A stretch of DNA of 64,000 nt from Candidatus Moraniibacteriota bacterium (lineage in GTDB: Bacteria; Patescibacteriota; Minisyncoccia; Moranbacterales; GCA-2747515). The DNA lies in assembly GCA_016699795.1 (NCBI GenBank), contig CP065011.1:546474-610473 (forward strand). The letters run 5' to 3'. Positions 1-64,000 of the stretch are shown here, in pieces (position 1 is the first letter of the stretch; the number at the start of each line of letters is the position of its first letter). Under the pieces are notes generated by a model. It was not told the DNA's origin. It searched no databases and was given only the letters and a program-made list of their open reading frames with translations. The translations under genes and the position numbers were made by a program.

Positions 1-2155
1 TGCTGGGGATTCCTCGGATAATATTCCAGGGGTTTCTGGAATCGGACCAAAAACTGCGAGTGATCTTTTGGTCCGATATGGAACTCTTGAGAATATATAC
101 GAACATCTTAATGAAATTTCTCTTACTACAAGAGAAAGACTTTCTCGAGATAAAGATATTGCATTTCAATCTAAAGATTTGGGTACGATACGAATAGACA
201 GCGTGGAAAGTGTTGATTGGGATTCTTGTAAATTTTCATTTTCTCAAATTGTACAAGAAAAAATACGTTCACATTTTATACATTTTGGTTTCTTCTCCCT
301 TATTAAAAGATTGGGAGGATCTTCACAAGATAAAGAGATAGAAAATAAAAAAACAAACGCTTCGAAAAAAATACATAAGAAAAAATTTCAAAAAATTATC
401 TGTCAAGAGGATTGGGATTCTATAGAAAAAAGTATCAGAAAAACGAAATTGTTTACTTTTGAATTTTTGTGGAAAGGAGCCTCTTCTCGTAGTGCAAACG
501 TGGAAGGTTTAGGTCTTTATACGAAAGAACTTTGTGTTTATATTCCCTGGGAGAAGGAAAATCAAGAAAAAATAGAGTCTTTATTTTTGATAAAAGATAG
601 TATTAAAATAACTTATAATTTAAAAGATGCCTTTCATATCGCTTTTTGTTTGGGTATGCAATTGCCCACAACGAATATACAGGATATTTTATTGATGGCG
701 TACGTTCTTTTTGGGGGAGGAAATCTTTCTCTTGAACATTTACTTTTATCAGAGTTAGGTCAAATGAGTGAATTCTCGCGAGCACAAGAAACTCTTTTTG
801 TTTTTGAAGAAAAAGAAAAATTAACACCAGCTCAAGAAATGATTTGTTTTAAAGCGCAAAGTGTTGCTCAACTTTATGAAGTTCTTGTAAAAAAAATACA
901 AGAAGAAAGTCAAGAAAAAAAACCAAAAGCATCTTTGGATCATGTACTTCATTTGTTAGAAACTCCACTTGCTCGAATTCTAGCAGAGATGGAACGCTCG
1001 GGTATAGGTTTTGATAAAAATGTTTTTTCGCGAGTGTCTCAAAAATTAGAAGAAGATATAGCACAAATTCGTCAAAATATTTATGATTTTACTGGTCGTG
1101 AATTTAATATTAATTCTACAAAACAACTTCGCGAAATTCTTTTTGAGTATTTATTGGTGGATACGAAAAATATAAAAAAAACCAAATCGGGATATTCTAC
1201 TGCATCGAGCGAGCTTCAGAAATTAAAGAAAAAATATCCAATAGCCTCGAAGATTGAAGAATACCGAGAATTATTTAAGTTAAAAACAACATACGTGGAT
1301 GTTTTACCTAACCTTGTGGGAAGTGATGGAAGGTTGCGGACAACATTTAATCAAGCAGTGACAGCAACAGGAAGACTTTCTTCTTCAGAGCCTAATTTAC
1401 AAAACATTCCCATACGAACAAAACTTGGTAAACTTCTCCGAACAGCTTTTGTCGCGGAAGAAGGAAAAATTTTAGTAGGAGCGGATTATTCACAGATAGA
1501 TTTACGATGCGCAGCTCATGTAAGTGAAGATAAAAAAATGATGGATGCTTTCTTAAAAGGAGAAGATATTCATACTGCTACAGCAAGTGAAGTATTTGGA
1601 GTAAGTTTAAATGAGGTTACTACAGCTATGCGTAGACAGGCAAAAGTTTTAAACTTCGGAGTTCTTTATGGTATGGGCACTTTTGGTTTTATGAATGCCG
1701 CTGGGGTTTCCCGAAAAGAGGCTCAAGAATTTATTGAGGCGTATAAGAAAAAATTTTCAGGATTAGCAAGTTATCTAGAGGATATCAAGATTCAAACAAA
1801 AGAGCGGGGTTATGTAGAAACAGAACTCGGAAGACGTCGATATGTTCCTGAAATTCGTTCGGATAACGCACAAATTGTTGCTTCTGGAGAACGTATGGCT
1901 ATTAATCTTCCTATTCAAGGACTTGCTGCTGATATTATGAAACTTGCTATGATTGCTTCCGATGAGGTTGTTCAAAAATATAAAGGGGAAATCAGAATGA
2001 TCCTTCAAATTCATGATGAACTTATTTTTGAATTACCAGAATCTTTGAAAGAAGAATTTTCTCATCAAATAAAAATAAGAATGCAGGATGTGTATCCTCT
2101 CCGTGTACCACTTGTAGTTGATATAGCTATGGGAAAAAATTGGAGTGAAATATAA
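1..2155 (+). CDS. polA: DNA polymerase I, 5'-truncated by the window edge (HhH end of the 5' nuclease domain plus the polymerase domain)
   Basis: ORF 68..2155 stays open to base 1. Family-A polymerase motifs are present: RLRTTFNQAVTATGRLSSSEPNLQNIP, DYSQIDLRC, KVLNFGVLYGM, QIHDELIFE. Confidence 0.9.
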   Translation, partial: AGDSSDNIPGVSGIGPKTASDLLVRYGTLENIYEHLNEISLTTRERLSRDKDIAFQSKDLGTIRIDSVESVDWDSCKFSFSQIVQEKIRSHFIHFGFFSLIKRLGGSSQDKEIENKKTNASKKIHKKKFQKIICQEDWDSIEKSIRKTKLFTFEFLWKGASSRSANVEGLGLYTKELCVYIPWEKENQEKIESLFLIKDSIKITYNLKDAFHIAFCLGMQLPTTNIQDILLMAYVLFGGGNLSLEHLLLSELGQMSEFSRAQETLFVFEEKEKLTPAQEMICFKAQSVAQLYEVLVKKIQEESQEKKPKASLDHVLHLLETPLARILAEMERSGIGFDKNVFSRVSQKLEEDIAQIRQNIYDFTGREFNINSTKQLREILFEYLLVDTKNIKKTKSGYSTASSELQKLKKKYPIASKIEEYRELFKLKTTYVDVLPNLVGSDGRLRTTFNQAVTATGRLSSSEPNLQNIPIRTKLGKLLRTAFVAEEGKILVGADYSQIDLRCAAHVSEDKKMMDAFLKGEDIHTATASEVFGVSLNEVTTAMRRQAKVLNFGVLYGMGTFGFMNAAGVSRKEAQEFIEAYKKKFSGLASYLEDIKIQTKERGYVETELGRRRYVPEIRSDNAQIVASGERMAINLPIQGLAADIMKLAMIASDEVVQKYKGEIRMILQIHDELIFELPESLKEEFSHQIKIRMQDVYPLRVPLVVDIAMGKNWSEI

Positions 2156-2392
2156 AAGGACTATTGCTAATTTCCATTTTCTACCGAAATTTCAAAATTT
2201 TTCACTGTAGATTTGATGAAAATTTAACAAAATATCCAGATATTTCTTATAAATTTTCATAATTTTCGCGAATTTGAAAATTTCATTTACGAAAGGAGAT
2301 TGGTAATAGTCTTATAAAAATACACACAAAAAATTTAGCTGAAAGTTTGTCTGAAAATTACTTCAATGGTATAGTAAAAAGCGTTCTATTTT

Positions 2393-3682
2393 TTGTTATT
2401 AAAAAAATTATATATGAGTATATTTGAAGGTTCAGACGCTCTTAGAAAAAAGGCTATTATTACAGGAATAGTTGTTCTTATAATTTTTATTTTGAGTTAT
2501 TTTCTTTTCTTTCGAGAGATGCTTCGAAAAAGTAGAACAGATGAAGTTCGACAAAAAGTTGAACAAAGTAGCACAAAAGAAACTGTTCGTTTAGTAGAGG
2601 GAAATCGAAGCCCGCTTTCTGGAGAAGAATGTGAAAATTGGAATAAGCGACCTGTCGCTGTTATGCAACCTTCCGATATGCAAGCTCGACCAGCCGCAGG
2701 ATTTTCTGAGGCTGATATGGTATTTGAATTACCAGCATATACCTCAAGTGTAACTCGACTTATGGGTGTTTATGTTTGTAATATTCCTAAAGAAATAGGA
2801 GCGATGCGAAGTTCTCGACATGATTATATTCACATTGCCAAAGGTTTGGATGCAATTTTTGTTCATTGGGGAGGTTCCGTTTTTGCCCTTGAAATACTTA
2901 AAAAAGGTGTTATCGATAATATTGATTGTTTAGTGTATTCGGGAAAATATTGTGATCGTTGGGACTGGGAAAATGATCCTGTTATGCGCATGGAAGACTC
3001 TGGTCATGTTAAAAGTGAGGCACTTCTTTCAGGAATTCAAGATCTTGGATATAGAAAAGATACGAATTTCGAAGGATACCCTCACCAATTAGATGCACCT
3101 CTAGAAGAAAGGCCTGAAGGAGGAAATCTTCGTGTGGCATTTGCTAATCCATATGATGTGGAATATGAATACGATAAAGAATCAAATTCATATATTCGTT
3201 TTTGGAATGAAATAGCAGATAAAGATAGAAATAATGGAAATCGCATAGCTCCAAAAAATGTTGTTGTTTTGATAGCAAAATCAGAACAAATTAATCTTTC
3301 CACAGATTATGTCGCAAGAGGTGTGGATAATCCATGGGATCTCGTTCCTGAAGATCATCGTGATGGAATAGGATCAGGAGTGGGTAGATATAATAATCTT
3401 GAGTTCGGAGATCCTTGGTTTGATACTGTGGATACAGGACAAGCATTTTATTATATGAACGGTAAAGAATTTCGAGGAACATGGAAGAAAAATAAGGAAG
3501 ATATTAACAGTAAGTTATATTTTTACGATGAGGCTGGAAAAGAAATTCCTTTTGTTGTTGGGCAGGTCTGGGTAGATGTTTTGGAGCCAGGACAAGCTCT
3601 TCGTTGGACAGTAAAATCAGAAGAAGCAAGTCCAGTACAGGAAAATACAAACGCTGAAGCAGGTTCTGGAACTACTGAATAA
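2393..3682 (+). CDS. DUF3048 (YerB-like) secreted or membrane-anchored protein
   Basis: N-terminal TM segment, then RPVAVMQPSDMQARPAAGFSEADMVFE...TRLMGVY, which resembles the DUF3048 core. Family assignment is from memory. Confidence 0.45.
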   Translation: MLLKKLYMSIFEGSDALRKKAIITGIVVLIIFILSYFLFFREMLRKSRTDEVRQKVEQSSTKETVRLVEGNRSPLSGEECENWNKRPVAVMQPSDMQARPAAGFSEADMVFELPAYTSSVTRLMGVYVCNIPKEIGAMRSSRHDYIHIAKGLDAIFVHWGGSVFALEILKKGVIDNIDCLVYSGKYCDRWDWENDPVMRMEDSGHVKSEALLSGIQDLGYRKDTNFEGYPHQLDAPLEERPEGGNLRVAFANPYDVEYEYDKESNSYIRFWNEIADKDRNNGNRIAPKNVVVLIAKSEQINLSTDYVARGVDNPWDLVPEDHRDGIGSGVGRYNNLEFGDPWFDTVDTGQAFYYMNGKEFRGTWKKNKEDINSKLYFYDEAGKEIPFVVGQVWVDVLEPGQALRWTVKSEEASPVQENTNAEAGSGTTE

Positions 3683-3691
3683 ATAATAGTT

Positions 3692-4663
3692 ATGTTAGTT
3701 TTTTTGTACGGACCAGACGCGTATCGATCCCAAGAAAAACAGCTCCTTTTCCAGGAGCGTTTTTTATCTGAAGGAGGTTCTTCTTCGGGTATTCGTCATA
3801 TTGATGTAGAAGAATGGAATGAAGAAGATGTTATTTCTAAATTCAAAACCATTCTTACAACGAGAGATCTTTTCAATGTGAAAACATGCATTTGTATTCG
3901 TGGTTTTTTTTCTCTTCCTAAAAATAATAGGGATGCTTTAGCTGATTTTTTTGCCAAAGAATATAATGATAATGAGGAAAGAATGATTATTATTCGGGAA
4001 ACCGCAGTGAATAAAGTTTTTCGTATCTTTAAAATACTTAAGAAAAAAGCTGCGCTAGCGGAAGAATTTTTTCTTCTTAAAGAAAAAGATCTCACTCTTT
4101 GGGCAAAACAATATTGTTCTAAGCAGTATCCTGATTTTCGTTTTGAAGAAGACGCACTTTTGTATATTTTAAAGCAATCAATGGGTGATCTCTTTCGTTT
4201 TATTCATGAAGTTGAAAAACTTTCTTTGATCTGTGATGAAAAGAAATATATAACAAAAGAAGATACGAATCGTTATATTGCAAGAACTCCATCATCAGCA
4301 ATTTTTGATCTTTTAGATAGTTTGGGGTCGGGTAATCGAGGATTATCTTTTGATCTTTTGAGTGAACAATATGATCAAGAGATACCACCAGAACAAATCT
4401 TTGCTATGCTTTTTTATCATGTAAATAACTGTGCAAGAATTATTTCTCTTTATGAAGAAGAGAATATTCATAACTATTATGAGATTGCAAGTAAAGCAAG
4501 AGTTCATCCTTATGTAGCACAAAAAACTATACAAGGAAGATCAAAAATATCCCTTCAGAGAGCTAAAAGTATGATACAAATTCTTGCTCGATTTGATAGG
4601 GCAATTAAGAGCGGGAAGATTCATGTGAAAGCAGCGATAGAAGAATTTATTTCTAGAGCATAA
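3692..4663 (+). CDS. holA: DNA polymerase III delta subunit-like
   Basis: Starts LVFLYGPDAY. C-terminal region GDLFRFIHEVEKLSL...AIFDLLDSLGSGNRGLSFDLL matches the delta-subunit pattern. Size (323 aa) and position next to polA also fit. Confidence 0.55.
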   Translation: MLVFLYGPDAYRSQEKQLLFQERFLSEGGSSSGIRHIDVEEWNEEDVISKFKTILTTRDLFNVKTCICIRGFFSLPKNNRDALADFFAKEYNDNEERMIIIRETAVNKVFRIFKILKKKAALAEEFFLLKEKDLTLWAKQYCSKQYPDFRFEEDALLYILKQSMGDLFRFIHEVEKLSLICDEKKYITKEDTNRYIARTPSSAIFDLLDSLGSGNRGLSFDLLSEQYDQEIPPEQIFAMLFYHVNNCARIISLYEEENIHNYYEIASKARVHPYVAQKTIQGRSKISLQRAKSMIQILARFDRAIKSGKIHVKAAIEEFISRA

Positions 4664-4693
4664 AAATGACACTCCAAATAACTATAGAAAAAG

Positions 4694-5329
4694 ATGATAA
4701 AAAATAGAAAAAAACTTTATTTTTTAATCGGGATACTCTTTGTAGTTTTTAGTGTTTTTTTTCAAAGAGAGGAGAAAATAAGTAAAGATTTTATTGGGCA
4801 ATTTACTTTACAAGAGACTTGGCTAGAAATACAAGAAATCCTCTTTTCTTTTTTGGATGAAGGAAAAATAAAGGGGGATGGTAGAGAAGAAGACACTACT
4901 TTATATAAGGTAAAAAACGTGGTGGACGGAGATACTGTAAAAGTTTTTATGAATGATAAAGTTGAAACTGTTCGGCTTATTGGAATAAATACCCCGGAAA
5001 CAGTGGATCCAAGAAAAGAAGTGGAATGCTTTGGAAAAGAAGCAAGTGAGAAAGTAAAAGAATTACTTGCGGGAAAAAGTGTTCGTCTTGAAATTGATAC
5101 CACGCAAAGTGAAAGAGATAAATACAAGAGACTTCTTCGGTATGTTTATTTGGAAGACGGAACATTACTTAACCTTTTTCTTATAAAAGAAGGATATGCT
5201 TATGAATACACATATGAGAGCAATCCTTATAAATATCAAAAAGATTTCAAAGAAGCCTCTTTATTCGCAAGAAAAGAAAAGAAGGGTTTGTGGAATGAGA
5301 ATGTATGTAATGGAGATATAAAAAAATAA
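4694..5329 (+). CDS. Thermonuclease (staphylococcal nuclease-like) with N-terminal TM anchor
   Basis: SNase motifs VVDGDTVKV, ETVRLIGINTPE, and RLLRYVYLEDGTLLNLFLIKEGYA. Confidence 0.7.
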   Translation: MIKNRKKLYFLIGILFVVFSVFFQREEKISKDFIGQFTLQETWLEIQEILFSFLDEGKIKGDGREEDTTLYKVKNVVDGDTVKVFMNDKVETVRLIGINTPETVDPRKEVECFGKEASEKVKELLAGKSVRLEIDTTQSERDKYKRLLRYVYLEDGTLLNLFLIKEGYAYEYTYESNPYKYQKDFKEASLFARKEKKGLWNENVCNGDIKK

Positions 5330-5387
5330 AATAATTTTAATTCACATTACTACCACTTTTTTTGAGAATATTTTTGTCAAGAAGGAA

Positions 5388-5420
5388 GAAAAAAAACCGC
5401 CGTATGGCGATTTTTTTAAA
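5388..5420. terminator. Putative bidirectional rho-independent terminator between the convergent nuclease gene and rpsT
   Basis: An A-run, then CGCC-gtat-GGCG hairpin, then a T-run. The stem is short (4 bp). Confidence 0.35.
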
Positions 5421-5440
5421 TTCATGTAAAAAAGAAAAAA

Positions 5441-5719
5441 CTATTTTTTTTCTGATAAAACAGCTTTTTTTACGGTAGCATTTATACGAGATTTCTTTCG
5501 AGCAGCGGTATTTTTCTTTAATACCTTTTTTGCTACAGCCTTATCTATCCCTTTTATAGCCTTTTTAAGCCATTCTTTTGCTTCTTCAAGATTTTGACCC
5601 GTTACAGCTTCTCGAGTCTTTTTGAGAGCGTTTCGAAATATACCAACAATTTTCTTATTCTTTTCCGTCTTTGCATCGGTTACACGAACATATTTCTTAG
5701 CAGATTGCTTTATAGGCAT
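5441..5719 (-). CDS. rpsT: 30S ribosomal protein S20
   Basis: 92-aa basic protein starting MPIKQSAKKYVRV, with lysine- and alanine-rich helices typical of S20. Confidence 0.6.
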   Translation of the reverse strand: MPIKQSAKKYVRVTDAKTEKNKKIVGIFRNALKKTREAVTGQNLEEAKEWLKKAIKGIDKAVAKKVLKKNTAARKKSRINATVKKAVLSEKK

Positions 5720-5861
5720 AGGATTTAAATTGAAAAATTATATACTAAAAATAAAACGACAAAGATTCGCTATGAATATTTTTAGCATAGGATTAGTTTT
5801 TTGGCAAGAGAGAGGAAAAAGTGATAGTATGAGAAAAGATTTATTGATAAAAAGCGTTTCT

Positions 5862-6440
5862 ATGATAGCTACATTGCATGGGCGAGTGGAAAGTATTCGA
5901 GGGGAGTCGGTTATTATATCCATAGGAGGTATTGGATATCGTGTTTTTGTTACTCAGTATGCTTTGGGAAAAATTTCTATGGTAGAAACAGTTTTTCTTT
6001 ATATTTATACACATGTTCGAGAAGATATATTGGCGCTTTATGGTTTTTTGGATGAAGAAGAGCTTACAATGTTTGAATTTCTTATAGGTGTTTCTGGAGT
6101 AGGACCGAAAGCGGCTCTTTCAATTTTGTCCGTTGCGGATCCAGCAACATTACAAAGTGCTGTAATTAATGAAGATGTTTCTATTCTTACTCGAGTTTCA
6201 GGTATTGGGAAAAAAATTGCAGGAAGAATTGTCTTGGACTTGAAGAGTAAGGTTGAAAAAATGGGGTTTTCAGGTGAAAAAAGAACGTCACAAGATACGG
6301 ATGCTATTGACGCGCTTATGGCAATGGGATATTCCGTTAGTGATGCTCGTGATGTTCTTAAGGATATTCCCAAAGAAATAACTGATGTTGGAGATCGGGT
6401 GAAGAGAGCGCTTAGAAATCTCGGGAATCGTAATTCATAA
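5862..6440 (+). CDS. ruvA: Holliday junction branch-migration protein RuvA
   Basis: MIATLHGRVESIRG...IGGIGYRVFV...GVSGVGPKAALSILS...VSGIGKKIAGRIVLDLK (HhH pairs). The true start is taken at the internal Met; the track ORF 5622.. would overlap rpsT. Confidence 0.9.
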   Translation: MIATLHGRVESIRGESVIISIGGIGYRVFVTQYALGKISMVETVFLYIYTHVREDILALYGFLDEEELTMFEFLIGVSGVGPKAALSILSVADPATLQSAVINEDVSILTRVSGIGKKIAGRIVLDLKSKVEKMGFSGEKRTSQDTDAIDALMAMGYSVSDARDVLKDIPKEITDVGDRVKRALRNLGNRNS

Positions 6441-6603
6441 TTTGAAATTGCGAGAAAATAAGAATATACGCATAAATGTTGAATTATTCTTAAAATAAAG
6501 TATTTTTTAAATAAAATTCTACACAGGACTAGTCTATTGGATAAAAATAGCGTGGAAAATATAGAGAGGAGCTTTAAAAAAATAATGAATCAAAATGTAG
6601 AGA

Positions 6604-7617
6604 ATGCGTGTTTTCAGGAATAATAAAAAAGATATGAATGTTGATACACAGGTTTCAAATAAAAATATAGAACAAAAATTTCTCCAATCTTTTGAATGGG
6701 AACAATTTCAACAATTACTTGGAAATGAAACTTTTCGCATTAAAGAAAATTTGTTTATAGTACAAAAATTACCTTTGGTAGGAAAATACGCATATTCTCC
6801 AAGGGGGCCTATTTTTGAAAAAGAATATATCCCGACTTTACTTGTGGAAATAAAAAGAAAAGGTTTTGGATGGATTCGCATAGAACCAGAAGATGAGAAT
6901 ACTCGAAGACTTTTTGAAAAGACTTTGCCAAAAAATATAAAAATGTATGCAGCTTCAAAAAATGTACAACCAAAAGAAATTCTGGTAATGAATATTTCTA
7001 AAACAGAGGAGATGTTACTTAGTGAAATGAAGTCTAAAACTCGATATAATATCCGACTAGCTCAAAAGAAAGGAGTGCAAATAATAGTTTCCAATGAAAA
7101 AAAATATCAAGACCGTTTCATTGAACTTGTTTATATAACAGCTAAGCGTGCTGGTATACGACCACACACAAAAGAGCATTATAGAAAAATATTTAATGTC
7201 TTTGGTGATTCAGCTATGCTATACAATGCTTTTTATGAGGGAAAAATTATAGCTTCTCATATGATGATATTTTTGAATGGTGGAGCGATCTACCTCCATG
7301 GTGGATCAGGTAATGAATATCGAAATGTGATGGCACCATTCTTGCTTCAATGGAAAGCTATGCAAGACGCTAAGGAGCGAGGATGTTTATGGTATGATTT
7401 TGGAGGAGTGTCTACGGAGTTTTCAAAAAAAGAAGTTCAAGAATCTAAAATTAAAAATCCTCAAAATTTAAATGATTGGTCTGGAATTACATTGTTCAAG
7501 CAAGGTTTTTGTTGTAAGACCGAATCAATACAATTTCCTGGGACGTATGATATTGTTTTAAGTCCTTGGAAGTATAGAGTGTATCGAATAATAAATAAAC
7601 TTCGAAAGCTCGTATGA
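6604..7617 (+). CDS. FemAB-family peptidoglycan bridge-forming aminoacyltransferase-like protein
   Basis: KYAYSPRGPIFE, SKTRYNIRLAQKKGV and GKIIASHMMIFLNGGAIYLHGGS resemble FemX/FemAB. Sits upstream of murE. Confidence 0.5.
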   Translation: MRVFRNNKKDMNVDTQVSNKNIEQKFLQSFEWEQFQQLLGNETFRIKENLFIVQKLPLVGKYAYSPRGPIFEKEYIPTLLVEIKRKGFGWIRIEPEDENTRRLFEKTLPKNIKMYAASKNVQPKEILVMNISKTEEMLLSEMKSKTRYNIRLAQKKGVQIIVSNEKKYQDRFIELVYITAKRAGIRPHTKEHYRKIFNVFGDSAMLYNAFYEGKIIASHMMIFLNGGAIYLHGGSGNEYRNVMAPFLLQWKAMQDAKERGCLWYDFGGVSTEFSKKEVQESKIKNPQNLNDWSGITLFKQGFCCKTESIQFPGTYDIVLSPWKYRVYRIINKLRKLV

Positions 7618-8906
7618 AACATTTTCTTAAAAATCTCATCCCTCAATCGATAAAAAATATATATCACCTTATTCAGGCTGGAATAGCTTCCTATTGGTAT
7701 GGTTTTCCTAGTAAAAAACTTAAAATTATTGGAATAACTGGAACGGATGGAAAAACAACAACTGCTAACATGATTGCTAAAATTTTGGAGAAATCTGGGT
7801 ATCGGGTTGCTTTAGCGTCAACTATTAATTTCCGTATAAATGGAGAAGAGGAGATAAATAAAACGAAATTTACGACACAATCATCATTTGAGGTACAAAA
7901 ATTTTTAGCACGTGCTTATGAAAAAAAATGTGAATATGTAATTATCGAGGTTTCCTCACATGCGCTTGATCAGAATCGTTTATGGGGAATTCATTTTGAT
8001 AGTGCAGTTCTTACTAATATTACTAGAGAACATCTCGATTATCACAAAACGATGCATTCTTATAGAGAGGCTAAAAAGAAGCTTTTTAAGAAGGCACATA
8101 CCATCATCCTTAATGAAACCCTTTCAGATATTGAAGATTTTTTACATGTTTTTGCTAAGAAAAAAATAACATACGGAATTAAAGTGAAAAGTCGAAAAGG
8201 AAATGAAGAATATATCCAGGCAAAAAATATACAAGACCACTTCAAGGGATCAACTTTTTTAATTAAGGAACAATTATTTACATTGCATATTCCAGGAATA
8301 TTTAATATTGAAAATGCTTTGGCAGCAATTGCTACAGCAAATGCTTTGGAGATAAATTTACAAAATTGTGCTGAGGCTCTTTCAGAAATATCGGAAATTT
8401 CTGGAAGAATGGAAATGATTTCAAATGATCGAGGTATTGTAATTCTTATTGATTATGCCGTTACCCTCGAAGCCTTGAATCAAGTGTACTCACTCATAAC
8501 AAAATCAAAAGGGTATGCAAGAATTATCTCAGTGTTTGGTGCTTGTGGAGATCGTGATCGAGGAAAACGACCCTTAATGGGATCTATTGTAGATGAATAT
8601 GCTGATATAATTATTCTTACTAATGAAGATCCCTATTGGGAAAATCCAGAACGAATTATCGATGAAATAGAAGTGGGTATACAGAAAAAAAGAAAAGGAG
8701 AAAATCTCTTTCGAATTTTTGATCGAAAAGAAGCTATTAAAAAGGCTTTAGAAATGGCAAAAAATAATGATTTTGTTGTGATTACAGGAAAAGGTGCTGA
8801 AGAAACAATGAATGTTTGTGGAAAAATGATTCCATGGAATGATAAACGTGTTGTAGAAAAAATCCTTTCCTCTCCTAAGAAACTACATAAACTTTCTTCG
8901 AAATAA
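7614..8906 (+). CDS. murE: UDP-N-acetylmuramoyl-tripeptide synthetase (Mur ligase)
   Basis: IIGITGTDGKTTTANMI P-loop and IEVSSHALDQNRL...AVLTNITREHLDYHKTMHSYREAKKKLF, the MurE signature. Confidence 0.8.
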   Translation: MKHFLKNLIPQSIKNIYHLIQAGIASYWYGFPSKKLKIIGITGTDGKTTTANMIAKILEKSGYRVALASTINFRINGEEEINKTKFTTQSSFEVQKFLARAYEKKCEYVIIEVSSHALDQNRLWGIHFDSAVLTNITREHLDYHKTMHSYREAKKKLFKKAHTIILNETLSDIEDFLHVFAKKKITYGIKVKSRKGNEEYIQAKNIQDHFKGSTFLIKEQLFTLHIPGIFNIENALAAIATANALEINLQNCAEALSEISEISGRMEMISNDRGIVILIDYAVTLEALNQVYSLITKSKGYARIISVFGACGDRDRGKRPLMGSIVDEYADIIILTNEDPYWENPERIIDEIEVGIQKKRKGENLFRIFDRKEAIKKALEMAKNNDFVVITGKGAEETMNVCGKMIPWNDKRVVEKILSSPKKLHKLSSK

Positions 8907-9003
8907 AAATTCAATTTTGATAGTGAGGGTTTCAAAATTTTTGTTCGAAAATAGAGGGTATATGTTCTCAAATGAGAATGAACCAAGTCTTTAGAATCAA
9001 TCA

Positions 9004-9453
9004 CTAAGCAAGAAGAAAAATAAAGAAGAAGGCTAGGAGTGAACCAAAAATTCCTCCAATAATAACTTCACTAATGCGATGGCCGATACGTTCTTTAAGA
9101 CGAGGGAAATGTTCTTCGTCTATATCAAGTTGGCGAATAAGCATGTTGAGATAACGCCCCTGATCACCCATATACATACGAAGACGAACAGCATCATCAA
9201 TAACAATAACAGCAAGAATGATAGAAATAGCGAAGGCGCCAGAATCCATACCAGCATACCAACCAACTGAAGTTACTAAAGAAGTTACAAATGCTGTATG
9301 AGCACTCGGCATATGTCCATGGGTGAAGGCATATTGGGGATTCCATCCATGTTTGAGTGAATAGACAATGAATTTTATAGCTTGTGTTATTGTTCCTACA
9401 GCAATGGGAATGAGAAATACAGCCCAAGAATCCAAAAGAGAGAAGAAATCCAT
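9004..9453 (-). CDS. Divergent PAP2 / DUF212 family membrane protein
   Basis: Polytopic membrane protein with GHMPSAHTAFVTSL, similar to the GMPSSHSA motif of the divergent PAP2 family. Confidence 0.45.
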   Translation of the reverse strand: MDFFSLLDSWAVFLIPIAVGTITQAIKFIVYSLKHGWNPQYAFTHGHMPSAHTAFVTSLVTSVGWYAGMDSGAFAISIILAVIVIDDAVRLRMYMGDQGRYLNMLIRQLDIDEEHFPRLKERIGHRISEVIIGGIFGSLLAFFFIFLLA

Positions 9454-9563
9454 AAAGAAAAAAAATTATTTTTTGATTATCTTTATAGTTTACAGTATTT
9501 GAAAAGTATTGTCATGAGGCAATAACTCATCTATACTTAAAAAGTAATGAGTAAAAAAAATAT

Positions 9564-10121
9564 ATGACAGGTATTATTGTTTTAGGTATCATTGGGCTTT
9601 TCGTTTTTTGGGCTGTTTTTTCTTATAATGGACTTATAGCATTTCGAAATCGTGTAGAAGAAGCATGGAGTGATATCGAGGTTCAAATGAAACGAAGATA
9701 TGATCTTATACCCAATCTAGTTAATACAGTAAAAGGGTATGCAACTCATGAAAAAGAAACTTTTGAAAATGTAACTCAAGCCAGGTCTCAGGCTATGCAA
9801 GCATCTACTCCTGAAGAGCATGCTAAAGCGGAAAATTTTCTTTCAGATACCCTCAAAAGTTTATTTGCTGTTTCAGAAAATTATCCTGATCTTAAGGCAA
9901 ATCAAAATTTTTTAGAGCTTCAAAAAGAGCTCGCGGATACTGAAAATAAAATTCAGGCATCAAGGAGATTTTATAATGGAAATGTGAGAGATTATAACAC
10001 GAAGATTGAAACGGTTCCTACAAATATTATTGCGAATATGTTTTCTTTTACAAAACGAGAATTTTTTGATCTTGGGGATGAAGAGGAAGAAGCGAAAAAA
10101 CCAGTTGAGGTAAAGTTTTAA
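9564..10121 (+). CDS. lemA: LemA family protein
   Basis: N-terminal TM helix, [25 protein letters not shown] and [20 protein letters not shown]...[12 protein letters not shown]. Confidence 0.85.
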
Positions 10122-10278
10122 GAAAATACCCAAAACAAAAAATAGTAACTCAATCTGAATAAAAAGAGGAGTTAATGAAGAGTGTATAAAGAAAAAATGA
10201 TGAAAGCTATTTTTAGCAGAAATTAATTTTGATATTATTTTTTCTAGAAGTTTTAGTTTATGATCTTGTATTTCAAGT

Positions 10279-11178
10279 ATGGCAACTCTTTATACTCAAG
10301 CAGATAAGAATGTTCGTCTTACGTGGATATATATCACAGGCTTTTTAGTTTTCGTAATCGGTGTTGGATATGTATTTTCTCAAGCGATGCAATCAAGTGG
10401 AATTTTATATTTTGCTGTTATTTTTTCTGTAGTGATGAGTTTCGGATCTTATTGGTGGAGCGACTCGATTGTTCTTTCTATGAGCGGAGCAAAAGAGGTG
10501 ACAAGAGAAAATGCTCGTGAAATATATACTATTGTGGAAAACTTGTGTATAACCGCAGGCATTCCTATTCCAAAGATATATGTAATACAAGACAGTGCTC
10601 TCAATGCTTTCGCCACAGGAAGGAATCCGGATCATAGCGCTATAGCCTTTACTACAGGGATTCTTGAGCGTCTCGAAAAACTTGAGTTGGAAGGTGTTGT
10701 GGCTCATGAACTCTCTCATATAAAAAATAAAGACATACTTTTATCTACCGTTGTTGTTATTCTTGTTGGTTTTGTAACTCTTTTGGCTGATTTTTTCGGA
10801 CGATGGGCTTTTTGGGGTGGAAATCGTCGAAATAGCGGAGGTCAAGATGGAAGAGTTCAGCTTATCTTTATGATTATAGCGATAGTTTTTTGGTTATTAG
10901 CCCCTCTTACGGCGATGTTATTGCAACTGGCCATTTCTCGAAAACGGGAGTTTCTTGCTGATGCAAGTGGAGCGCTTCTTACTCGTTATCCCGAAGGACT
11001 TGCAAGTGCTCTTGAAAAAATTTCTTCAGATCCTAAGCCTTTGGACAGAGCAAATCGAGCCACAGCACATCTTTTTATAGCGAATCCTTTTAAGGGGAGT
11101 AAAATATCAAAACTTTTTATGACGCATCCTCCAGTAGAAGACCGCATACAACAATTACGTGGAGGAAAAGATGTATAA
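10279..11178 (+). CDS. htpX: Zn-dependent M48 protease HtpX
   Basis: HELSHIKNKD HExxH motif, four TM segments, C-terminal MTHPPVEDRIQ. Confidence 0.85.
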   Translation: MATLYTQADKNVRLTWIYITGFLVFVIGVGYVFSQAMQSSGILYFAVIFSVVMSFGSYWWSDSIVLSMSGAKEVTRENAREIYTIVENLCITAGIPIPKIYVIQDSALNAFATGRNPDHSAIAFTTGILERLEKLELEGVVAHELSHIKNKDILLSTVVVILVGFVTLLADFFGRWAFWGGNRRNSGGQDGRVQLIFMIIAIVFWLLAPLTAMLLQLAISRKREFLADASGALLTRYPEGLASALEKISSDPKPLDRANRATAHLFIANPFKGSKISKLFMTHPPVEDRIQQLRGGKDV

Positions 11179-11458
11179 TAAATAGGAAAAGTTGTGCAAA
11201 GAGAGATCTAGCTTTTTTTGGTTTTTGTTAAGATTAAAAGAAGAATGAGTGTATATTCTTGGTAAAGTAAAGAAGAAATATAATTTTATTAGTTAAAATT
11301 GTAACTACTAATTAATAAAATTTTTTCAAAATATTCTGACAATCTTCAACTTTTTTCTTAATGCATCTTAGAAATTATAGAATGTCTACCGTAAAACAAA
11401 GGTGTAAATAAATTCCAAATAATTACAAAAACAAACAACGTTACAAAAACATAGTAAC

Positions 11459-11470
11459 TTGATATAATGG
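11459..11470 (+). promoter_or_regulatory. Extended -10 promoter element (TGATATAAT) upstream of the CBS gene
   Basis: acttgatataatgg lies about 55 nt upstream of the start. It is followed by a 6-bp hairpin and a GGAGGA RBS. Confidence 0.3.
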
Positions 11471-11523
11471 AATGAGGATTCCATTGGAGGAAAGGGCTTT
11501 ATGCTAATAATAAAAATCACTTT

Positions 11524-11991
11524 ATGAAAGTTCAAGATATAATGACAAGAGAAGTAGTCTCTATTTCTTCAGATACTTCAGTTTCAGAAGTAGCTACTAT
11601 AATGTCTAAGAATCGATTTCATGGAGTGCCTGTACTTGAAGAAGGAAGGCTTATCGGAATTATAACGGAAACAGATTTTTATGTGCGTGGAACTAATATT
11701 TTTCTCCCCTCTTTTATAACTTTTTTACAAGATATCGATACGGTTGGCCCCATGCATTCGAAAAAGAAGGGCTTCCTTAAACGTGTTATACAAGCAAAGG
11801 CAAAAGATATCATGACTTCACAATGTATTACTGTAGATGAAACGATGAGTCTTTCAGATCTTCTTTCCTTTTTTCAAGAAACAAATTATCACACACTTCC
11901 TGTTGTAGATAAAGATAAAAAGATGATTGGTATTGTTACACGAACGGATTTACTAAAACTTATCAGTATTCAAAAAGACGAGATTGTATGA
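11524..11991 (+). CDS. CBS-pair domain protein
   Basis: Two CBS motifs: HGVPVLEEGRLIGIITETDF and HTLPVVDKDKKMIGIVTRTDL. Confidence 0.7.
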   Translation: MKVQDIMTREVVSISSDTSVSEVATIMSKNRFHGVPVLEEGRLIGIITETDFYVRGTNIFLPSFITFLQDIDTVGPMHSKKKGFLKRVIQAKAKDIMTSQCITVDETMSLSDLLSFFQETNYHTLPVVDKDKKMIGIVTRTDLLKLISIQKDEIV

Positions 11992-13652
11992 GTAAGTTCA
12001 ATGCATTTTTAAATAAAGTGTCACAAGGACGTCTTTCTAAAAATAAAGAATTTTCTCCTGAAAGAACTATCGATCGAGATGCTATGGAAATATATTCGTG
12101 GTGGAAACATACCTACGTTTATATTCGAAAAAATAAAATACGCGCTTGGCAAGTAGTTTTTCTTTTGGCTTTTATCGCGGGAATTATCGTTACAACTTTA
12201 TGGCTTATAACGATACGAATTGAAAATAAATCCGATGCTACTGACGGGGGAAAAGAAATTTCAATGGATATCATTAAGTATAAAGGATGTATCGCTGACG
12301 GTGTCTTATCTGGATATGGAGATGATACAGATAATTCCATTCTTTTGCTTGAGAGATCTGAATGTCAGTATCTTCATAGAGCGGTGGAAACGTGGACAGC
12401 ACATCCAAATTTTACTCTTGTAGAAGAAAATTTGAAAAAGTTTAAACGAGAGGATTTTATATTTGGGATGTTTTTAGCAGAAGCGTTGGATCCGAGATTG
12501 GAATATAAAGATGATAATAAAAAATTTGTTTTTTCTAAAATGTGCAAAGAGGGAAGTGAAGGTTTCTGGGGCCCTGATACCTGTAAAGCTGATTTTTCAA
12601 AAAAAGAATATCGAAAATATCTAGATCATATAACGCAAAGAGCTATGGATTTGGGGATTCAGAGCTTTCTTTTCGGTCAAATAATGTTTCAAGATGACAA
12701 AATAAATACAGATTCTTATGCATATGATATAGTTTCAGATATGAGAGATTATGCTCAAAAAACGGGAAAAAAAATTATCATTGGAGCTCAAACAAACACA
12801 ATAACAAACGAATCTTATTTGCGGATGTTTGATTATATTGAAGGTGGTGTTGGTATTAATACTGTAGGTGATATTGAAAATGGTCCTTGTTTTTCTTTTC
12901 AGGGAAATGACCAATTTAAAAATTGGTGTTGGGCATTGCTCTGGAACGAAAGATATGCCTCTCGAGCAAATAATGTACTTTTACATTTAGATTGGCGTGG
13001 GGACAAAACAGATGATATGAGTATTTTTGCAAGGATGGATCAAAATGTAAGAAAAAAAACACTTAGAAATCTTTATAATTTTTTTCGAGAGAAGGAGATG
13101 GGATTTCTCTTACCGATGCTTGCAGTAGTCGCAAAGGATAATAATGGAGGGTGTTATGGGCCAAAAGAAAATTTTTATTCCCCGGATAATAATTTAGGCT
13201 GTCAAGATGAGAATGCTATTAATAATATTCTTGCCTTGCGTGAGGATGAAGAGTTTATTCTTGTAAACAAGGAAGTTATTCCGGAAAATAAAGAAGTTCA
13301 AACGAATGACGCCGTATTTATTTCACAGATTGTACCTCAAGAAATGATAGCGGGGCAAAAATATACTATTTCTCTTTCTTTAAAAAATTCAGGAAAAGCA
13401 TCGTGGACTAATACTGAGAAATATGCACTTGGTTCACAAAGTCCTCAAGATAATAATCTTTGGGGAGGAAGAATATTTCTTACTCCTGAAGAAGTGGTAG
13501 CTCCAGGACAAACAAAACATTTTATATTTATTGTAACAGCACCAAAAGAAAGTGGAGAGTATATGTTTCAATGGAGAATGGTACAAGAATTTAAAGAATG
13601 GTTTGGGAATTTTACAACCAAAACTCCTATTCGTGTTATAAATCTTAGTTGA
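11988..13652 (+). CDS. Hypothetical membrane-anchored extracytoplasmic protein (554 aa)
   Basis: Long ORF with typical codon usage. One TM helix near the N-terminus. Start overlaps the CBS gene stop (ATGA). Confidence 0.5.
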   Translation: MSKFNAFLNKVSQGRLSKNKEFSPERTIDRDAMEIYSWWKHTYVYIRKNKIRAWQVVFLLAFIAGIIVTTLWLITIRIENKSDATDGGKEISMDIIKYKGCIADGVLSGYGDDTDNSILLLERSECQYLHRAVETWTAHPNFTLVEENLKKFKREDFIFGMFLAEALDPRLEYKDDNKKFVFSKMCKEGSEGFWGPDTCKADFSKKEYRKYLDHITQRAMDLGIQSFLFGQIMFQDDKINTDSYAYDIVSDMRDYAQKTGKKIIIGAQTNTITNESYLRMFDYIEGGVGINTVGDIENGPCFSFQGNDQFKNWCWALLWNERYASRANNVLLHLDWRGDKTDDMSIFARMDQNVRKKTLRNLYNFFREKEMGFLLPMLAVVAKDNNGGCYGPKENFYSPDNNLGCQDENAINNILALREDEEFILVNKEVIPENKEVQTNDAVFISQIVPQEMIAGQKYTISLSLKNSGKASWTNTEKYALGSQSPQDNNLWGGRIFLTPEEVVAPGQTKHFIFIVTAPKESGEYMFQWRMVQEFKEWFGNFTTKTPIRVINLS

Positions 13653-13849
13653 AAAGAAACTTCAATAAAGATGCTGTAGGTATTTTTGGTAGATACTAAT
13701 CTTTTGCAAAAATTTTTAATACGAAAAACTTCTTGAAAAGAAGGATATTTTGAAAGTTTTTTAGAAAAATAACATTTTTAAGTGGAGAAAATTATTGACA
13801 AAGTGTCAGATAAGATATTTAAATTTCTCATAAGAAGATGGTTTGAAGG

Positions 13850-14407
13850 TTGAAAAAAAGAATATCTGGAGAGGGAAAAGGGCAAAAGAAAATTATGGAG
13901 CAATATCTTTGGACACGGCATAGTCAATTTAAGATGAAACAATACGGTTTAAGTGAACAACGAATCAAAAGAGTGATACGAAACCCTGAAAGAGTGGAAA
14001 AAGGTATTGTTCCTGGAATGATCGCATCTATGCAGATTTCTGGAACATCCAAAAATAAATACGAAGTTTGGGTTATGTATGAGGTAAAGACTTTTAATGG
14101 AAAACAGAAATCTCATAAAGAAGATTCTGGCTTTTACGGCTCAAATAATGGAAATTCAGAATTGAGTTATGGGAATTTTTATAAGAAAAATAAGGTAAAA
14201 TTTCAAACATCATCTTTTAAATCTCAGACGATGTCACCTGCTCAGAAATTTCGTTTGGAGCGACAAGAAGCTTTTTTGATAGAAAGGGATATGAGTTATA
14301 GAGGAAAAAAATTGTGCATTATTAGTACTTGGAAATATCCAGGAGAAAGTCCAAAAAGAGATCCTATTCCACAAGATATTTTGAAAGAAATTCGAAAATT
14401 TCGATGA
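13850..14407 (+). CDS. Hypothetical protein (185 aa)
   Basis: ORF with a basic N-terminus. No family recognised. Confidence 0.35.
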   Translation: MKKRISGEGKGQKKIMEQYLWTRHSQFKMKQYGLSEQRIKRVIRNPERVEKGIVPGMIASMQISGTSKNKYEVWVMYEVKTFNGKQKSHKEDSGFYGSNNGNSELSYGNFYKKNKVKFQTSSFKSQTMSPAQKFRLERQEAFLIERDMSYRGKKLCIISTWKYPGESPKRDPIPQDILKEIRKFR

Positions 14408-14425
14408 TGTGGTATACTTGAGCGT

Positions 14426-15415
14426 ATGATAACAGATTCATCACAACAACCCGAAGAAGAGAAAATCGAAATAACGTTGAGACCGAGAAATTTTGATGAG
14501 TATGTGGGTCAGGAAAAAATTAAGAAAAATCTTGCTATTGTTATTGGTGCCGCCAAAAAACGAGGAGATCCTATCGAACATACATTATTGTACGGTCCTC
14601 CAGGATTGGGAAAAACAACACTTGCTCATATTATTGCCAGAGAGATGAATGCAAATATAAAAATAACTTCAGGACCTGCTATTGAGCGAATTGGTGATCT
14701 TGGATCCATCCTCACCAATTTGAATGATGGAGACGTTCTTTTTATCGATGAAATTCACAGACTCAATAAAACGGTAGAAGAGATACTCTATCCAGCAATG
14801 GAGGATCATAAACTAGATATTATTATTGGAAAAGGACCTTCTGCTAGAACGCTTCAATTAGATCTGCCAAATTTCACAATAATCGGAGCAACTACAAGGC
14901 TAGGATCATTATCAGCACCACTTAGGGATCGCTTTGGTATTGTGCATCGATTGGAATTTTATGAAACCTATGAAGTAGAAGAAATACTTGAAAGAGCTGG
15001 GAAGATACTCGGAGTAAGAGTGGATTCTGAAGGAAAATCAATTATTGCTAAATGTTCTCGTTGTACCCCAAGAATAGCTAATAGATTGCTCAAAAGAGTT
15101 CGAGATGTGGCTCAAATAGAGGATGCTCCTATTATTACTCAAGATATTGCAAAAAGAGCCTTAGATATGTTAGAAATTGATGAAATAGGTTTAGATCCAT
15201 CAGATCGAAGAATCCTTGATGCAATTATTACAAAATTTGGAGGTGGTCCTGTGGGGGTACAAACAATAGCTGCTGCAACGTCTGAAGAGGTACAAACGAT
15301 CGAAGATGTTTATGAGCCCTATCTTATGAAGCTTGGTTTTTTGGAACGAACTTCGAGAGGGCGTATGGTTACAGAGGCTTGTCTTCTTCATTTAGGAAAA
15401 CGGGTCTTGAAATAA
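14426..15415 (+). CDS. ruvB: Holliday junction DNA helicase RuvB
   Basis: [19 protein letters not shown], Walker [16 protein letters not shown], and the C-terminal winged-helix region. Confidence 0.95.
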
Positions 15416-15442
15416 ATGGTAATTCTTTGGTAGAATTCTTAT

Positions 15443-15682
15443 ATGATACTACTTATTTCTTCTTTCTTTGTTTTTTTTCTTCTTATTGTGGGTATTTTTG
15501 CTTTATTTATCGTGTATCATTTGCGTCAATACAATACTCATAGTGGATTTGCCAATCTTCAAATTACTATCTTTCTTTTTGTTTTAGGCTTTTTGATTAT
15601 AATGAGCATACTTTCCTTTGCTGGACTTCCTTTGGATGAGTTTCTTGGAAACGGTAATGCATCAGATATTTCATTTCCTTAA
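15443..15682 (+). CDS. Small hydrophobic membrane protein (79 aa)
   Basis: Two predicted TM helices. Placed between ruvB and the next gene. Confidence 0.3.
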   Translation: MILLISSFFVFFLLIVGIFALFIVYHLRQYNTHSGFANLQITIFLFVLGFLIIMSILSFAGLPLDEFLGNGNASDISFP

Positions 15683-15691
15683 AGAAAAAAT

Positions 15692-16261
15692 ATGGTAGGA
15701 TCATATCATTTTAAAGGTCAAGAAGATGGAGAAGAAATTATCCGTGTGATTCGCCGACATTGGTTTGATATTACTATGCAGTTTCTTCCTATTATAGGAG
15801 CGATACTTGCACTTTCTGTACTTTTTCCCATACTTTCTTCAACACTTATTTTGGATATACAAGCCTCTGTTTATTGGTTTTTTGCTTCTTTTTTGGGAAT
15901 TTGTTTTTGGTTAGTTGCAAGTATTATCTGGATCGATTACTATCTGGATGTGTGGATTATGACGAATAGACGCGTAGTGAATGTTACGCAAAAAGGACTC
16001 TTTTTTCGCCACGTGAGCGATCTTCGCTACAATAAAATTCAAGACATTACAACGGAAGTGACAGGACTCATTCCTACATTTCTTAATTATGGTGATGTAT
16101 TTATTCAAACAGCGGGAACTGAGCCAAGATTTATTTTTCATAATGTGGGGAATCCTTATTTAATCAAGGATGAACTTGTAGCACTGCAAAAAAGAATGAG
16201 ACGAGGAGATATTACCGAAATGAAAAGACTGCTTCACGATGATGGAACGGCTGATATATAA
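15692..16261 (+). CDS. Membrane protein with bacterial PH-like domain (bPH_2/YdbS-like)
   Basis: EEIIRVIRRHWFDITMQ followed by two TM helices and a C-terminal globular domain. Confidence 0.4.
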   Translation: MVGSYHFKGQEDGEEIIRVIRRHWFDITMQFLPIIGAILALSVLFPILSSTLILDIQASVYWFFASFLGICFWLVASIIWIDYYLDVWIMTNRRVVNVTQKGLFFRHVSDLRYNKIQDITTEVTGLIPTFLNYGDVFIQTAGTEPRFIFHNVGNPYLIKDELVALQKRMRRGDITEMKRLLHDDGTADI

Positions 16262-18830
16262 GATGAGACGGGAGAAAAAGAGAAGGATAATTTTTGGAAT
16301 AAGTTTTCTTTGTTTTTTATTTTTGGGAAATTCTTGTGTGTATGCTGAGGAAAAAGAAATTTTTTCTCTTCGTATAAATGAAGTTCGTCTTACAGGAGGG
16401 ACGGGAAAATCAAATGAAGATTTTGTAGAAATATATAACTTTGGAAAAGAATCGATTGATTTAAAGGGGTGGTCACTGCGAAAAGAAACTTCAGGTAAAA
16501 AAGAATACTCACTTTATAGCTTTAGTTCGGAATATATTCTCAAACCAGGAGAATTTTTTCTTTGGGCAAATAAAGATAATAATTATGCAGATTCTCTTGG
16601 TGCAGATGCAAAAAATGGAAATACTCTAACGTATGAAAATAGAATCTTTCTTCAAAATAAAGAAGAAGATGAAATAGATTCTTATTTTTTTGAAAAAAGT
16701 AATCAGTACACAAGCGCCTTTGATGGGGAAAAATGGAAATGGGTTTGCAATGAAACTCCAAAGAAAGAAAATAATTTTTCTGGTTTTTTGGGTGAAAGAA
16801 CGCTTCGATTAGAAGAACTTTTACCAGATCCAGAATCAGATCAAAATGAATTTGTAGAACTGTATAATTATGGAGAAAAAGAAATTAATCTTTCAGGATG
16901 GTTTGTGAGTGATGCTGTCGAGAAAAAGGCTTTATCAGGAATTCTTGCTCCTGGTGAATATAGAGCGGATTCTTTTGGCCTTTCTCTCAATAATACAAAA
17001 GAAAAAATCTCTCTTATCGATAAATGTGAAGGATCTGTGGATACGTTTGAATACGAAGATTCTCACAAAGGAAAAAGTTGGTCTTTTGATGAAGAAAAAT
17101 GGCGAGAAACACCTTTTGTAACAAAGGGAGAAAAAAATAATTTTCCCCAAAAAATACAAGAACCAACTATTCGATTAAACGAGATAATGCCAAGTCCTTC
17201 AGAAGATCAAGAAAATAACGAATTTATTGAGATATATAATTTCGGAAAGAGTGCTGTGGATATAGGATATTGGTCATTAAAAGATGCGTCTGATACAGGA
17301 TACGTTTTTCCACGACAAACAATAATAACTCCAAACGAATATAAAGTTTTTTATAGAAAGGATTTTTCTTTTGCTTTAAATGATAGTGGAAAAGAAACAG
17401 TATATCTTTTGGATCCTGCTGATTTTGAAGTAGATTCTACTTTGTATGAAGAGACAAAAAAAGATTTCTCTTTCTCTTTCGATGAAGAAAAAAAAGAATG
17501 GAAATTAACACCTTACACAAGTCCTCACGATAAAAATATCTTTCCTCTTCATCAAAAAGACGTAAAGATTCGATTGAATGAAATTTTACCAGATCCTGAT
17601 GGGGATGAAGCAAAAAATGAATATATAGAACTCTATAATTTTGATAACAAAGAAATTGATATTTCTTATTGGGGAATTCAGGACACATCGGGTGTTGAAT
17701 ATATTTTTCCTCAAGGAACTCGTATTGCTTCGGGCGAATACTTTTCTTTTTCTAGAAATATATTTAAATTTTCCCTCAATAACACAAAAGAAAAAATTTC
17801 TCTCAAAGATGCTACTGGTTACGAAATTGATTTTGTGACATACGAAAATACCAAAAAGAATATAAGTTGGAATAGAAATGAAAAAAATGAATGGAGAAAA
17901 AGTGCACATCTTACTCCTGGAAAGAAAAATAAATTTAATAATCTTCCTAAAATTTCAGAAAAGGATATTCCAAAAAAAGGATATGTTCATATGAAAACAC
18001 TTTTTTCTGCTCATGCTAAAGATGAGGATGGAGATGAAATAAAATACCGATGGGAATTTGGAGATGGAAAAAAGAGCTATTTAGAAAATACTTCTCATAT
18101 ATATGAAAAGAAAGGAAGATACGAAGTATCTTTATATGTAAATGATGGCATAGAAGAAGTTGTTTTTTCGAAGTCCCTTGTTATTTCTAAATATCCTGAA
18201 TTTAAGGCAAAAATAGTAGCCTTTGTTCCAAATCCTGCAGGACGTGATACCGATAATGAGTGGATAGAAATTATAAATGAAGATGAAAAAACACTTGATT
18301 TGTCTTTCTGGTCTATTGCTACAGGAGCTGATGCAAAAAAACTTGTCAATCATCCCCTTCGTGATGTTGTAAAGATTGAACCTGGAAAAACAGAGAAAAT
18401 ATATCGAACGCAAAGTTCTTTTTCCTTGAGAAACTCTTCAGGAATAATTGAACTTCGTCGGCCAAATCAAACAGTTGCTCATACTGTTTCGTATGAAAAG
18501 GAGAAAATAAATGAAGGTGATACCTATCAATTTTCTTCTGGTTTATGGGGGTGGATATCGAAAGAAAAAGGAAAAGAAGTATTGTCTAAAGAAGAATCTG
18601 TCGTAGAGGAAAAAGAAGAATTTGTTTTGGGATCTTCAATTGAGAGAGAACGATATTTTTATAAAGGAATATTTATTTTGGAATACGAAAAAAGGAGACA
18701 TCTTTTGGGATATGAAGAAAAGAAATATGTAGACAAAAGAGGTGATCAATTTGTTTTTACAAGAGGTGGTCTTATAAAACAACATTCGTGGTGGACTCGA
18801 TGTCTTTGGGGGGCATGTTTGGAAGGGTAA
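16239..18830 (+). CDS. Secreted lamin-tail-domain (LTD) repeat protein with a PKD-like domain
   Basis: Five LTD units (e.g. LRINEVRLTGGTG..EDFVEIYNFGKESIDLKGWSL, IRLNEILPDPDGDEAKNEYIELYNFDNKEIDISYWGI). PKD-like YRWEFGDGKKSYLENTSHIYEKKGRYEVSLYVNDG. N-terminal signal. Confidence 0.8.
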   Translation: MMERLIYKMRREKKRRIIFGISFLCFLFLGNSCVYAEEKEIFSLRINEVRLTGGTGKSNEDFVEIYNFGKESIDLKGWSLRKETSGKKEYSLYSFSSEYILKPGEFFLWANKDNNYADSLGADAKNGNTLTYENRIFLQNKEEDEIDSYFFEKSNQYTSAFDGEKWKWVCNETPKKENNFSGFLGERTLRLEELLPDPESDQNEFVELYNYGEKEINLSGWFVSDAVEKKALSGILAPGEYRADSFGLSLNNTKEKISLIDKCEGSVDTFEYEDSHKGKSWSFDEEKWRETPFVTKGEKNNFPQKIQEPTIRLNEIMPSPSEDQENNEFIEIYNFGKSAVDIGYWSLKDASDTGYVFPRQTIITPNEYKVFYRKDFSFALNDSGKETVYLLDPADFEVDSTLYEETKKDFSFSFDEEKKEWKLTPYTSPHDKNIFPLHQKDVKIRLNEILPDPDGDEAKNEYIELYNFDNKEIDISYWGIQDTSGVEYIFPQGTRIASGEYFSFSRNIFKFSLNNTKEKISLKDATGYEIDFVTYENTKKNISWNRNEKNEWRKSAHLTPGKKNKFNNLPKISEKDIPKKGYVHMKTLFSAHAKDEDGDEIKYRWEFGDGKKSYLENTSHIYEKKGRYEVSLYVNDGIEEVVFSKSLVISKYPEFKAKIVAFVPNPAGRDTDNEWIEIINEDEKTLDLSFWSIATGADAKKLVNHPLRDVVKIEPGKTEKIYRTQSSFSLRNSSGIIELRRPNQTVAHTVSYEKEKINEGDTYQFSSGLWGWISKEKGKEVLSKEESVVEEKEEFVLGSSIERERYFYKGIFILEYEKRRHLLGYEEKKYVDKRGDQFVFTRGGLIKQHSWWTRCLWGACLEG

Positions 18831-19245
18831 TGCTTCTTGTCGAGTCACTTTCCCATACGAAAGAAAGAAAAAGAGCTTTTTTGTTCAGTACAGAAGAAAT
18901 ATTTTCTGGCCATTCGAGAAGTATGAGTGTTTCAGGTTTCTGTATTATTTCCTCCCATCCGAGATTGAGAATGTCGGACGATTGTATTCTGTACGCATCG
19001 ATATGATACAAAAAAGAAATACCATTTTTCTTTTTTGAAAGAGGATATTCTTTGATAAGGGAGAAAGTAGGGCTGGTATAGGGAGGATCAGCATTGAAAA
19101 AAGAAAGGATTCCTTGTGTGAAAGTAGTTTTTCCACTACCAAGACCTCCTTCGAGACAAAGAAGTGTTTGCCCTGAAAGTGTCCTTGAAAAGGTTTGGGC
19201 AAGATCTTTTGTTTCTTCAACGGAATTTGTTCTATAGAGTTTCAT
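18772..19245 (-). CDS. tsaE: tRNA threonylcarbamoyladenosine biosynthesis ATPase TsaE
   Basis: 157 aa, P-loop LCLEGGLGSGKTTFTQGI. Its 3' end overlaps the convergent LTD gene. Confidence 0.7.
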   Translation of the reverse strand: MKLYRTNSVEETKDLAQTFSRTLSGQTLLCLEGGLGSGKTTFTQGILSFFNADPPYTSPTFSLIKEYPLSKKKNGISFLYHIDAYRIQSSDILNLGWEEIIQKPETLILLEWPENISSVLNKKALFLSFVWESDSTRSITLPNMPPKDIESTTNVVL

Positions 19246-19612
19246 AAAAAAACTTTAGCATACTGTGAAAAAAAGAAAAAGCCTTCACAGGACTATTATT
19301 AACTCTCATTTACAGAAAGAAGATTGGCAATAAACACTTTATTTTATGGATATAAAAAAAGGATAAAAAATGAGAATAAAAATGTTTTTATATCATTTTG
19401 TGTTGTTTGACAATAAGACTCTCTTTTCGTACACTAACCCTCCGCTTGTTTATTCTCAAAAAGCTGAAAAGGAAGAAAAAAATATTTTTTTGAGATAGAA
19501 ATAAGAATGTAATTATACAATTTGAAAACTTTGTTCGAAAGGGGAAACGGAAAGATAGTGGTGGTAAAAAGGGTGTTTCTGAGTTAAGATTTTTCATTTT
19601 CTTTCTATAATT

Positions 19613-20743
19613 ATGGCACTTGATACTGATACTCAATTTTTTTCTGCTTTAGAGGGATCGAAATATCCTCTTGTTGTTCTCCCAGAAAATCCTTCGGGCG
19701 ATAGTATCTGTGCTGGACGTGCTCTTTCTTTGGTTTTAGAAAGATTAGGAAAGGAAGTTTCTCTTGTTTACTCTCAAACATTTGATTCTGCTTTTAATTT
19801 TGATTTTCTTTCTTGTCCAAAAGAAATACGACATAATCTCTTGGGTGTAAGAGATTTTGTTTTCATTTTTAATACAACAAGAAATCCTATTGGAAATGTT
19901 CGAACGGAACAAAGTGATGGAGAATTTCGTATTTATCTTACTCCACAGAAGGGATCAATTGACCCTCGAGATTTTTCTTTTATACCAACAGATATAAAAT
20001 ATGACAGGATTTTTCTTCTGGGTGTTCGGGATAAAGAATCTCTCGGAAATCTTTATGAGGAAAATGCAGATGTTTTTTTTGAAGTACCTCTTATAAATAT
20101 TGATGTTCGTTCTGATAATGAACAATATGCTCAAACGAACATTGTAGAAGTTACTTCTTCGAGTGTTTCAGAATTAATAACTAACCTTCTTTCTCGAGCA
20201 AAGAAGAATTATATTTCCGAAGAAATAGCACAATGCCTTTTGGCAGGAATTATTTGTGGAACGGAAAGTTTTCAATCAAGTGTGACGACGCCAAAATCAC
20301 TTCAATTCGCATCTTTTCTTATAGATAAAGGAGCTGATCAGCATGAGATTGTGAGAAATCTTTATAAGAAGCAATCTTTTTCTCTTCTTAAATTATTGGG
20401 AAAAGTTCTAGCCAAACTTCAATGGGAAGAGTCTTTGTCTATGATATGGGCTATGATTGAAATGAAAGACTTTTCTGAGAGTAAGGCAAGTTTTAAAGAT
20501 CTTCCTGCTATTATGGAGCGTATTCGAAGCTATACTTCGTCAGCTTCTTGTATTCTACTTTTATATGCTAATGAAGAAGGATTTTTTTCGGGAATTCTTC
20601 GGGCTAAAGATAAAAATATGTATATGAAACTCAATCTTATTATCCCGGGAGCAACCTTGGGAGACTATTATGTTTTTCACTGCAAAGAAAAATACACAGA
20701 AGAAGTGCAAAAAAATCTTTTGGAAAAGATAAAAACTCTCTAG
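19613..20743 (+). CDS. DHH/DHHA1-like (NrnA-like) protein with a degenerate DHH motif
   Basis: LVVLPENPSGDSICAGRALSLVLERLGKEV parallels the NrnA N-terminus but reads NPSGD rather than DHH. DHHA1-like GIICGTESFQSSVTTPKSLQFASFLIDKGAD. Confidence 0.4.
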   Translation: MALDTDTQFFSALEGSKYPLVVLPENPSGDSICAGRALSLVLERLGKEVSLVYSQTFDSAFNFDFLSCPKEIRHNLLGVRDFVFIFNTTRNPIGNVRTEQSDGEFRIYLTPQKGSIDPRDFSFIPTDIKYDRIFLLGVRDKESLGNLYEENADVFFEVPLINIDVRSDNEQYAQTNIVEVTSSSVSELITNLLSRAKKNYISEEIAQCLLAGIICGTESFQSSVTTPKSLQFASFLIDKGADQHEIVRNLYKKQSFSLLKLLGKVLAKLQWEESLSMIWAMIEMKDFSESKASFKDLPAIMERIRSYTSSASCILLLYANEEGFFSGILRAKDKNMYMKLNLIIPGATLGDYYVFHCKEKYTEEVQKNLLEKIKTL

Positions 20744-20900
20744 ATTTTTTCTAAGAATTTTTCATAAAAATTTATATTTTAGGGCTATTTAAAAAAGAAA
20801 AAGAGAAGAATGTAAACGAAAAAATATTCTATTTCAAAAAAATAAAAAAAGTGGTAGGATACAAGTATTCAAATATCTCTAAAAAACGAAAAAAATAGAT

Positions 20901-23900
20901 GTGAGAAAGAAGTTTAAAAAAAAATCATTTCTTCACTTCTCCCTCCCTGTATTCTCTGGGATTTTTCTTTTTCTCTTTTTTTCTTTTTCTTCTCCTACTC
21001 ATGCTTCCACTGTAACCTGGACAGGAACAACAAGCACTGCTTGGACTACAGTAACGAACTGGAATACAGGAACTGTTCCTACAAGCACAGATGATGTTGT
21101 TATAAATTACACAGGAACGAATCAACCTACACTCGATGTAAATGGTGGAACCATTACTATACAATCTCTTACTCTTGGAGGAGGAGCATCAACTTCTACT
21201 CTTACGCTTTCTTATGGATCGCCTACAAACAAATTTATTGTTACGGGGAATGTAACGATTCTTGATAAAGGGTATCTTACGCATCCCTTTAATGATTCTG
21301 TAGAAACGCATAGACTCTTTATGGATGTCGGAGGAAATCTCGATGTTCAAACCGGAGGACAGATTAATGTGGATGGGAAGGGGTATAGTGGTGGTCCAGG
21401 ATTTGGTACATATGGGGGATCTTATGGAGGACAAAGTGCTACCGGAGGAACTATGGGGATAACATATGGGTCTTACTTAAATCCTGAAAATATTGGGAGT
21501 GGAGGGACTTCTATAAGTGGAGCTGGCTCTGTCATTCTTAATGTTACCGGCTCTGTTTTTTTAAATGGCTCCATAACTACAATAGGTTCTGATAGGGGTG
21601 CTTCTGCTGGATCTGGAGGGTCTGTAAATATTTCAACAACAACTTTTTCAGGTGCGGGAGTGATAAAGGCGAATGGAGGTGGTGCTAATGGTGGAGGTGG
21701 TCGCGTTGCTGTAAAACTTACAAGTGGAAATGACTTTGGATCGGTTACAATGCAAGCATATGGAACAGCAACTGGAACTATTTATACCGAAACCGCAAGT
21801 CAAGGATCAGGAAATGGAACGGTGATTATTGATAATAATAATCGAGCATCATCTGTATTTACTGTAATTCCATCTACCCAAACATGGACCATTAAAAATC
21901 TTGTTCTAAGAAACAAAGGGCAAATTAGTGTCCCCACAGGAACGACTCTTATTCTTGACAATCCCAACTCTGTAACCGGACTTGCTGGATCATCAGCAAT
22001 AGATAGTGGCATTGCTCTTCGAGGAGGAACCTTCGATCTTCCCCAAGGATTGCTCAATATTGAAAACTGGGCACTTATTGCAGATCTTCCTCATACACTC
22101 AATGGAGATATTATCGTCAAATCCGGAGGATATATGACTCATAGTGCTAATGGAAGTACCGAACTCTATAAAATGAATCTTACGATTAATGGGAATCTCG
22201 ATGTTCAAACCGGAGGACAGATTAATGTGGATGGGAAGGGGTATAGTGGTGGTCCAGGATTTGGTACATATGGGGGATCTTATGGAGGACAAAGTGCTAC
22301 CGGAGGAACTATGGGGATAACATATGGGTCTTACTTAAATCCTGAAAATATTGGGAGTGGAGGGACTTCTATAAGTGGAGCTGGCTCTGTCATTCTTAAT
22401 GTTACCGGCTCTGTTTTTTTAAATGGCTCCATAACTACAATAGGTTCTGATAGGGGTGCTTCTGCTGGATCTGGAGGGTCTGTAAATATTTCAACAACAA
22501 CTTTTTCAGGTGCGGGAGTGATAAAGGCGAATGGAGGTGGTGCTAATGGTGGAGGTGGTCGCGTTGCTGTAAAACTTACAAGTGGAAATGACTTTGGATC
22601 GGTTACAATGCAAGCATATGGAACAGCAACTGGAACTATTTATACCGAAACCGCAAGTCAAGGATCAGGAAATGGAACGGTGATTATTGATAATAATAAT
22701 CGAGCATCATCTGTATTTACTGTAATTCCATCTACCCAAACATGGACCATTAAAAATCTTGTTCTAAGAAACAAAGGGCAAATTAGTGTTCCCACAGGAA
22801 CCACTCTTGATCTTACTAATGCAACTATTACCAATGATGGACTCGGAACAAGTGGAATCAATGTAAATGGAGGAACTCTTTTAACTCCCGAAACAGTTAC
22901 CGTAAATGGAATATTCCTAAACATTACAGCTCCACAAACTATAAATGGAAATCTTATTCTTGGTGGGGGATCTACAACATCTACACTTACTGTAAGTAAT
23001 GGTTCTCCCACAAATAAATTCACCGTTACCGGAAATGTTACTATTGCCAACAATGGTTATCTTACCCACACAGCAAACACAAATGCAGAAACCCATAGAC
23101 TCTTCATGGATGTCGGAGGAAATCTCGATGTTCAAATTGGAGGAAAGATTAATGTGGATGGGAGGGGATATGGGGCGGGGTATGGACCGGGAATTTGTAA
23201 ATACAATAATACTTTTACTGCTTCATATGGAGGAAATAATATAGTGGATTGTGGCGGATTTGTTTACGGATCTCTTTATAATCCAGTTAATTTAGGAACT
23301 GGAGGGAATAATAATTCAGGGGGGGGGATCTATTGTTTTGAATGTTGCTGAATCAGTAATTATTTCTGGCTCAGTAACAGCAAATTCTGGATCTTCAAGT
23401 AATACAGGCACAGGAGGATCTATTAATATAATTACTGGAAGCATAAGTGGTTCAGGATCTTTAAAGGCAAATATGATTTCTAATGCTGGCGGAAGCAGTG
23501 GTGGTCGCATCGCCGTTAAACTTACTTCAGGAAATGATTTTGGGTCGATTGTAATGCAGGTATTTGGAGGACCCTCAGGATGTGGAGCTTTTCCTTGTGG
23601 AACCGCAGCAGCCGGCACTATCTACACTGAAACTGCCTCTCAAGGCCCCAACAATGGCACCCTCACCATAGACAATAACAATCAAACAGCTACCGTCCAA
23701 ACCCTCATCCCCCAAGACAACTTCACCAACAACTCCCTCTCCCTTGGAAACATCATTGTAAAAAACAAAGGACTTCTTGCCATTCCTACAGGAACCACTC
23801 TTAACACTACAGGAGACATAACCATAGGAACTCTTAACTCTTCTACTGACACCTCACACATAGTAGCCAATGGAACAGGAACTCTCATTTCTACCAATCT

Positions 23901-26900
23901 CACTATTCATGGAGTAAGTGGTACAGGAGCATCCATAAACACCAACACGAAAGGTTACACTCCTACTCTTGGAACAGGAGCAGGAACAACAGGCTCTCTT
24001 GGATATGGATCAGGAGGAACATATGGAGGAAGAGGAGGAAATAGTAGTGATGGAGCAACTTCCCCTAACACCTATGGAAATGACTTTGTTCCCGAAGATC
24101 TTGGAAGTGGAGGAGGAAAGTCTACAGGAGGAACAGGAGGAGGAGATATACGAATCAGAACGAATAACAATCTCAACCTCTATGGAACCATATCCAGTAA
24201 CGGTAGCGCTGGACTCACCAATGGTGGAGGAGGATCAGGAGGATCTATAAACATACTCTATGCAAAAAACTTCACCATAAACGGTGGAAAGCTTCAAGCC
24301 AATGGTGGGGCGGGACAAGGTGGTGGAGGAGGAGGGGGAGGAGGAAGAATCGCCTATGCCTATGAAAACAAAACATTTACCAATCAAACGATTCAAACAC
24401 TCGGAGGAACAAAAGGAGCTACCGCACCTGCAACTGATGGAAGCGCAGGTTCACTTAAATCTGGATACCTTGCTGGTTCTCTTATCTCTTCAGCATTTGA
24501 TTCCAGTAGTGATGCTAATGTCATGGGAACAATAGAATGGAAAGAAAATGAAATACTCCCAACAGGTTCTTCAGTAACTCTTTCTCTCAAAACTGCAGGA
24601 ACGAAAGGAAATCTTTCTTCTTCCCCCTGGATACAAATAGCACAATCTACTCCCTCTTCTCTTACTACACATTGTACAAAAAACAATACAACGGTAAGTT
24701 GCACAGCCAGTGCTATCCCTCAAGATATGAAAGATATCTTTGAAGATCGCTTCTTTCAATACAAAGTAGATCTTTCTTCTCCTGACCTTCTTTCTCAACC
24801 TCAAGTCGATGATGTAAAAGTAGGCTATGTTGTGAATGCTTTCCCTATGATTCAAAATGTAACCACTACTCCCAATACTGATAAAACAGTAACTATCACG
24901 TACGAAACAAAAGATGAAGATACCAATACCGGAACCAATACTCCAGGAATAGTTACTCCGAGCTTTGAATACTACAATGGAAGTAGTTGGATCAATATCG
25001 CTTCCAATACTCTAGCTCCCGAAGATATACAAAACAAAACAGTGAATCAAGATACGTACACAACACACAGTGCTACCTGGACTCCTTCTCTCGTAAGTGA
25101 ATCTTTCTATCTTACCAATGCAAAAATCCGTGTAACCGTAAGTGACAATGAAGGAGCGAATAATATCGCACGAGCTGAATCAAATACCTTTACCCTCGAT
25201 ACAAAAACTCCCACCAATCCCTCCCTCCTTGTTGATGCTTCCACTCAAGACCTCACCATTCCCTCCACCACATCTGTTCTTACTCTTGGAGTCAGTGATG
25301 ACTCTCCAACACAGATGAAGATTTCTCTTGACGAAAACCTTACCAACTCTCCTTGGGAACCTTTTAATGCAACGGTAACAATAAAACTCGAAACTGATCC
25401 CGACATTGTCTATACTCGCTTCAAAGATCAATACGGGAATGAAACACAAACCATACACACAACTACTCCAGAAACTCCTACACGAGTCATTTCTCAAGAT
25501 ACGAGTAATATGCTTCTTACCCCTCCAGAATACCGAGCCTTCGTAGGATTCAAAACAATAGAAGAACCTCCAACAGGATTCGGAAACTACAAACTCTATA
25601 GAAGTGATGACGCTACTACCTATACGCTTCAAAATATCATAACCTCAAGAACAACAAACTTCCTTACTGATGCTACCCCACAACCAGACATTCTCTACAC
25701 CTACAAAGCAAAGACAACAGACACACCAGGAAATGTTTCTTTCTTCTCACAAACCGTTACGATGAAAGCAAATGGTATTCAAGACTTCGGAGAAGGTGGA
25801 GGAGGATCAGATCAAACCCCTCCTGTTCTACAAAACGTAACCGTAGAATCTAAAGACACCACAACCGTAACTATCACATGGGAAACAGATGAACTCTCTG
25901 ACTCTCGTGTAGAATATGCAACCACTCCCAACACCTATACCAAACAAACAGGAGTCTCTACCTATGCTGACACCCAAGCACAATCAGGACTTCATAGAGT
26001 CACTCTTACCAACCTCACACCAAACACTCCCTACTTCTTTAGAGTTGCCTCTACTGATCCTCAAGGCAATACCGGAGTCAATGACAATAATGGCAATGGA
26101 TATGAAGTCACAACGAATCCTGGACCTTCTATCAGTGGTGTAGCGGTATCAAGTGCTTCTAACACACAAGCAACCATATTCTGGAATACGAATGTCCCTG
26201 CAGACTCTGTACTCCATTACAGTGAAAACAAGAATGGATCTCTTATCGATCCTATCACTCTCTCCGGATCAAGTGTTCTTACAAAAAATCATCAAGTAAC
26301 CTTAGATGCTCTTACTCAAGGAACCACCTACTATTTCTACGTTACCTCCACCGACTCACAAGGAAACATTGCCAATGACAATAATGGAGGAAACTATTTT
26401 CAATTCTCTACAACACTCGACGAAACACCTCCTACCATAACGAATCTTCAAACATCTCTTATCTCAAATGACAAAGCAGTTATTACAGCAAACACAGATG
26501 AAGAAGCATCCTTCCTCCTTCAGTACAGAAAAAAAGGAAGCCTTACCTTCACACAAACAGAACAAGGAACAACATACGATAGATCTCACTACAGGGTACT
26601 CGATACTCTTACTCCTGATACAGAGTATGAATATCAAGTGAGTGTTAAAGATATCAATCAAAACGAATCACAGAGTGATATACAAACAATGAAAACAACC
26701 TTAGATCCAGAATACAATCATGCACCTCTTTCAAAGATTCATACTATCAGTGATCCTCCTAAAGTACTCACTGATCAAAAAGCAGTCATAACCTTCCAGA
26801 CGGATCAAGCAGCAAACTGCATCCTTGAATATGGAACCCAATCAAGAAACTACCAAGAAGTTCCTCAAACAGAAGCGACAGGAATCTATGACACACTCCA

Positions 26901-28257
26901 TTCCCTGCATCTTGGAGGACTCATCTTTAACACAACCTACTTCTACAAACTTCTTTGTGAAGATAATCTTGGAACCCTCATAGAGAGTGAAGAAAAAAGC
27001 TTCACAACAAAACTCAAACAAGTAGACAGTGGAAGTGAACAAGCAGAATCTACTCCTCCCTCTATCTCAGGAGTCAAAGTCAAAGACATTACAGGAGAGA
27101 GTGCAGTCGTCAGTTGGGAGACGGATGAAGTTTCAAACTCACAGGTGAGGTATGGGACGACGAAGGAATTCGGGTCTGGGTCAATAGACGACACAGTCAA
27201 CTCCTCCCTCCAAAACTACACCACCTCCCACTCCGTAACTCTCCGAGGCCTCATCCCATCTACCAAATACTACTACTCCGCCCTCTCTCTCGACACCGCC
27301 GGAAACATAGGCACCTCCTCCCAACAAACCTTCCAAACGCAATCTCCTTCTTCCATCTCTTCCATTAAAGCTTCTTCCAAACAAATAGGGGAAACAACTA
27401 TCACATGGAAAACTTCCACTCCCACTACCTCTATTGTTGAATATGGAAACACAGAAAACTATGGACAAACAAGAAAAAGTGAAGAACTCAAAAAAGATCA
27501 TGAAATTATCATAAACAATCTTTTAGAAAACTCTACCTACCACTTCCGAGTAAAAGGAGAAGATGAATCAAAAAATCTCTTCTCTTCTTCCGACTCTACC
27601 TTTGAACCAAAGTCTCCACCACAAATCAAAGAAATCAAGATAGAAGTTCTTTCAGACAGAGAAGCAAAAGTAAACTTCCTTACTGATACTCTTACCGACT
27701 CTCTTGTAACCTACAAAAACAAAAACAAAGAAGAAGATCAAAAGAGTGAAGGAAATCCCTCCCTCCTCCAAACTCACTCCCTCACCCTCAAAGAACTCAC
27801 TCCTGGAGAAAACTACGTTCTTACTGTACGAGTCAGAGATGATATGGGAAATGAAACTCTCTCTGATGAGATAGAATTCACTATGCAAAAAGATGAAACT
27901 TCTCCTACAGTAGAAAGAGTCTCTACCGACTCCGCTCTTTCACAAAACGGAAAAGTACAAATGATTATTAACTGGCAAACAGATGAAGATGCTTCTTCCT
28001 CCCTCATCTACAAAGAAGGAAGAGCAGGAGAAGAAAAAACAGTGAATGTAAGTTCTTCCCCAACAAAGAATCACATCATTGTACTCACCTCTTGGAAACC
28101 AGGAACTCTCTACTCTTACAAAGTCATAGTAAAAGATCTGAGTGGGAATGAAACCATAACCAAAGACTACATCACCCTTACACCACAAACAAAAGAATCT
28201 GTTGTAGAACTCATCATAAAGAACTTCAAAGAAATCTTTGCTTGGACGGGAGGGTAG
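20901..28257 (+). CDS. Giant secreted surface protein (~2450 aa if joined) split into ORFs 20901..23351 and 23338..28257 by a frameshift at a G9 tract. It has a signal peptide, a thrice-repeated Gly-rich beta-helix-like module and about eight FN3/purple-acid-phosphatase-N-like domains.
   Basis: The module continues across the frame break: ..NLGTGGNNNSGGG|SIVLNVAESVI.. parallels the earlier ..NIGSGGTSISGAGSVILNVTGSVF.. FN3-like units have the form TITWETDELSDSRVEYATT...HRVTLTNLTPNTPYFFRVAS. Confidence 0.75.
21333..22798 (+). repeat. Exact in-frame tandem duplication, period 858 bp (286 codons). About 605 bp is 100% identical between the copies. A diverged third copy begins near 23090.
   Basis: aatctcgatgttcaaaccggaggacagattaatgtggatgggaaggggtatagtgg... 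recurs at 21335 and 22193. Protein segment NLDVQTGGQINVDGKGY...KNLVLRNKGQISVPTGTTL is duplicated. Confidence 0.9.
23319..23327 (+). repeat. Homopolymeric G9 tract at the frame break of the giant gene
   Basis: ttcagggggggggatc. With G8 (or G11) the two ORFs fuse in frame. Confidence 0.85.
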
Positions 28258-28462
28258 GAGGGGAGAGAATGAATCCTTTCTCTCTTGTTTCCCTTGTGAA
28301 GGTGGGGGTCTATTTGATCCATTAGAACTTGAGGATTTCTTATTTTTTTAGAAACCGTATAGAAACTTTATCGTTTTATAAAAATGAGATATACTTTAGG
28401 AAGAAAGAAATACTTTTCTTGCAGGTTAGGTTATTTTTTCAAAAAAATAGAATATAAAGCGT

Positions 28463-31400
28463 ATGGTTCAAGTTATTCGCGGACAGGCAAAAGATGATAC
28501 ACGACAAGAGCGAACATTCCTTGCTAAAAAGGTCATGGAAAAGATGCGGAGTCGGAGCGAAGAAGAGCAAGCCTCTTTATTAGCTCAAAGTCTAGGTTTT
28601 CCTTATGTGGACCTTAATATTATACCAATCAATACCGACTATGTCCGACTTATGTCTGTAAAGATGGCGTTGGAAAATGAAACGGGAATATTTTTGCGAA
28701 GAGCTCATGTAATTTATGCTGTTTTGACGAGACTAGATAATGAAAATGCAAAAAAAGTTGTTCAAGAAATAGCTGATGAGAATGGATGGACAGTTTTGTG
28801 GCATATTGTATCAAAAACTTCCCTCATACGTTTACATGAGCGATATAAGAAATTCTCTTTTTTTGAGAGCATTGACAACATGAAGCTCGATCTTTCTGCT
28901 GATGATTTTTCTGCATTGCAAAAAAAGTTTTCTGATATACTGGCACTCAAAAAAAATATCCTTAGCATGACAACAACGCAAACACTTTCTCTTGTGGTTG
29001 CAAGTGCTGTTTCTCTGAGGGCAAGTGATATTCATTTTGAGCCCCAAGATGAAGGTGTTCGTATGCGTTATCGTTTGGATGGTGTCTTACAAGATATTGG
29101 AATACTTCCATTTGAATCATATAAATACATTGTTTCTCGTATAAAGATGATGGGAAACATGAAATTAAATATTCGAAAAAGTTCTCAAGACGGACACTTT
29201 TCCTTCGAAGTAAATAATCAAGAAACAGGCATTACAAAACATCGTATTGATATTCGAGCAAGTTTATTACCGAGTCGATTTGGAGAAACGTTGGTAATGC
29301 GTATTTTGGATCAGAAGGGTGTTTTTTTGGATATAGCAGAATTGGGTCTTCGTGGTTATGCTTTTGAGCAACTACAAGAACAGATGAAAAGAACGAGTGG
29401 AATGGTTATAACGACAGGGCCAACCGGATCAGGAAAAACAACACTTCTTTATAGTATTCTCAAACAACTCAATGAACCGGGGGTAAAAATAATAACCATA
29501 GAAGATCCTGTGGAATATGAAGTAAAAAACATATCCCAAACGAACGTTTCCAAAGAAGATGGCTATACTTTTTCAACAGGATTACGCTCTATCGTTCGTC
29601 AAGATCCTGATATTATTCTTGTTGGAGAAATCCGTGATGATGATACTGCAAATATTGCTATTCAAGCAGCTCTTACAGGACACTTTGTTCTTTCTACTTT
29701 GCATACAAATAGTGCTGCGGGTTCTATACCAAGACTTATTAATCTTGGTGTAAAACCATCACTCATACCATCTTCTGTAAATGCTTTTATAGCACAACGT
29801 TTGGTTAGAAAATTATGTTTAGACTGTAGGGAATCATATGCTCCTGCGGAGAAAACAAAAGAAATGATTACAAAAATCATCGCTCTTATCTCACCAAAAG
29901 CTAGTGTGGCAATCCCAGCGTCATTGGAAGTCCTCTATAGACCAAAAGGTTGTTTGAAATGTAATTATACTGGATATAAAGGAAGAATAGGAATTTTTGA
30001 AATACTTTTTGTAACAGAGGGTATTGTGCAAAAAATAGAGGAATTAGCTTCAGAAATGGAAATTACAACAGCTGCTATTGAGGATGGAATGATTACTATG
30101 ACGCAAGATGGTATTCTTAAGGCTGTTGAGGGTATTACTTCTATGGAAGAAGTGTGGAGAGTGGGAGGACAATTTCAGTTTCTTGAAGATGTATATGAAA
30201 AATTAATGATGAGTTATCTTAACCGAGCTCTTTATATACCCTACACAATGCACAAAGAGATTCAGGATGCCGTTAGTACAGTTTCAAGCTTTCAGTCACA
30301 TATAGAAACCGCCCCTTCAGAAGAATTTTTTCAGAGAATTGTTTCGTATGCAGTATCTCTTGGAGCAGAAGATATTCATGTTGAACCAGAAGAGGCTGAT
30401 GTAAATATTCGTTTTCGTATAGATGGTGTATTGCAATCGGTGGCACATCTTCCTATGAGTCATTACCCAGTTTTTTTGGGTAAAATAAAACTTCTTTCTG
30501 GTATAAAAACAGAGGAACTCGCAGGACTTCGTGATAGTCGGTTTACTATAAAAAGGGAATTGGAAAATTCTTTGGATACGGAGTCAATCGATGTTCGTGT
30601 CTCAATTATTTTGGGAGGCTATGGAGAAACCGCCGTGCTTCGTCTTCTTAATATCGGAGCTCAAGCGAAGGATCTTTTTTCTTTGGGTATGAGAAAAGAA
30701 ACTCAACAAAAACTTGAAGAAGCAATGAAGACTCCCAATGGTGTTATCCTTACTACAGGACCAACGGGGTCGGGTAAGTCAACAACGCTTTATAGTATTC
30801 TTTCCAAACTCAATGAACCACATAGAAAAATCATGACTGTGGAAGATCCTATTGAATATAGAATAAGTGGAGTACTTCAAACACAAACAGATGAATCAAA
30901 AGGGTATAGCTTTTCTGTAGCACTTCGAGCACTTCTTCGTCAAAATCCCGATATCATTCTTGTAGGAGAAATTCGTGATGGAGAAACGGCAACTATGGCG
31001 GTACAATCTTCACTTACGGGTCATTTAGTTTTTTCAACATTGCACACAAATGATGCTCCCTCAGCTATACAACGATTATTGAATATGGGAGTTTCCCCTC
31101 AAGACATTGTTGGTGCTATTAATTTCGTTATGGCTCAAAGACTTGTGAGGACGTTGTGTGAATGTAAGCGACAAAGAGAAGCGACAGAGGAGGAGCAACG
31201 AGATATGTACGCTTTTTATTCGCAGTATGCAAAAGTTATAAACTTAAAAACAATGCCAGATTTTTCTCATGTATACGAACCTGTTGGATGTAAAAAATGT
31301 CGAGGAATCGGCTATTCCGGAATGGCTATGATTAGTGAAGGATTCGATATGAAAGACGAAGCCTTCCGAGATATTATTATGAGAGGAGGATCGATTTATG

Positions 31401-31516
31401 AAATTCGTCGAATCGCTATTGAAAATGGAATGATACCAATGGTGGTTGATGGTATTGATAAGGCTATTTCTGGAGTAACAAGTTTGGAAGATGTTCGTCG
31501 TGTGACGGAATTATAA
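28463..31516 (+). CDS. pilB: Tandem-fused double type II/IV secretion ATPase (two complete PilB/GspE modules in one 1017-aa chain)
   Basis: Module 1 has a GspE_N domain, GPTGSGKTT, IITIEDPVEYEV, DPDIILVGEIRD, TGHFVLSTLHTNSA, and CxxC...CxxC. Module 2 has GPTGSGKST, IMTVEDPIEYRI, DPDIILVGEIRD, TGHLVFSTLHTNDA, and CEC...CKKC. Confidence 0.85.
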   Translation: MVQVIRGQAKDDTRQERTFLAKKVMEKMRSRSEEEQASLLAQSLGFPYVDLNIIPINTDYVRLMSVKMALENETGIFLRRAHVIYAVLTRLDNENAKKVVQEIADENGWTVLWHIVSKTSLIRLHERYKKFSFFESIDNMKLDLSADDFSALQKKFSDILALKKNILSMTTTQTLSLVVASAVSLRASDIHFEPQDEGVRMRYRLDGVLQDIGILPFESYKYIVSRIKMMGNMKLNIRKSSQDGHFSFEVNNQETGITKHRIDIRASLLPSRFGETLVMRILDQKGVFLDIAELGLRGYAFEQLQEQMKRTSGMVITTGPTGSGKTTLLYSILKQLNEPGVKIITIEDPVEYEVKNISQTNVSKEDGYTFSTGLRSIVRQDPDIILVGEIRDDDTANIAIQAALTGHFVLSTLHTNSAAGSIPRLINLGVKPSLIPSSVNAFIAQRLVRKLCLDCRESYAPAEKTKEMITKIIALISPKASVAIPASLEVLYRPKGCLKCNYTGYKGRIGIFEILFVTEGIVQKIEELASEMEITTAAIEDGMITMTQDGILKAVEGITSMEEVWRVGGQFQFLEDVYEKLMMSYLNRALYIPYTMHKEIQDAVSTVSSFQSHIETAPSEEFFQRIVSYAVSLGAEDIHVEPEEADVNIRFRIDGVLQSVAHLPMSHYPVFLGKIKLLSGIKTEELAGLRDSRFTIKRELENSLDTESIDVRVSIILGGYGETAVLRLLNIGAQAKDLFSLGMRKETQQKLEEAMKTPNGVILTTGPTGSGKSTTLYSILSKLNEPHRKIMTVEDPIEYRISGVLQTQTDESKGYSFSVALRALLRQNPDIILVGEIRDGETATMAVQSSLTGHLVFSTLHTNDAPSAIQRLLNMGVSPQDIVGAINFVMAQRLVRTLCECKRQREATEEEQRDMYAFYSQYAKVINLKTMPDFSHVYEPVGCKKCRGIGYSGMAMISEGFDMKDEAFRDIIMRGGSIYEIRRIAIENGMIPMVVDGIDKAISGVTSLEDVRRVTEL

Positions 31517-31526
31517 AAACAAAAAG

Positions 31527-31552
31527 CATCCGTATGATATATACGGATGCTC
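31527..31552 (+). terminator. Perfect 10-bp hairpin (GCATCCGTAT-gata-ATACGGATGC) after pilB. No clear T-tract follows.
   Basis: aaagcatccgtatgatatatacggatgctctgg lies 11 nt after the stop. Confidence 0.4.
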
Positions 31553-31841
31553 TGGAAGATTTCCTCATGTGAGAATCCGCGGAAGATCTCCCCCATCTAT
31601 CGACAAAGGAGTTAAGAACAGTTCTCAGGTTTGGCCCAGCTCAGCACCAAGCCGACCTTGAAAGAAAAGTTCCCACCTGAGGAGAAAAGATAGAACTCCC
31701 CAGGGATCCGCGGATTTCCGCATAAGGAAATGAAAAAGGAACAATTTAATGTAGCATATACCCAAAGAGTTGTCAAGACCCTATTGATTTTTTTAGAAAA
31801 GAAGATAAAACTTTAAAGAAATAGAAAGGAGGTGTATTTTT

Positions 31842-32234
31842 ATGGATCAAGAAACTGATAAAAAACAAGAAAATAGCGAGAATATTCAAGAGGCTGAAAT
31901 TGTTTCCGAAAAGAAAGAAAGAACGTTTCAGGGTAATAGCTCACAAAATAATAATCTTATAGCTGCATTGGCATATATCATCTTTTTTATTCCTATTTTA
32001 GTTGCTAAAGAAGATAAATTTGCAATGTATCATGCTAATCAAGGACTCCTTCTTCTTTTGATGGCAATAGGAATTAATGTGGTGGGTACAATTATCCCCA
32101 TTTTCGGATGGTTCCTCATTCTTCCTCTTGGAAATATTTTCGTGCTCGTTCTTACTATTATAGGATTTCTTAGTGCGTATAAAGGAGAAAAGAAACCTCT
32201 TCCACTTATTGGGGGATATACTATTCTCGAATAA
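31842..32234 (+). CDS. Small integral membrane protein (DUF4870-like)
   Basis: 130 aa. Acidic N-terminus followed by three TM helices (ALAYIIFFIPIL..., LLLLLMAIGINVVG..., FVLVLTIIGFLSAY). Confidence 0.35.
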   Translation: MDQETDKKQENSENIQEAEIVSEKKERTFQGNSSQNNNLIAALAYIIFFIPILVAKEDKFAMYHANQGLLLLLMAIGINVVGTIIPIFGWFLILPLGNIFVLVLTIIGFLSAYKGEKKPLPLIGGYTILE

Positions 32235-32249
32235 AAGTTTTCTGTAAGC

Positions 32250-32280
32250 AAAAAGTCCGCTCGAAATAGCGGACTTTTTG
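32250..32280 (+). terminator. Rho-independent terminator
   Basis: aaaAGTCCGCTcgaaatAGCGGACTttttgttttt: 8-bp GC-rich stem plus a T-tract. Confidence 0.75.
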
Positions 32281-32303
32281 TTTTTATGGTATTATAAAAA
32301 CCT

Positions 32304-33710
32304 ATGAAACAAACAAAAATTGTGGCCACAATAGGCCCTTCCTCAATGAGTGTTGAAATATTATCTGAAATAATAAACGCAGGTGTAAATGTCTGTCGTC
32401 TTAATTTTTCTCATTCCGAACATCCTTGGCATGCTGAATGTATTGCAAATATTCGAGAAGCATCGAAACAAACAGGAAAAACTATTGCTATCCTTGCTGA
32501 TTTACAAGGGCCAAGAATACGGACCTTTATTCGAGAAGATATTCCTCTTTCTATAGGAGATGAGGCGCTTCTTGTGGAAAAAGCTATTGTAGAAGAAGGT
32601 GGGGATGGAATTGGAATAGATCAACCTCATATTCTTGAACAACTCAAAGAAGGAAAACAAATACTTATTGAAGATGGAAAAATTATTTTAGAAAGTATTC
32701 AAAAAGAAAATGGAAACTTGCGATGCAAGGTGACTATGGGAGGTGTGGTAAAAAATCATAAGGGAATGAACTTTCCTGGAGCACAGCTCAAGCTTCCTGT
32801 ACTTACACCCAAAGATGAGAAAGATATTCGTTTTTCTTTGGAATATGATGTGGATTATATAGCGCTTTCTTTTGTAGGACGAGGAGAAGATATTATTACT
32901 CTTCGTAATCTTATGAAACAAATTTCCCCAGAGAAGAAACAATATCCCATGATTGTTCCTAAAATTGAGAGGCAAGATGCTATCGAAAATCTGGATGATA
33001 TTATTCGAGAAGCTGATGCTGTTATGGTTGCACGAGGAGATTTGGGTATCGAGGTTGAAGAAAGTCGTGTAGTAATACTACAAAAAGAAATTATTGAAAA
33101 ATGTTTATTTCAGGTAAAGCCTGTTATTGTGGCGACGCAAATGCTGGAAAGTATGATGGAAAATCCCCGTCCTACAAGAGCTGAAGTGAGTGATGTCTCT
33201 AATGCTGTTATCGATCATGCGGATGCAACAATGCTTTCGGGAGAAACTGCTGGAGGAAAATATCCTGTAGAAGTGGTGAAAATGATGACGGATATAATAA
33301 AAAATACTGAAGAATCACCATTTGATGATGTGTGCGATACTCTCGAAATGCGACTTAAAAGTAAATATGCTTTTATGGTTCGGGGAGTGTATGAATTTGC
33401 TAGGTCAAATAATGTAGACGCAATTCTTGCTACGAGTGCAACGGGATATACCGCGCGTTTATTGTCTCATTTTCGACCTAAAACATCGATTTATATAGCA
33501 ACGGAAAATCCTATAACGCATAGGCAATTATCATTGGTTTGGGGTGTGAAATCCTTTCTTTTTGAAGGAGAATCTAATGAAGATGTTCTTATAGAACTTC
33601 TGGTGCAAAAATTAAAACAAGAAGGAAATATTGTTTCTGGGAATGAAGTAGTAACTGTTTTTCATGCTACTGTTAAGCTTCAGCGAGTTAAAGAAGAAAA
33701 GAAATCTTGA
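32304..33710 (+). CDS. pyk: Pyruvate kinase
   Basis: MKQTKIVATIGPSS, NFSHSEHP, MVARGDLGIE, and a C-terminal allosteric domain. Confidence 0.9.
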   Translation: MKQTKIVATIGPSSMSVEILSEIINAGVNVCRLNFSHSEHPWHAECIANIREASKQTGKTIAILADLQGPRIRTFIREDIPLSIGDEALLVEKAIVEEGGDGIGIDQPHILEQLKEGKQILIEDGKIILESIQKENGNLRCKVTMGGVVKNHKGMNFPGAQLKLPVLTPKDEKDIRFSLEYDVDYIALSFVGRGEDIITLRNLMKQISPEKKQYPMIVPKIERQDAIENLDDIIREADAVMVARGDLGIEVEESRVVILQKEIIEKCLFQVKPVIVATQMLESMMENPRPTRAEVSDVSNAVIDHADATMLSGETAGGKYPVEVVKMMTDIIKNTEESPFDDVCDTLEMRLKSKYAFMVRGVYEFARSNNVDAILATSATGYTARLLSHFRPKTSIYIATENPITHRQLSLVWGVKSFLFEGESNEDVLIELLVQKLKQEGNIVSGNEVVTVFHATVKLQRVKEEKKS

Positions 33711-33756
33711 TTTTTTCTTTCTTTTTGAGGTATAGTTTAACGGTAAAGAAAGATAC

Positions 33757-33843
33757 GGAAGCGTGGCCGAGTGGTCGAAGGCGCTTGCTTGGAGTGCAAG
33801 TGTGCGGGAAACCGCACCGGGGGTTCGAATCCCTCCGCTTCCG
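33757..33843 (+). tRNA. tRNA-Ser (anticodon GGA), long variable arm; CCA not encoded
   Basis: GGAAGCG acceptor stem. D-arm GCCGAGTGGTcGAAGGC. Anticodon stem-loop CTTGC-TTGGAGT-GCAAG. Variable arm TGTGCGGGAAACCGCACC. T-arm GGGGGTTCGAATCCCTC. 3' acceptor CGCTTCC. Confidence 0.85.
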
Positions 33844-34227
33844 CAGTGAATGAAGTGAACGAGGAAAGCGAGCAGGCAAAGAGTTTTGCCTACGTGAGGA
33901 TGAGAAGGGACGTACGAAGCGACACGGTCGCCGAATGTCCCCGGCCCAAAGGGGAATCCCTCCGCTTCCGCAAAAATTACTTTTTTAGACTTTATAGTCT
34001 GAAAAAAGGAGTTTCTATAGCAGATACCTGAGGATTCGAACGGGTAGGAGCGAGTGATGAACCGAAACTTGAGAGGTGAATCAAACGAGCGTCGACAAAC
34101 GCGAATGTATGAGCGTTTGGCGCCACCCCGGACAACGAGTCGTCGTTTCGATGATGAGGCGAAAATCCCTCCGCTTGGGCAGGTGAATGAAGTGAACGAG
34201 GAAAGCGAGTAGGCAAAAAGTTTTGCC
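33826..34227 (+). repeat. Direct repeats of the tRNA-Ser 3' end and its 45-nt downstream segment (att-like scars)
   Basis: aatccctccgcttccgca at 33826-33843 and again at 33955-33972; a 13-nt version at 34164-34176. The 45-nt downstream segment gtgaatgaagtgaacgaggaaagcgag[c/t]aggcaaa[g/a]agttttgcc occurs at 33846-33890 and 34183-34227. Confidence 0.7.
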
Positions 34228-34295
34228 TTTTTTGAAGAACTTTAGAATAAATAACTGGTATGTTTTTCTTATGAAATTTAATAAAAACAGCCGAG

Positions 34296-34330
34296 CGTGC
34301 ATGACGATCGGCTGAGGGTTGTGATTTAGA
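34296..34330 (-). terminator. Rho-independent terminator for the minus-strand gene 34385..35002
   Basis: On the minus strand: CAGCCGAtcgtcatgcacgcTCGGCTG followed by TTTTTATT. Confidence 0.5.
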
Positions 34331-34384
34331 TGGGATTAGATGTTGGCGAGTTTCTCTTCGACCCCCTTTTCTTTTAAAAGGAGA

Positions 34385-35002
34385 TCAGCATGAATTCCCC
34401 AGCGTTTCCACGTATTGTGGGCGGTGAGAGAAAGTGCTGTTATTAAAATCGCGAGCATGGTTCCATCGACTGGTTGCACTATGTGCATAAGAAGAAATAA
34501 ACCAAATCATGAACACAAAAGGAATTTTGATGATTATTTCAAATACTCTATCTCGCGCTGTTTCGAGTTCGAGAAAAGAAAAATCATAACCAAAGTAACG
34601 AAGAGCAAGGCTGAACATGAACATCAAGAAAATTGATATCAATTCTACTGGAGCAGGAGCGAGCCCTTGATTTTCCAGTGTGAGGGTAAAAAAACCAGTC
34701 TGGTTTTCTTTTTCGTAATTTGGCTTTACGAGATAGTGCAATCGAAAAATCGAAAGTCCCTTTGCGGGGCAGATGGAAACCAAGTCGCCAGTTGTTTCAT
34801 GGGGCACAAGAGCTGAAAGTGCACATCTTGAATCTATTTCCGGTGGTGTGGCAAAAATCCATTGGTCCTTTTGGCACGTTATGGAACTTTCTTTGAAAAC
34901 AAGCGTTCCGTCACATACCGGGGGAGCAAAGGAAGCATGCGCTATAGAAATAGCCGAAAGAAAAAGAACAAGAAAAATAAACAGTTTATGAGAAACTTTC
35001 AT
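34385..35002 (-). CDS. Hypothetical secreted/membrane protein (205 aa)
   Basis: Signal peptide MKVSHKLFIFLVLFLSAISIAHA. Cys-rich ectodomain and a C-terminal hydrophobic region. Confidence 0.4.
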   Translation of the reverse strand: MKVSHKLFIFLVLFLSAISIAHASFAPPVCDGTLVFKESSITCQKDQWIFATPPEIDSRCALSALVPHETTGDLVSICPAKGLSIFRLHYLVKPNYEKENQTGFFTLTLENQGLAPAPVELISIFLMFMFSLALRYFGYDFSFLELETARDRVFEIIIKIPFVFMIWFISSYAHSATSRWNHARDFNNSTFSHRPQYVETLGNSC

Positions 35003-35300
35003 CGAATTTACTCCTCTTCGTTTGAAGAAAAATTGTTAAAGAAAAATCCACCTTCTGATGGACGAATCAAAAGTACTTTATATTTTACGTTTTGTCTATA
35101 CTTATTTTCTCTGAGTATGTGTGTCGACATACGTACGTCTGATGTTGTATAAATCTCCCTTTTTATTTATACTGAAAATGTTTTTTGGTATTATAGGAGT
35201 AAAGAGAAATTTTTAAATTCTTAATGAAGGAGGGAAAGAAATTATTTCTTTTATTTTTTAAAAAAGTAGGCATAAAAGGAATGATTCTTTAATAAAAAAT

Positions 35301-35867
35301 ATGAACAAAGCTTTTATTATTTTAGGAGGAATTATTTTGCTTGTAGGGATTTATGTTTGGACAACCTATAACAAACTTATTTCGGCTAATGAAGCAATTG
35401 ATAGTCAGTGGGCTCAGGTAGAGACTCAGTATCAACGTCGTTTTGATTTGATACCGAATTTAGTAGGGTCAGTAAAAGGTGTAATGGCACAAGAACAAAA
35501 AATATTTGGGGATTTGGCTGATGCTCGATCACGATATGCTAATGCAAGTGAAACGAGCCAAAAGGCTGAAGCAGCAACGCAAGTTGAAGGCGCATTATCT
35601 CGATTATTGGTTATTATGGAAAATTATCCTGAGCTCAAATCATCAGAAAATGTACAAACTCTCATGGCCCAGCTTGAAGGAACTGAAAATAGAATAAGTG
35701 TAGAAAGAAAAAGGTATAATGACGTAGTGCAAAGTTTTAATGTCACCATTAAAAGATTTCCAGCTAATATGATCGCTCATCAACTTGGCTATTCGGAAAG
35801 AAATTATTTCGAAGCTGAGACTGGAACTGAAAAAGCACCCACAGTCGATTTATTACAAGATAAATAA
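35301..35867 (+). CDS. lemA: LemA family protein (second paralog)
   Basis: QRRFDLIPNLVGSVKGVMAQEQKIF and MENYPELKSSENVQTLMAQLEGTENRISVERKRYND. Confidence 0.85.
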   Translation: MNKAFIILGGIILLVGIYVWTTYNKLISANEAIDSQWAQVETQYQRRFDLIPNLVGSVKGVMAQEQKIFGDLADARSRYANASETSQKAEAATQVEGALSRLLVIMENYPELKSSENVQTLMAQLEGTENRISVERKRYNDVVQSFNVTIKRFPANMIAHQLGYSERNYFEAETGTEKAPTVDLLQDK

Positions 35868-36748
35868 TGAAGATAAACTTTATAAAAATAGTATTTTTTT
35901 TGGTAGGTTTTTTTGTATGTGTACAAAGTGGAAATGCTTATACTAACCCGGGTCAACCTAAGGGTTTTGTTAATGATTATGTTGGTATATTTACCGAAGA
36001 ACAGACACAAATACTTGAGAATAAACTTGTACAATTTGAAAAAAATTCAAGGAAGGAAATTGCTGTAGTTATCGTGAATACATTAGAGGGAGACACGGTT
36101 GAAAACTTTGCAGAGAAATTATTCAAAGAATGGGGAATTGGAAAGAAAAATGAAGATAATGGAGTTTTAATTTTAGTTGCTAAAGAGGATCGAGAAATGA
36201 GGATAGAGGTTGGATATGGATTGGAGGGTGATCTTACAGATGCTCAATCCTATTGGATAATTAATGAAATAATGAAACCGGCATTTCAGAATAACGACTT
36301 CTATAAGGGCTTAGATGAAGCTACAAATAAAATAATTAAAGCCGCAAATAGCGAAGAGATTCCAAGTCTTGAGGTGGATCAAAAACAAGATGATACTCTT
36401 GGTGGAGAAACAATTCTCGGTTTTATTTTTTTTGGTTTTATGTGGCTGTCTGCTATTTTGGGAAGAAGTAAATCGTGGTGGCTTGGTGGGATGTTGGGAG
36501 GAATACTTGGGGTGGTGATAGGGGTAATAAAAGGCTTTCTTTATTTTGGGTTTATTTCATTAAGTATTTTAATTTCACTGGGATTATTATTTGATTATAT
36601 AGTTTCCAAAAAATATAGCGAAGGAAAGGATCGAGGAAATGTTCCCTGGTGGATCGGCGGAGATTCTTGGGGAAGCGGAAAAGGTGGTGGCTTTGGTGGA
36701 TTTGGCGGTGGGATGTCTGGCGGTGGTGGGAGTAGTGGCCGATGGTAA
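35867..36748 (+). CDS. TPM-domain (TLP18.3/Psb32/MOLO-1 phosphatase-like) membrane protein with a Gly-rich C-terminus
   Basis: GFVNDYVGIFTEEQTQILENKL..EIAVVIVNTLEGDTVENFAEKLFKEWGIG..GVLILVAKEDREMRIEVGYGLEG. LemA-TPM pairing is a known conserved arrangement. Confidence 0.75.
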   Translation: MKINFIKIVFFLVGFFVCVQSGNAYTNPGQPKGFVNDYVGIFTEEQTQILENKLVQFEKNSRKEIAVVIVNTLEGDTVENFAEKLFKEWGIGKKNEDNGVLILVAKEDREMRIEVGYGLEGDLTDAQSYWIINEIMKPAFQNNDFYKGLDEATNKIIKAANSEEIPSLEVDQKQDDTLGGETILGFIFFGFMWLSAILGRSKSWWLGGMLGGILGVVIGVIKGFLYFGFISLSILISLGLLFDYIVSKKYSEGKDRGNVPWWIGGDSWGSGKGGGFGGFGGGMSGGGGSSGRW

Positions 36749-36857
36749 TACAATTTTTTCTTAGAAATAAAGAAAAAAATATTACATTTTGCAAATTTAA
36801 TATTTATGGTATTTTCAGTAAGGGAATAACGAGTTCTTTTTTTAGGAGGAAGCTATC

Positions 36858-37238
36858 ATGATCAAAACTCCAGACGTTTACTTTTTCTTTTTCAGAGGAA
36901 TTCTTTGGACTGGATTTTCTGAAAATATGATGCGTAAAGTATATTCTGTGAAAAAAGGGGATTTCGTTTGTTTTGAAGATGGAGAGGTAAGATGTCTTCG
37001 TTGTGGAGGAGAATTTATTTTGAAAACGGATATTAATCTTCCTAAATTTTTATTTTCTTGGGATACAGATTGTTTAGAGGAGAAGCCTTATTGTGCGCGA
37101 CAAAGAAGCTTCTATTCAACATTAATCTGTCGAAATTGTGACAGACGTCCTTATGTGGAGCACCACGCAAATATTTTATTCGTTGAACAAGAGAATAAGC
37201 AAAATAATAACGTTCATCTTTTACAGAAGATGAGTTAA
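36858..37238 (+). CDS. Hypothetical Cys-rich (zinc-ribbon-like) protein
   Basis: CLRCGG...C and CRNCDRRPY motifs. 126 aa. Confidence 0.3.
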   Translation: MIKTPDVYFFFFRGILWTGFSENMMRKVYSVKKGDFVCFEDGEVRCLRCGGEFILKTDINLPKFLFSWDTDCLEEKPYCARQRSFYSTLICRNCDRRPYVEHHANILFVEQENKQNNNVHLLQKMS

Positions 37239-37406
37239 CTTTTTTCAAAAAGAGTATCTCTGAGATACTCTTTTTTCTAAATAAAATAAACAATTTCTCA
37301 AACTAAATTTAGAATGAAATAATGAGAGAAATTTAAGAATGTTACATTTTCTTTTATTGCTTGTAGTTGTTAGAGTAAGCTCTCTAGGATAGTTTTTGAT
37401 TTACAA

Positions 37407-39242
37407 ATGAACGAAATAGAAGAAATTAAATCAAAAGTCAATATTGTAGACTTTATTGGAGAATATGTCCGATTAGTAAGATCGGGCTCAGGGTATAAGG
37501 GATTATGCCCTTTTCATAATGAAAAAACACCATCTTTTACTGTTTCCGAAGAACGACAGGGTTTTCATTGTTTTGGATGCCAAAAGGGTGGAGATATATT
37601 TACTTTTCTTATGGAAATGGAGGGTTTAGATTTTCGAGATGCTCTAGAGATGCTTGCCGAACGTACAGGTACAGAATTGAGAAAAAAAGAAAATTCTTTT
37701 GTAGCTATTTCTTCGGAACGATCCGTGGATCCTAAAAGATTATTTCTTCTTTTGGATTTTGCAACAGCTTTTTATGAAAAACAACTTTATGAGGGACAAG
37801 GAAAATTTCATGCCAGAGGCTATCTTTCGGAACGGGGAATGTCTGAAGAAATACTAAAGAAATTTAGAATAGGATTTGCCCCTGCTGGTTGGAATAATAT
37901 TGAGAATTTTCTTGTTTCGCGAGGTTTTAGCTTGGAGGAAATAGAAGAATCGGGCTTGCTTATAAAAAAAGAAGAAAATGTGGGAAGATCTTCAATTCGA
38001 AGATATGACAGATTTCGTGAACGAATTATGTTTCCCATTATGGATTCATTAGGAAGGATTATTGGATATAGTGGACGAGTCCTTCCTGATTCGGATGATC
38101 AAGGTGCTAAATATATTAATACACCAGAAACCCTTATTTATCATAAAAGTAAAGCGGTATACGGCTTGTTTCAGTCCAAAGAAGCAATTAAACAAAAAAA
38201 GAATGTTATCGTAGTAGAAGGAAATATGGATGTTTTAGCTATGCATAAATCTGGATTCGAAAATACAATTGCTGTAAGTGGCACAGCATTAACGAATGAA
38301 CATTTAAATATTTTGAAACGTTATGCTCGAGAAATTTATTTTTTCTTTGATATGGATGATGCTGGCCAAGAAGCATCGAGAAAAAGTGTAGAAATGGCTA
38401 ATCAACTAGATATCCCTTCTTGTGTTATTGCTATTTCCGGAGGTAAGGATGCTGCTGATATGGCTATTGAACACACAAAAGAATTATCTCAATTTATTGC
38501 AGGAGCTGTGCCTTCTATGGAATATTTTCTAAATAGCTGGTCTTTGAAAGAAAATATGAACGATGCTCAGGGAAAGAGACGATTTGCAGAAAAAGCTCTT
38601 TCTATGATTTTTACTATGCAAAATGAAATAGAAATTTCTCATTGGATGTCACGACTTTCCGATCGTTTAGGGGTTGAAATAAATGCGCTTTACGCTATGC
38701 TTAAAAAAAGACAAAAAGACGAACGAGTGTACGGGAAGAAGGAAGAAAAAAATTTTAGTGATGAGTCGCGGAGTTTCGGAAGTCGAAGTAGAACGGATAT
38801 ACTGGGAGAAAAAATAGCATCATTTCTTTTTTTTCATAAAAAATTGTGGGAGAAATATGCTCAAGAATTTGAAGAAAAAACAAATCGTATGAAAAATATA
38901 GCTCCAGGAACTTTTCTCTTCGAAGTTCTTTTTCGAGCCCGGGATTCTCTTTATGATTTTGATTCTTTTCGACTTATTATTCCGGACACTATTCGAAAAA
39001 TGGCTGAAAAAGCTCAACATGATATGGAGGTTCAAATAGGACAAACAGGAAATATTTCCCAGACAGATGCTCAAAAAGAAATAGAATATATTTTGGAAGA
39101 AATTCAGAAAGAATATTTGAAACAACAGTCCAAGCGAGTACAAGAACGATTGAGTGAAGCGGAAAAGTCTGGAAATTTTCAGGAAATTGCTCAACTGGGA
39201 AAGGAAATGACCAATCTTATGATGCAGATTCATAAGAAATAA
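37407..39242 (+). CDS. dnaG: DNA primase
   Basis: CHC2 zinc finger CPFHNEKTPSFTVSEERQGFHCFGCQKGGD. TOPRIM region VIVVEGNMDVLAMHKSGFENTIAVSGTAL. Confidence 0.9.
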   Translation: MNEIEEIKSKVNIVDFIGEYVRLVRSGSGYKGLCPFHNEKTPSFTVSEERQGFHCFGCQKGGDIFTFLMEMEGLDFRDALEMLAERTGTELRKKENSFVAISSERSVDPKRLFLLLDFATAFYEKQLYEGQGKFHARGYLSERGMSEEILKKFRIGFAPAGWNNIENFLVSRGFSLEEIEESGLLIKKEENVGRSSIRRYDRFRERIMFPIMDSLGRIIGYSGRVLPDSDDQGAKYINTPETLIYHKSKAVYGLFQSKEAIKQKKNVIVVEGNMDVLAMHKSGFENTIAVSGTALTNEHLNILKRYAREIYFFFDMDDAGQEASRKSVEMANQLDIPSCVIAISGGKDAADMAIEHTKELSQFIAGAVPSMEYFLNSWSLKENMNDAQGKRRFAEKALSMIFTMQNEIEISHWMSRLSDRLGVEINALYAMLKKRQKDERVYGKKEEKNFSDESRSFGSRSRTDILGEKIASFLFFHKKLWEKYAQEFEEKTNRMKNIAPGTFLFEVLFRARDSLYDFDSFRLIIPDTIRKMAEKAQHDMEVQIGQTGNISQTDAQKEIEYILEEIQKEYLKQQSKRVQERLSEAEKSGNFQEIAQLGKEMTNLMMQIHKK

Positions 39243-39335
39243 ATTTTTTAAAAAGAAGTAAAGTTATATAATTATTTATTTAAACAGAATGCCATACACG
39301 TTAGAAAATAATGTGTACAGTATGCTTTTCGTATT

Positions 39336-40805
39336 ATGGTGGAGAAAAAAATCTTAAAGAAAGAAGTTCGTAGTCGAAAAAATACTTCTACTGAAAAGAA
39401 AAAACCTCAAGAATTAAAAGCTAAGAAGGAGATAATAAGAAAGAAAGGTGCTTCGGAGGTAAAAAATTTGAATAAAACGGATTTGCATATTCGAACTATG
39501 AAAAAAGATATAAAGAATGTGAATCTAAAAACAGTTTTGAAGGAGAAGAAAATTATTATAAAAAAGGAATCAAAGAAGGATATTTTGAGAAGATCAGCGG
39601 AAGAATCTTTGAGAAAAAAAGAACTTGCCTCAAAAAAGAAATATGATTTAAATATTTCTCTTGAGGTTTCTATGGGGGATGAATTTAGTGAAAAATTAAT
39701 ACAAGGCGCCATTGACGAGCTTTTTGCAAAGGGAAAACAACGTGGCTTTGTTACAGAAGACGAAATCATTCATGTTATGCCGGATATGGAGGATACCGTG
39801 GATGATGTTGAAAATTTATATGAAAAATTTGAAACAGCAGGTATTCGAGTTTTAAATTCAGACGAGCTTTTACGAATGGATGCCCCCCTGAAAGATAAAA
39901 AATCAACAAATAGTAAAGAGGCTGTATCTCGAACTGATTATCTTGTGCATCCTCGAGAGGGTGAAGAAGATGGAAATAGTTCGGATCTCGTTCAGATGTA
40001 TCTTCGAGAAATTGGAAGGGTAAAACTTCTTACTTTCGAAGATGAAATTCATCTTGCTAAACAAATTGAAAAAGGAGATCCTATATCAAAACAAAGACTT
40101 ACTGAGGCAAACCTTCGACTTGTGGTGAGTGTTGCTAAGAAATATGTAGGACGATCAAAAAGTTTATCACTTCTTGATCTTATCCAAGAAGGAAATATTG
40201 GATTGTTTCGTGCTGTGGAAAAATTTGATTATCGTAAAGGATATAAATTTTCGACATATGCAACATGGTGGATCCGTCAAGCGATAACAAGAGCACTTGC
40301 TGATCAGTCTCGAACTATACGAATTCCTGTGCATATGGTAGAAACAATCAATAAATATATGCAGATAAATCGTAGGCTCGTTCAGGAACTTGGAAGAGAT
40401 CCTCTTGCTGAAGAAATAGCTGCAGAAATGGATGTAGAAGTGGAAAAAATTCGTTATATTCAGAAAATTTCTCAAGAGACGGTTTCTTTGGAAACATCTG
40501 TGGGAGAAAGTGATGATGATAGTGTTTTGGGGGATTTTATCGAAGACACAGAAACCCTCATGCCTCATCAAGTAGCTTCTCAAAAACTTCTTAAAAAACA
40601 TATCGATGAAGTTCTTGCTGATTTATCACCAAGAGAACAGAAAATTCTTACGATTCGTTTTGGTTTAGAGGACGGAGTAACGCATACTCTCGAAGAAGTA
40701 GGTCAAGAATTCGGAGTAACTCGAGAACGTATTCGACAGATTGAAGCAAAGGCTTTAGAGAAGATTCGAGAGAATGATCGATCTAAAAAACTTAGGCACT
40801 ATTGA
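39336..40805 (+). CDS. rpoD: RNA polymerase sigma-70 factor
   Basis: Region 2 [41 protein letters not shown]. Region 4 [24 protein letters not shown]. Basic N-terminal extension. Confidence 0.9.
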
Positions 40806-40906
40806 TTTCCTTTTCTTTTTTTGGTAACGTGGGAGATGTTGGTTTATGAAAGGACCAGCATCTCCTGAAAAAGTTTCAGAAAAGAAAAAAAGAGATAAGA
40901 AATAAA

Positions 40907-40950
40907 ATTCCGGGATGGCGCTCCGCCAGCTGGCGGAGGTAGCGCAGTTG
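40907..40950 (+). other. Degenerate copy of the tRNA-Asn 5' half carrying a 16-bp palindromic insertion (TCCGCCAGCTGGCGGA) in the D-loop
   Basis: tccgggatggcgc[tccgccagctggcgga]ggtagcgcag versus the tRNA's tccgggatggcgcagcggtagcgcagg. The remainder of the tRNA is absent. Confidence 0.5.
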
Positions 40951-40966
40951 GTTTGATACATATCTT

Positions 40967-41209
40967 CATGTATACAGTGTACGTGATTTACAACAAACAG
41001 TGTGATAAGATATATATCGGGCAAACAAAGAATCTTAAGAAAAGATTACAGTTTCATAATGAAAAAGTATTCAAAGGATATACTGCTTGATTTGAAGGAG
41101 TGTGGGTTGTAATCTATTCTGAAGAATATAAGAGTCGAAAAGAAGTATTAGTAAGAGAAAAACAACTCAAAAGTTATCAGGGTAGAAAGTTTATTAAAAA
41201 ATACTATAT
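40967..41209 (+). pseudogene. GIY-YIG nuclease family gene interrupted by an in-frame TGA
   Basis: MYTVYVIYNKQCDKIYIGQTKNLKKRLQFHNEKVFKGYTA*FEGVWVVIYSEEYKSREVLVREKQLKSYQGRKFIKKYY. Homologues carry Arg at the stop position (a one-step change from CGA/AGA to TGA). The reading frame runs into the tRNA. Confidence 0.55.
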
Positions 41210-41283
41210 TCCGGGATGGCGCAGCGGTAGCGCAGGTGACTGTTAATCACTTGGTCGTCGGTTCGAATCCGACTCCCGGAGCA
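41210..41283 (+). tRNA. tRNA-Asn (anticodon GTT)
   Basis: TCCGGGA acceptor. D-arm GCGCagcggtaGCGC. Anticodon stem-loop GGTGA-CTGTTAA-TCACT. T-arm GTCGGTTCGAATCCGAC. 3' acceptor TCCCGGA followed by G and CA. Confidence 0.85.
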
Positions 41284-42874
41284 GAACTGGAGAACTAGAG
41301 TATAAAAGCTCTAGTTTTTCTTTATCTTCGGGCAAATTCGTAGGTTCGAACTGCTTGAATATCGTCTTTATCTCAGAAGAGATTTTTTCAAGGCCGACTA
41401 ACTTATTATTGGCTTCAATATTGAGTTTTTTCTCAGAAAGTGAGAGGTTCGAACCAATTGCCTTGAATATCTCTTTTCGCTTTTCTTCGTCGCCATCCTT
41501 GAATTTTTCTAGTGCATCTTGGGCGAATGCAAGCCATTCCTTGGCTTCTTCAAGTTGGTCTATCCAGTTGGTTGAATTGCTCTCAGAAGCGTCCAAACTT
41601 GCTCTAAGGCGTGATTTTTCTTGGGATATGGTATCTTTCTTGGTAATGAACTCACCTTCGCTTAGCTCGCCATTTATTCGCATATCTAGGAGTCTATCTA
41701 GCTTTTTGTCACAAGCTTCGAATTCTTTTTTGTGATCCTCGAGTGCTTGTTTCTTTTCTTCGATTTCATCCCTATTTTCTTCCATCAGTTTTTTGATTGC
41801 CCATTCCAAGAAAGTTGGATGAATCTTTATTTTCTTGAGAATTTTTATAATTTCTTCTTCAAACTTCTTTTCTTCGACCACTTTTTGATCACATTTTGGA
41901 TCTAGTCGATGACTGCAATGATAGTAGATGTAATAATGGGTGTTTCCATTCTGACATTTTTTAATTTTGTGTTCAGCTACAACTGATGCTCCGCATATTC
42001 CGCATCGTGTTGCTCCAGTATATTTGAAACTATATTTTCTTGGCCTAGTCGTTCCTCGTCGGCCGAGAATCATTTGAGTCTTTTCAAATTCCGCTTGAGA
42101 GATCATTGGCTCATGCTTTCCTTTATGCCATTGTCCGCTATCAGATGGGAATTCATACCAGCCATAGTAGAATGGGTTATTCATCATTGCATACCATGAG
42201 CTGATGGAAACTTTTTGACCATGCTTGTTTGTAAATTTCCAATCGCTAGTTCCTTTTCTATATGCCTCCGGGGGAGTGAGCTTTCCTGAAGCTACCATCT
42301 TCAGCATTTTTTGAATCGTTTCAAATCTTTCAGGGTCTTTTTCAATTTCTTTTTCACCTTTTAGTTTGATGGGATTGTGTTTGTATCCGAGTGGCGACCC
42401 ATTAGGATACCAACCTCGCTCTGCTTTGTTTCGTAGCCCTCGCTTTGTGTCAGTGCTTAAGTCTCGAATGAATTGATTTGCCATTCCTTGCTCTACAGCC
42501 ATCACCAGAACATTATCTTCAGGGTAATAACTTCTTCCGAATGTAAAAATATGTTTTATCATCTTACCCTGTAGCATCCAACTTATCGTACCGCTATCTA
42601 CAGGATTTCTAGACAGGCGATTAAGTTTCCAACAAAGTATTCCATCAGCTTCACCCCGTTTTATTTTTTCAAACATTTCGTTAAAAACTATCCTCCCAGG
42701 CTCTTTGGCTGATTTGGATTCATGCATAATTTCAGATATATTCAACCCGTTTTCTTCTGCGAGTCTTTTTAACTCTTCTATTTGTGAGTCGATTGATGCC
42801 ATTTGTCGATCCTCACTTTCGGATGATTTTCTGGCATAGAGGATGTATTTATTTGCCTTCACTTCTTGGTTCAT
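41243..42874 (-). CDS. Large serine recombinase (integrase)
   Basis: N-terminal resolvase domain YILYARKSSESEDRQMASIDSQ (catalytic Ser). Recombinase domain. Zinc-ribbon CGICGASVVAEHKIKKCQNGNTHYYIYYHCSH. Coiled-coil. 543 aa. Confidence 0.85.
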   Translation of the reverse strand: MNQEVKANKYILYARKSSESEDRQMASIDSQIEELKRLAEENGLNISEIMHESKSAKEPGRIVFNEMFEKIKRGEADGILCWKLNRLSRNPVDSGTISWMLQGKMIKHIFTFGRSYYPEDNVLVMAVEQGMANQFIRDLSTDTKRGLRNKAERGWYPNGSPLGYKHNPIKLKGEKEIEKDPERFETIQKMLKMVASGKLTPPEAYRKGTSDWKFTNKHGQKVSISSWYAMMNNPFYYGWYEFPSDSGQWHKGKHEPMISQAEFEKTQMILGRRGTTRPRKYSFKYTGATRCGICGASVVAEHKIKKCQNGNTHYYIYYHCSHRLDPKCDQKVVEEKKFEEEIIKILKKIKIHPTFLEWAIKKLMEENRDEIEEKKQALEDHKKEFEACDKKLDRLLDMRINGELSEGEFITKKDTISQEKSRLRASLDASESNSTNWIDQLEEAKEWLAFAQDALEKFKDGDEEKRKEIFKAIGSNLSLSEKKLNIEANNKLVGLEKISSEIKTIFKQFEPTNLPEDKEKLELLYSSSPVLLRESDSNRRPSD

Positions 42875-42950
42875 TGTTTTTATATTAATTGATTAGTTTC
42901 TTCAACAAACATCATACTCTAAAACGTTACTAAAGCTAGTGGATAAAAAG

Positions 42951-43409
42951 CTACATTTCGTACCAGTTAACATCCTCATTAGCGTTGCTTTTGCTGTCCT
43001 TCTTTTCTTCTTTTTCCTCTTCATCGTCATCAAACATGTCCATTATGAGGCTTGGCTTTTTAATTTCAAGCTCTTTTTTCTCTTTGAATCGTTCAGGTTC
43101 CATCCTTTCAAGCCACCATGCTCCAGCCTTCCAATCTTTCAACATTCCTACTTTTATGCTCTTGTGAGCGAGCTTATGGGTTTCTAATTTAGCAGTCTCT
43201 AATCGTTCGCAAAACCCGCAAAACCTTTTTTTATGTCTTATGATTGTGTCCTCACTTATACCCACATAAACACATGCTTTTGATTGGCTCATGCCGTCAG
43301 ACAGAAGGTTTATAAGGATAGTTTCTTTATCTTTCGTAATTGCAAAAGGACGACCGTTTTTACTGCCTTTGATTTTTTTGTTTGATTTAACCTTTAATTG
43401 TTTCGTCAT
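42951..43409 (-). CDS. Helix-turn-helix DNA-binding protein (excisionase/regulator or terminase-small-like)
   Basis: HTH-like ILINLLSDGMSQSKACVYVGISEDTIIRH. Acidic C-terminus. Confidence 0.4.
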   Translation of the reverse strand: MTKQLKVKSNKKIKGSKNGRPFAITKDKETILINLLSDGMSQSKACVYVGISEDTIIRHKKRFCGFCERLETAKLETHKLAHKSIKVGMLKDWKAGAWWLERMEPERFKEKKELEIKKPSLIMDMFDDDEEEKEEKKDSKSNANEDVNWYEM

Positions 43410-44037
43410 GTTTTTGTTTGTTTCTTTTATGCCAGTTCAAGAGTGTTGAGATACAGAGAAGCCATTTGCGATTTAATTTTCGCATCATATTACTAGAATA
43501 TTGGACTTTTCTTAGGATCCTTTCTTTCTTCTTTTATGCCGTGTTCTGTCGGATGAGGTTTTGATCAGAATATTATTCACTTTGATTCTGATAGAAGTTT
43601 CTTATGTTGCCTCGGAGATTTGGCCTTGGGGTTTAATGTGATGTTCTGCAAGGAGACTTCGTTTTGCAAAACGCCCAATGCTTCTTTTGAGTCGCCCTTG
43701 TTGACTACGACTATGACCTAAGATTTGCGGTGTGGTTACCGGCACTATCCTGCCCAATATTTTTTCAATTATGTAGCGTAGGGTTTTATAAGGATCACAT
43801 TGGATCAGTTTAATCCCGACCTACGCATTTTTTTCGCTTGGTTTATATACTGCAGTTAACAAATCCAACAAAGATTGAGCACATTCAATAGCCTGTTCGT
43901 CGCTTATTTCTTCGCCGAACTCTCGTAGATGCATCTTTTTCAATTGTTGGATTTCTTCTTTTGATAACATAAAAACCATACATTATTTGTATGGTAATTA
44001 TAAAAGTTATTATTTTTACTGAGTTACGCTAAGTGGA

Positions 44038-44793
44038 CTACTTAATGTAACGCTTCAATCTGTGCTTGTTTGTTTTGAATTTTGAGATTGCTTTTTCAGG
44101 ATCCTTGTCTATTTTATCTTGATATTTTTCATCATCATCGTGTATTCTGTATAAAATATCGAGGTAATTTTCAGTTTCGTACTCATTTGTGTTTCCATCG
44201 AGGGATGTTCTTTTTGTTATCTTTGAAGCTTTAATTTGTTCCTCGATGTTTTTAAAAAATGTCTTTGAAATTCTTCGCCTAGGTGATTCACTATTATCTA
44301 ATCTACTTGAAATGATTGGCCAGCTATTTCTTAGATCGTTTAGAGTGGCATTTTTATCAAGACGCAGAACAACATCTCCCTTGTCGGATTCTATTTTGAT
44401 GCTAGTTGTTTCGGGTGGGCAATAATAACCACAGGCTATAAAATTCAACACTGGAATTTCCCATGTTTTTGACAGGTTGAATTTAGAGAAGAATCCATTG
44501 AACCATGTCATGAATTCAATATCCTCATCTTTTATAATTTTTTCACCAAGCGTTGCTCCATATTCATGTGCAAGTTTATGATTTTTAAAACTTTTGATCG
44601 AAAAAATATCACCAACCATTTCGTCGGTTAGTTTAAGTTTAATGTGCCATTCAAGTATTTCTTCAAAAAACCTTGTATTTTCATACATCTTTTCCATGAA
44701 AATCTGGTGGTTTTTGAAGAAATTTCTCTCAAAATAGCCTAATTTAGTATGAGCCCTTCCTGTTTTACTCATAATTTCATTGTAGTCTCTCAT
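44038..44793 (-). CDS. Hypothetical protein (251 aa), element cargo
   Basis: Intact ORF. No family recognised. Confidence 0.4.
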   Translation of the reverse strand: MRDYNEIMSKTGRAHTKLGYFERNFFKNHQIFMEKMYENTRFFEEILEWHIKLKLTDEMVGDIFSIKSFKNHKLAHEYGATLGEKIIKDEDIEFMTWFNGFFSKFNLSKTWEIPVLNFIACGYYCPPETTSIKIESDKGDVVLRLDKNATLNDLRNSWPIISSRLDNSESPRRRISKTFFKNIEEQIKASKITKRTSLDGNTNEYETENYLDILYRIHDDDEKYQDKIDKDPEKAISKFKTNKHRLKRYIK

Positions 44794-45024
44794 TCAAACC
44801 AAGTAAATGGTTGTATTTAAAGCAATTTGATGGTATTTTATATGTGATACCACAAGTTAATAAATACTGAGGCAAAACCCTGGGTTTTTTGTCCTATCAC
44901 GCCCTTTAGCGGGCGGCTCGATGCACATGATAGGACACCTCGGTGTTTCTTGACTTGTGGTATCCGTCGGGTCGTCCACTCAAGCGGAACCACTCGGCGA
45001 CTTAATTATTAAGTCGTTTTTATT

Positions 45025-45345
45025 ATGGAAAATCATCAAGAGGAGCCACAAGCAAAAAGCAATTCAAATCTTGAACAAAAATGGTGGTTCAGAATTGCGA
45101 AAGTGGCATATATTTTTTTGTACTTGTTTTTTGCAATATTAATTATCGCTTCAGGAGTGGATAATTTTTATAGTTATGACACTGTTATGAAATCGAATAG
45201 TTATACTCCAGGATTCGCATTTCTCAATATGCTAATAGTTATTGCTATTGGTTTTATCATAACTAAAATCACAAAGATAACATTTTTTTACATATTTCTT
45301 GCACAAAAGCCTAATTGGAAAAAAGAATTAACTAAGATATTTTAA
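45025..45345 (+). CDS. Hypothetical membrane protein (106 aa)
   Basis: Two TM helices. Confidence 0.3.
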   Translation: MENHQEEPQAKSNSNLEQKWWFRIAKVAYIFLYLFFAILIIASGVDNFYSYDTVMKSNSYTPGFAFLNMLIVIAIGFIITKITKITFFYIFLAQKPNWKKELTKIF

Positions 45346-45352
45346 TAGCCCA

Positions 45353-45796
45353 ATGAATAAAAATATTAAAATTATTACATCTATAACACTCATAGTCATC
45401 GTGCTCGGTGGTGTTTATATGTTTGGGGAACACAGAGGCAAGAGCAATTCGCAATCACTTGATAAGCAACAGCTTGAAAATCTGATGCGAAGTATTGATG
45501 AGCAATCATCTAAAATTGATAACTTGCAAGAAGAAAGTGTTGCGACAAAAAAGAGTAACTCTGTTATTGATACTCAGGCAATAATAAAGTCGTCTATGGA
45601 AAAGAGTGACCGTGAAGAACAGGCAAAATGCCAGCAAGAGTTAAGTGAATACAGTGCTTGCTTAAGTGAATATAATTCTAAGATGGCAGAATATAATTCA
45701 TGTCTGACTGAAAGTTCTGACCCAAGCTCTTGGCGTTATAAATCCTATTGCTCAAAACCTTCAAATTATTGTTTCAAGCCAGTTTGTGCTTATTAA
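45353..45796 (+). CDS. Hypothetical secreted protein with a Cys-rich C-terminus
   Basis: N-terminal TM/signal, coiled-coil, C-terminal CQQELSEYSACLSEYN...CSKPSNYCFKPVCAY. Confidence 0.35.
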   Translation: MNKNIKIITSITLIVIVLGGVYMFGEHRGKSNSQSLDKQQLENLMRSIDEQSSKIDNLQEESVATKKSNSVIDTQAIIKSSMEKSDREEQAKCQQELSEYSACLSEYNSKMAEYNSCLTESSDPSSWRYKSYCSKPSNYCFKPVCAY

Positions 45797-45856
45797 ATTG
45801 CCTACAGTAAGACTTGCTGGTTTACACAATTTACGGAAATATGCTATCCTATAAAC

Positions 45857-47845
45857 ATGAACGATGCATATTTTGGAAATAAAAAGATTTGTATAACGCA
45901 AAGACGTTATCTTGGCTCTAAAACTAAGCTACTATCATTTATAGATAGTATACTTGAAGGTGAGAATATAGAGTTTAATTCTTTCGCTGATATTTTTGCT
46001 GGAACTGGCACTGTTGCCAATCATTTTTATAATCGCTCTAAAATTATAGTGAATGATATTTTAGATTCAAATTCTCATGTCTACACAGCGTTTTTTGGTA
46101 AGGACATAATCAGGGAACAAAAACTGAAAGAACGACTAAAACATTATAATGACATTGAAATCAAAGAATATGATGAAAATTATTTTTCAAAAAACTTTTC
46201 AAACACTTATTTTGACGCAGAAAACGCTAAAAAAATAGGAATTATTAGGGATGATATTGAAAAATTATTTGAAGAAAAAATAATTACCAGTAGAGAAAAA
46301 TCTTATTTACTGACATCTTTGATTTACGCACTTGATAGAATTGCCAACACGGTTGGCCATTACGACGCATACAGAAAAATTGATATTCCAAATAAAAAAC
46401 TATTCTTGCTACCCCTTGATATAGCAAACTCTCGCTACTCTGCCAAAATCTACAAAGATGACGCTAATGAGTTGGTAAAAAAAATAAAAGCAGATGTTGT
46501 TTATATTGACCCGCCGTATAATTCTAGGCAGTATTCAGATTCTTATCACTTATTAGAAAATATCGCTACTTGGAAAAAGGAGACAGTTTTTGGTGTTGCC
46601 AAAAAAATTGACCGCTCTCACATCAAAAGCGAGTACAACATGAAATCTGCAGGCGTTGCCTTTGGCGATTTAATAGATAATATTAATGCGAAATATATCC
46701 TTGTTTCTTATAATGATATGGGGACTTCGGGTAATGCTCGTTCACAATCACGTATCAGTGACCATGAGATTTTGTCGTCGTTAAAACGGCGAGGTGAGGT
46801 AAAAGTCTTTGAAACCAACTTCAAACAATTCACTACTGGAAAATCGAGCAAGGATGATCTAAAAGAACGCATATTTTTGTGTAAGGTAGACATTGTCTCA
46901 AGAAACAATAAGGCGATAATTGCCTCAAAAAATAATCCTGTTCAAGCTGGCTTTGTAAAATCACCCCTTAACTACACTGGCGGAAAACATAAACTTTTAC
47001 CGCAAATAACAAAGTTATTTCCAGTTGGTATAAAAACTTTTTATGATGTATTTTCTGGCGGTGCGAATGTTGGAATTAACTCTACGGCTAAAAATATAAT
47101 CTGTATTGAAAAAAATCGTTATGTAGTAAGTCTGTTGAAGTTAATACAAAATGATAATTTTGAAGATTTGAATCAAAAAGTGATTGACATTATAGATAAA
47201 TTTGGTTTAAGCCAGAGCTATATAAAGGGCTACGACCATTATAATGTGGATAGTTCATCGGGTCTTGGTCAATACAATAAAGACGCTTTTCTAAATCTTC
47301 GCAGTGAGTTTAATAAAGAAAAAACAAGAATTGATTTATTGTTGGTGCTTGTTTTGTATTCTTTCAATAACCAAATTAGATTTAATTCAAATGGCGATTT
47401 TAATTTACCAGTTGGAAAACGGGATTATAATGGTAGTTCGAGGAGAAATGTTGCGTCTTTCAGCCAAGTATCAAACGAGAAAAAAATAGCATTTAAAAAT
47501 TGTGATTTTCGTGATGTTGAAAAAATGTCATTAATGAAAGATGATTTTGTGTATTTAGATCCACCATATTTGCTGGGTCTTGCTAGTTATAATGAAAAGG
47601 GAGGCTGGACAGAAAAAGATGAGAAAGACTTATATATACTCTTGACCAGACTCGATAAGAAAGGAATTAGATTTGCTTTATCAAATGTTTTAGAGCATAA
47701 AGGCAAAACTAATACAATTATGAAAAACTGGGCAAAAAAGCATAGTTACAAGATTCATAAACTAAACTATGACTACAAAAACTCAAATTATCACTCTACT
47801 GCAAAAAATAATAAAACCGTAGAGGTGCTTATTACAAATTACTGA
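45857..47845 (+). CDS. Fused tandem N6-adenine DNA methyltransferase (two D12-class/Dam-like domains), type IIS-style M subunit
   Basis: Domain 1: YLGSKTKLL, FAGTGTVA, VVYIDPPYNS. Domain 2: NYTGGKHKLL, FSGGANVG, FVYLDPPYLLG. Same architecture as M.AlwI/M.PleI/M.MlyI. Confidence 0.85.
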   Translation: MNDAYFGNKKICITQRRYLGSKTKLLSFIDSILEGENIEFNSFADIFAGTGTVANHFYNRSKIIVNDILDSNSHVYTAFFGKDIIREQKLKERLKHYNDIEIKEYDENYFSKNFSNTYFDAENAKKIGIIRDDIEKLFEEKIITSREKSYLLTSLIYALDRIANTVGHYDAYRKIDIPNKKLFLLPLDIANSRYSAKIYKDDANELVKKIKADVVYIDPPYNSRQYSDSYHLLENIATWKKETVFGVAKKIDRSHIKSEYNMKSAGVAFGDLIDNINAKYILVSYNDMGTSGNARSQSRISDHEILSSLKRRGEVKVFETNFKQFTTGKSSKDDLKERIFLCKVDIVSRNNKAIIASKNNPVQAGFVKSPLNYTGGKHKLLPQITKLFPVGIKTFYDVFSGGANVGINSTAKNIICIEKNRYVVSLLKLIQNDNFEDLNQKVIDIIDKFGLSQSYIKGYDHYNVDSSSGLGQYNKDAFLNLRSEFNKEKTRIDLLLVLVLYSFNNQIRFNSNGDFNLPVGKRDYNGSSRRNVASFSQVSNEKKIAFKNCDFRDVEKMSLMKDDFVYLDPPYLLGLASYNEKGGWTEKDEKDLYILLTRLDKKGIRFALSNVLEHKGKTNTIMKNWAKKHSYKIHKLNYDYKNSNYHSTAKNNKTVEVLITNY

Positions 47846-47848
47846 TTT

Positions 47849-49681
47849 TTGTGGCATACTGAAATTATGTTAAAAGCGTGGTCAATTACAACAACAGTTA
47901 GAAACCCGGAGCGTCTTCGTGATTTTTTGGTTGCTTTAAAGCCCCTTGAAAATAAAACTTGGGACAATGCTAATCAGGAAAATTATCAAAAACTTTTAAT
48001 CAAGAACCGTCTATATGGTTTTGGTAATGCACAATTTTATAATGGATTGACTGCAGATATTGTAAAGATGATAAATGATACCGACAGTGAAATTAATGAC
48101 AACACGGTAGATGAAATCATAAGATTGAAGAATTATACGGAATTTGCAATGCGTGGTCGTCAATCAATAAATCCTCTTACAAAATTTGGATTTGTAATTA
48201 TAGATAATGGCATAGTTAAAATAACAGAGCTTGGAAAGAAACTTATAGCTAGTGAAAAAGACGCTGGTGATGTGTTTCTGAAGTCGTTTATAAAATGGCA
48301 AATACCAAACCCAGCTAGTAACGATTTTCCAGATGATGGCGATTATGATGTCGTGCCTTTCGTTGCAACTCTTAAATTGATAAGCGAAGTTAATAGAATT
48401 GAAGCAGGGAAAGGAAATAATGCAGTTGGAATTAGTAAACGAGAGTTTTCATTATTTGTTCCATCATTGGTTAAGTATGCGGATATTGAAAAATATGCAG
48501 AGGAAATTGTTAAATTACGAACCCTGCAAAAAGGAAAAAAGAAGCAAGAACGAAAAGAGATTCGAGATAATTATCGTAAACAATTCGCAACCAACTTTTT
48601 GGGCACGAGTAAACAGACTGCGATCGATAAACTACTCCAAAATCTGAGGGATTATGGGGATAATGCAATTAGGTATTTCCGTCTAACAAAGTTTATCCGT
48701 ATTCGTGGCAATGGTTTTTATATTGATTTGGAGCCAAATCGTCGCATTGAGATCGAAGCTTTATTTGAAAGTGAATTTTATAAGCCAAAACATTTTGCAG
48801 ATAGAAATGAATATGTTTCCTATATGTCTGATGACAACTTGCCTGTATTGCCTTGGCAGACAAAAGATAAATTATCTAAAATTGCTAGCGATGTCTATAA
48901 GGATGTAATTGAATTGCAGAGCAATCTTGGTTTGGCGGTTGAAAGCAAGAAAGAGATATCGGCAATGTCTGAAAATGATCTAGTATTGTATGTTAATGAT
49001 TTGCGAGAAACTCGTAAGGAATTGCAAGAAAAGGACAATCATATCAAATCTCAACCAGTTTCATCAATCACTCAATATATTGAGCAACTAGAAGGAATTT
49101 TTGAATTTGAAAACCGTGCTTTAATGCTTGAATATCTCTCAACAATGGGACTTCACGCACTCAATGACGCAAAGGAAATTAAACCTAATTATCCAGTTGG
49201 AGATGATAACGAGCCGACATCAACTGCTCCTGGCGGTATGGCAGACATTGAATGTTTTTATGACAACTTTAATATGATCTGTGAAGTTACGATGTTGAAT
49301 GGCCGTGACCAATGGTTTAATGAAGGACAACCAGTTATGCGACATTTGCGTGATTTTGAAAACTCACACGACAATGCTTATTGTATTTTCATTGCACCAA
49401 AAATTCATACTGATAGTGCTGAAACTTTCCATATTGCTAACACAGTTGGATATAAGGGTAGCAAGCAAAAAATTGCACCGCTCACGATAAAACAATTTGT
49501 TGAATTATTAAAAACACTCAAAAAAATACGTGAGGCAAATAAAAATTTCACGCACAACAGTTTGAAAATTTTAATTAACGATATTGCTGATAGTGCCAAC
49601 AGTATTAGTAATTCTGATGATTGGGTTGCAAATACACAGAATATCGTCAATTCTTGGGCTATTAGTTTAGTAAGTGCGTAG
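47849..49681 (+). CDS. Putative type IIS restriction endonuclease (AlwI/PleI/MlyI/N.BstNBI-like), assigned by context and size
   Basis: 610-aa ORF starting 4 nt after the tandem methyltransferase. Size matches that REase family. No motif verified from memory. Confidence 0.45.
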   Translation: MWHTEIMLKAWSITTTVRNPERLRDFLVALKPLENKTWDNANQENYQKLLIKNRLYGFGNAQFYNGLTADIVKMINDTDSEINDNTVDEIIRLKNYTEFAMRGRQSINPLTKFGFVIIDNGIVKITELGKKLIASEKDAGDVFLKSFIKWQIPNPASNDFPDDGDYDVVPFVATLKLISEVNRIEAGKGNNAVGISKREFSLFVPSLVKYADIEKYAEEIVKLRTLQKGKKKQERKEIRDNYRKQFATNFLGTSKQTAIDKLLQNLRDYGDNAIRYFRLTKFIRIRGNGFYIDLEPNRRIEIEALFESEFYKPKHFADRNEYVSYMSDDNLPVLPWQTKDKLSKIASDVYKDVIELQSNLGLAVESKKEISAMSENDLVLYVNDLRETRKELQEKDNHIKSQPVSSITQYIEQLEGIFEFENRALMLEYLSTMGLHALNDAKEIKPNYPVGDDNEPTSTAPGGMADIECFYDNFNMICEVTMLNGRDQWFNEGQPVMRHLRDFENSHDNAYCIFIAPKIHTDSAETFHIANTVGYKGSKQKIAPLTIKQFVELLKTLKKIREANKNFTHNSLKILINDIADSANSISNSDDWVANTQNIVNSWAISLVSA

Positions 49682-49791
49682 CTCTTCCAAATTTTCCTAC
49701 AAGTAATGCTCCTTGCGGAAGCATTATCTATATGATTTATAGATAAAAAATTTTCGTTATTTTAGATTAATAACTCTCCTTAACTCTCTTT

Positions 49792-51360
49792 TTGTGCTAT
49801 TTTTTATATATGGTACAGAAAAGAGAAAATATCTTCGAAGTATATAAGCCTCTAAGGAACCACTTGAGAAAGTGTGAACTTGCTAATTCCTTGGAGGTAA
49901 TAAGAGCATATGCTCAAAATTTGCAATTTGGTAATAATAACTTTCCGCCTTATGTAGAAGTTTTAAATGAATTTTTGCAAAAGGATCATATTCAGAAAAC
50001 AAGATGGGTTTCCGAATGGAATCTGGAAATTCTAGCTAAAGAAGTAATAATAAATTCACCTATAAATGAGTGGAACGCAAAAACATTTAGACGGTGGTCG
50101 TATTTTATTGGTGCTGTTAATAAGCTTAAAGATATAGAAGGTAAAATTGCTACTGATCACATAGATGTATCAAATGTGCTTCGAGAATTAGAAAGAATGG
50201 CTCATGGTCAATTTGGCTGGCAAATCGGTCGCCCAAGTGCGGAGCTAATGGCAAGGTATTATAGAATTTATAGCACGTCCGAAATGGATACCTTAATAAG
50301 AGGTGCTATTGGATTAACAACAAAAGAGCTTTATTTTATGGGAGTTGCACTTACAGGATCATTTTTAACGCATTTTGCTTTGCATTATCCTCCTAAAATT
50401 GAAATTCCTGGATTAACTCAAGAAGCTATGGATAAATTTCTAAAGCATTTTTCATCCGATATTACTACTTTGAAAGAAAAATTAATATGCGAACAAAACA
50501 TAAATGAAAATTATTTTTACGCCTTTTCTTCCTTGAGAGGATATCCAATTATAAAGATGGATTTTGAAGGCAGATTTTGCTTAACTTGTCCCATTCCTAC
50601 GCTTTTATTCTGGAGAATCACTAGTGGATTATATTACGAAGTGGTCGATCAAAAAGGTTTTGACAATGCATTCGGAGCTTCATTTCAAAAGTATATTGGT
50701 GATTGTATTTCTGCTTCAATTACTAATGAGAATATAACGGCATTACCTGAGGAAAAAATTAGAGAAGGAAAAAATGAAAAAGATACGGTGGATTGGATAA
50801 TCGATGATGGTAAATCTGCTATTTTTATTGAGTGCAAGGCAAAGAGAATGACAATGCCTTCAAAGACTGAGTTGGTTATAAGTGATGCTTTCAGGAGGGA
50901 TGTCGAGAAAATGGCTGGTTTTGTTGTTCAGGTTTATAAAACCATAAAAGACTACCGAGCTGGAAAATATCTATCATATAGTTATGATGAAAAGAGGAAA
51001 GTATATCCGCTCGTGGTAACTCTCGAAGACTGGCACTTGTTCGGGGATAATGATTTATTGAAAGCCAAGATTGAAGAAAAATTAAAGGCGGAAAATATAT
51101 CACTGGATTGGTTGTCTAGTATGCCTTATACGATATGCTCGGCTCAAGAATTTGAAGAAATGATTCAGATTATTCAATTTAAGGGCATAGATGGAGTTGT
51201 TGGTAAAAAATCGAAAGATCCTGAAAAAGTTAAATGGGCAATGGCAAGTTTTCTGTCTTCTGAATATCCAGATGAGCATAAAAATACTAAAGCTTTATTT
51301 TTGAAAGACTTCAATTCTATTTTTCCAGATGAGATAGTCAAAAAAATAAAGATCAAATAA
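49792..51360 (+). CDS. Hypothetical protein with a PD-(D/E)xK-like nuclease motif (operon gene A)
   Basis: GASFQKYIGD...VDWIIDDGKSAIFIECKAKRMT (D..D...ExK spacing). Confidence 0.4.
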   Translation: MCYFLYMVQKRENIFEVYKPLRNHLRKCELANSLEVIRAYAQNLQFGNNNFPPYVEVLNEFLQKDHIQKTRWVSEWNLEILAKEVIINSPINEWNAKTFRRWSYFIGAVNKLKDIEGKIATDHIDVSNVLRELERMAHGQFGWQIGRPSAELMARYYRIYSTSEMDTLIRGAIGLTTKELYFMGVALTGSFLTHFALHYPPKIEIPGLTQEAMDKFLKHFSSDITTLKEKLICEQNINENYFYAFSSLRGYPIIKMDFEGRFCLTCPIPTLLFWRITSGLYYEVVDQKGFDNAFGASFQKYIGDCISASITNENITALPEEKIREGKNEKDTVDWIIDDGKSAIFIECKAKRMTMPSKTELVISDAFRRDVEKMAGFVVQVYKTIKDYRAGKYLSYSYDEKRKVYPLVVTLEDWHLFGDNDLLKAKIEEKLKAENISLDWLSSMPYTICSAQEFEEMIQIIQFKGIDGVVGKKSKDPEKVKWAMASFLSSEYPDEHKNTKALFLKDFNSIFPDEIVKKIKIK

Positions 51361-51364
51361 AATT

Positions 51365-52372
51365 ATGACATTGATTCTAGGTGTCCACATGGCCACAAAA
51401 ACATTTTTAATATCAGATACTAGACTTACTAAGCAAATGAGCGATGGCAGTTTTAAGTATGAAGATACTATCAATAAATCTTTTTCTTTGAACAAAAGAA
51501 TGAGTGGGATAGCGGCAGGACATGTTCAGCTTGCCGCTTTTGTGTTGAAGAAATTGAGGGAAAAAATTTCAGATGATTCTTTTATGATGGACTTAGAAAA
51601 AACAATCAATGAAAATGCAAACGATATCATTAAGGATTTTGTAAATACAACAATGATGACTAATCAGTTTACGGCAATGATATTCGCAGGATTTGATCGT
51701 GGTAGGGGGAAGAAAATAGGGGCAGCCATGCTTGGAAATGTAATGTCTGCAGAGTTAGCCTCTAGGGGAAATGGTTCGAGAATGAATCAGGCCGTTCATG
51801 CTAAAATTAAAGATGCATTAGCAGAAAATCTGATAAAAAGGGGTACGCTTGGAAAGGACTCCTTTATTGATGTAGATTTACCAAATTCAAGAATGCTTTC
51901 CCTGAAAATTGGAACTCGTCAATATGCCAATGGAAACTTCTATGAATTAAAAGAAATTGAATGCTATAACTATGTTTCTTTCTATCCTGATCAAGAATTC
52001 AAGAGCGTTATTTTGCCAAATACCTTGTTAACAAGTATTGAATTTCCTGAATTTGAGACTGTTTCCCCAAAAGAAGATGCTTTTGTTTATAGTGACTCAA
52101 TCAAGCTTATCAATTTTGTAAGGAAGGTTGTTAGGGAAAATAACTTTGTAAATGTTGGCGGCAATATCTTTCCTTTAATAGTTTTGCCTGAAGGGAGTAT
52201 ATTTCCTACGGGAGATATTGCAGTAATGGAAGATGGGAGACCCAAGATTATTGGGGGAATTCATTCTATCGATAATGTTTTATGCTATACATTGCCTGAT
52301 GGCACAAAAGGTCAATTTCAAACTATTGAGGGCTTGGGCGAAAATCCTTCAGTTACTCAATTACAAATATGA
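51365..52372 (+). CDS. Proteasome beta/HslV-like N-terminal nucleophile hydrolase homologue with a ~140-aa C-terminal extension (operon gene B)
   Basis: After Met removal, TLILGVHMATKTFLISDTRLT aligns with archaeal beta TTTVGITLKDAVIMATERRVT (Thr1, Gly5, Asp/Glu17, Arg19, Thr21). Also SGIAAGHVQLAAFVLKKL versus GMTIAGLVGDAQVLVRYM, and MIFAGFDRG versus LLVGGID. Confidence 0.45.
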   Translation: MTLILGVHMATKTFLISDTRLTKQMSDGSFKYEDTINKSFSLNKRMSGIAAGHVQLAAFVLKKLREKISDDSFMMDLEKTINENANDIIKDFVNTTMMTNQFTAMIFAGFDRGRGKKIGAAMLGNVMSAELASRGNGSRMNQAVHAKIKDALAENLIKRGTLGKDSFIDVDLPNSRMLSLKIGTRQYANGNFYELKEIECYNYVSFYPDQEFKSVILPNTLLTSIEFPEFETVSPKEDAFVYSDSIKLINFVRKVVRENNFVNVGGNIFPLIVLPEGSIFPTGDIAVMEDGRPKIIGGIHSIDNVLCYTLPDGTKGQFQTIEGLGENPSVTQLQI

Positions 52373-52929
52373 ACAATGACGATTTGAAAAAAATAAAGAA
52401 GTACATTGGAGTTGCTGAAAAAATAAGGAATTCAAACTTCATCAAAAATACAAAGCAGGTTAGTTTTAAGATGAATATCGAAATAGACAAGCCTGTTCGT
52501 TTTGAATCCACTGGATTTGATGAAGACCTGCTCAAATCAGCCTTGATGGATTTTAGAAAAATATACATGAAAAAAGACAGCACTAATTTTTTTCGTATAT
52601 ATAACTTGATATACAAAAATACCGATGATATTGCGATTAAGAACAATATAGAGAAGTGTAGAGAGATTTATGCGAAAATACTTAGTAGACCGACATCCAT
52701 AGGAATATACATAAACAAAGAGCTTCAAAATGTCGAAAAGATTATAGATGATTGGCTATACGGATACTATTTTCATGAAGATGATGAGAGAGAAGAAAAA
52801 ATGCAGGCCATAATGATAGGGCAACTATTTCATAGAGCATCATTCGTAACTTCCATTATAGATCTGATGAAAATTGCTATTGTTATGTCTAATAATGCAA
52901 AAAAGATTATATCGGAGTATGAGAGTTGA
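52369..52929 (+). CDS. Hypothetical protein (operon gene C, 186 aa)
   Basis: Start overlaps gene B stop (ATGA). No family recognised. Confidence 0.35.
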   Translation: MNNDDLKKIKKYIGVAEKIRNSNFIKNTKQVSFKMNIEIDKPVRFESTGFDEDLLKSALMDFRKIYMKKDSTNFFRIYNLIYKNTDDIAIKNNIEKCREIYAKILSRPTSIGIYINKELQNVEKIIDDWLYGYYFHEDDEREEKMQAIMIGQLFHRASFVTSIIDLMKIAIVMSNNAKKIISEYES

Positions 52930-52945
52930 CCTTTATTCGACTTGG

Positions 52946-53521
52946 TTAGCTTTTGTAAGGAGTGCTTTTGGGCAGTAGTAAATCATTTTTTTCAAAAAAA
53001 TCTTTCCATACATACATGCACCCTTGCACAACTCCTTTCAGGTCGTATTGATTACCTTTAAAGGTTACTAGATAATTACCCATAAATATCCCTTCCTCTT
53101 CTTTTAAATGTAGCGTTTCTTTTCTTTCTTGAGCCTCTTTAAGTTCTTTTGTAGATGCCTTAAAAATAGAACCCCCATAAGGCACTATTTTTGTGTCAGG
53201 ATCATTTGGCTTGTATTTTAATACTGCATGCTTTGATTTATTGCATAAATCACGACACATCTGGAATTGCACAGGAGAATCATGATTTTCGAAAGTTGGA
53301 AGTTTATCCTTTATGAGTTTATCAACCTTGCCATCTTCTTGAACCCACTCTCTGAGGTGATAGCAAGTTAGGAGGAAATCATAAACATCATCTAATCTCT
53401 CCTGAGAACTTTTTGAAAAAGTAGTACTTTCAAAATCGGCTATGATCTTGTCATGAACTCGCTCCATACGCCTGTATTGACTTTCAAGGCTTTCTGAATA
53501 ATCTTCTCTTGATTTTGTCAT
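52946..53521 (-). CDS. Hypothetical protein (191 aa), convergent on the operon
   Basis: Intact ORF. No family recognised. Confidence 0.35.
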   Translation of the reverse strand: MTKSREDYSESLESQYRRMERVHDKIIADFESTTFSKSSQERLDDVYDFLLTCYHLREWVQEDGKVDKLIKDKLPTFENHDSPVQFQMCRDLCNKSKHAVLKYKPNDPDTKIVPYGGSIFKASTKELKEAQERKETLHLKEEEGIFMGNYLVTFKGNQYDLKGVVQGCMYVWKDFFEKNDLLLPKSTPYKS

Positions 53522-53699
53522 AAGATTAGGGTTAATAATTATATTATCAATTATAGCATTTTATGCCTAATGGGTTCGTATCATTTTCAACTCGTGGAGC
53601 CATCTTTCGCCAAGGCTACAGAATGGCATGCCACAATGGTAAACTATTTATGTAACTATTGGTCTTAAACTATGCTATGCACACTACACCTATATCCTC

Positions 53700-53972
53700 T
53701 TGAGTTCAAAATCTCATATTTTTTATTTTGGCTCAACAAATAATCTCAAAGAAAGAATAATTTCGCACAATACAGGAAAAGTAAAATCAACAAAGCCACA
53801 TCTACCGTGGAAGATTGTTTGGTATGGAGTATTTTCTACAGAGAAAGAAGTAAGAGATTTTGAACTCTATCTCAAAACGGGTTTAGGTAAGGCCTTTGCG
53901 TATAAACGACTTATTTCTGTAGCTTTGGCGAAAGATTTTTTAGGGGGTCGTAATGGTATTACGAAACTTTAG
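53700..53972 (+). CDS. GIY-YIG nuclease family protein (small, intact)
   Basis: HIFYFGSTNNLKERIISHNTGKV...LPWKIVWYGVFSTEKEVRDFELYLKTGLGK. TTG start. Ends 9 nt before the distal direct repeat. Confidence 0.65.
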   Translation: MSSKSHIFYFGSTNNLKERIISHNTGKVKSTKPHLPWKIVWYGVFSTEKEVRDFELYLKTGLGKAFAYKRLISVALAKDFLGGRNGITKL

Positions 53973-54078
53973 TGAAGTATACCGACTCCCGGAGCACATG
54001 TAAAAAGAGCTTTTTAAGGCTATTTTATGCTATTATATTTATTTTGATTATTTAATAATCTTACTAAAATAAATTTCT

Positions 54079-54435
54079 ATGAATAATATTCCACAAATTG
54101 AAATGTGGGGAGGATGTGATGGTGACAAAAAAGGCATCGAAATAAAAGGCAATGGTTGTAATTTATATGGAGGTAGTGTTAATGTTAATATTCATGGCGT
54201 TAAAATGAGTGGCGTTGGGATAAAGAATGATGAAGGATCAACCGCAATTATTAGTGATATTGAAACAGATTCCCAAATAATCAATATGGGAGGAAGCTTT
54301 CTTAATCTTGAAAGAGCTAAAATTTTTATTAAGAGTGAAAAAATAAAATTACTGGATAATGTTTTTGTGCGAGCAATTAGCTTACTTTCTTCTGTAGCTG
54401 GTTTAGTTACTTTTATCTATTGGCTTTTTGCTTAG
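54079..54435 (+). CDS. Hypothetical tail-anchored protein (118 aa)
   Basis: Gly-rich soluble region, C-terminal TM helix LLSSVAGLVTFIYWLFA. Confidence 0.3.
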   Translation: MNNIPQIEMWGGCDGDKKGIEIKGNGCNLYGGSVNVNIHGVKMSGVGIKNDEGSTAIISDIETDSQIINMGGSFLNLERAKIFIKSEKIKLLDNVFVRAISLLSSVAGLVTFIYWLFA

Positions 54436-54579
54436 TTTTTGAAATTAGTTTTAACTTCCTCCAGACATCGGAGCCAATATTTTTTAAGGGCTTATTCAAA
54501 ACTATTTTTTATGCCTGAGTAGGTAGGATAGTAGAACTTTTTGTGATAAAATAAAATTATAAAAATAACATTCAAAAAA

Positions 54580-55317
54580 GTGAAACAAAATAAAAAAGGC
54601 AACATCGCTGTGATAACAATTATTATTGTGATTGTGGCAATTACGGCAGGAACTATCGGCTGGTTGTTTGCGAAAAGAACACAAACACCAATAATGCAAA
54701 ATCAAGCAAAAGAAGAAAATCTACCTCTTACACAACAGGATAAAAGTTTGAAATATGACATTCATTTTCCAGACCGATATTCGGGAACAGGATGCTATAA
54801 AAAAGAAGCTGATGGAACCGAGAATCAATATGAATTTAGGGAAGACTTTAATATCGATGCTCCGACAACGACAGTCAAATATTCGAATACTGAAAAAGGA
54901 ATTTCTTTTGATATTCCATTTAATCCAAACTGGGGGAATGAAGATTGTAAAGTAAAACCATATATTGAATTTACGCACTCTTCCGGCGACATTTCGATTG
55001 AATTTAGCAAGCCGACGGCGCCGGTGGGAAGGGAGTTCGGCCTAATAATATCAAAATATAGACCAGCGGAAGATATAATTACTGCTGAACAGAAAGATGT
55101 TTACCCAAATCCTAATCCTCGGAAAAAAACTATCGGAGATAAAAATATGATAGTTTATGATGACTACGGAATGATCCAAGTAACACATTACGAAGTTATT
55201 GGAAAAAAGTATAACTACATATTTAGTTATAGCAACTACGATTCTTCTCTCAATGATAGTCTCATAAAATCACTAGAGAGTATAATTGCTGACATGGAAA
55301 TAAAGAATGTTGAATAG
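54580..55317 (+). CDS. Hypothetical secreted/anchored protein (245 aa)
   Basis: N-terminal TM/signal (IAVITIIIVIVAITAGTIGWLFA). Confidence 0.35.
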   Translation: MKQNKKGNIAVITIIIVIVAITAGTIGWLFAKRTQTPIMQNQAKEENLPLTQQDKSLKYDIHFPDRYSGTGCYKKEADGTENQYEFREDFNIDAPTTTVKYSNTEKGISFDIPFNPNWGNEDCKVKPYIEFTHSSGDISIEFSKPTAPVGREFGLIISKYRPAEDIITAEQKDVYPNPNPRKKTIGDKNMIVYDDYGMIQVTHYEVIGKKYNYIFSYSNYDSSLNDSLIKSLESIIADMEIKNVE

Positions 55318-55554
55318 CACAGTATGGCAACTACGTGATCATCAAGCAGGTTCTAATGGCGTCCCAGTCCGCGGAGCTCTTAAAAAAAATCGCTTACCCA
55401 AGATTTTTTTTGGTATCAAAAAATGGGATGGGAACTGGAAATTAGAATTGGAGACGATAGAGATGCAAGAGATAATATAATTCTCACAAAAAACCACGTA
55501 CAATAAGAAAATTTTTTTAATAGACAGAGGATATCAATTTCTAACCTTAAAGAT

Positions 55555-56025
55555 GTGGACATTCAAATAAAAGTTGGAATTATAGTAATAAACGAGCGGG
55601 GGGACATTCTCCTTATTAAAGAAAAGTTGGAAAAGAACTCAATCTCTCTTTGGAATATTGTTAAAGGGTCCTACCAAGGGGGGGAGACCATTATGCAAGC
55701 AGCAATAAGAGAATGTATGGAGGAGGCTTCTGCAAACGTGAAGCTCCTATCTTCTTTGGGGACGTATGTTGCTGAAGAGCAAGGTAAGATTAGGGCGCAA
55801 TTTAATTTCTTGGCTCGAGCTAATTCTGATATCATTGCTCTGGCGTTGGAAAAAGATCAACAGTCGAGAGGTGAGGCGATTGAAGACACTTGTTGGTTCA
55901 CGAGGGAAAATGTGGGAAAGATTGGAAAAGAAGAGTTCGCTTCATTAAGGGCATACCAACTTATTCAAGACTGGTTGTCTGGAAAAGAGTTCCCTATCGA
56001 TTCTATTCAGCAGGTTTCCATGTAG
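55555..56025 (+). CDS. NUDIX hydrolase
   Basis: Nudix box GGETIMQAAIRECMEEASANV. Confidence 0.7.
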   Translation: MDIQIKVGIIVINERGDILLIKEKLEKNSISLWNIVKGSYQGGETIMQAAIRECMEEASANVKLLSSLGTYVAEEQGKIRAQFNFLARANSDIIALALEKDQQSRGEAIEDTCWFTRENVGKIGKEEFASLRAYQLIQDWLSGKEFPIDSIQQVSM

Positions 56026-56256
56026 AAAGGAAGAATAAGTAAAAGAAAAAGAGTCGTGCTAACTCTTTTTAATTATGTCTCCCGATACTAGGGATGACTT
56101 ATATTTAGTATGAGCGTTTCGTGAAATCTTTTTACATCTATTTTCAGTGACAGGAGTCGAAGTTTATGTCCTTTAGGGTAAATCCTGCCGCCGGAGCCAA
56201 CAAAAAACGAGGCTGTAAAAAGCCTTGTTTTTTGTTACCCGGGATAGGATTCGAAC

Positions 56257-56637
56257 ATGATTATCTACAAAGCACACGCGGTGAAAATTGACATGGCAAG
56301 ACAATGGCGTTACTGTAATTGCGAGCCTATAAACTCTTATGGAGGAGTTACCATGCGTACGTTCTTTTCTCGATATACAATTGGATTATTGGTCGGAACT
56401 ATTCTCGGGCTTGCTTATCCGGCGTCGGCATCGGTATGGAGTTTTTTCATCCTTCTGGGAGTTCTTGTGGTGAATGAACTCATGGGTAGGTGGGGCTTCG
56501 GGCAACACTGGAATGGATATCGACTCTCTTCGTATGCGCTTCATTTTGGGTTTTTGGCATGTATCTGGCTGGGTATCCAATTCGGAAGTGGAAATATCGG
56601 TACCTTCCTTGTTTTCGTCGGCGAAAAAATTAGTTAG
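56257..56637 (+). CDS. Small membrane protein (probable start near 56353), locally GC-richer
   Basis: MRTFFSRYTIGLLVGTILGLAY... has three TM helices. Followed by its own hairpin terminator (~56645-56690). Confidence 0.3.
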   Translation: MIIYKAHAVKIDMARQWRYCNCEPINSYGGVTMRTFFSRYTIGLLVGTILGLAYPASASVWSFFILLGVLVVNELMGRWGFGQHWNGYRLSSYALHFGFLACIWLGIQFGSGNIGTFLVFVGEKIS

Positions 56638-56814
56638 ACTTAAACCCCTACCTGCAGAAACCTGCTTCGGTGGGTTTTTGCTTTTTAAGGACATATAGTG
56701 AAAAGTGGGGTGTAATAAACTCTACATACCTTCAATCTGAAATAGTAGAACTTTGAGGTTTTATCCTCCTGTACAGAGGTTCTAATAGTGTTCAGCAGGC
56801 GGAGCCACAAATAA

Positions 56815-56850
56815 AACGACGTCCTTGAAGGACGTCTTTTTTATTTTTTC
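56815..56850 (+). terminator. Orphan rho-independent terminator (GACGTCCTT-ga-AGGACGTC plus T-tract)
   Basis: aaaacGACGTCCTTgaAGGACGTCttttttatttttt. No protein-coding ORF ends in front of it. Confidence 0.5.
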
Positions 56851-57390
56851 TTTGAAAATGGTTTTCAAATAGAAAAAAGTCGCGAAAACACTTGTTTTAT
56901 TTTACTTCGAGGACTAATTAAAAATAGATAATGATAAAAATGGATATGAGAAACTTACTCTAATATAATAAGAAAAGCGACGTGGTATGCTATACCAAAT
57001 CGCTTTTAGAAATCTTGAGGGTACTTATTTATTACTTCCTAATAGTGGCGAATTTCGTTCCTACTTTTTTCAGAAGTTTTTTATACCATTTCATTTTTGT
57101 CTTTTTTGGCATGTCTTGTGAGACTATTATTTCAACACTTGTTTCAAGTGCATCTTTCATCATTCCTGACACCACAACGCTTTCATAATGATTGAGCATT
57201 TGTTCTCGTTTCCTACTCATTTTACCTATCTCGATTACTGAACCTTTTCAGATTTTAGCATAGAAGTTGTGCTAGTCAATGTATCGTACTCTAAATTTTT
57301 TTGCTGTAATGTTACTAAGGTAACAGTAAGAGGTGACATCATTTACAACAATCCTTAAAATGTAACCTTGGCTACGCAATAGTACATGAA

Positions 57391-57813
57391 TTGACGTTAA
57401 ATGAAGGGTATATTAGGATTGAATTGGTTCTTAATGATAGGCTAAATGAAAATCATCTGGAGGTTGACGTGACAACACTTATTCATAACTCAACACTTTT
57501 TCAGAGTAGACAAGATGTACTGGAGATACTAGATAAACTCTGGCCAGGACTTCCTGATAAAAAAAGAATGATAGCTTCTATTTGTCAACTCAGTGCTCCT
57601 GAAGATATCACTGAAGAAGATCTTATAAGAGGAGCTGAGTCTATAGAGTTTTCTTATCGGCCATATAATACGTACGATGATGATTGCTATTGGCTTGCGC
57701 AAAGCCCTTTCAATAAGAAATGGTATTTATTTGTAGCTTGCTTTGTGTGTAGTTATCTTCCAAGTAGGCCTGCTTATGAAGAAGAGGAATACCCAATGTG
57801 GTTTGATAAATAA
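57391..57813 (+). CDS. Hypothetical protein (140 aa)
   Basis: Intact ORF. Followed by the hairpin AAAGAGCTtgacGAGCTCTTTTTT at ~57833-57858. Confidence 0.35.
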   Translation: MTLNEGYIRIELVLNDRLNENHLEVDVTTLIHNSTLFQSRQDVLEILDKLWPGLPDKKRMIASICQLSAPEDITEEDLIRGAESIEFSYRPYNTYDDDCYWLAQSPFNKKWYLFVACFVCSYLPSRPAYEEEEYPMWFDK

Positions 57814-58318
57814 AAAGAAATGATTTTAAATAAAAGAGCTTGACGAGCTCTTTTTTCTTTGAACTCATTTATAAATCAAGGTATTACTATGACGGGAGAT
57901 GTTTAATGAAAGATTGAAAGTGACGATGAAATAAATAGGAAAGTCTGCTATAGATTTCACTATTTTTATTTTGAAAAAGAATTTTTTATTTTAAATATTT
58001 TTGTTTTTAGTTCCAAGATAAACATGAATCAAAATTTTTGCTTAGACGTTTATACTTACATTGCGTTCTAAGAATTCATAGAGTATCATTACTACTATAA
58101 CCTAAAAAACACACAACTATGTTTTCAAAAAAAACAAAAAAAAACAAAAAAAAGATTCTAAAATACAAATCATTTCTCTTCTTCTTGTCATAAGCTTTTT
58201 TCTTGGAAGTATTCTTCTTATTCAAAAAACAACAACATCGAATATCTTCTCAGGAATTTCTTTTGATTTACCATTTTCAGATGCTGCTACTCCAACAATA
58301 AAACTTTCAAATGGTGAT

Positions 58319-60142
58319 ATGGAGCGAGTTGTAAATGGTAAGCCTAAGGATTGGGATTCTGGTGGACAGGCTGGAATTTCCGGTCTCACCTTGGCGAGTA
58401 TGCAAGCCCCAATGAGTAGTACGGGTTCTAAGAATGGTTCTTACTATTTGCGTGCAATGAATGCAATCGGAAAAGACGGTGCGTGGATGTGGATTACAAA
58501 TTCAGAACGCATAAACACGCAAGGAGCTACAGAGATACGAGTTAATGGTTTCGTCCGTAGTAGCGGTATAGACCTAATTATTTTTGGTATTAAAGAACAG
58601 GATGCGAATGGAAATGAAATTCAAAGTCCGACTGGACCTGCAATGAGAACTCCTTCATGGGCATGGCATGAATACACAGCCAATGCAGGAAGTCATTGGT
58701 TCAAACTTCATCCGAATACACGAACAATTTCATTTTATCTTCTTGCAAAGCCCTATACTTCAGTTCAGACATATCTTGACCTCGATCAAATTTCACTGGA
58801 GGCTAAGGGAGGCGTGACGGGACAACAAACTCTTACTGTAGCAAAAGCTGGTACTGGAGCAGGAACAATAGTATCAAATCCTTCTGGAATTAATTGTGGT
58901 ACAACATGTTCAAAAACATTACCTCAAAATACAAAGGTTACACTCACAGCTTCACCTCAAAGCGGAAATACTTTTGAAGGATGGGCAGGAGACTGTAGAG
59001 GAGCAAGTAAGACGTGTTCTGTATCTCTTACACGAGCTCGTAATGTAACGGCTACGTTTAAGGGTTCGAACACGGGAGGCTCTATCACCGTCTCTCCGGC
59101 TACCATTGTTTCGAATAATTCTTCCGTAATGCAAGGCATACTTTATAATACACAACTTGATGCTCCACTTGTTATGGTTCCTGGGGGTATCTATTGGTAT
59201 GCATCAAATTTTGTTTGTTCTGGAGGTATAAAACATGCTCAACTTAAGGGATCTTTGGATAATCCTTATGCGACACCAACCTGGTTTAAAGATACGTGTC
59301 AGAGAAATTCTAGCTATTTTTGTACTAACGCAACTTCGGTAGGAGCTAACCTTTTCACAACATTCAATCCGAGTTTGACGGATGTTGTGAATTTATGGTT
59401 GATGGGTGTGTATCAAATTCAAGGTGCTGAACTTTTGGGAATAGTGCATGAAGAAAATGTAGGCACCTTTACTCCTGGAGTTGGTTTAACTCGGATTGGT
59501 TTAGCGTGGTCGAATGATAGTGGAAATACCTGGAAATATTTAGGTCGAATAGTATCTCGTAACAATGATGTTAGTGGTGATAATATTCAAGGAGCTCCTT
59601 ATATAGTAAAAGATGGGTATTTATATGTATATTTTCATGACTACCCAGGTTTTATTGCAGTGGCAAGAGCAAATTTAAGTAGTGTTATATCTTCAGCTAG
59701 AGCAGGGCATGTCGGATCGAATATATGGAAAAAATATTATAATGGCACATGGACGCAACCGGGTTTGGGTGGATTAAGTAGCCAATTAGGACTTCAAGGA
59801 ATTTCCCATACTCAGATGGTGTACAGCACAGTGAAAAACAAATATTACATGGTTACAACTAAACTTTCATATTCTGGTGGTAATACAAATGTCAATCTTT
59901 ATGAATCTACTGATGGCGTAAGTTGGAAACAATCAGCTAAAATTGCTGATGAACCCGCAAGTCAACAAGGAACTAATGGTGGTTATCAGTATTGTTCTAT
60001 TGCAAGTACTCAAGGAACAGCGAATCATTCCGTGGGATCTGAATTTTATGTCTATTGTATGAAATTTTATTCAGGTGTAGTGGGTGTTTGTGGTTCTAAA
60101 AATCAACAAAATTTGCATCGTTGGAAAATTACTTTACAATAG
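58319..60142 (+). CDS. Secreted protein with a divergent InlB B-repeat domain plus a large C-terminal domain (paralog 1). The likely N-terminal signal anchor is encoded upstream from ~58154 without an in-frame canonical start.
   Basis: LTVAKAGTGAGTIVSNPSGINCGTTCSKTLPQNTKVTLTASPQSGNTFEGWAGDCRGASKTCSVSLTRARNVTATF. The upstream in-frame sequence encodes KIQIISLLLVISFFLGSILLI. Confidence 0.6.
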   Translation: MERVVNGKPKDWDSGGQAGISGLTLASMQAPMSSTGSKNGSYYLRAMNAIGKDGAWMWITNSERINTQGATEIRVNGFVRSSGIDLIIFGIKEQDANGNEIQSPTGPAMRTPSWAWHEYTANAGSHWFKLHPNTRTISFYLLAKPYTSVQTYLDLDQISLEAKGGVTGQQTLTVAKAGTGAGTIVSNPSGINCGTTCSKTLPQNTKVTLTASPQSGNTFEGWAGDCRGASKTCSVSLTRARNVTATFKGSNTGGSITVSPATIVSNNSSVMQGILYNTQLDAPLVMVPGGIYWYASNFVCSGGIKHAQLKGSLDNPYATPTWFKDTCQRNSSYFCTNATSVGANLFTTFNPSLTDVVNLWLMGVYQIQGAELLGIVHEENVGTFTPGVGLTRIGLAWSNDSGNTWKYLGRIVSRNNDVSGDNIQGAPYIVKDGYLYVYFHDYPGFIAVARANLSSVISSARAGHVGSNIWKKYYNGTWTQPGLGGLSSQLGLQGISHTQMVYSTVKNKYYMVTTKLSYSGGNTNVNLYESTDGVSWKQSAKIADEPASQQGTNGGYQYCSIASTQGTANHSVGSEFYVYCMKFYSGVVGVCGSKNQQNLHRWKITLQ

Positions 60143-60359
60143 AGAAAAATTATAAAGTCTTGACCATCCTAAATAAAAGAGTATCATTACTACTATAACT
60201 TAAAAAAACATACAACTATGTTTTCAAAAAAAAAAAAAAAAAAAAAAAAAAGATTCTAAAATACAAATCATTTCTCTTCTTCTTGTCATAAGCTTTTTTC
60301 TTGGAAGTATTCTTCTTATTCAAAAAAAAGCAACAACGGAGAGCTTCTCAAGAATCTCT

Positions 60360-61232
60360 ATGGACTTACCATTTTCAGATGCTGCAAATATCGATTTGCC
60401 ACCTTCAGATGCTACAGATGTTGATTTACTATCTTCAGATGCCGAAGATGTTGATCTACTATCTTCAGATACTGCTGAAGTTGCACTTAAAACTCTTATC
60501 GTGGCCAAGGTGGGTGCTGGAGCGGGAAAGATAATATCAAATCCTTCGGGAATTAATTGTGGCACAACCTGTTCTAAGGCCTATGCGAACGGTACCAGAG
60601 TTACTTTAACAGTAACACCTGCTCAGGGCAGTACCTTTGCGGGTTGGGGTGGTGCTTGTTCCGGTACGGGTACGTGTAGAGTTTTGATGGACGCTGGAAA
60701 AAAAGTAACGGCGAGATTTAATACAAAAATACAAACAGAAACCCTCAAAGTATCCAAAACCGGCTCAGGAACGGTAACATCAGAACCTGCTGGTATTAAT
60801 TGTGGTGCCACCTGTTCTAAAGATTATGAGAAAGGAATCAAAGTTATTCTGACAGCGGTCCCTGCACAGGGAAATAGCTTTGGTAGTTGGAGTGGTGGAC
60901 CTTGTCTTTCTGCTTATTCGTACAAGTGTACGGTTTCAATGGATTTTGCAAGAAATGTGACAGCGAATTTTATTACAGGAACCACACAAACACTCACCGT
61001 ATCTAAAGCTGGTACTGGGTCAGGAACAGTAACATCATATCCTGCTGGTATTGACTGTGGTTCGGCTTGCACTAAATCCTACACGAATCAAACCGCTGTT
61101 TCTTTGAAAGTAATCCCTGCGGCAGGTAGTGTCTTTGCGGGTTGGAGTGGGAATTGTTCTGGTTTGTATTCATGTGCGTTTCAAATGAATGCTCCGAAAA
61201 ATGTGACGGCAACATTCAATAAAATTCAATAA
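60360..61232 (+). CDS. Secreted protein with three divergent InlB B-repeat domains (paralog 2). Same leader arrangement; the signal-anchor coding region begins ~60252.
   Basis: Three copies of [LTVSK]AGTGxGTVTSxPAGIxCGxxCxKxYxxxTxVxLxxxPAxGSxFAGWSGxC...NVTAxF. Acidic DxxDVDLLSSDA repeats at the N-terminus. Confidence 0.6.
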   Translation: MDLPFSDAANIDLPPSDATDVDLLSSDAEDVDLLSSDTAEVALKTLIVAKVGAGAGKIISNPSGINCGTTCSKAYANGTRVTLTVTPAQGSTFAGWGGACSGTGTCRVLMDAGKKVTARFNTKIQTETLKVSKTGSGTVTSEPAGINCGATCSKDYEKGIKVILTAVPAQGNSFGSWSGGPCLSAYSYKCTVSMDFARNVTANFITGTTQTLTVSKAGTGSGTVTSYPAGIDCGSACTKSYTNQTAVSLKVIPAAGSVFAGWSGNCSGLYSCAFQMNAPKNVTATFNKIQ

Positions 61233-61569
61233 AAGTATATAAATAGAAATCCTCATTGTAGCCAAAGCTGGTACTGAGTCATGAATGGTGTGATGTTAGA
61301 TTTGTTGCTAATAGTATTTGAGGCACGCCCATCTATTCCGAAGCTTGCCTAGGTGAAATGGAGAAATTTTCATAAATATTGAGGCATTTCATGCTATTTC
61401 ATAGTTCTAAAAGGGGTTACCTTGAGTTTTTACGGTTCCGCAAAGAGATTTCGTCGTGCCCAATTCTTGGAATAAATAGAGCTTACATACAAGTATTTTG
61501 TATAATTTTTTGTGTTATAAAATATTCTGTTTGATTGTATTAATCTTGTAATTTTAAATATATAAAAAT

Positions 61570-61950
61570 ATGGAAAAGTATGTAGACGGATTCGTGCTTG
61601 TAGTTTCAAAAGATAAATCTGAGGAATACAAGAAAATGGCAGAGGGTGGCCGTGATATGTGGATGAAATTTGGCGCTCTTTCATATTATGAATGTCGGGG
61701 GGAAGATCTTATTTCACAGGAAGAGGGAGATGAAAAAGCTCGCGCATTTACTGAGATGACTGGAGCAAAAAGTGATGAGATGGTTTGGTTTTCATTTATA
61801 GTTTTTAAATCTAAAAAACATCGAGACGAAGTTAACGCTAAGGTGATGGAGGAAATGAGTAAACAGATGGAAGGAAATAAAGATATAGCAATGCCTTTTG
61901 ATATGAAACGAATGGCTTATGGGGGCTTTCAAGTAGAAATAGAAGGTTAG
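61570..61950 (+). CDS. DUF1428 family protein
   Basis: MEKYVDGFVLVVSKDKSEEYKKMAEGG...ALSYYECRGEDL matches the DUF1428 N-terminus (assignment from memory). GC-richer than its surroundings. Confidence 0.5.
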   Translation: MEKYVDGFVLVVSKDKSEEYKKMAEGGRDMWMKFGALSYYECRGEDLISQEEGDEKARAFTEMTGAKSDEMVWFSFIVFKSKKHRDEVNAKVMEEMSKQMEGNKDIAMPFDMKRMAYGGFQVEIEG

Positions 61951-62042
61951 AAAATGAATTTAGAATCATAAAATTACTTTCAGCAAAATGGGGACAGTCT
62001 TGATGTAATTTTTTTAAAATACTTTTTTGAAATGTAGTGAGT

Positions 62043-62181
62043 GAGGATGCTTCTCAAAATCATAGAGTAAATGGATCTTTCTATGCGTACTGTGCGAAAT
62101 TTAAAACAAGCACTACTAACATAGGTAGTTCACAAAGAAATTCTCAAGCACTACATCGTTGGAAGATAACTTTACAATAGA
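62043..62181 (+). pseudogene. 3'-terminal remnant of a third InlB-B-repeat-family paralog
   Basis: Encodes ..NGSFYAYCAKFKTSTTNIGSSQRNSQALHRWKITLQ*, versus the paralog-1 C-terminus ..GSEFYVYCMKFYSGVVGVCGSKNQQNLHRWKITLQ*. Confidence 0.6.
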
Positions 62182-62335
62182 GAAAGATTTTCAGATATAA
62201 TTTTGAGGTTTTTTGGAAAATTTCTTTGAATAAAAACGTGTAGACGTGCGTAATGCTATACTTTTTAAGGGATATTTGAACACTAAGAAAGACTTAAAGT
62301 TTTATGTTTTTACTCTATTGAGAGTGTGAAAACAT

Positions 62336-62563
62336 TTAAAACTTATTTATTTTTTTAGCAAGAAGTATTGCTAGGGGACAATAGCCAGTGAGAGAGAAAA
62401 ATATAAGCATACCACCTACAAACAAAGCTCCATAATGATAATGGGGATGTACAAAAAATCCTAAAAGGGAAAATATAACAATAAATATTCCTGCGAGAAG
62501 AAAGACTAAACGTTCAATTTCCCATTTTGATGTATCAAGGTGGTAGATTTTTTTCTGAGACAT
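62336..62563 (-). CDS. DUF2892 (YgaP-like) small membrane protein
   Basis: 75 aa, two TM helices, and the SLTGYCPLAILL motif. Confidence 0.5.
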   Translation of the reverse strand: MSQKKIYHLDTSKWEIERLVFLLAGIFIVIFSLLGFFVHPHYHYGALFVGGMLIFFSLTGYCPLAILLAKKINKF

Positions 62564-62587
62564 ATATTTTTTCAGTAAGATGAATTA

Positions 62588-64000
62588 TTATTTCCAATAT
62601 TTTCTTTGAAAGATAAAATAGAGAAGAGGAAAAATGATAAGAGTGAGAAATGTTGATGCAGAGAGTCCAAAAATAAGTGCCCAAGCCAAACCTTCCCAAA
62701 CAGGATCACTTACAATGGTAAAAGATCCGAATATTGCCGTGAGAGAGGTGAGTAAAATGGGAAGTAAACGAATACGCCCAGTTTCTACAAGGGCTTCTTG
62801 TAAGGTTTTTCCAGCATGCTTCATAGGTTCAAGATATTCAAGGAATATGATGGCATTTTTTACTGAAAGACCTGACAGTGCAATAACACCGATCATAGAA
62901 GTGGCGTTGAAATACGTTCCTTTAAAGAAATGAAGAAAAGCAAATCCCGGAAGTATTCCAAGAAGTCCGAGAGGTATACTTGTCATAATAAGAATGGGTA
63001 TAAGGAGCGATTGTGTTCGTGTTGCTAGGACAAAGAAAATAAGAAATAAGACGAGACCCATAACAATACCAAGATCACGAAAGACTTGTATGGTTAACTT
63101 CCATTCCCCATCTATTTCAATTTGATACTGTTTATGGGTAATTTGATCTTCATATGTTACTTGAAGTGGTGACCATGAAATAACCTTTCCATTTTTAGTG
63201 GGAAGTTCATAGTGAAGAAGTTCTGGAAAGAGGTCAAGAACTGCATAAACAATGCTTCGATCTCCCATTTCAGCAGAAATAAAAGTGGTTTTTATACGAT
63301 CATCAGAAAGAATAGTTTTTTCCAGGGGTTCATTTGTTTTTTCTAGAACTTCGGTGAGAGAAATGATTTCCCCAGATTTACTTTGAAGTTTTATAAGGTT
63401 AAGATCTTGATTCTCATTTCTATATTCTTCGGCAAATCTAATTATGATATTTTCTTGTTCTGCTTTTTTGAAAATATCTTGATCCGTTTCATGATAAAAC
63501 CCTATAGAAGAACCAGAAAATGCTACTTGAAGGGCTTGTGTTATATCTTTTGGATTAATGCCAAGTAATTGTGCTTTTTCATACTGGATGCGATACGTGT
63601 TATAAATACCCCGTTCAGGAATGGAAGTGTCTTGATCCACAATGCCATCAATTTGGGTAATTTTTCCAAATAGATCCCTTGCGATAGCTTCTCGAATGGT
63701 ATCATCTTCACCTTTTATTTTTAAAAGGAAAGTAGAAAGAACTGGTGGTCCCGGAGGATCCTCGATGATACGAAGTGTGGCATTTGGATATTCCTTTTTT
63801 AAAGGATTAAAATTATTTCGAATACGAAAGGCAATTGTTTCAGATGTATCTTTTCTTGTATGGGGAGGGGTAAGATTTATTTTGAGCGTTGCTTGATTTT
63901 CATAAATTCGTCCAGAACTTCCTTTAAAGAGACCATTAAAATCAATAACTTGAGATGTTCCAATAAAGCTTTCTACAGAGAGAATTTCTGATTCTTTTAA
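62588..64000 (-). CDS. RND/AcrB-family efflux transporter permease, C-terminal part. The gene continues beyond the window end.
   Basis: LIPILIMTSIPLGLLGILPGFAFLHF...SMIGVIALSGLSVKNAIIFLEYLE. The minus-strand frame stays open from 63640 to base 64000 (periplasmic-domain sequence). Confidence 0.7.
   Translation of the reverse strand, partial: LKESEILSVESFIGTSQVIDFNGLFKGSSGRIYENQATLKINLTPPHTRKDTSETIAFRIRNNFNPLKKEYPNATLRIIEDPPGPPVLSTFLLKIKGEDDTIREAIARDLFGKITQIDGIVDQDTSIPERGIYNTYRIQYEKAQLLGINPKDITQALQVAFSGSSIGFYHETDQDIFKKAEQENIIIRFAEEYRNENQDLNLIKLQSKSGEIISLTEVLEKTNEPLEKTILSDDRIKTTFISAEMGDRSIVYAVLDLFPELLHYELPTKNGKVISWSPLQVTYEDQITHKQYQIEIDGEWKLTIQVFRDLGIVMGLVLFLIFFVLATRTQSLLIPILIMTSIPLGLLGILPGFAFLHFFKGTYFNATSMIGVIALSGLSVKNAIIFLEYLEPMKHAGKTLQEALVETGRIRLLPILLTSLTAIFGSFTIVSDPVWEGLAWALIFGLSASTFLTLIIFPLLYFIFQRKYWK

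Follow-up and report, generated by a model that had tools for sequence, protein, structure and literature searches.

A poly-A repeat in the signal-anchor leader of a mosaic surface-protein family is a candidate on/off switch in a Moranbacteria (CPR) genome

The genes vaa of Mycoplasma hominis and P78 of Mycoplasma fermentans, which encode a surface adhesin or lipoprotein, carry a poly(A) tract at their 5′ end and are turned on or off by the gain or loss of a single A. These tracts are 7–9 A long, belong to a leader of the lipoprotein signal peptide type and contain no 10-nt unit; the resemblance to the bacterium studied here extends to lifestyle, as these are small, AT-rich and host-dependent bacteria. 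In Listeria monocytogenes, the 5′ poly(A) tract of inlA mutates at about 1000-fold the rate of point mutations and reverts at high frequency, and 5′ poly(A)/poly(T) tracts have been proposed as general switches (PMC2831843). The opa genes of Neisseria feature CTCTT repeats in the signal-peptide region, and Gardnerella nanH3 features a poly-C tract beside its signal peptide, with the consequence that the gene is annotated without one (bioRxiv 10.1101/2020.09.16.300947). A second class of systems acts downstream of the DNA: 9 consecutive A suffice for transcription to slip, and with 28 A about 40% is shifted into the +1 frame (PMC5009743). In Buchnera/Blochmannia and in Citrobacter tssM, a functional product is restored in such a manner at the RNA level (PMC4256274; PMC5009743).

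In the window analysed here, the whole stretch of 64,000 nucleotides taken from a Moranbacteria genome, one leader cassette heads two adjacent genes with unlike bodies (paralogs 1 and 2; Table 1), and a third copy lies elsewhere on the same 1,186,598-bp contig. An attached life on host cells is assumed for CPR/Patescibacteria, with their surface proteins as the likely interface. To our knowledge, little is known about surface variation in CPR beyond diversity-generating retroelements and in-frame repeat hypervariation (see, for instance, PMC6851277). A literature search for repeat-driven on/off switching in CPR/Patescibacteria returned no report. Judged by the comparisons drawn below, the mechanism we propose would be of a known kind, with a pattern of in-frame and off-frame repeats familiar from pathogens; what would be new is the lineage.

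We assign a probability of roughly one half to the following explanation: the signal anchor at the N-terminus has a lysine-rich cytoplasmic n-region, the tract within it is a hypermutable simple-sequence repeat, and this repeat turns the members of a small mosaic family of surface proteins, which have the leader cassette in common, on and off. At tract lengths of 1 mod 3, only the number of lysines would change, and the protein would be anchored with its body outside the cell. At all other lengths, translation would end 2–12 codons past the tract. As only lengths of 1 mod 3 keep the anchor in frame, each gene would be switched on or off independently through slipped-strand mispairing that adds or removes single A's or 10-nt units. 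In this assembly, the third copy, IPN70_02270, would be ON, and paralogs 1 and 2 would be OFF. The OFF alleles probably leak some in-frame product through slippage of RNA polymerase on A9 and, above all, on A26; in paralog 1, ribosomes that slip by −1 on A_AAA_AAG would contribute at a low level. Within this explanation, we infer the high frequency and reversibility of the length changes, the slippage and the surface exposure of the proteins.

Table 1. Coordinates of the two leader cassettes, their tracts and the associated genes and remnants (positions in the window).
Feature	Position	Strand	Remark
Leader cassette, copy 1	58080..58287	+	about 210 bp; in this order: putative −10 box, 5′UTR, ATG TTT TCA, A-tract, membrane anchor, DLPFSDAA motif
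Cassette sequence signature			AGAGTATCATTACTACTATAAC...ATGTTTTCA
Putative −10 box TATCAT	58084–58089	+	cassette copy 1
TAA closing the anchor/ORF frame upstream	58103..58105	+	next ATG/GTG/TTG of that frame at 58319
Leader start codon ATG (ATG TTT TCA)	58119..58121	+	out of frame with the anchor; +1/−2 nt needed
Interrupted poly-A tract A8-C-A9-C-A8	58127..58153	+	27 nt; codes for the Lys-rich n-region
A_AAA_AAG heptamer	58148..58154	+	in the ATG frame; a −1 slip enters the anchor frame at GAT 58154
Hydrophobic segment IQIISLLLVISFFLGSILLI (signal anchor)	58163..58222	+	in the ORF frame; identical in paralog 2 and P0062
Semi-tryptic leader peptide expected of the anchored paralog-1 form			IQIISLLLVISFFLGSILLIQK
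Paralog 1 as annotated (IPN70_02965, QQS60828.1, 607 aa)	58319..60142	+	frame open from 58106
Leader cassette, copy 2	60178..60385	+	aligns with 58080–58287
Uninterrupted A26 tract, paralog 2	60226..60251	+	ATG 60218 off the anchor frame; −1/+2 nt needed
Paralog 2 as annotated (IPN70_02970, QQS60829.1, 290 aa)	60360..61232	+	frame open from 60204
Decayed start of a further InlB B-repeat (ILIVAKAGTES, then stop)	61247..61285	+	just 3′ of the paralog-2 stop
Remnant of a paralog 3′ end (...ALHRWKITLQ, then stop), 47 codons	62037..62189	+	DUF1428 gene between remnant and paralog 2

The anatomy and the frames of the first copy are established. An earlier note on this DNA had placed the hydrophobic segment in the frame of an InlB-B-repeat ORF, and both parts of this statement hold: the frame, which reads stop, KTHNYVFKKNKKKQKKDSKIQIISLLLVISFFLGSILLIQK...GD-MERV, is continuous with the ORF at 58319–60142, and the repeat matches PF18998 with an E-value of 2e-10. 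Likewise, the ORF listing bears out that this frame offers no canonical start between the stop at 58103 and position 58319, where its first ATG/GTG/TTG is found. ATG 58119 is indeed followed by the tract described (A8 58127–58134, C, A9 58136–58144, C, A8 58146–58153) and is off the anchor frame, with a distance of 58160 − 58119 = 41 = 2 mod 3. As written, it opens a 24-aa peptide, MFSKKTKKNKKKILKYKSFLFFLS, that ends at TAA 58191–58193. Its context is A-rich and without a Shine-Dalgarno sequence, as is typical for the genes of this genome, and the N-terminus MFSKKTKKNKKK is common to this leader and to the in-frame paralog; on sequence grounds, ATG 58119 is the intended leader start. Non-canonical starts (ATA/ATC/ATT at 58163–58172) were considered and put aside: the positively charged n-region would be lost, and the in-frame paralog uses ATG.

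Paralog 1 is composed of an N-terminal domain, one divergent InlB B-repeat and a C-terminal β-propeller, which is glycosidase-like in a fold-level match; a sequence comparison of paralog 1 with the PDB gave zero matches. InlB B-repeats and a glycosidase-like propeller make the proteins look extracellular. Taken together with ATG 58119 as the intended start, the in-frame paralog and the same architecture in the second copy, this bears out the earlier note in that the signal-bearing form is not encodable as written; a change in tract length, in DNA or RNA, or ribosomal slippage is therefore logically required.

Copy 2 is preceded by a promoter-like TTGACC-16-TATCAT (60160–60187) ahead of ATG 60218, whose frame as written yields MFSKKKKKKKKRF, 13 aa ending at TAA 60257–60259. 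The two cassettes are 100% identical over 58080–58100 and over 76 nt 3′ of the tract; their main difference is the tract itself, 27 nt and interrupted versus A26. Downstream, paralog 2 is open over 343 codons from stop to stop and carries a 30-nt in-frame repeat (60366–60483, × 3.9) as well as three InlB B-repeats.

The rarity of such tracts in the window is also established: the leaders of paralogs 1 and 2 are the only places with 26-mers that contain 24 or more A, 0 of 100 dinucleotide-preserving shuffles had such a 26-mer, and elsewhere in the 64 kb no run of A or T exceeds 9. Ordinary genes avoid pure-A lysine runs, as 9 of the 10 KKK runs contain AAG although AAA and AAG stand at 675:195. 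In a genome of 35% GC, the frameshifted genes both retain long open frames. Three of the hallmarks of a contingency locus are found here: a long 5′ coding repeat beyond what composition would give (27 nt and A26), units (1 nt and 10 nt) whose length is indivisible by three, with an early off-frame stop (after 24 and 13 aa), and, by prediction, a surface product with a Lys-rich n-region, a 20-aa hydrophobic helix, InlB B-repeats and a propeller.

The third copy, IPN70_02270 (P0062), is in frame. It begins MFSKKTKKNKKKQKKDSKIQIISLLLV... and forms one continuous ORF, MFSKKTKKNKKKQKKDSKIQIISLLLVISFFLGSILLIQK, that starts with MFSKK... and includes the anchor. Non-A bases, located in its Thr, Asn and Gln codons, are spaced by exactly 10 nt, which implies the same 10-nt repeat (A8CA), with one unit more than the first copy, whose tract is a perfect repeat of AAAAAAAACA × 2.7 with 100% matches (Tandem Repeats Finder). 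Given this codon spacing, the tract of paralog 1 equals that of IPN70_02270 minus exactly one unit, with blocks of A8/A9/A8 versus A8/A9/A9/A8, the latter deduced from the protein. Such a loss would be a clean product of repeat slippage, and not a random ±1 homopolymer miscall. Across three copies from one consensus genome, the tract is thus present in three states: 3.7 units or 37 nt (on; length inferred from the protein), 2.7 units or 27 nt (off) and A26 (off). Both the tandem-repeat structure of the first tract and the one-unit loss relative to the in-frame paralog had been overlooked in the earlier note.

How does this arrangement compare with the described systems? As in Neisseria opa, the sequence coding for the leader peptide contains the repeat, and the unit length is not divisible by 3 (bioRxiv 10.1101/2020.09.16.300947). 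Further parallels are a paralogous family of surface proteins, each with its own repeat count and some in frame, some out, and an on state that returns at every third unit count. Unlike in opa, the unit is A-rich (10 nt or mononucleotide) and codes for the Lys n-region instead of the hydrophobic core, the count is 2.7–3.7 units, the organism is a CPR bacterium, and switching is a proposal. With its 2.7 units, the 10-nt repeat is short for whole units to slip rapidly, which counts against a switch. With inlA, the locus has in common a poly(A) tract a few codons past the ATG of a surface-protein gene and a very short peptide as the result of a frameshift (PMC2831843). The inlA tract is short and single, unlike the tracts here, which are 26–37 nt long, partly interrupted and common to a gene family.

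A match to the leader beyond this genome was sought in several ways. The earlier note had called for homologues in other genomes; what came to light is the in-frame paralog in the same genome, whereas the leader, queried as a 25-mer, has no match in public genome, metagenome and viral contigs. Protein-guided scans of public DNA for the leader gave no match either, and an exhaustive comparison of the anchor peptide with 1.84 billion protein representatives returned only three weak matches, which are spurious. Word-index protein searches with the leader were empty and are uninformative, since a local phmmer search with the same leader does recover P0062 at 106 bits.

If the NCBI gene models (QQS60828.1 and QQS60829.1) were right, translation would start at ATG 58319 and 60360, the proteins would be cytoplasmic and the anchor frame would be fortuitous. 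We find this barely credible. The 71 open codons upstream encode a textbook Lys-rich n-region and a 20-residue hydrophobic helix, the upstream sequence is identical to the N-terminus of the in-frame paralog, Cys-containing InlB B-repeats and a glycosidase-type propeller are typical of exported proteins, and the homologue P0001 carries a normal signal peptide. A precedent for such gene models is nanH3, in which a homopolymer sits at the 5′ end of the gene for an exported sialidase-fold enzyme and whose off alleles are automatically annotated from a downstream start, so that they “lack” the signal peptide, as IPN70_02965 and IPN70_02970 do. Unlike here, the nanH3 tract is a poly-C of 8–14 located 3′ of the signal peptide, and its heterogeneity within cultures has been shown experimentally.

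Both copies in the window could also be recent pseudogenes of a redundant family, with a tract that has no switching role. Paralog 2 is truncated and is followed by a degenerate InlB repeat with stops and, past the DUF1428 gene, by the 47-codon C-terminus remnant, the last 36 nt of which match the end of paralog 1 at 92% identity; these pieces are what is left, in decayed form, of its own earlier 3′ part. As a truncated relic, paralog 2 bears signs of decay and could simply be dying. In addition, the region from 53602 on is absent from related strains and therefore dispensable and strain-variable; in the contigs of a 91%-identical relative, reached via P0123, synteny is lost at this position and the cassette is absent. 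However, paralog 1 has no lesion besides the leader frameshift: 678 codons are uninterrupted from stop to stop, and all domains are kept, including the propeller (model pLDDT 85.7). The leader, with its now “useless” anchor, is 100% identical between the copies, and both lesions fall in the one element that is able to revert. Moreover, if an interrupted tract were decaying neutrally, one would not expect it to end up as a pure A26 in a coding leader. For these reasons, plain gene decay seems rather unlikely to us.

What if the frames were simply miscounted? The true tracts could be in frame, for example with 28 or 37 nt in paralog 1 and 25 or 28 in paralog 2, and the consensus or its polishing could have missed this. 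The bacterium is uncultured and its genome forms one contig of 1,186,598 bp, which suggests a long-read assembly; the style of locus tags and accession resembles that of Nanopore-plus-Illumina activated-sludge MAGs. Data of this type have their classic weak spot in homopolymers (PMC9262707). The three sites where a frame breaks in the window are the longest A-rich tracts and the sole G run >7 that it contains. Short reads across the tract would fall almost wholly within the repeated cassette, and, as this cassette of about 210 bp hampers short-read polishing, the length of A26 in particular is uncertain in what is a single-contig and probably long-read MAG. Against a miscount, each of the roughly 70 homopolymers of 7 or more that fall within long ORFs is in frame, as is A9 at 20916–20924, and there are 0 homopolymer indels over 7.8 kb relative to the 91%-identical relative, so the assembly is generally sound at 7–9-mers. 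The difference of exactly one 10-nt unit between paralog 1 and the in-frame copy is unlike ±1 miscalls, and a run of A25–28 would be intrinsically unstable even where its true length is in frame. Overall, we consider an assembly artefact unlikely; should it apply instead, the locus would serve as a useful caution for long-read MAGs.

Alternatively, the out-of-frame state could be the normal genotype, with programmed recoding providing the anchored protein at a set low level without any change in the DNA. To reach the anchor frame, RNA polymerase could slip on the A run, or ribosomes could slide along poly(A) or, in paralog 1, shift by −1 on A_AAA_AAG. The anchor is out of frame in two copies out of three, and runs of at least 9 A/T, the threshold taken from PMC5009743 for slippage by bacterial RNA polymerases, are found at both frame junctions (A9 and A26). 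Paralog 1 also has an X_XXY_YYZ heptamer in the zero frame, A_AAA_AAG, and the product of a −1 slip would be the expected leader. This is the slippery heptamer of dnaX, identical and in the correct frame. Unlike in dnaX, no stimulator is present: the upstream sequence is pure A/C without an SD-like element, and the fold of 58154–58260 (−11.3 kcal/mol, z = −1.4) has its stem starting 46 nt downstream, as against the 5–9 nt at which a stable stimulatory structure would lie. The shift would also enter the main ORF at codon 12 and not make a second product. The heptamer is of no use to paralog 2, which needs +1. We rejected programmed −1 frameshifting as the main mechanism, given the missing stimulatory structure and the opposite shift needed by paralog 2, and also a structured RNA element, for which Rfam gave no match. 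With an in-frame copy present, and with +1 needed in one off copy but −1 in the other, no single fixed recoding event is conserved, and programmed recoding as a whole is distinctly improbable in our view. The presence of A_AAA_AAG in the right frame had been overlooked in the earlier note.

A different role at the RNA level is conceivable, though quite unlikely: the long poly(A) leader might be a frame-agnostic device for stochastic expression, as opposed to classical phase variation in the DNA. All three frames would then be fed by polymerases that slip and ribosomes that slide on A26 and, to a lesser extent, on A9; each paralog would be expressed at a low and noisy level per cell whatever its DNA frame, and the interrupting C's would tune the slipperiness of each copy, family-wide in a CPR episymbiont. 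The slippage-rescue cases of Buchnera/Blochmannia and Citrobacter tssM resemble the present one in that genes of reduced, AT-rich genomes are broken at runs of at least 9–10 A (PMC4256274; PMC5009743). Those cases are scattered and often concern housekeeping genes, unlike the fixed, designed-looking position in a leader cassette seen here, where an in-frame copy coexists.

Returning to the repeat-driven switch, if it is real, the locus would offer a concrete, testable case, with ON lengths of 1 mod 3 predicted for all three cassettes, and these proteins would have lost their signal anchors unnoticed in automatic annotation. Other long homopolymers may then follow the same strategy. A possible example is G9 at 23319–23327, which splits a 2,451-aa signal-peptide/Fn3 protein beside pilus genes and whose frame is restored when one G is removed.

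The 71 codons (KTHNYVFKKNKKKQKKDSKIQIISLLLVISFFLGSILLIQKTTTSNIFSGISFDLPFSDAATPTIKLSNGD) separating the annotated ATG of paralog 1 from the closest in-frame stop upstream contain no ATG, GTG or TTG in the anchor frame according to the ORF listing. The sole nearby ATG (ATG TTT TCA) precedes an A8-C-A9-C-A8 tract and lies 41 nt from the first post-tract codon of the anchor frame, so that joining the two frames takes +1 or -2 nt; as written, its own frame closes after 24 codons. Direct re-reading of the sequence bore out the coordinates, the frames, the missing canonical start and the offset described in the earlier note. The tract is a perfect 10-nt repeat (AAAAAAAACA, 2.7 copies by Tandem Repeats Finder). 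A-rich 26-mers with at most two non-A bases occur at two sites in the 64 kb and at none in 100 shuffles, and no other run of A or T in the window exceeds nine.

The second A-rich site lies 2.1 kb downstream, ahead of paralog 2, in a near-identical copy of the leader cassette. Both copies run from AGAGTATCATTACTACTATAAC through ATG TTT TCA, tract and anchor to DLPFSDAA, with 100% identity in the putative -10 region (21 nt) and in the 76 nt that follow the tract, and the genes diverge past the cassette end. Here the tract is uninterrupted, and the leader ATG is out of frame with its own anchor and ORF in the opposite direction, requiring -1 or +2 nt; as written, its frame spans 13 codons. For both paralogs, a tract length of 1 mod 3 puts the leader in frame. 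Both gene models begin at downstream ATGs, leaving the annotated proteins without the anchor.

Coordinates in the window of the leader cassettes, their genes and other features discussed
Feature	Position	Detail
G9 tract	23319-23327	
ORFs overlapping at G9	20901-23351; 23338-28257	
tRNA-Asn	41210-41282	
ORF abutting the tRNA	41243-42874	minus strand
Candidate island	41210-49681	
Similarity to related strain	45803-53602	~91% identical
Interval of short overlapping ORFs	56030-57390	~1.3 kb
Membrane-like ORF	56257-56637	126 aa
Cassette copies 1; 2	58080-58287; 60178-60385	
Stop upstream of paralog-1 anchor frame	58103-58105	TAA
Leader ATGs, paralogs 1; 2	58119; 60218	
Tract, paralog 1	58127-58153	A8-C-A9-C-A8
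Stop of paralog-1 leader ATG frame	58191	TAA
Paralog 1	58319-60142	IPN70_02965
Tract, paralog 2	60226-60251	A26
Paralog 2	60360-61232	IPN70_02970
Tandem repeat in paralog 2	60366-60483	30 nt, 3.9 copies, in frame
Segment after paralog 2	61233-62189	
Degenerate InlB-repeat start	61247-61285	contains stops
DUF1428 gene	61570-61950	intact
Paralog C-terminus remnant	62037-62180	47 codons

Searching for homologues of the reconstructed protein revealed a third copy on the same 1,186,598-bp contig of the Candidatus Moraniibacteriota MAG, IPN70_02270, whose N-terminus (MFSKKTKKNKKKQKKDSKIQIISLLLVISFFLGSILLIQKATTRDIFSGISFDLPFSDAA) is the same leader as one open reading frame. Its residues 1-12 match the ATG-frame reading of paralog 1 and those from QKKDSK on the anchor-frame reading. 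Deduced from the protein's codons, its tract has non-A bases in the Thr, Asn and Gln codons at ORF nucleotides 17, 27 and 37, a spacing of exactly 10 nt. This gives A-blocks of 8|9|9|8 versus 8|9|8 in paralog 1, whose tract is therefore shorter by exactly one 10-nt unit. Because IPN70_02270 carries the leader in frame, the comparison establishes, at the level of sequence, the leader ATG of paralog 1 as the intended start and an anchored protein as the predicted product. The earlier note's argument that a tract change or slippage is required is sound and strengthened by this copy; its interpretation as a whole is supported in part, and we infer that switching or slippage really occurs at the tract.

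These features are most economically read as a contingency locus, a repeat-based switch, and the anatomical hallmarks of a repeat-based phase-variable locus are present. The repeat occupies the one length-tolerant part of the exported protein, the lysine count of the n-region, so that in-frame tract changes would be harmless, and out-of-frame changes would abort translation within 2-12 codons. In the coding regions of the window, AAA is about 3.5 times commoner than AAG (675:195), despite which 9 of 10 KKK runs in ordinary genes contain AAG, usually as AAG AAA AAA or similar; this suggests selection against runs of A9 or longer outside special leaders. Could correction occur at the RNA level instead? 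Slippage by RNA polymerase is expected at A9 and almost inevitable at A26 (PMC5009743), and paralog 1 has an A_AAA_AAG motif in the correct frame for a -1 ribosomal shift, near which no stimulators were found. Given one in-frame copy and two off copies whose corrections run in opposite directions, both routes would represent a leak and not the main design.

That the tract lengths are an assembly artefact is, overall, unlikely, less likely still for paralog 1 and more plausible for the exact A26 length. The genome, a MAG in one contig, is probably of long-read origin, short reads cannot be placed uniquely in a ~210-bp repeat, and no sequencing technology counts 26 A's reliably. However, an exact one-unit difference from the in-frame copy is unlike homopolymer miscalling; all of the ~70 homopolymers of at least 7 inside long ORFs of the window are in frame, as is an A9 in another gene's signal peptide, and no isolated homopolymer indels separate the window from its 91%-identical relative over the 7.8 kb compared. 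A frame-breaking G9, the only G or C run longer than 7 in the window (35% GC), supports the view that such tracts are tolerated or exploited in this organism's surface genes, and fits an artefact equally well. It lies where two long ORFs overlap and splits an Fn3-rich protein with a signal peptide; removing one G yields a single ORF of 2,451 codons, which encodes a normal signal peptide and numerous Fn3-like domains and lies closely upstream of the gene for a PilB/T2SSE-type ATPase. Either a homopolymer error or another candidate contingency locus would account for it.

But do the frameshifted copies simply reflect gene decay? Past the stop of paralog 2 come, in order, a degenerate InlB-repeat start, an intact DUF1428 gene and a C-terminus remnant sharing 92% identity with paralog 1 at the 3' end, marking paralog 2 as the truncated relic of a longer gene, and everything beyond 53602 is absent from related strains. 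Against decay, paralog 1 has kept all of its domains and a frame open for 678 codons, in a genome of 35% GC. The segment after paralog 2 ends with the remnant plus its downstream sequence, and suggests that a tandem duplicate of paralog 1, once full-length, underwent internal replacement or deletion. Related-strain contigs (L023-L029, JGI metagenomes 3300077xxx) carry other genes past 53602 (GH18, SAM synthetase), and this synteny loss makes the region with both paralogs strain-specific. Upstream, the ~1.3-kb interval holds only short overlapping ORFs and, its membrane-like ORF excepted, no family matches.

The arrangement proposed for the switch is similar to that of Mycoplasma vaa and P78. 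With Neisseria opa it shares a repeat of non-triplet unit length, located in the leader-peptide region across a family of paralogous surface proteins; with the Gardnerella sialidase nanH3, a homopolymer beside the signal peptide, leading to annotations without it (both bioRxiv 10.1101/2020.09.16.300947); and with Listeria inlA, a 5' poly(A) tract (PMC2831843). For CPR/Patescibacteria, our literature search found no report of repeat-tract switches.

What would be switched? The leader combines a strongly positive n-region with a hydrophobic helix of 20 residues, near which no cleavage motif was found; by the positive-inside rule, an uncleaved signal anchor with an extracellular body is most likely. 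Paralog 1 contains one divergent InlB B-repeat (PF18998) and a C-terminal domain of 350 residues with a confident beta-propeller model (pLDDT 85.7), whose resemblance to GH33 sialidases, GH43/GH62 enzymes and an endo-arabinanase is confined to the fold (TM 0.45-0.59); its BNR_2 match is below threshold. Paralog 2 has three InlB B-repeats and, directly after the anchor, the 30-nt tandem repeat encoding decapeptides (DLPFSDAANI, DLPPSDATDV, DLLSSDAEDV), possibly a length-variable stalk; in paralog 1 this motif occurs once. IPN70_02270 joins the leader to an N-terminal domain unlike that of paralog 1, an InlB repeat near-identical to the one in paralog 1, and a C-terminal part that also differs and has a weak match to PIG-L. 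With different domain combinations behind a common leader, the family is a mosaic, as is usual for variable surface-protein families.

Elsewhere in the window, a tRNA-Asn gene abuts an ORF whose counterpart in the relative has a recombinase zinc-ribbon domain, and beyond it lie a Dam-type methyltransferase and an AlwI-type restriction enzyme; together they may form an integrated island with a restriction-modification system. Suitably spaced (-16 to -11) Shine-Dalgarno-like motifs precede only about 4 of the 45 start codons inspected, making start-site prediction on this basis uninformative in this genome, and most of these starts are preceded by A-rich sequence.

Follow-up and report, generated by a model that had tools for sequence, protein, structure and literature searches.

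A 26-nucleotide A tract in the common 5′ leader of membrane-anchored surface-protein genes marks a candidate phase-variable locus in Candidatus Moranbacteria

Simple repeats are highly mutable, and frameshifting within a poly-A tract underlies the phase variation of P78 in Mycoplasma fermentans. In Mycoplasma hominis, the vaa gene carries a 5′ poly-A tract whose A8 form is ON, A7 and A9 being OFF, with switching at 1e-3 to 1e-4 (PMC524362). The locus described here resembles vaa, a surface adhesin gene, in the position of the poly-A tract at the 5′ coding end, in its small, AT-rich, wall-less or reduced bacterial host, in a frameshift by tract length that would set the ON and OFF states, and in a mosaic, cassette-like passenger. 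It differs in that the tract is three times longer (A26) or forms a compound (A9C)n repeat, that the protein, instead of being a lipoprotein, has a membrane anchor that stays uncleaved and has no lipobox, that at least three paralogs have one common leader, and that the host belongs to an unrelated CPR lineage. Moreover, switching was measured for vaa, whereas the present locus is known from its sequence.

The vlp genes of Mycoplasma hyorhinis carry a poly-A tract in the promoter spacer, which acts on transcription, while site-specific inversion drives switching in the vsp, vpma and vsa families. Like the genes studied here, these families consist of paralogs with a conserved 5′ cassette (promoter and signal sequence) in front of divergent, repeat-rich passengers (PMC2268961 for vpma). 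The conserved cassette of Mycoplasma-type variable lipoproteins is thus found here, but their lipobox Cys is not. Since the tract comes after both the −10 box and the ATG, a vlp-type promoter-spacer mechanism was rejected; so was an inversion switch, for the leaders show no meaningful inverted repeats.

In Campylobacter, Neisseria and Haemophilus, poly-G/C tracts cause reversible frameshifts in surface-structure genes (PMC8355987, PMC5084427). A G9 tract at position 23319 of the window (the whole stretch of 64,000 nucleotides analysed here) is of this type; the described loci differ, however, in that they usually hold 8-13 G/C, belong to host-associated pathogens and have documented polymorphism. 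Long A runs can also act at the level of the transcript: slipped transcripts arise on runs of 9 A/T, and 40% shifting was seen with a 28-A tract (PMC5009743), and in Buchnera and Blochmannia the slippage of RNA polymerase on long A runs rescues frameshifted genes (PMC5009743, PMC3017870). The A26 tract, located at a frame junction, surpasses the length of at least about 9 A/T associated with transcriptional slippage (PMC5009743). An AT-rich reduced genome with long A runs is common to Buchnera, Blochmannia and the present organism, but the tracts of the former (~9-12 A) are scattered over housekeeping genes as a result of mutational decay, whereas here the tract has a fixed place in a common surface-protein leader.

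CPR/Patescibacteria are believed to spend their lives attached to other cells, and full-text literature searches returned no paper linking Patescibacteria or Saccharibacteria with phase variation. Our best explanation of the region is that a few membrane-anchored surface proteins of Candidatus Moranbacteria (CPR/Patescibacteria) form a small family whose 5′ leader cassette lies here. By exact protein look-ups, the window belongs to the MAG IPN70 at NCBI, a single 1.19-Mb contig of this uncultured organism. The family members in the window, paralogs 1 and 2, comprise the following features.

58119..60142, + strand: paralog 1, from the ATG at 58119, with the body frame running from GAT 58154 to the stop at 60142
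60160..60187, + strand: promoter-like site of paralog 2 (TTGACC, 16 nt, TATCAT; 10/12 matches)
60178..60385, + strand: leader cassette common to paralog 1 (58080-58287; blastn, 92.3% over 209 columns)
60218..60259, + strand: start codon and 13-codon dead-end frame, MFSKKKKKKKKRF* (sequence and translations)
60226..60251, + strand: A26 tract without interruptions; A25 or A28 would place the ATG in frame
60252..60329, + strand: signal-anchor segment in the body frame, made of DSK, the 20 hydrophobic residues IQIISLLLVISFFLGSILLI and QKK (translations)
60366..60483, + strand: 30-nt tandem repeat, 3.9 copies, encoding acidic decapeptides (repeat family D4)
60484..61232, + strand: passenger with three divergent InlB B-repeat domains (PF18998), then the stop at 61230-61232
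61247..61285, + strand: beginning of a fourth InlB repeat, left as a remnant outside the frame (D3, 79% to the reference copy)
62034..62189, + strand: decayed paralog-1-like C-terminus with stop codon and 3′ flank (tblastn, repeat D6)

In paralog 2, the ATG at 60218-60220 is followed by TTTTC, by a pure run of 26 A (60226-60251), which begins 8 nt after the ATG and is thus a simple repeat inside the 5′ coding region, and by GAT at 60252. The distance from ATG to GAT is 34 nt (1 mod 3), so that the ATG frame as assembled stops at 60257-60259 after 13 residues. By contrast, nothing interrupts the GAT 60252 frame between 60204 and its stop codon at 61230-61232, a stretch that includes the ORF listed from ATG 60360. 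Translation of A25 and A28 variants gave one continuous protein of 337-338 aa instead of 13 aa, starting MFSK8-9DSKIQIISLLLVISFFLGSILLIQKK..., and the length of the tract modulo 3 sets the phase between the ATG and an otherwise intact ORF. The A26 run is an extreme outlier with respect to the run-length distribution of the genome: the window contains 238 runs of A5, 133 of A6, 54 of A7, 17 of A8 and two of A9, then this single A26. A 16-A word occurs in the window solely within this tract; 100 dinucleotide-preserving shuffles did not produce it once. In paralog 1, the tract (58127-58153, 27 nt) is interrupted and reads A8-C-A9-C-A8, corresponding to 2.7 copies of a 10-nt unit; the ATG lies 35 nt from GAT and needs +1 or −2 to be in frame. 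The original prediction had described an upstream ATG at 60218, an uninterrupted and exceptionally long A26 tract (60226-60251) that would encode poly-Lys, a signal anchor in another frame, a need for −1/+2 in paralog 2 and a different offset in paralog 1. All of these points are borne out by the sequence read, by the A25 and A28 translations, which restore the frame, by the A9 limit on every other A run in the window and by the 34- and 35-nt distances.

Within the leader cassette, a −10 box and a short A-rich 5′ UTR that lacks a Shine-Dalgarno precede the ATG; the A tract, the sequence for the membrane anchor and a DLPFSDAA linker follow. The duplication between the two paralogs had been predicted over ~240 bp at about 90% identity; the identity holds at 92.3%, while the length shrinks to ~208 bp by blastn. 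At the protein level, identity among the three genes that carry the leader, including IPN70_02270 described below, is 83-91%. The −10 box of paralog 2 falls within the duplicated leader, and the same TATCAT (58084-58089), 17 nt from TTGCGT (58061-58066), was recognized by eye in front of paralog 1. The evidence for the paralog 2 promoter is nevertheless weak, since shuffles gave more sites in a consensus promoter scan than the region itself. ATG 60218 has a normal start context, as A-rich upstream sequence without a Shine-Dalgarno is what most genes here have.

Once repaired, the leader has the textbook form of a positive-inside N-terminal anchor (MFSK8DSK, 20 hydrophobic residues, QKK), in which the A26 tract would encode the Lys run. 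The anchor is identical in paralog 1, paralog 2 and IPN70_02270 (25/25 residues), and its DNA is 100% identical between the first two over ~70 nt. Since the leader, from MFSK8DSK to QKKATTESF, contains no Cys, it has no lipobox. The 5′ cassette is conserved across the paralogs and the passengers diverge, being sialidase-like in paralog 1, made of InlB repeats alone in paralog 2 and PIG-L-like in the third gene, this last match being faint and below threshold.

The third paralog, IPN70_02270 (QQS61731.1), lies on the same 1,186,598-bp contig. Here the leader is in frame, MFSKKTKKNKKKQKKDSK..., with the protein starting MFSKKTKKNKKKQKKDSKIQIISLLLVISFFLGSILLIQK... at the equivalent ATG. Its tract, taken from the protein and not from the DNA, would read A8-C-A9-C-A9-C-A8 when back-translated on the paralog 1 model, that is 37 nt (1 mod 3), or the 27 nt of paralog 1 plus exactly one 10-nt A9C unit. 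Tract lengths differ between the paralogs, being 26, 27 and, by back-translation, 37 nt. The presence of the same leader in frame in this gene argues that the upstream ATG is the real start and that tract length decides between ON and OFF.

Both genes of the window have uninterrupted body frames, with 342 stop-free codons in paralog 2 and 678 in paralog 1. Besides the anchor, paralog 1, which is full length, has an N-terminal domain and a single InlB repeat; its sialidase-like C-terminal domain is conserved (74% identity to P0001) and has homologues in Dyella and others. In paralog 2, the decapeptides (DLPFSDAANI, DLPPSDATDV, DLLSSDAEDV, ...) precede three stretches matching PF18998 (E = 1.4e-29; repeat families D1 and D3), and the stop coincides with a domain boundary. 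The out-of-frame stub of a fourth InlB repeat at 61247-61285 indicates that the gene is 3′-truncated. A DUF1428 gene (61570-61950) separates it from the C-terminus remnant at 62034-62189, which was found by tblastn (48 aa, 46% identity, E = 2.6e-10) and by a DNA repeat (62154-62189 versus 60116-60151, 92%). NCBI annotates 58319-60142 alone for paralog 1 (IPN70_02965, QQS60828.1) and 60360-61232 alone for paralog 2 (IPN70_02970, QQS60829.1). Because these public records start at downstream ATGs, the anchor is lost and the surface proteins look cytoplasmic.

We propose that translation of paralog 2 starts at ATG 60218 and that the A tract would provide the lysine-rich cytoplasmic N-terminus of an anchor bringing the InlB-repeat passenger to the cell surface. 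As the homopolymer is very long, slipped-strand mispairing would readily alter its length when the DNA is replicated. Length modulo 3 would then act as a switch, with A25, A28 and so on being ON and the assembled A26 being OFF and yielding the 13-residue peptide; since this value decides the frame, stochastic and heritable ON/OFF switching, as in a phase-variable contingency locus, would be expected. An OFF-length allele may still produce some full-length protein, because runs of at least 9 A's make RNA polymerase slip and poly-A lets ribosomes slide. The C-interrupted tract of paralog 1 could be a more stable version behaving as a 10-nt (A9C) repeat. The tract would thus be both the poly-Lys start of an anchor and a hypermutable frame-setting repeat in a candidate phase-variable locus that is leaky by slippage, a reading in which we have about even confidence. 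Under it, tract length would presumably vary in the population, switching could be adaptive and slippage may rescue expression.

The same layout would be produced by an assembly artefact, which we consider somewhat unlikely. The tract would then really be A25 or A28 in the dominant genotype, with a one-base miscall, the paralog 1 and G9 tracts would be affected likewise, and paralog 2 would be a normal surface-protein gene, readable at all times, whose product has a long Lys run. A 26-nt homopolymer is longer than any platform reads reliably. The three homopolymer frameshifts found in 64 kb, the third being the G9 at 23319 in a multi-copy gene, are all located at the longest tracts and in sequence with two to three near-identical genome copies, as would fit imperfect repeat polishing because multi-mapping short reads polish poorly there. 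The same assembly also contains an in-frame copy from each family: in the leader family this is IPN70_02270, in that of the G9 gene QQS61620.1, with 2468 aa. The assembly pipeline is likely Nanopore-based, IPN70 probably being part of a Nanopore assembly set from an activated-sludge long-read study. Polishing of that set was by Racon, Medaka and one Illumina Racon round (PMC8012365 for the method). The original argument that two OFF paralogs speak against a sequencing error consequently fails: both frameshifts lie in long A runs of repeated sequence, and the leader sequence is present at least three times in the genome. Yet about 85 runs of 7-8 nt within intact long ORFs of the window are in frame, which shows that the assembly is not riddled with homopolymer errors in general. 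The A9 at 20916 is in frame as well, as are, by back-translation, the four A8-A9 runs of IPN70_02270, and errors at the A8/A9 runs of paralog 1 would be unusual given these comparable 7-9-nt runs. In addition, tracts of at least 25 A's are unstable in replication and transcription, and heterogeneity would be expected even with an in-frame modal length (PMC524362, PMC5009743).

Because paralog 2 is 3′-truncated and followed by remnants, it may also be decaying, an alternative missing from the original prediction. According to this account, which we judge quite unlikely, it would be a dead duplicate whose tract lost its interruptions and drifted neutrally in length, with no regulatory meaning; the gene indeed ends after three InlB repeats with the fourth-repeat stub behind it, the unrelated DUF1428 gene and the 46%-identical remnant follow, and its A run is the purest and longest. 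However, the 60204-61232 frame is still open over its 342 codons in AT-rich DNA, the stop falls exactly on a domain boundary and the anchor DNA is unchanged from paralog 1. Intact body frames together with an anchor identical in three paralogs disfavour an old pseudogene, and the frameshift is not tied to truncation since the full-length paralog 1, with its conserved C-terminal domain, is out of frame too. An obligate programmed recoding, in which the DNA would be fixed out of frame, full-length protein would arise only by transcriptional realignment or by ribosomal frameshifting or sliding, and the tract would serve as an expression attenuator, seems highly improbable. It would be favoured by paralog 1, whose tract ends in the ATG frame with A_AAA_AAG, a dnaX/IS-type −1 slippery heptamer as in the IS3 family, from which a −1 shift leads to the body-frame GAT; A26 also far exceeds the ~9-nt threshold of RNA-polymerase slippage (PMC5009743), and poly-A causes ribosome sliding (PMC4363877). 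But the heptamer has the right geometry in paralog 1 alone, and paralog 2 needs the opposite shift, +1 or −2, which leaves no common recoding shift. Neither an internal Shine-Dalgarno nor a Shine-Dalgarno-like stimulator further upstream was found, and there is no stimulatory hairpin, the folding of the 97 nt 3′ of the tract being non-significant against shuffles (z = −0.04 for paralog 1 and −1.83 for paralog 2). IPN70_02270, the only other known leader-bearing gene, is plainly in frame, which means that the out-of-frame layout is not conserved. The original phase-variation or slippage reading is supported in part: the architecture and the differing offsets hold, and the third paralog is in frame. 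Nothing points to regulated (programmed) slippage, given that same paralog and the absence of significant downstream RNA structure. Finally, the tract could be an untranslated A-rich translational enhancer in front of a non-AUG start (ATA 60261, ATC or ATT), the upstream ATG being irrelevant. Genes mostly without Shine-Dalgarno, A-rich leaders and a body frame devoid of ATG, GTG and TTG between the tract and 60360 would agree with this, but it appears scarcely conceivable: bacteria initiate only very poorly at AUA, AUC or AUU, IPN70_02270 reads through in frame from the equivalent ATG, and a K-rich stretch before a membrane anchor is what the positive-inside rule leads one to expect.

Other candidates were rejected as well. 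Termination-reinitiation from a short upstream ORF does not fit the stops of that ORF, whose positions differ between the two paralogs and are not homologous, and an alternative genetic code is not indicated, long ORFs being intact under table 11. Among known RNA elements, Rfam detected two tRNAs and nothing else in the whole window.

If the A tract does act as a phase-variable element, a repeat-driven ON/OFF leader of several surface proteins would give a concrete handle on surface variation in CPR. A broader version, which we regard as unlikely, is a Moranbacteria phasome in which paralogs of several families of giant or anchored surface proteins would be set ON or OFF independently by homopolymer or (A9C)n tracts, the A26 output depending mainly on RNA-polymerase and ribosome slippage and not on DNA length. 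As assembled, the leader family has one ON and two OFF members, and the G9 family one intact and two split. Such a phasome would amount to mycoplasma-like surface variation of independent origin in an environmental ultra-small bacterium, where it would presumably vary contacts with hosts or phages. For long-read MAGs generally, homopolymer frameshifts may be either biology or artefact.

Relatives of the leader were sought in several collections. A leader 25-mer had no match in genome, metagenome or viral contigs, a protein-pattern scan of metagenomes with the three-leader alignment found no relatives, and a leader-only protein search returned two word candidates, neither of which scored. With the 56-aa leader, phmmer gave no hit among 1.84 billion representatives, an absence that is weak evidence because the HMMER composition filter may have dropped this Lys-rich, hydrophobic query. 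Repaired paralog 2 variants (K7 to K10) were absent from a 15-billion-protein collection, and no record was found of contigs encoding the eight proteins tried. Loci related to IPN70_02270 in genome contigs were homologues of the C-terminal domain alone; the best of them (L001) lies on a 50%-GC contig, lacks the tract and differs at the N-terminus. The organism itself occurs elsewhere too, as Logan contigs show (P0121, P0245, P0251).

Reading of the sequence confirmed an uninterrupted run of 26 A behind the start codon of paralog 2, whose upstream neighbour, paralog 1, carries a copy of the same leader (-10 box, ATG, A tract, membrane anchor and linker).

58119, + strand: start codon ATG of paralog 1
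58127-58153, + strand: A8-C-A9-C-A8 tract of paralog 1, followed by GAT at 58154
60160-60187: sigma-70-like site TTGACC-16-TATCAT of paralog 2, beginning 18 nt past the paralog 1 stop; paralog 1 has an equivalent, TTGCGT-17-TATCAT, in the matching place (read by eye)
60218-60220, + strand: start codon ATG of paralog 2, followed by TTTTC
60226-60251, + strand: pure A26 tract of paralog 2, followed by GAT at 60252

As assembled, translation from the paralog 2 ATG yields MFSKKKKKKKKRF and ends at a stop codon at 60257-60259. The frame of the gene body, which reads DSKIQIISLLLVISFFLGSILLIQKK... from GAT 60252 on, stays open over 60204-61232 (342 codons) and includes the ORF listed mechanically from ATG 60360. 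Since ATG and GAT lie 34 nt apart, the frame is restored by the loss of one A or the gain of two, in agreement with the original prediction, and translation with A25 is continuous (MFSK8DSKIQIISLLLVISFFLGSILLIQKK...). The tract is of extreme length and far beyond chance expectation: the window contains 238 A5, 133 A6, 54 A7, 17 A8 and two A9 runs against this single A26, and a 16-A word occurred in none of 100 shuffles.

The leader is indeed duplicated (60178-60385 versus 58080-58287, 92.3% identity), over about 208 bp rather than the roughly 240 bp predicted, and the paralog 2 -10 box falls within the duplicated cassette. The paralog 1 tract, in which TRF finds a perfect 10-nt unit repeated 2.7 times, places GAT 35 nt from the ATG, in the other wrong frame, so that the offsets differ between the two genes as anticipated. 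No Shine-Dalgarno sequence was found at either start; genes of the window mostly lack one and have A-rich DNA upstream of their starts, with a GGAGG-like motif at just three of the approximately 40 starts examined (31842, 34385 on the minus strand, and 36858). A 25-nt segment of the paralog 1 leader linker (58252-58276), encoding GISFD(I/L)PF, also occurs at 92% identity midway through an unrelated anchored protein of 245 aa (54897-54921 within 54580-55317), perhaps by chance or perhaps as a small common motif.

A homology search with paralog 1 retrieved a third leader-bearing protein from the same contig, QQS61731.1 (IPN70_02270), located by locus-tag arithmetic about 139 genes upstream, beyond the window. 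Its N-terminus, MFSKKTKKNKKKQKKDSKIQIISLLLVISFFLGSILLIQKATTRDIFSGISFDLPFSDAAS, corresponds to this leader translated without interruption from the equivalent ATG. The comparison settles that translation truly begins at the upstream ATG and that the Lys-rich tract is coding, which upholds the architecture first proposed. Back-translation of SKKTKKNKKKQKKD with paralog 1 codons, in place of a DNA reading, gives TC-A8-C-A9-C-A9-C-A8-GAT; the tract so deduced measures 37 nt (1 mod 3, as are 25 and 28), that is, the 27 nt of paralog 1 plus exactly one A9C unit. The leader family of this genome thus has one copy ON, with the ATG in frame (IPN70_02270), and two OFF. The IPN70_02270 passenger combines an InlB repeat near-identical to that of paralog 1 with a different C-terminal domain, for which a PIG-L match was faint and sub-threshold.

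The source genome is a Candidatus Moranbacteria (Moraniibacteriota) MAG with locus-tag prefix IPN70, in a single contig of 1,186,598 bp. Exact-sequence look-up identified the following records.

From ATG 58319: ORF of 607 aa (paralog 1), QQS60828.1, IPN70_02965
From ATG 60360: ORF of 290 aa (paralog 2), QQS60829.1, IPN70_02970
61570-61950: DUF1428 protein, QQS60830.1
NUDIX protein: QQS60824.1
DnaG: QQS61829.1

The layout of 61232-62189, around the DUF1428 gene, suggests that a formerly longer gene once underwent a rearrangement or an insertion. Because NCBI starts IPN70_02965 and IPN70_02970 at ATGs downstream of the anchor, both database proteins are without it and would receive a cytoplasmic prediction. 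The repaired paralog 2 N-terminus, with its Lys run, 20 hydrophobic residues and QKK, has the classic form of a predicted N-terminal membrane anchor; it contains no Cys and thus no lipobox. It is followed by a 30-nt tandem repeat (60366-60483, 3.9 copies, 78% matches) encoding acidic decapeptides (DLPFSDAANI and similar), which prolongs the DLPFSDAA end of the common leader and could change in copy number with the frame kept, and by three divergent InlB B-repeat domains (PF18998, E = 1.4e-29). In paralog 1 the same leader is followed by an N-terminal domain and a single InlB repeat; its C-terminal domain has among its homologues one that UniRef names exo-alpha-sialidase.

The best reading of the A26 leader is that of a candidate phase-variable contingency locus, in which the tract would act as a length-dependent frame switch within a cassette common to several surface proteins. 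Paralog 2 shows the two structural features of repeat-mediated translational phase-variable genes and would be a candidate member of that class, which is also defined by two features of population and phenotype. A run of 26 A is intrinsically unstable in replication, transcription and translation. In Mycoplasma hominis vaa, slipped-strand mispairing at a 5' tract of just A8 turns the gene ON and OFF at 1e-3 to 1e-4 (PMC524362), transcripts gain bases already at runs of 9 A or T and a 28-A tract put about 40% of product in another frame (PMC5009743), and lysine-encoding poly-A makes ribosomes slide (PMC4363877). The OFF state would be leaky through slippage of RNA polymerase and ribosomes. The C-interrupted tracts of paralog 1 and IPN70_02270 should be stabler than pure A26, and can gain or lose a single base or a whole 10-nt unit (10 = 1 mod 3).

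The adhesin gene vaa, with its poly-A frameshift phase variation, is the closest known system in function, and the gene-family layout resembles mycoplasma variable surface protein families with a common 5' cassette. The gene does not belong to those families: its leader lacks a lipobox, its tract lies outside any promoter spacer, no inversion system is present and the lineage is unrelated. Further resemblances are to Campylobacter and Neisseria contingency loci with poly-G tracts, and to the rescue by poly(A) slippage known from Buchnera and Blochmannia. Full-text searches for phase variation in Patescibacteria or Saccharibacteria returned no paper connecting the two. Logan assemblies contain contigs of this organism. 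The leader was found in none of the genome, metagenome or viral contig collections, and leader-only protein searches gave no match, an absence for which the composition filter may account.

The regulated slippage put forward in the original prediction found no support. In the paralog 1 ATG frame the tract ends in A_AAA_AAG, a dnaX-type heptamer from which a -1 shift reaches GAT. Paralog 2 requires the opposite shift, folding of the two paralogs revealed no significant RNA structure after the tract (z = -0.04 and -1.83), and IPN70_02270 is in frame, so programmed recoding is not favored. It is plausible that the tract lengths were mis-called in repeated sequence, since every platform leaves the length of a 26-base homopolymer in doubt by one base or more, and this artefact and phase variation predict an identical static picture. 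The window's three homopolymer frameshifts (the paralog 1 tract, A26 and a G9 at 23319-23327) all lie within sequence present in two or three near-identical genome copies, where short-read polishing fails; that both paralogs are OFF consequently no longer argues against sequencing error. The IPN-tagged closed Patescibacteria genomes probably come from a Danish activated-sludge study. The assembly of that study was Nanopore-based, polished with Racon, Medaka and one Illumina Racon round (PMC8012365). Against a general miscall, about 85 runs of 7-8 nt sit in intact long ORFs of the window, the A9 at 20916 is in frame and so, by inference, are four A8-A9 runs of IPN70_02270.

Decay, overlooked in the original prediction, may also make paralog 2 a pseudogene: it is 3'-truncated, a fourth InlB repeat survives as a stub in another frame (61247-61285) past the stop at 61232, and beyond it lie the unrelated DUF1428 gene and a remnant of a paralog-1-like C-terminus with stop and flank (62034-62189, 46% identical). 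However, its 342 codons form an intact frame whose stop coincides with a domain boundary, and paralog 1 has an identical anchor segment. The original prediction is partly supported, in that its architecture and start codon hold and one paralog is ON.

The G9 tract, very unusual for DNA of 34% GC, separates two ORFs.

20901-23351: ORF of 816 aa, IPN70_02795
23338-28257: fn3-repeat ORF of 1639 aa, QQS61822.1

G8 would join them into one 2452-aa surface protein (...NNNSGGGSIVLNVAES...). In the same genome, one paralog of 2468 aa is intact (QQS61620.1, ...NGSGGGSVILVISG...) and another copy, of 1639 aa, is likewise split (QQS60964.1). Either a second family is phase-variable here, or polishing of repeated sequence went wrong a second time. 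The stretch 24000-28000, within the giant fn3-repeat gene, departs from the rest of the window (GC 0.41-0.42, strongly negative GC skew, positive AT skew), probably through its Thr/Ser/Asn-rich repeats. Elsewhere, the 3' part of tRNA-Asn (41210-41282) is overlapped by a minus-strand gene (41243-42874) for a large serine recombinase with Resolvase, Recombinase and Zn-ribbon domains, and strand and skew shift across 42-44 kb; a mobile element has apparently inserted at the tRNA. At 45857-49681, a restriction-modification pair consists of a 662-aa protein, in which two stretches are of the D12-class N6-adenine methyltransferase type, and then a restriction endonuclease of the AlwI family.
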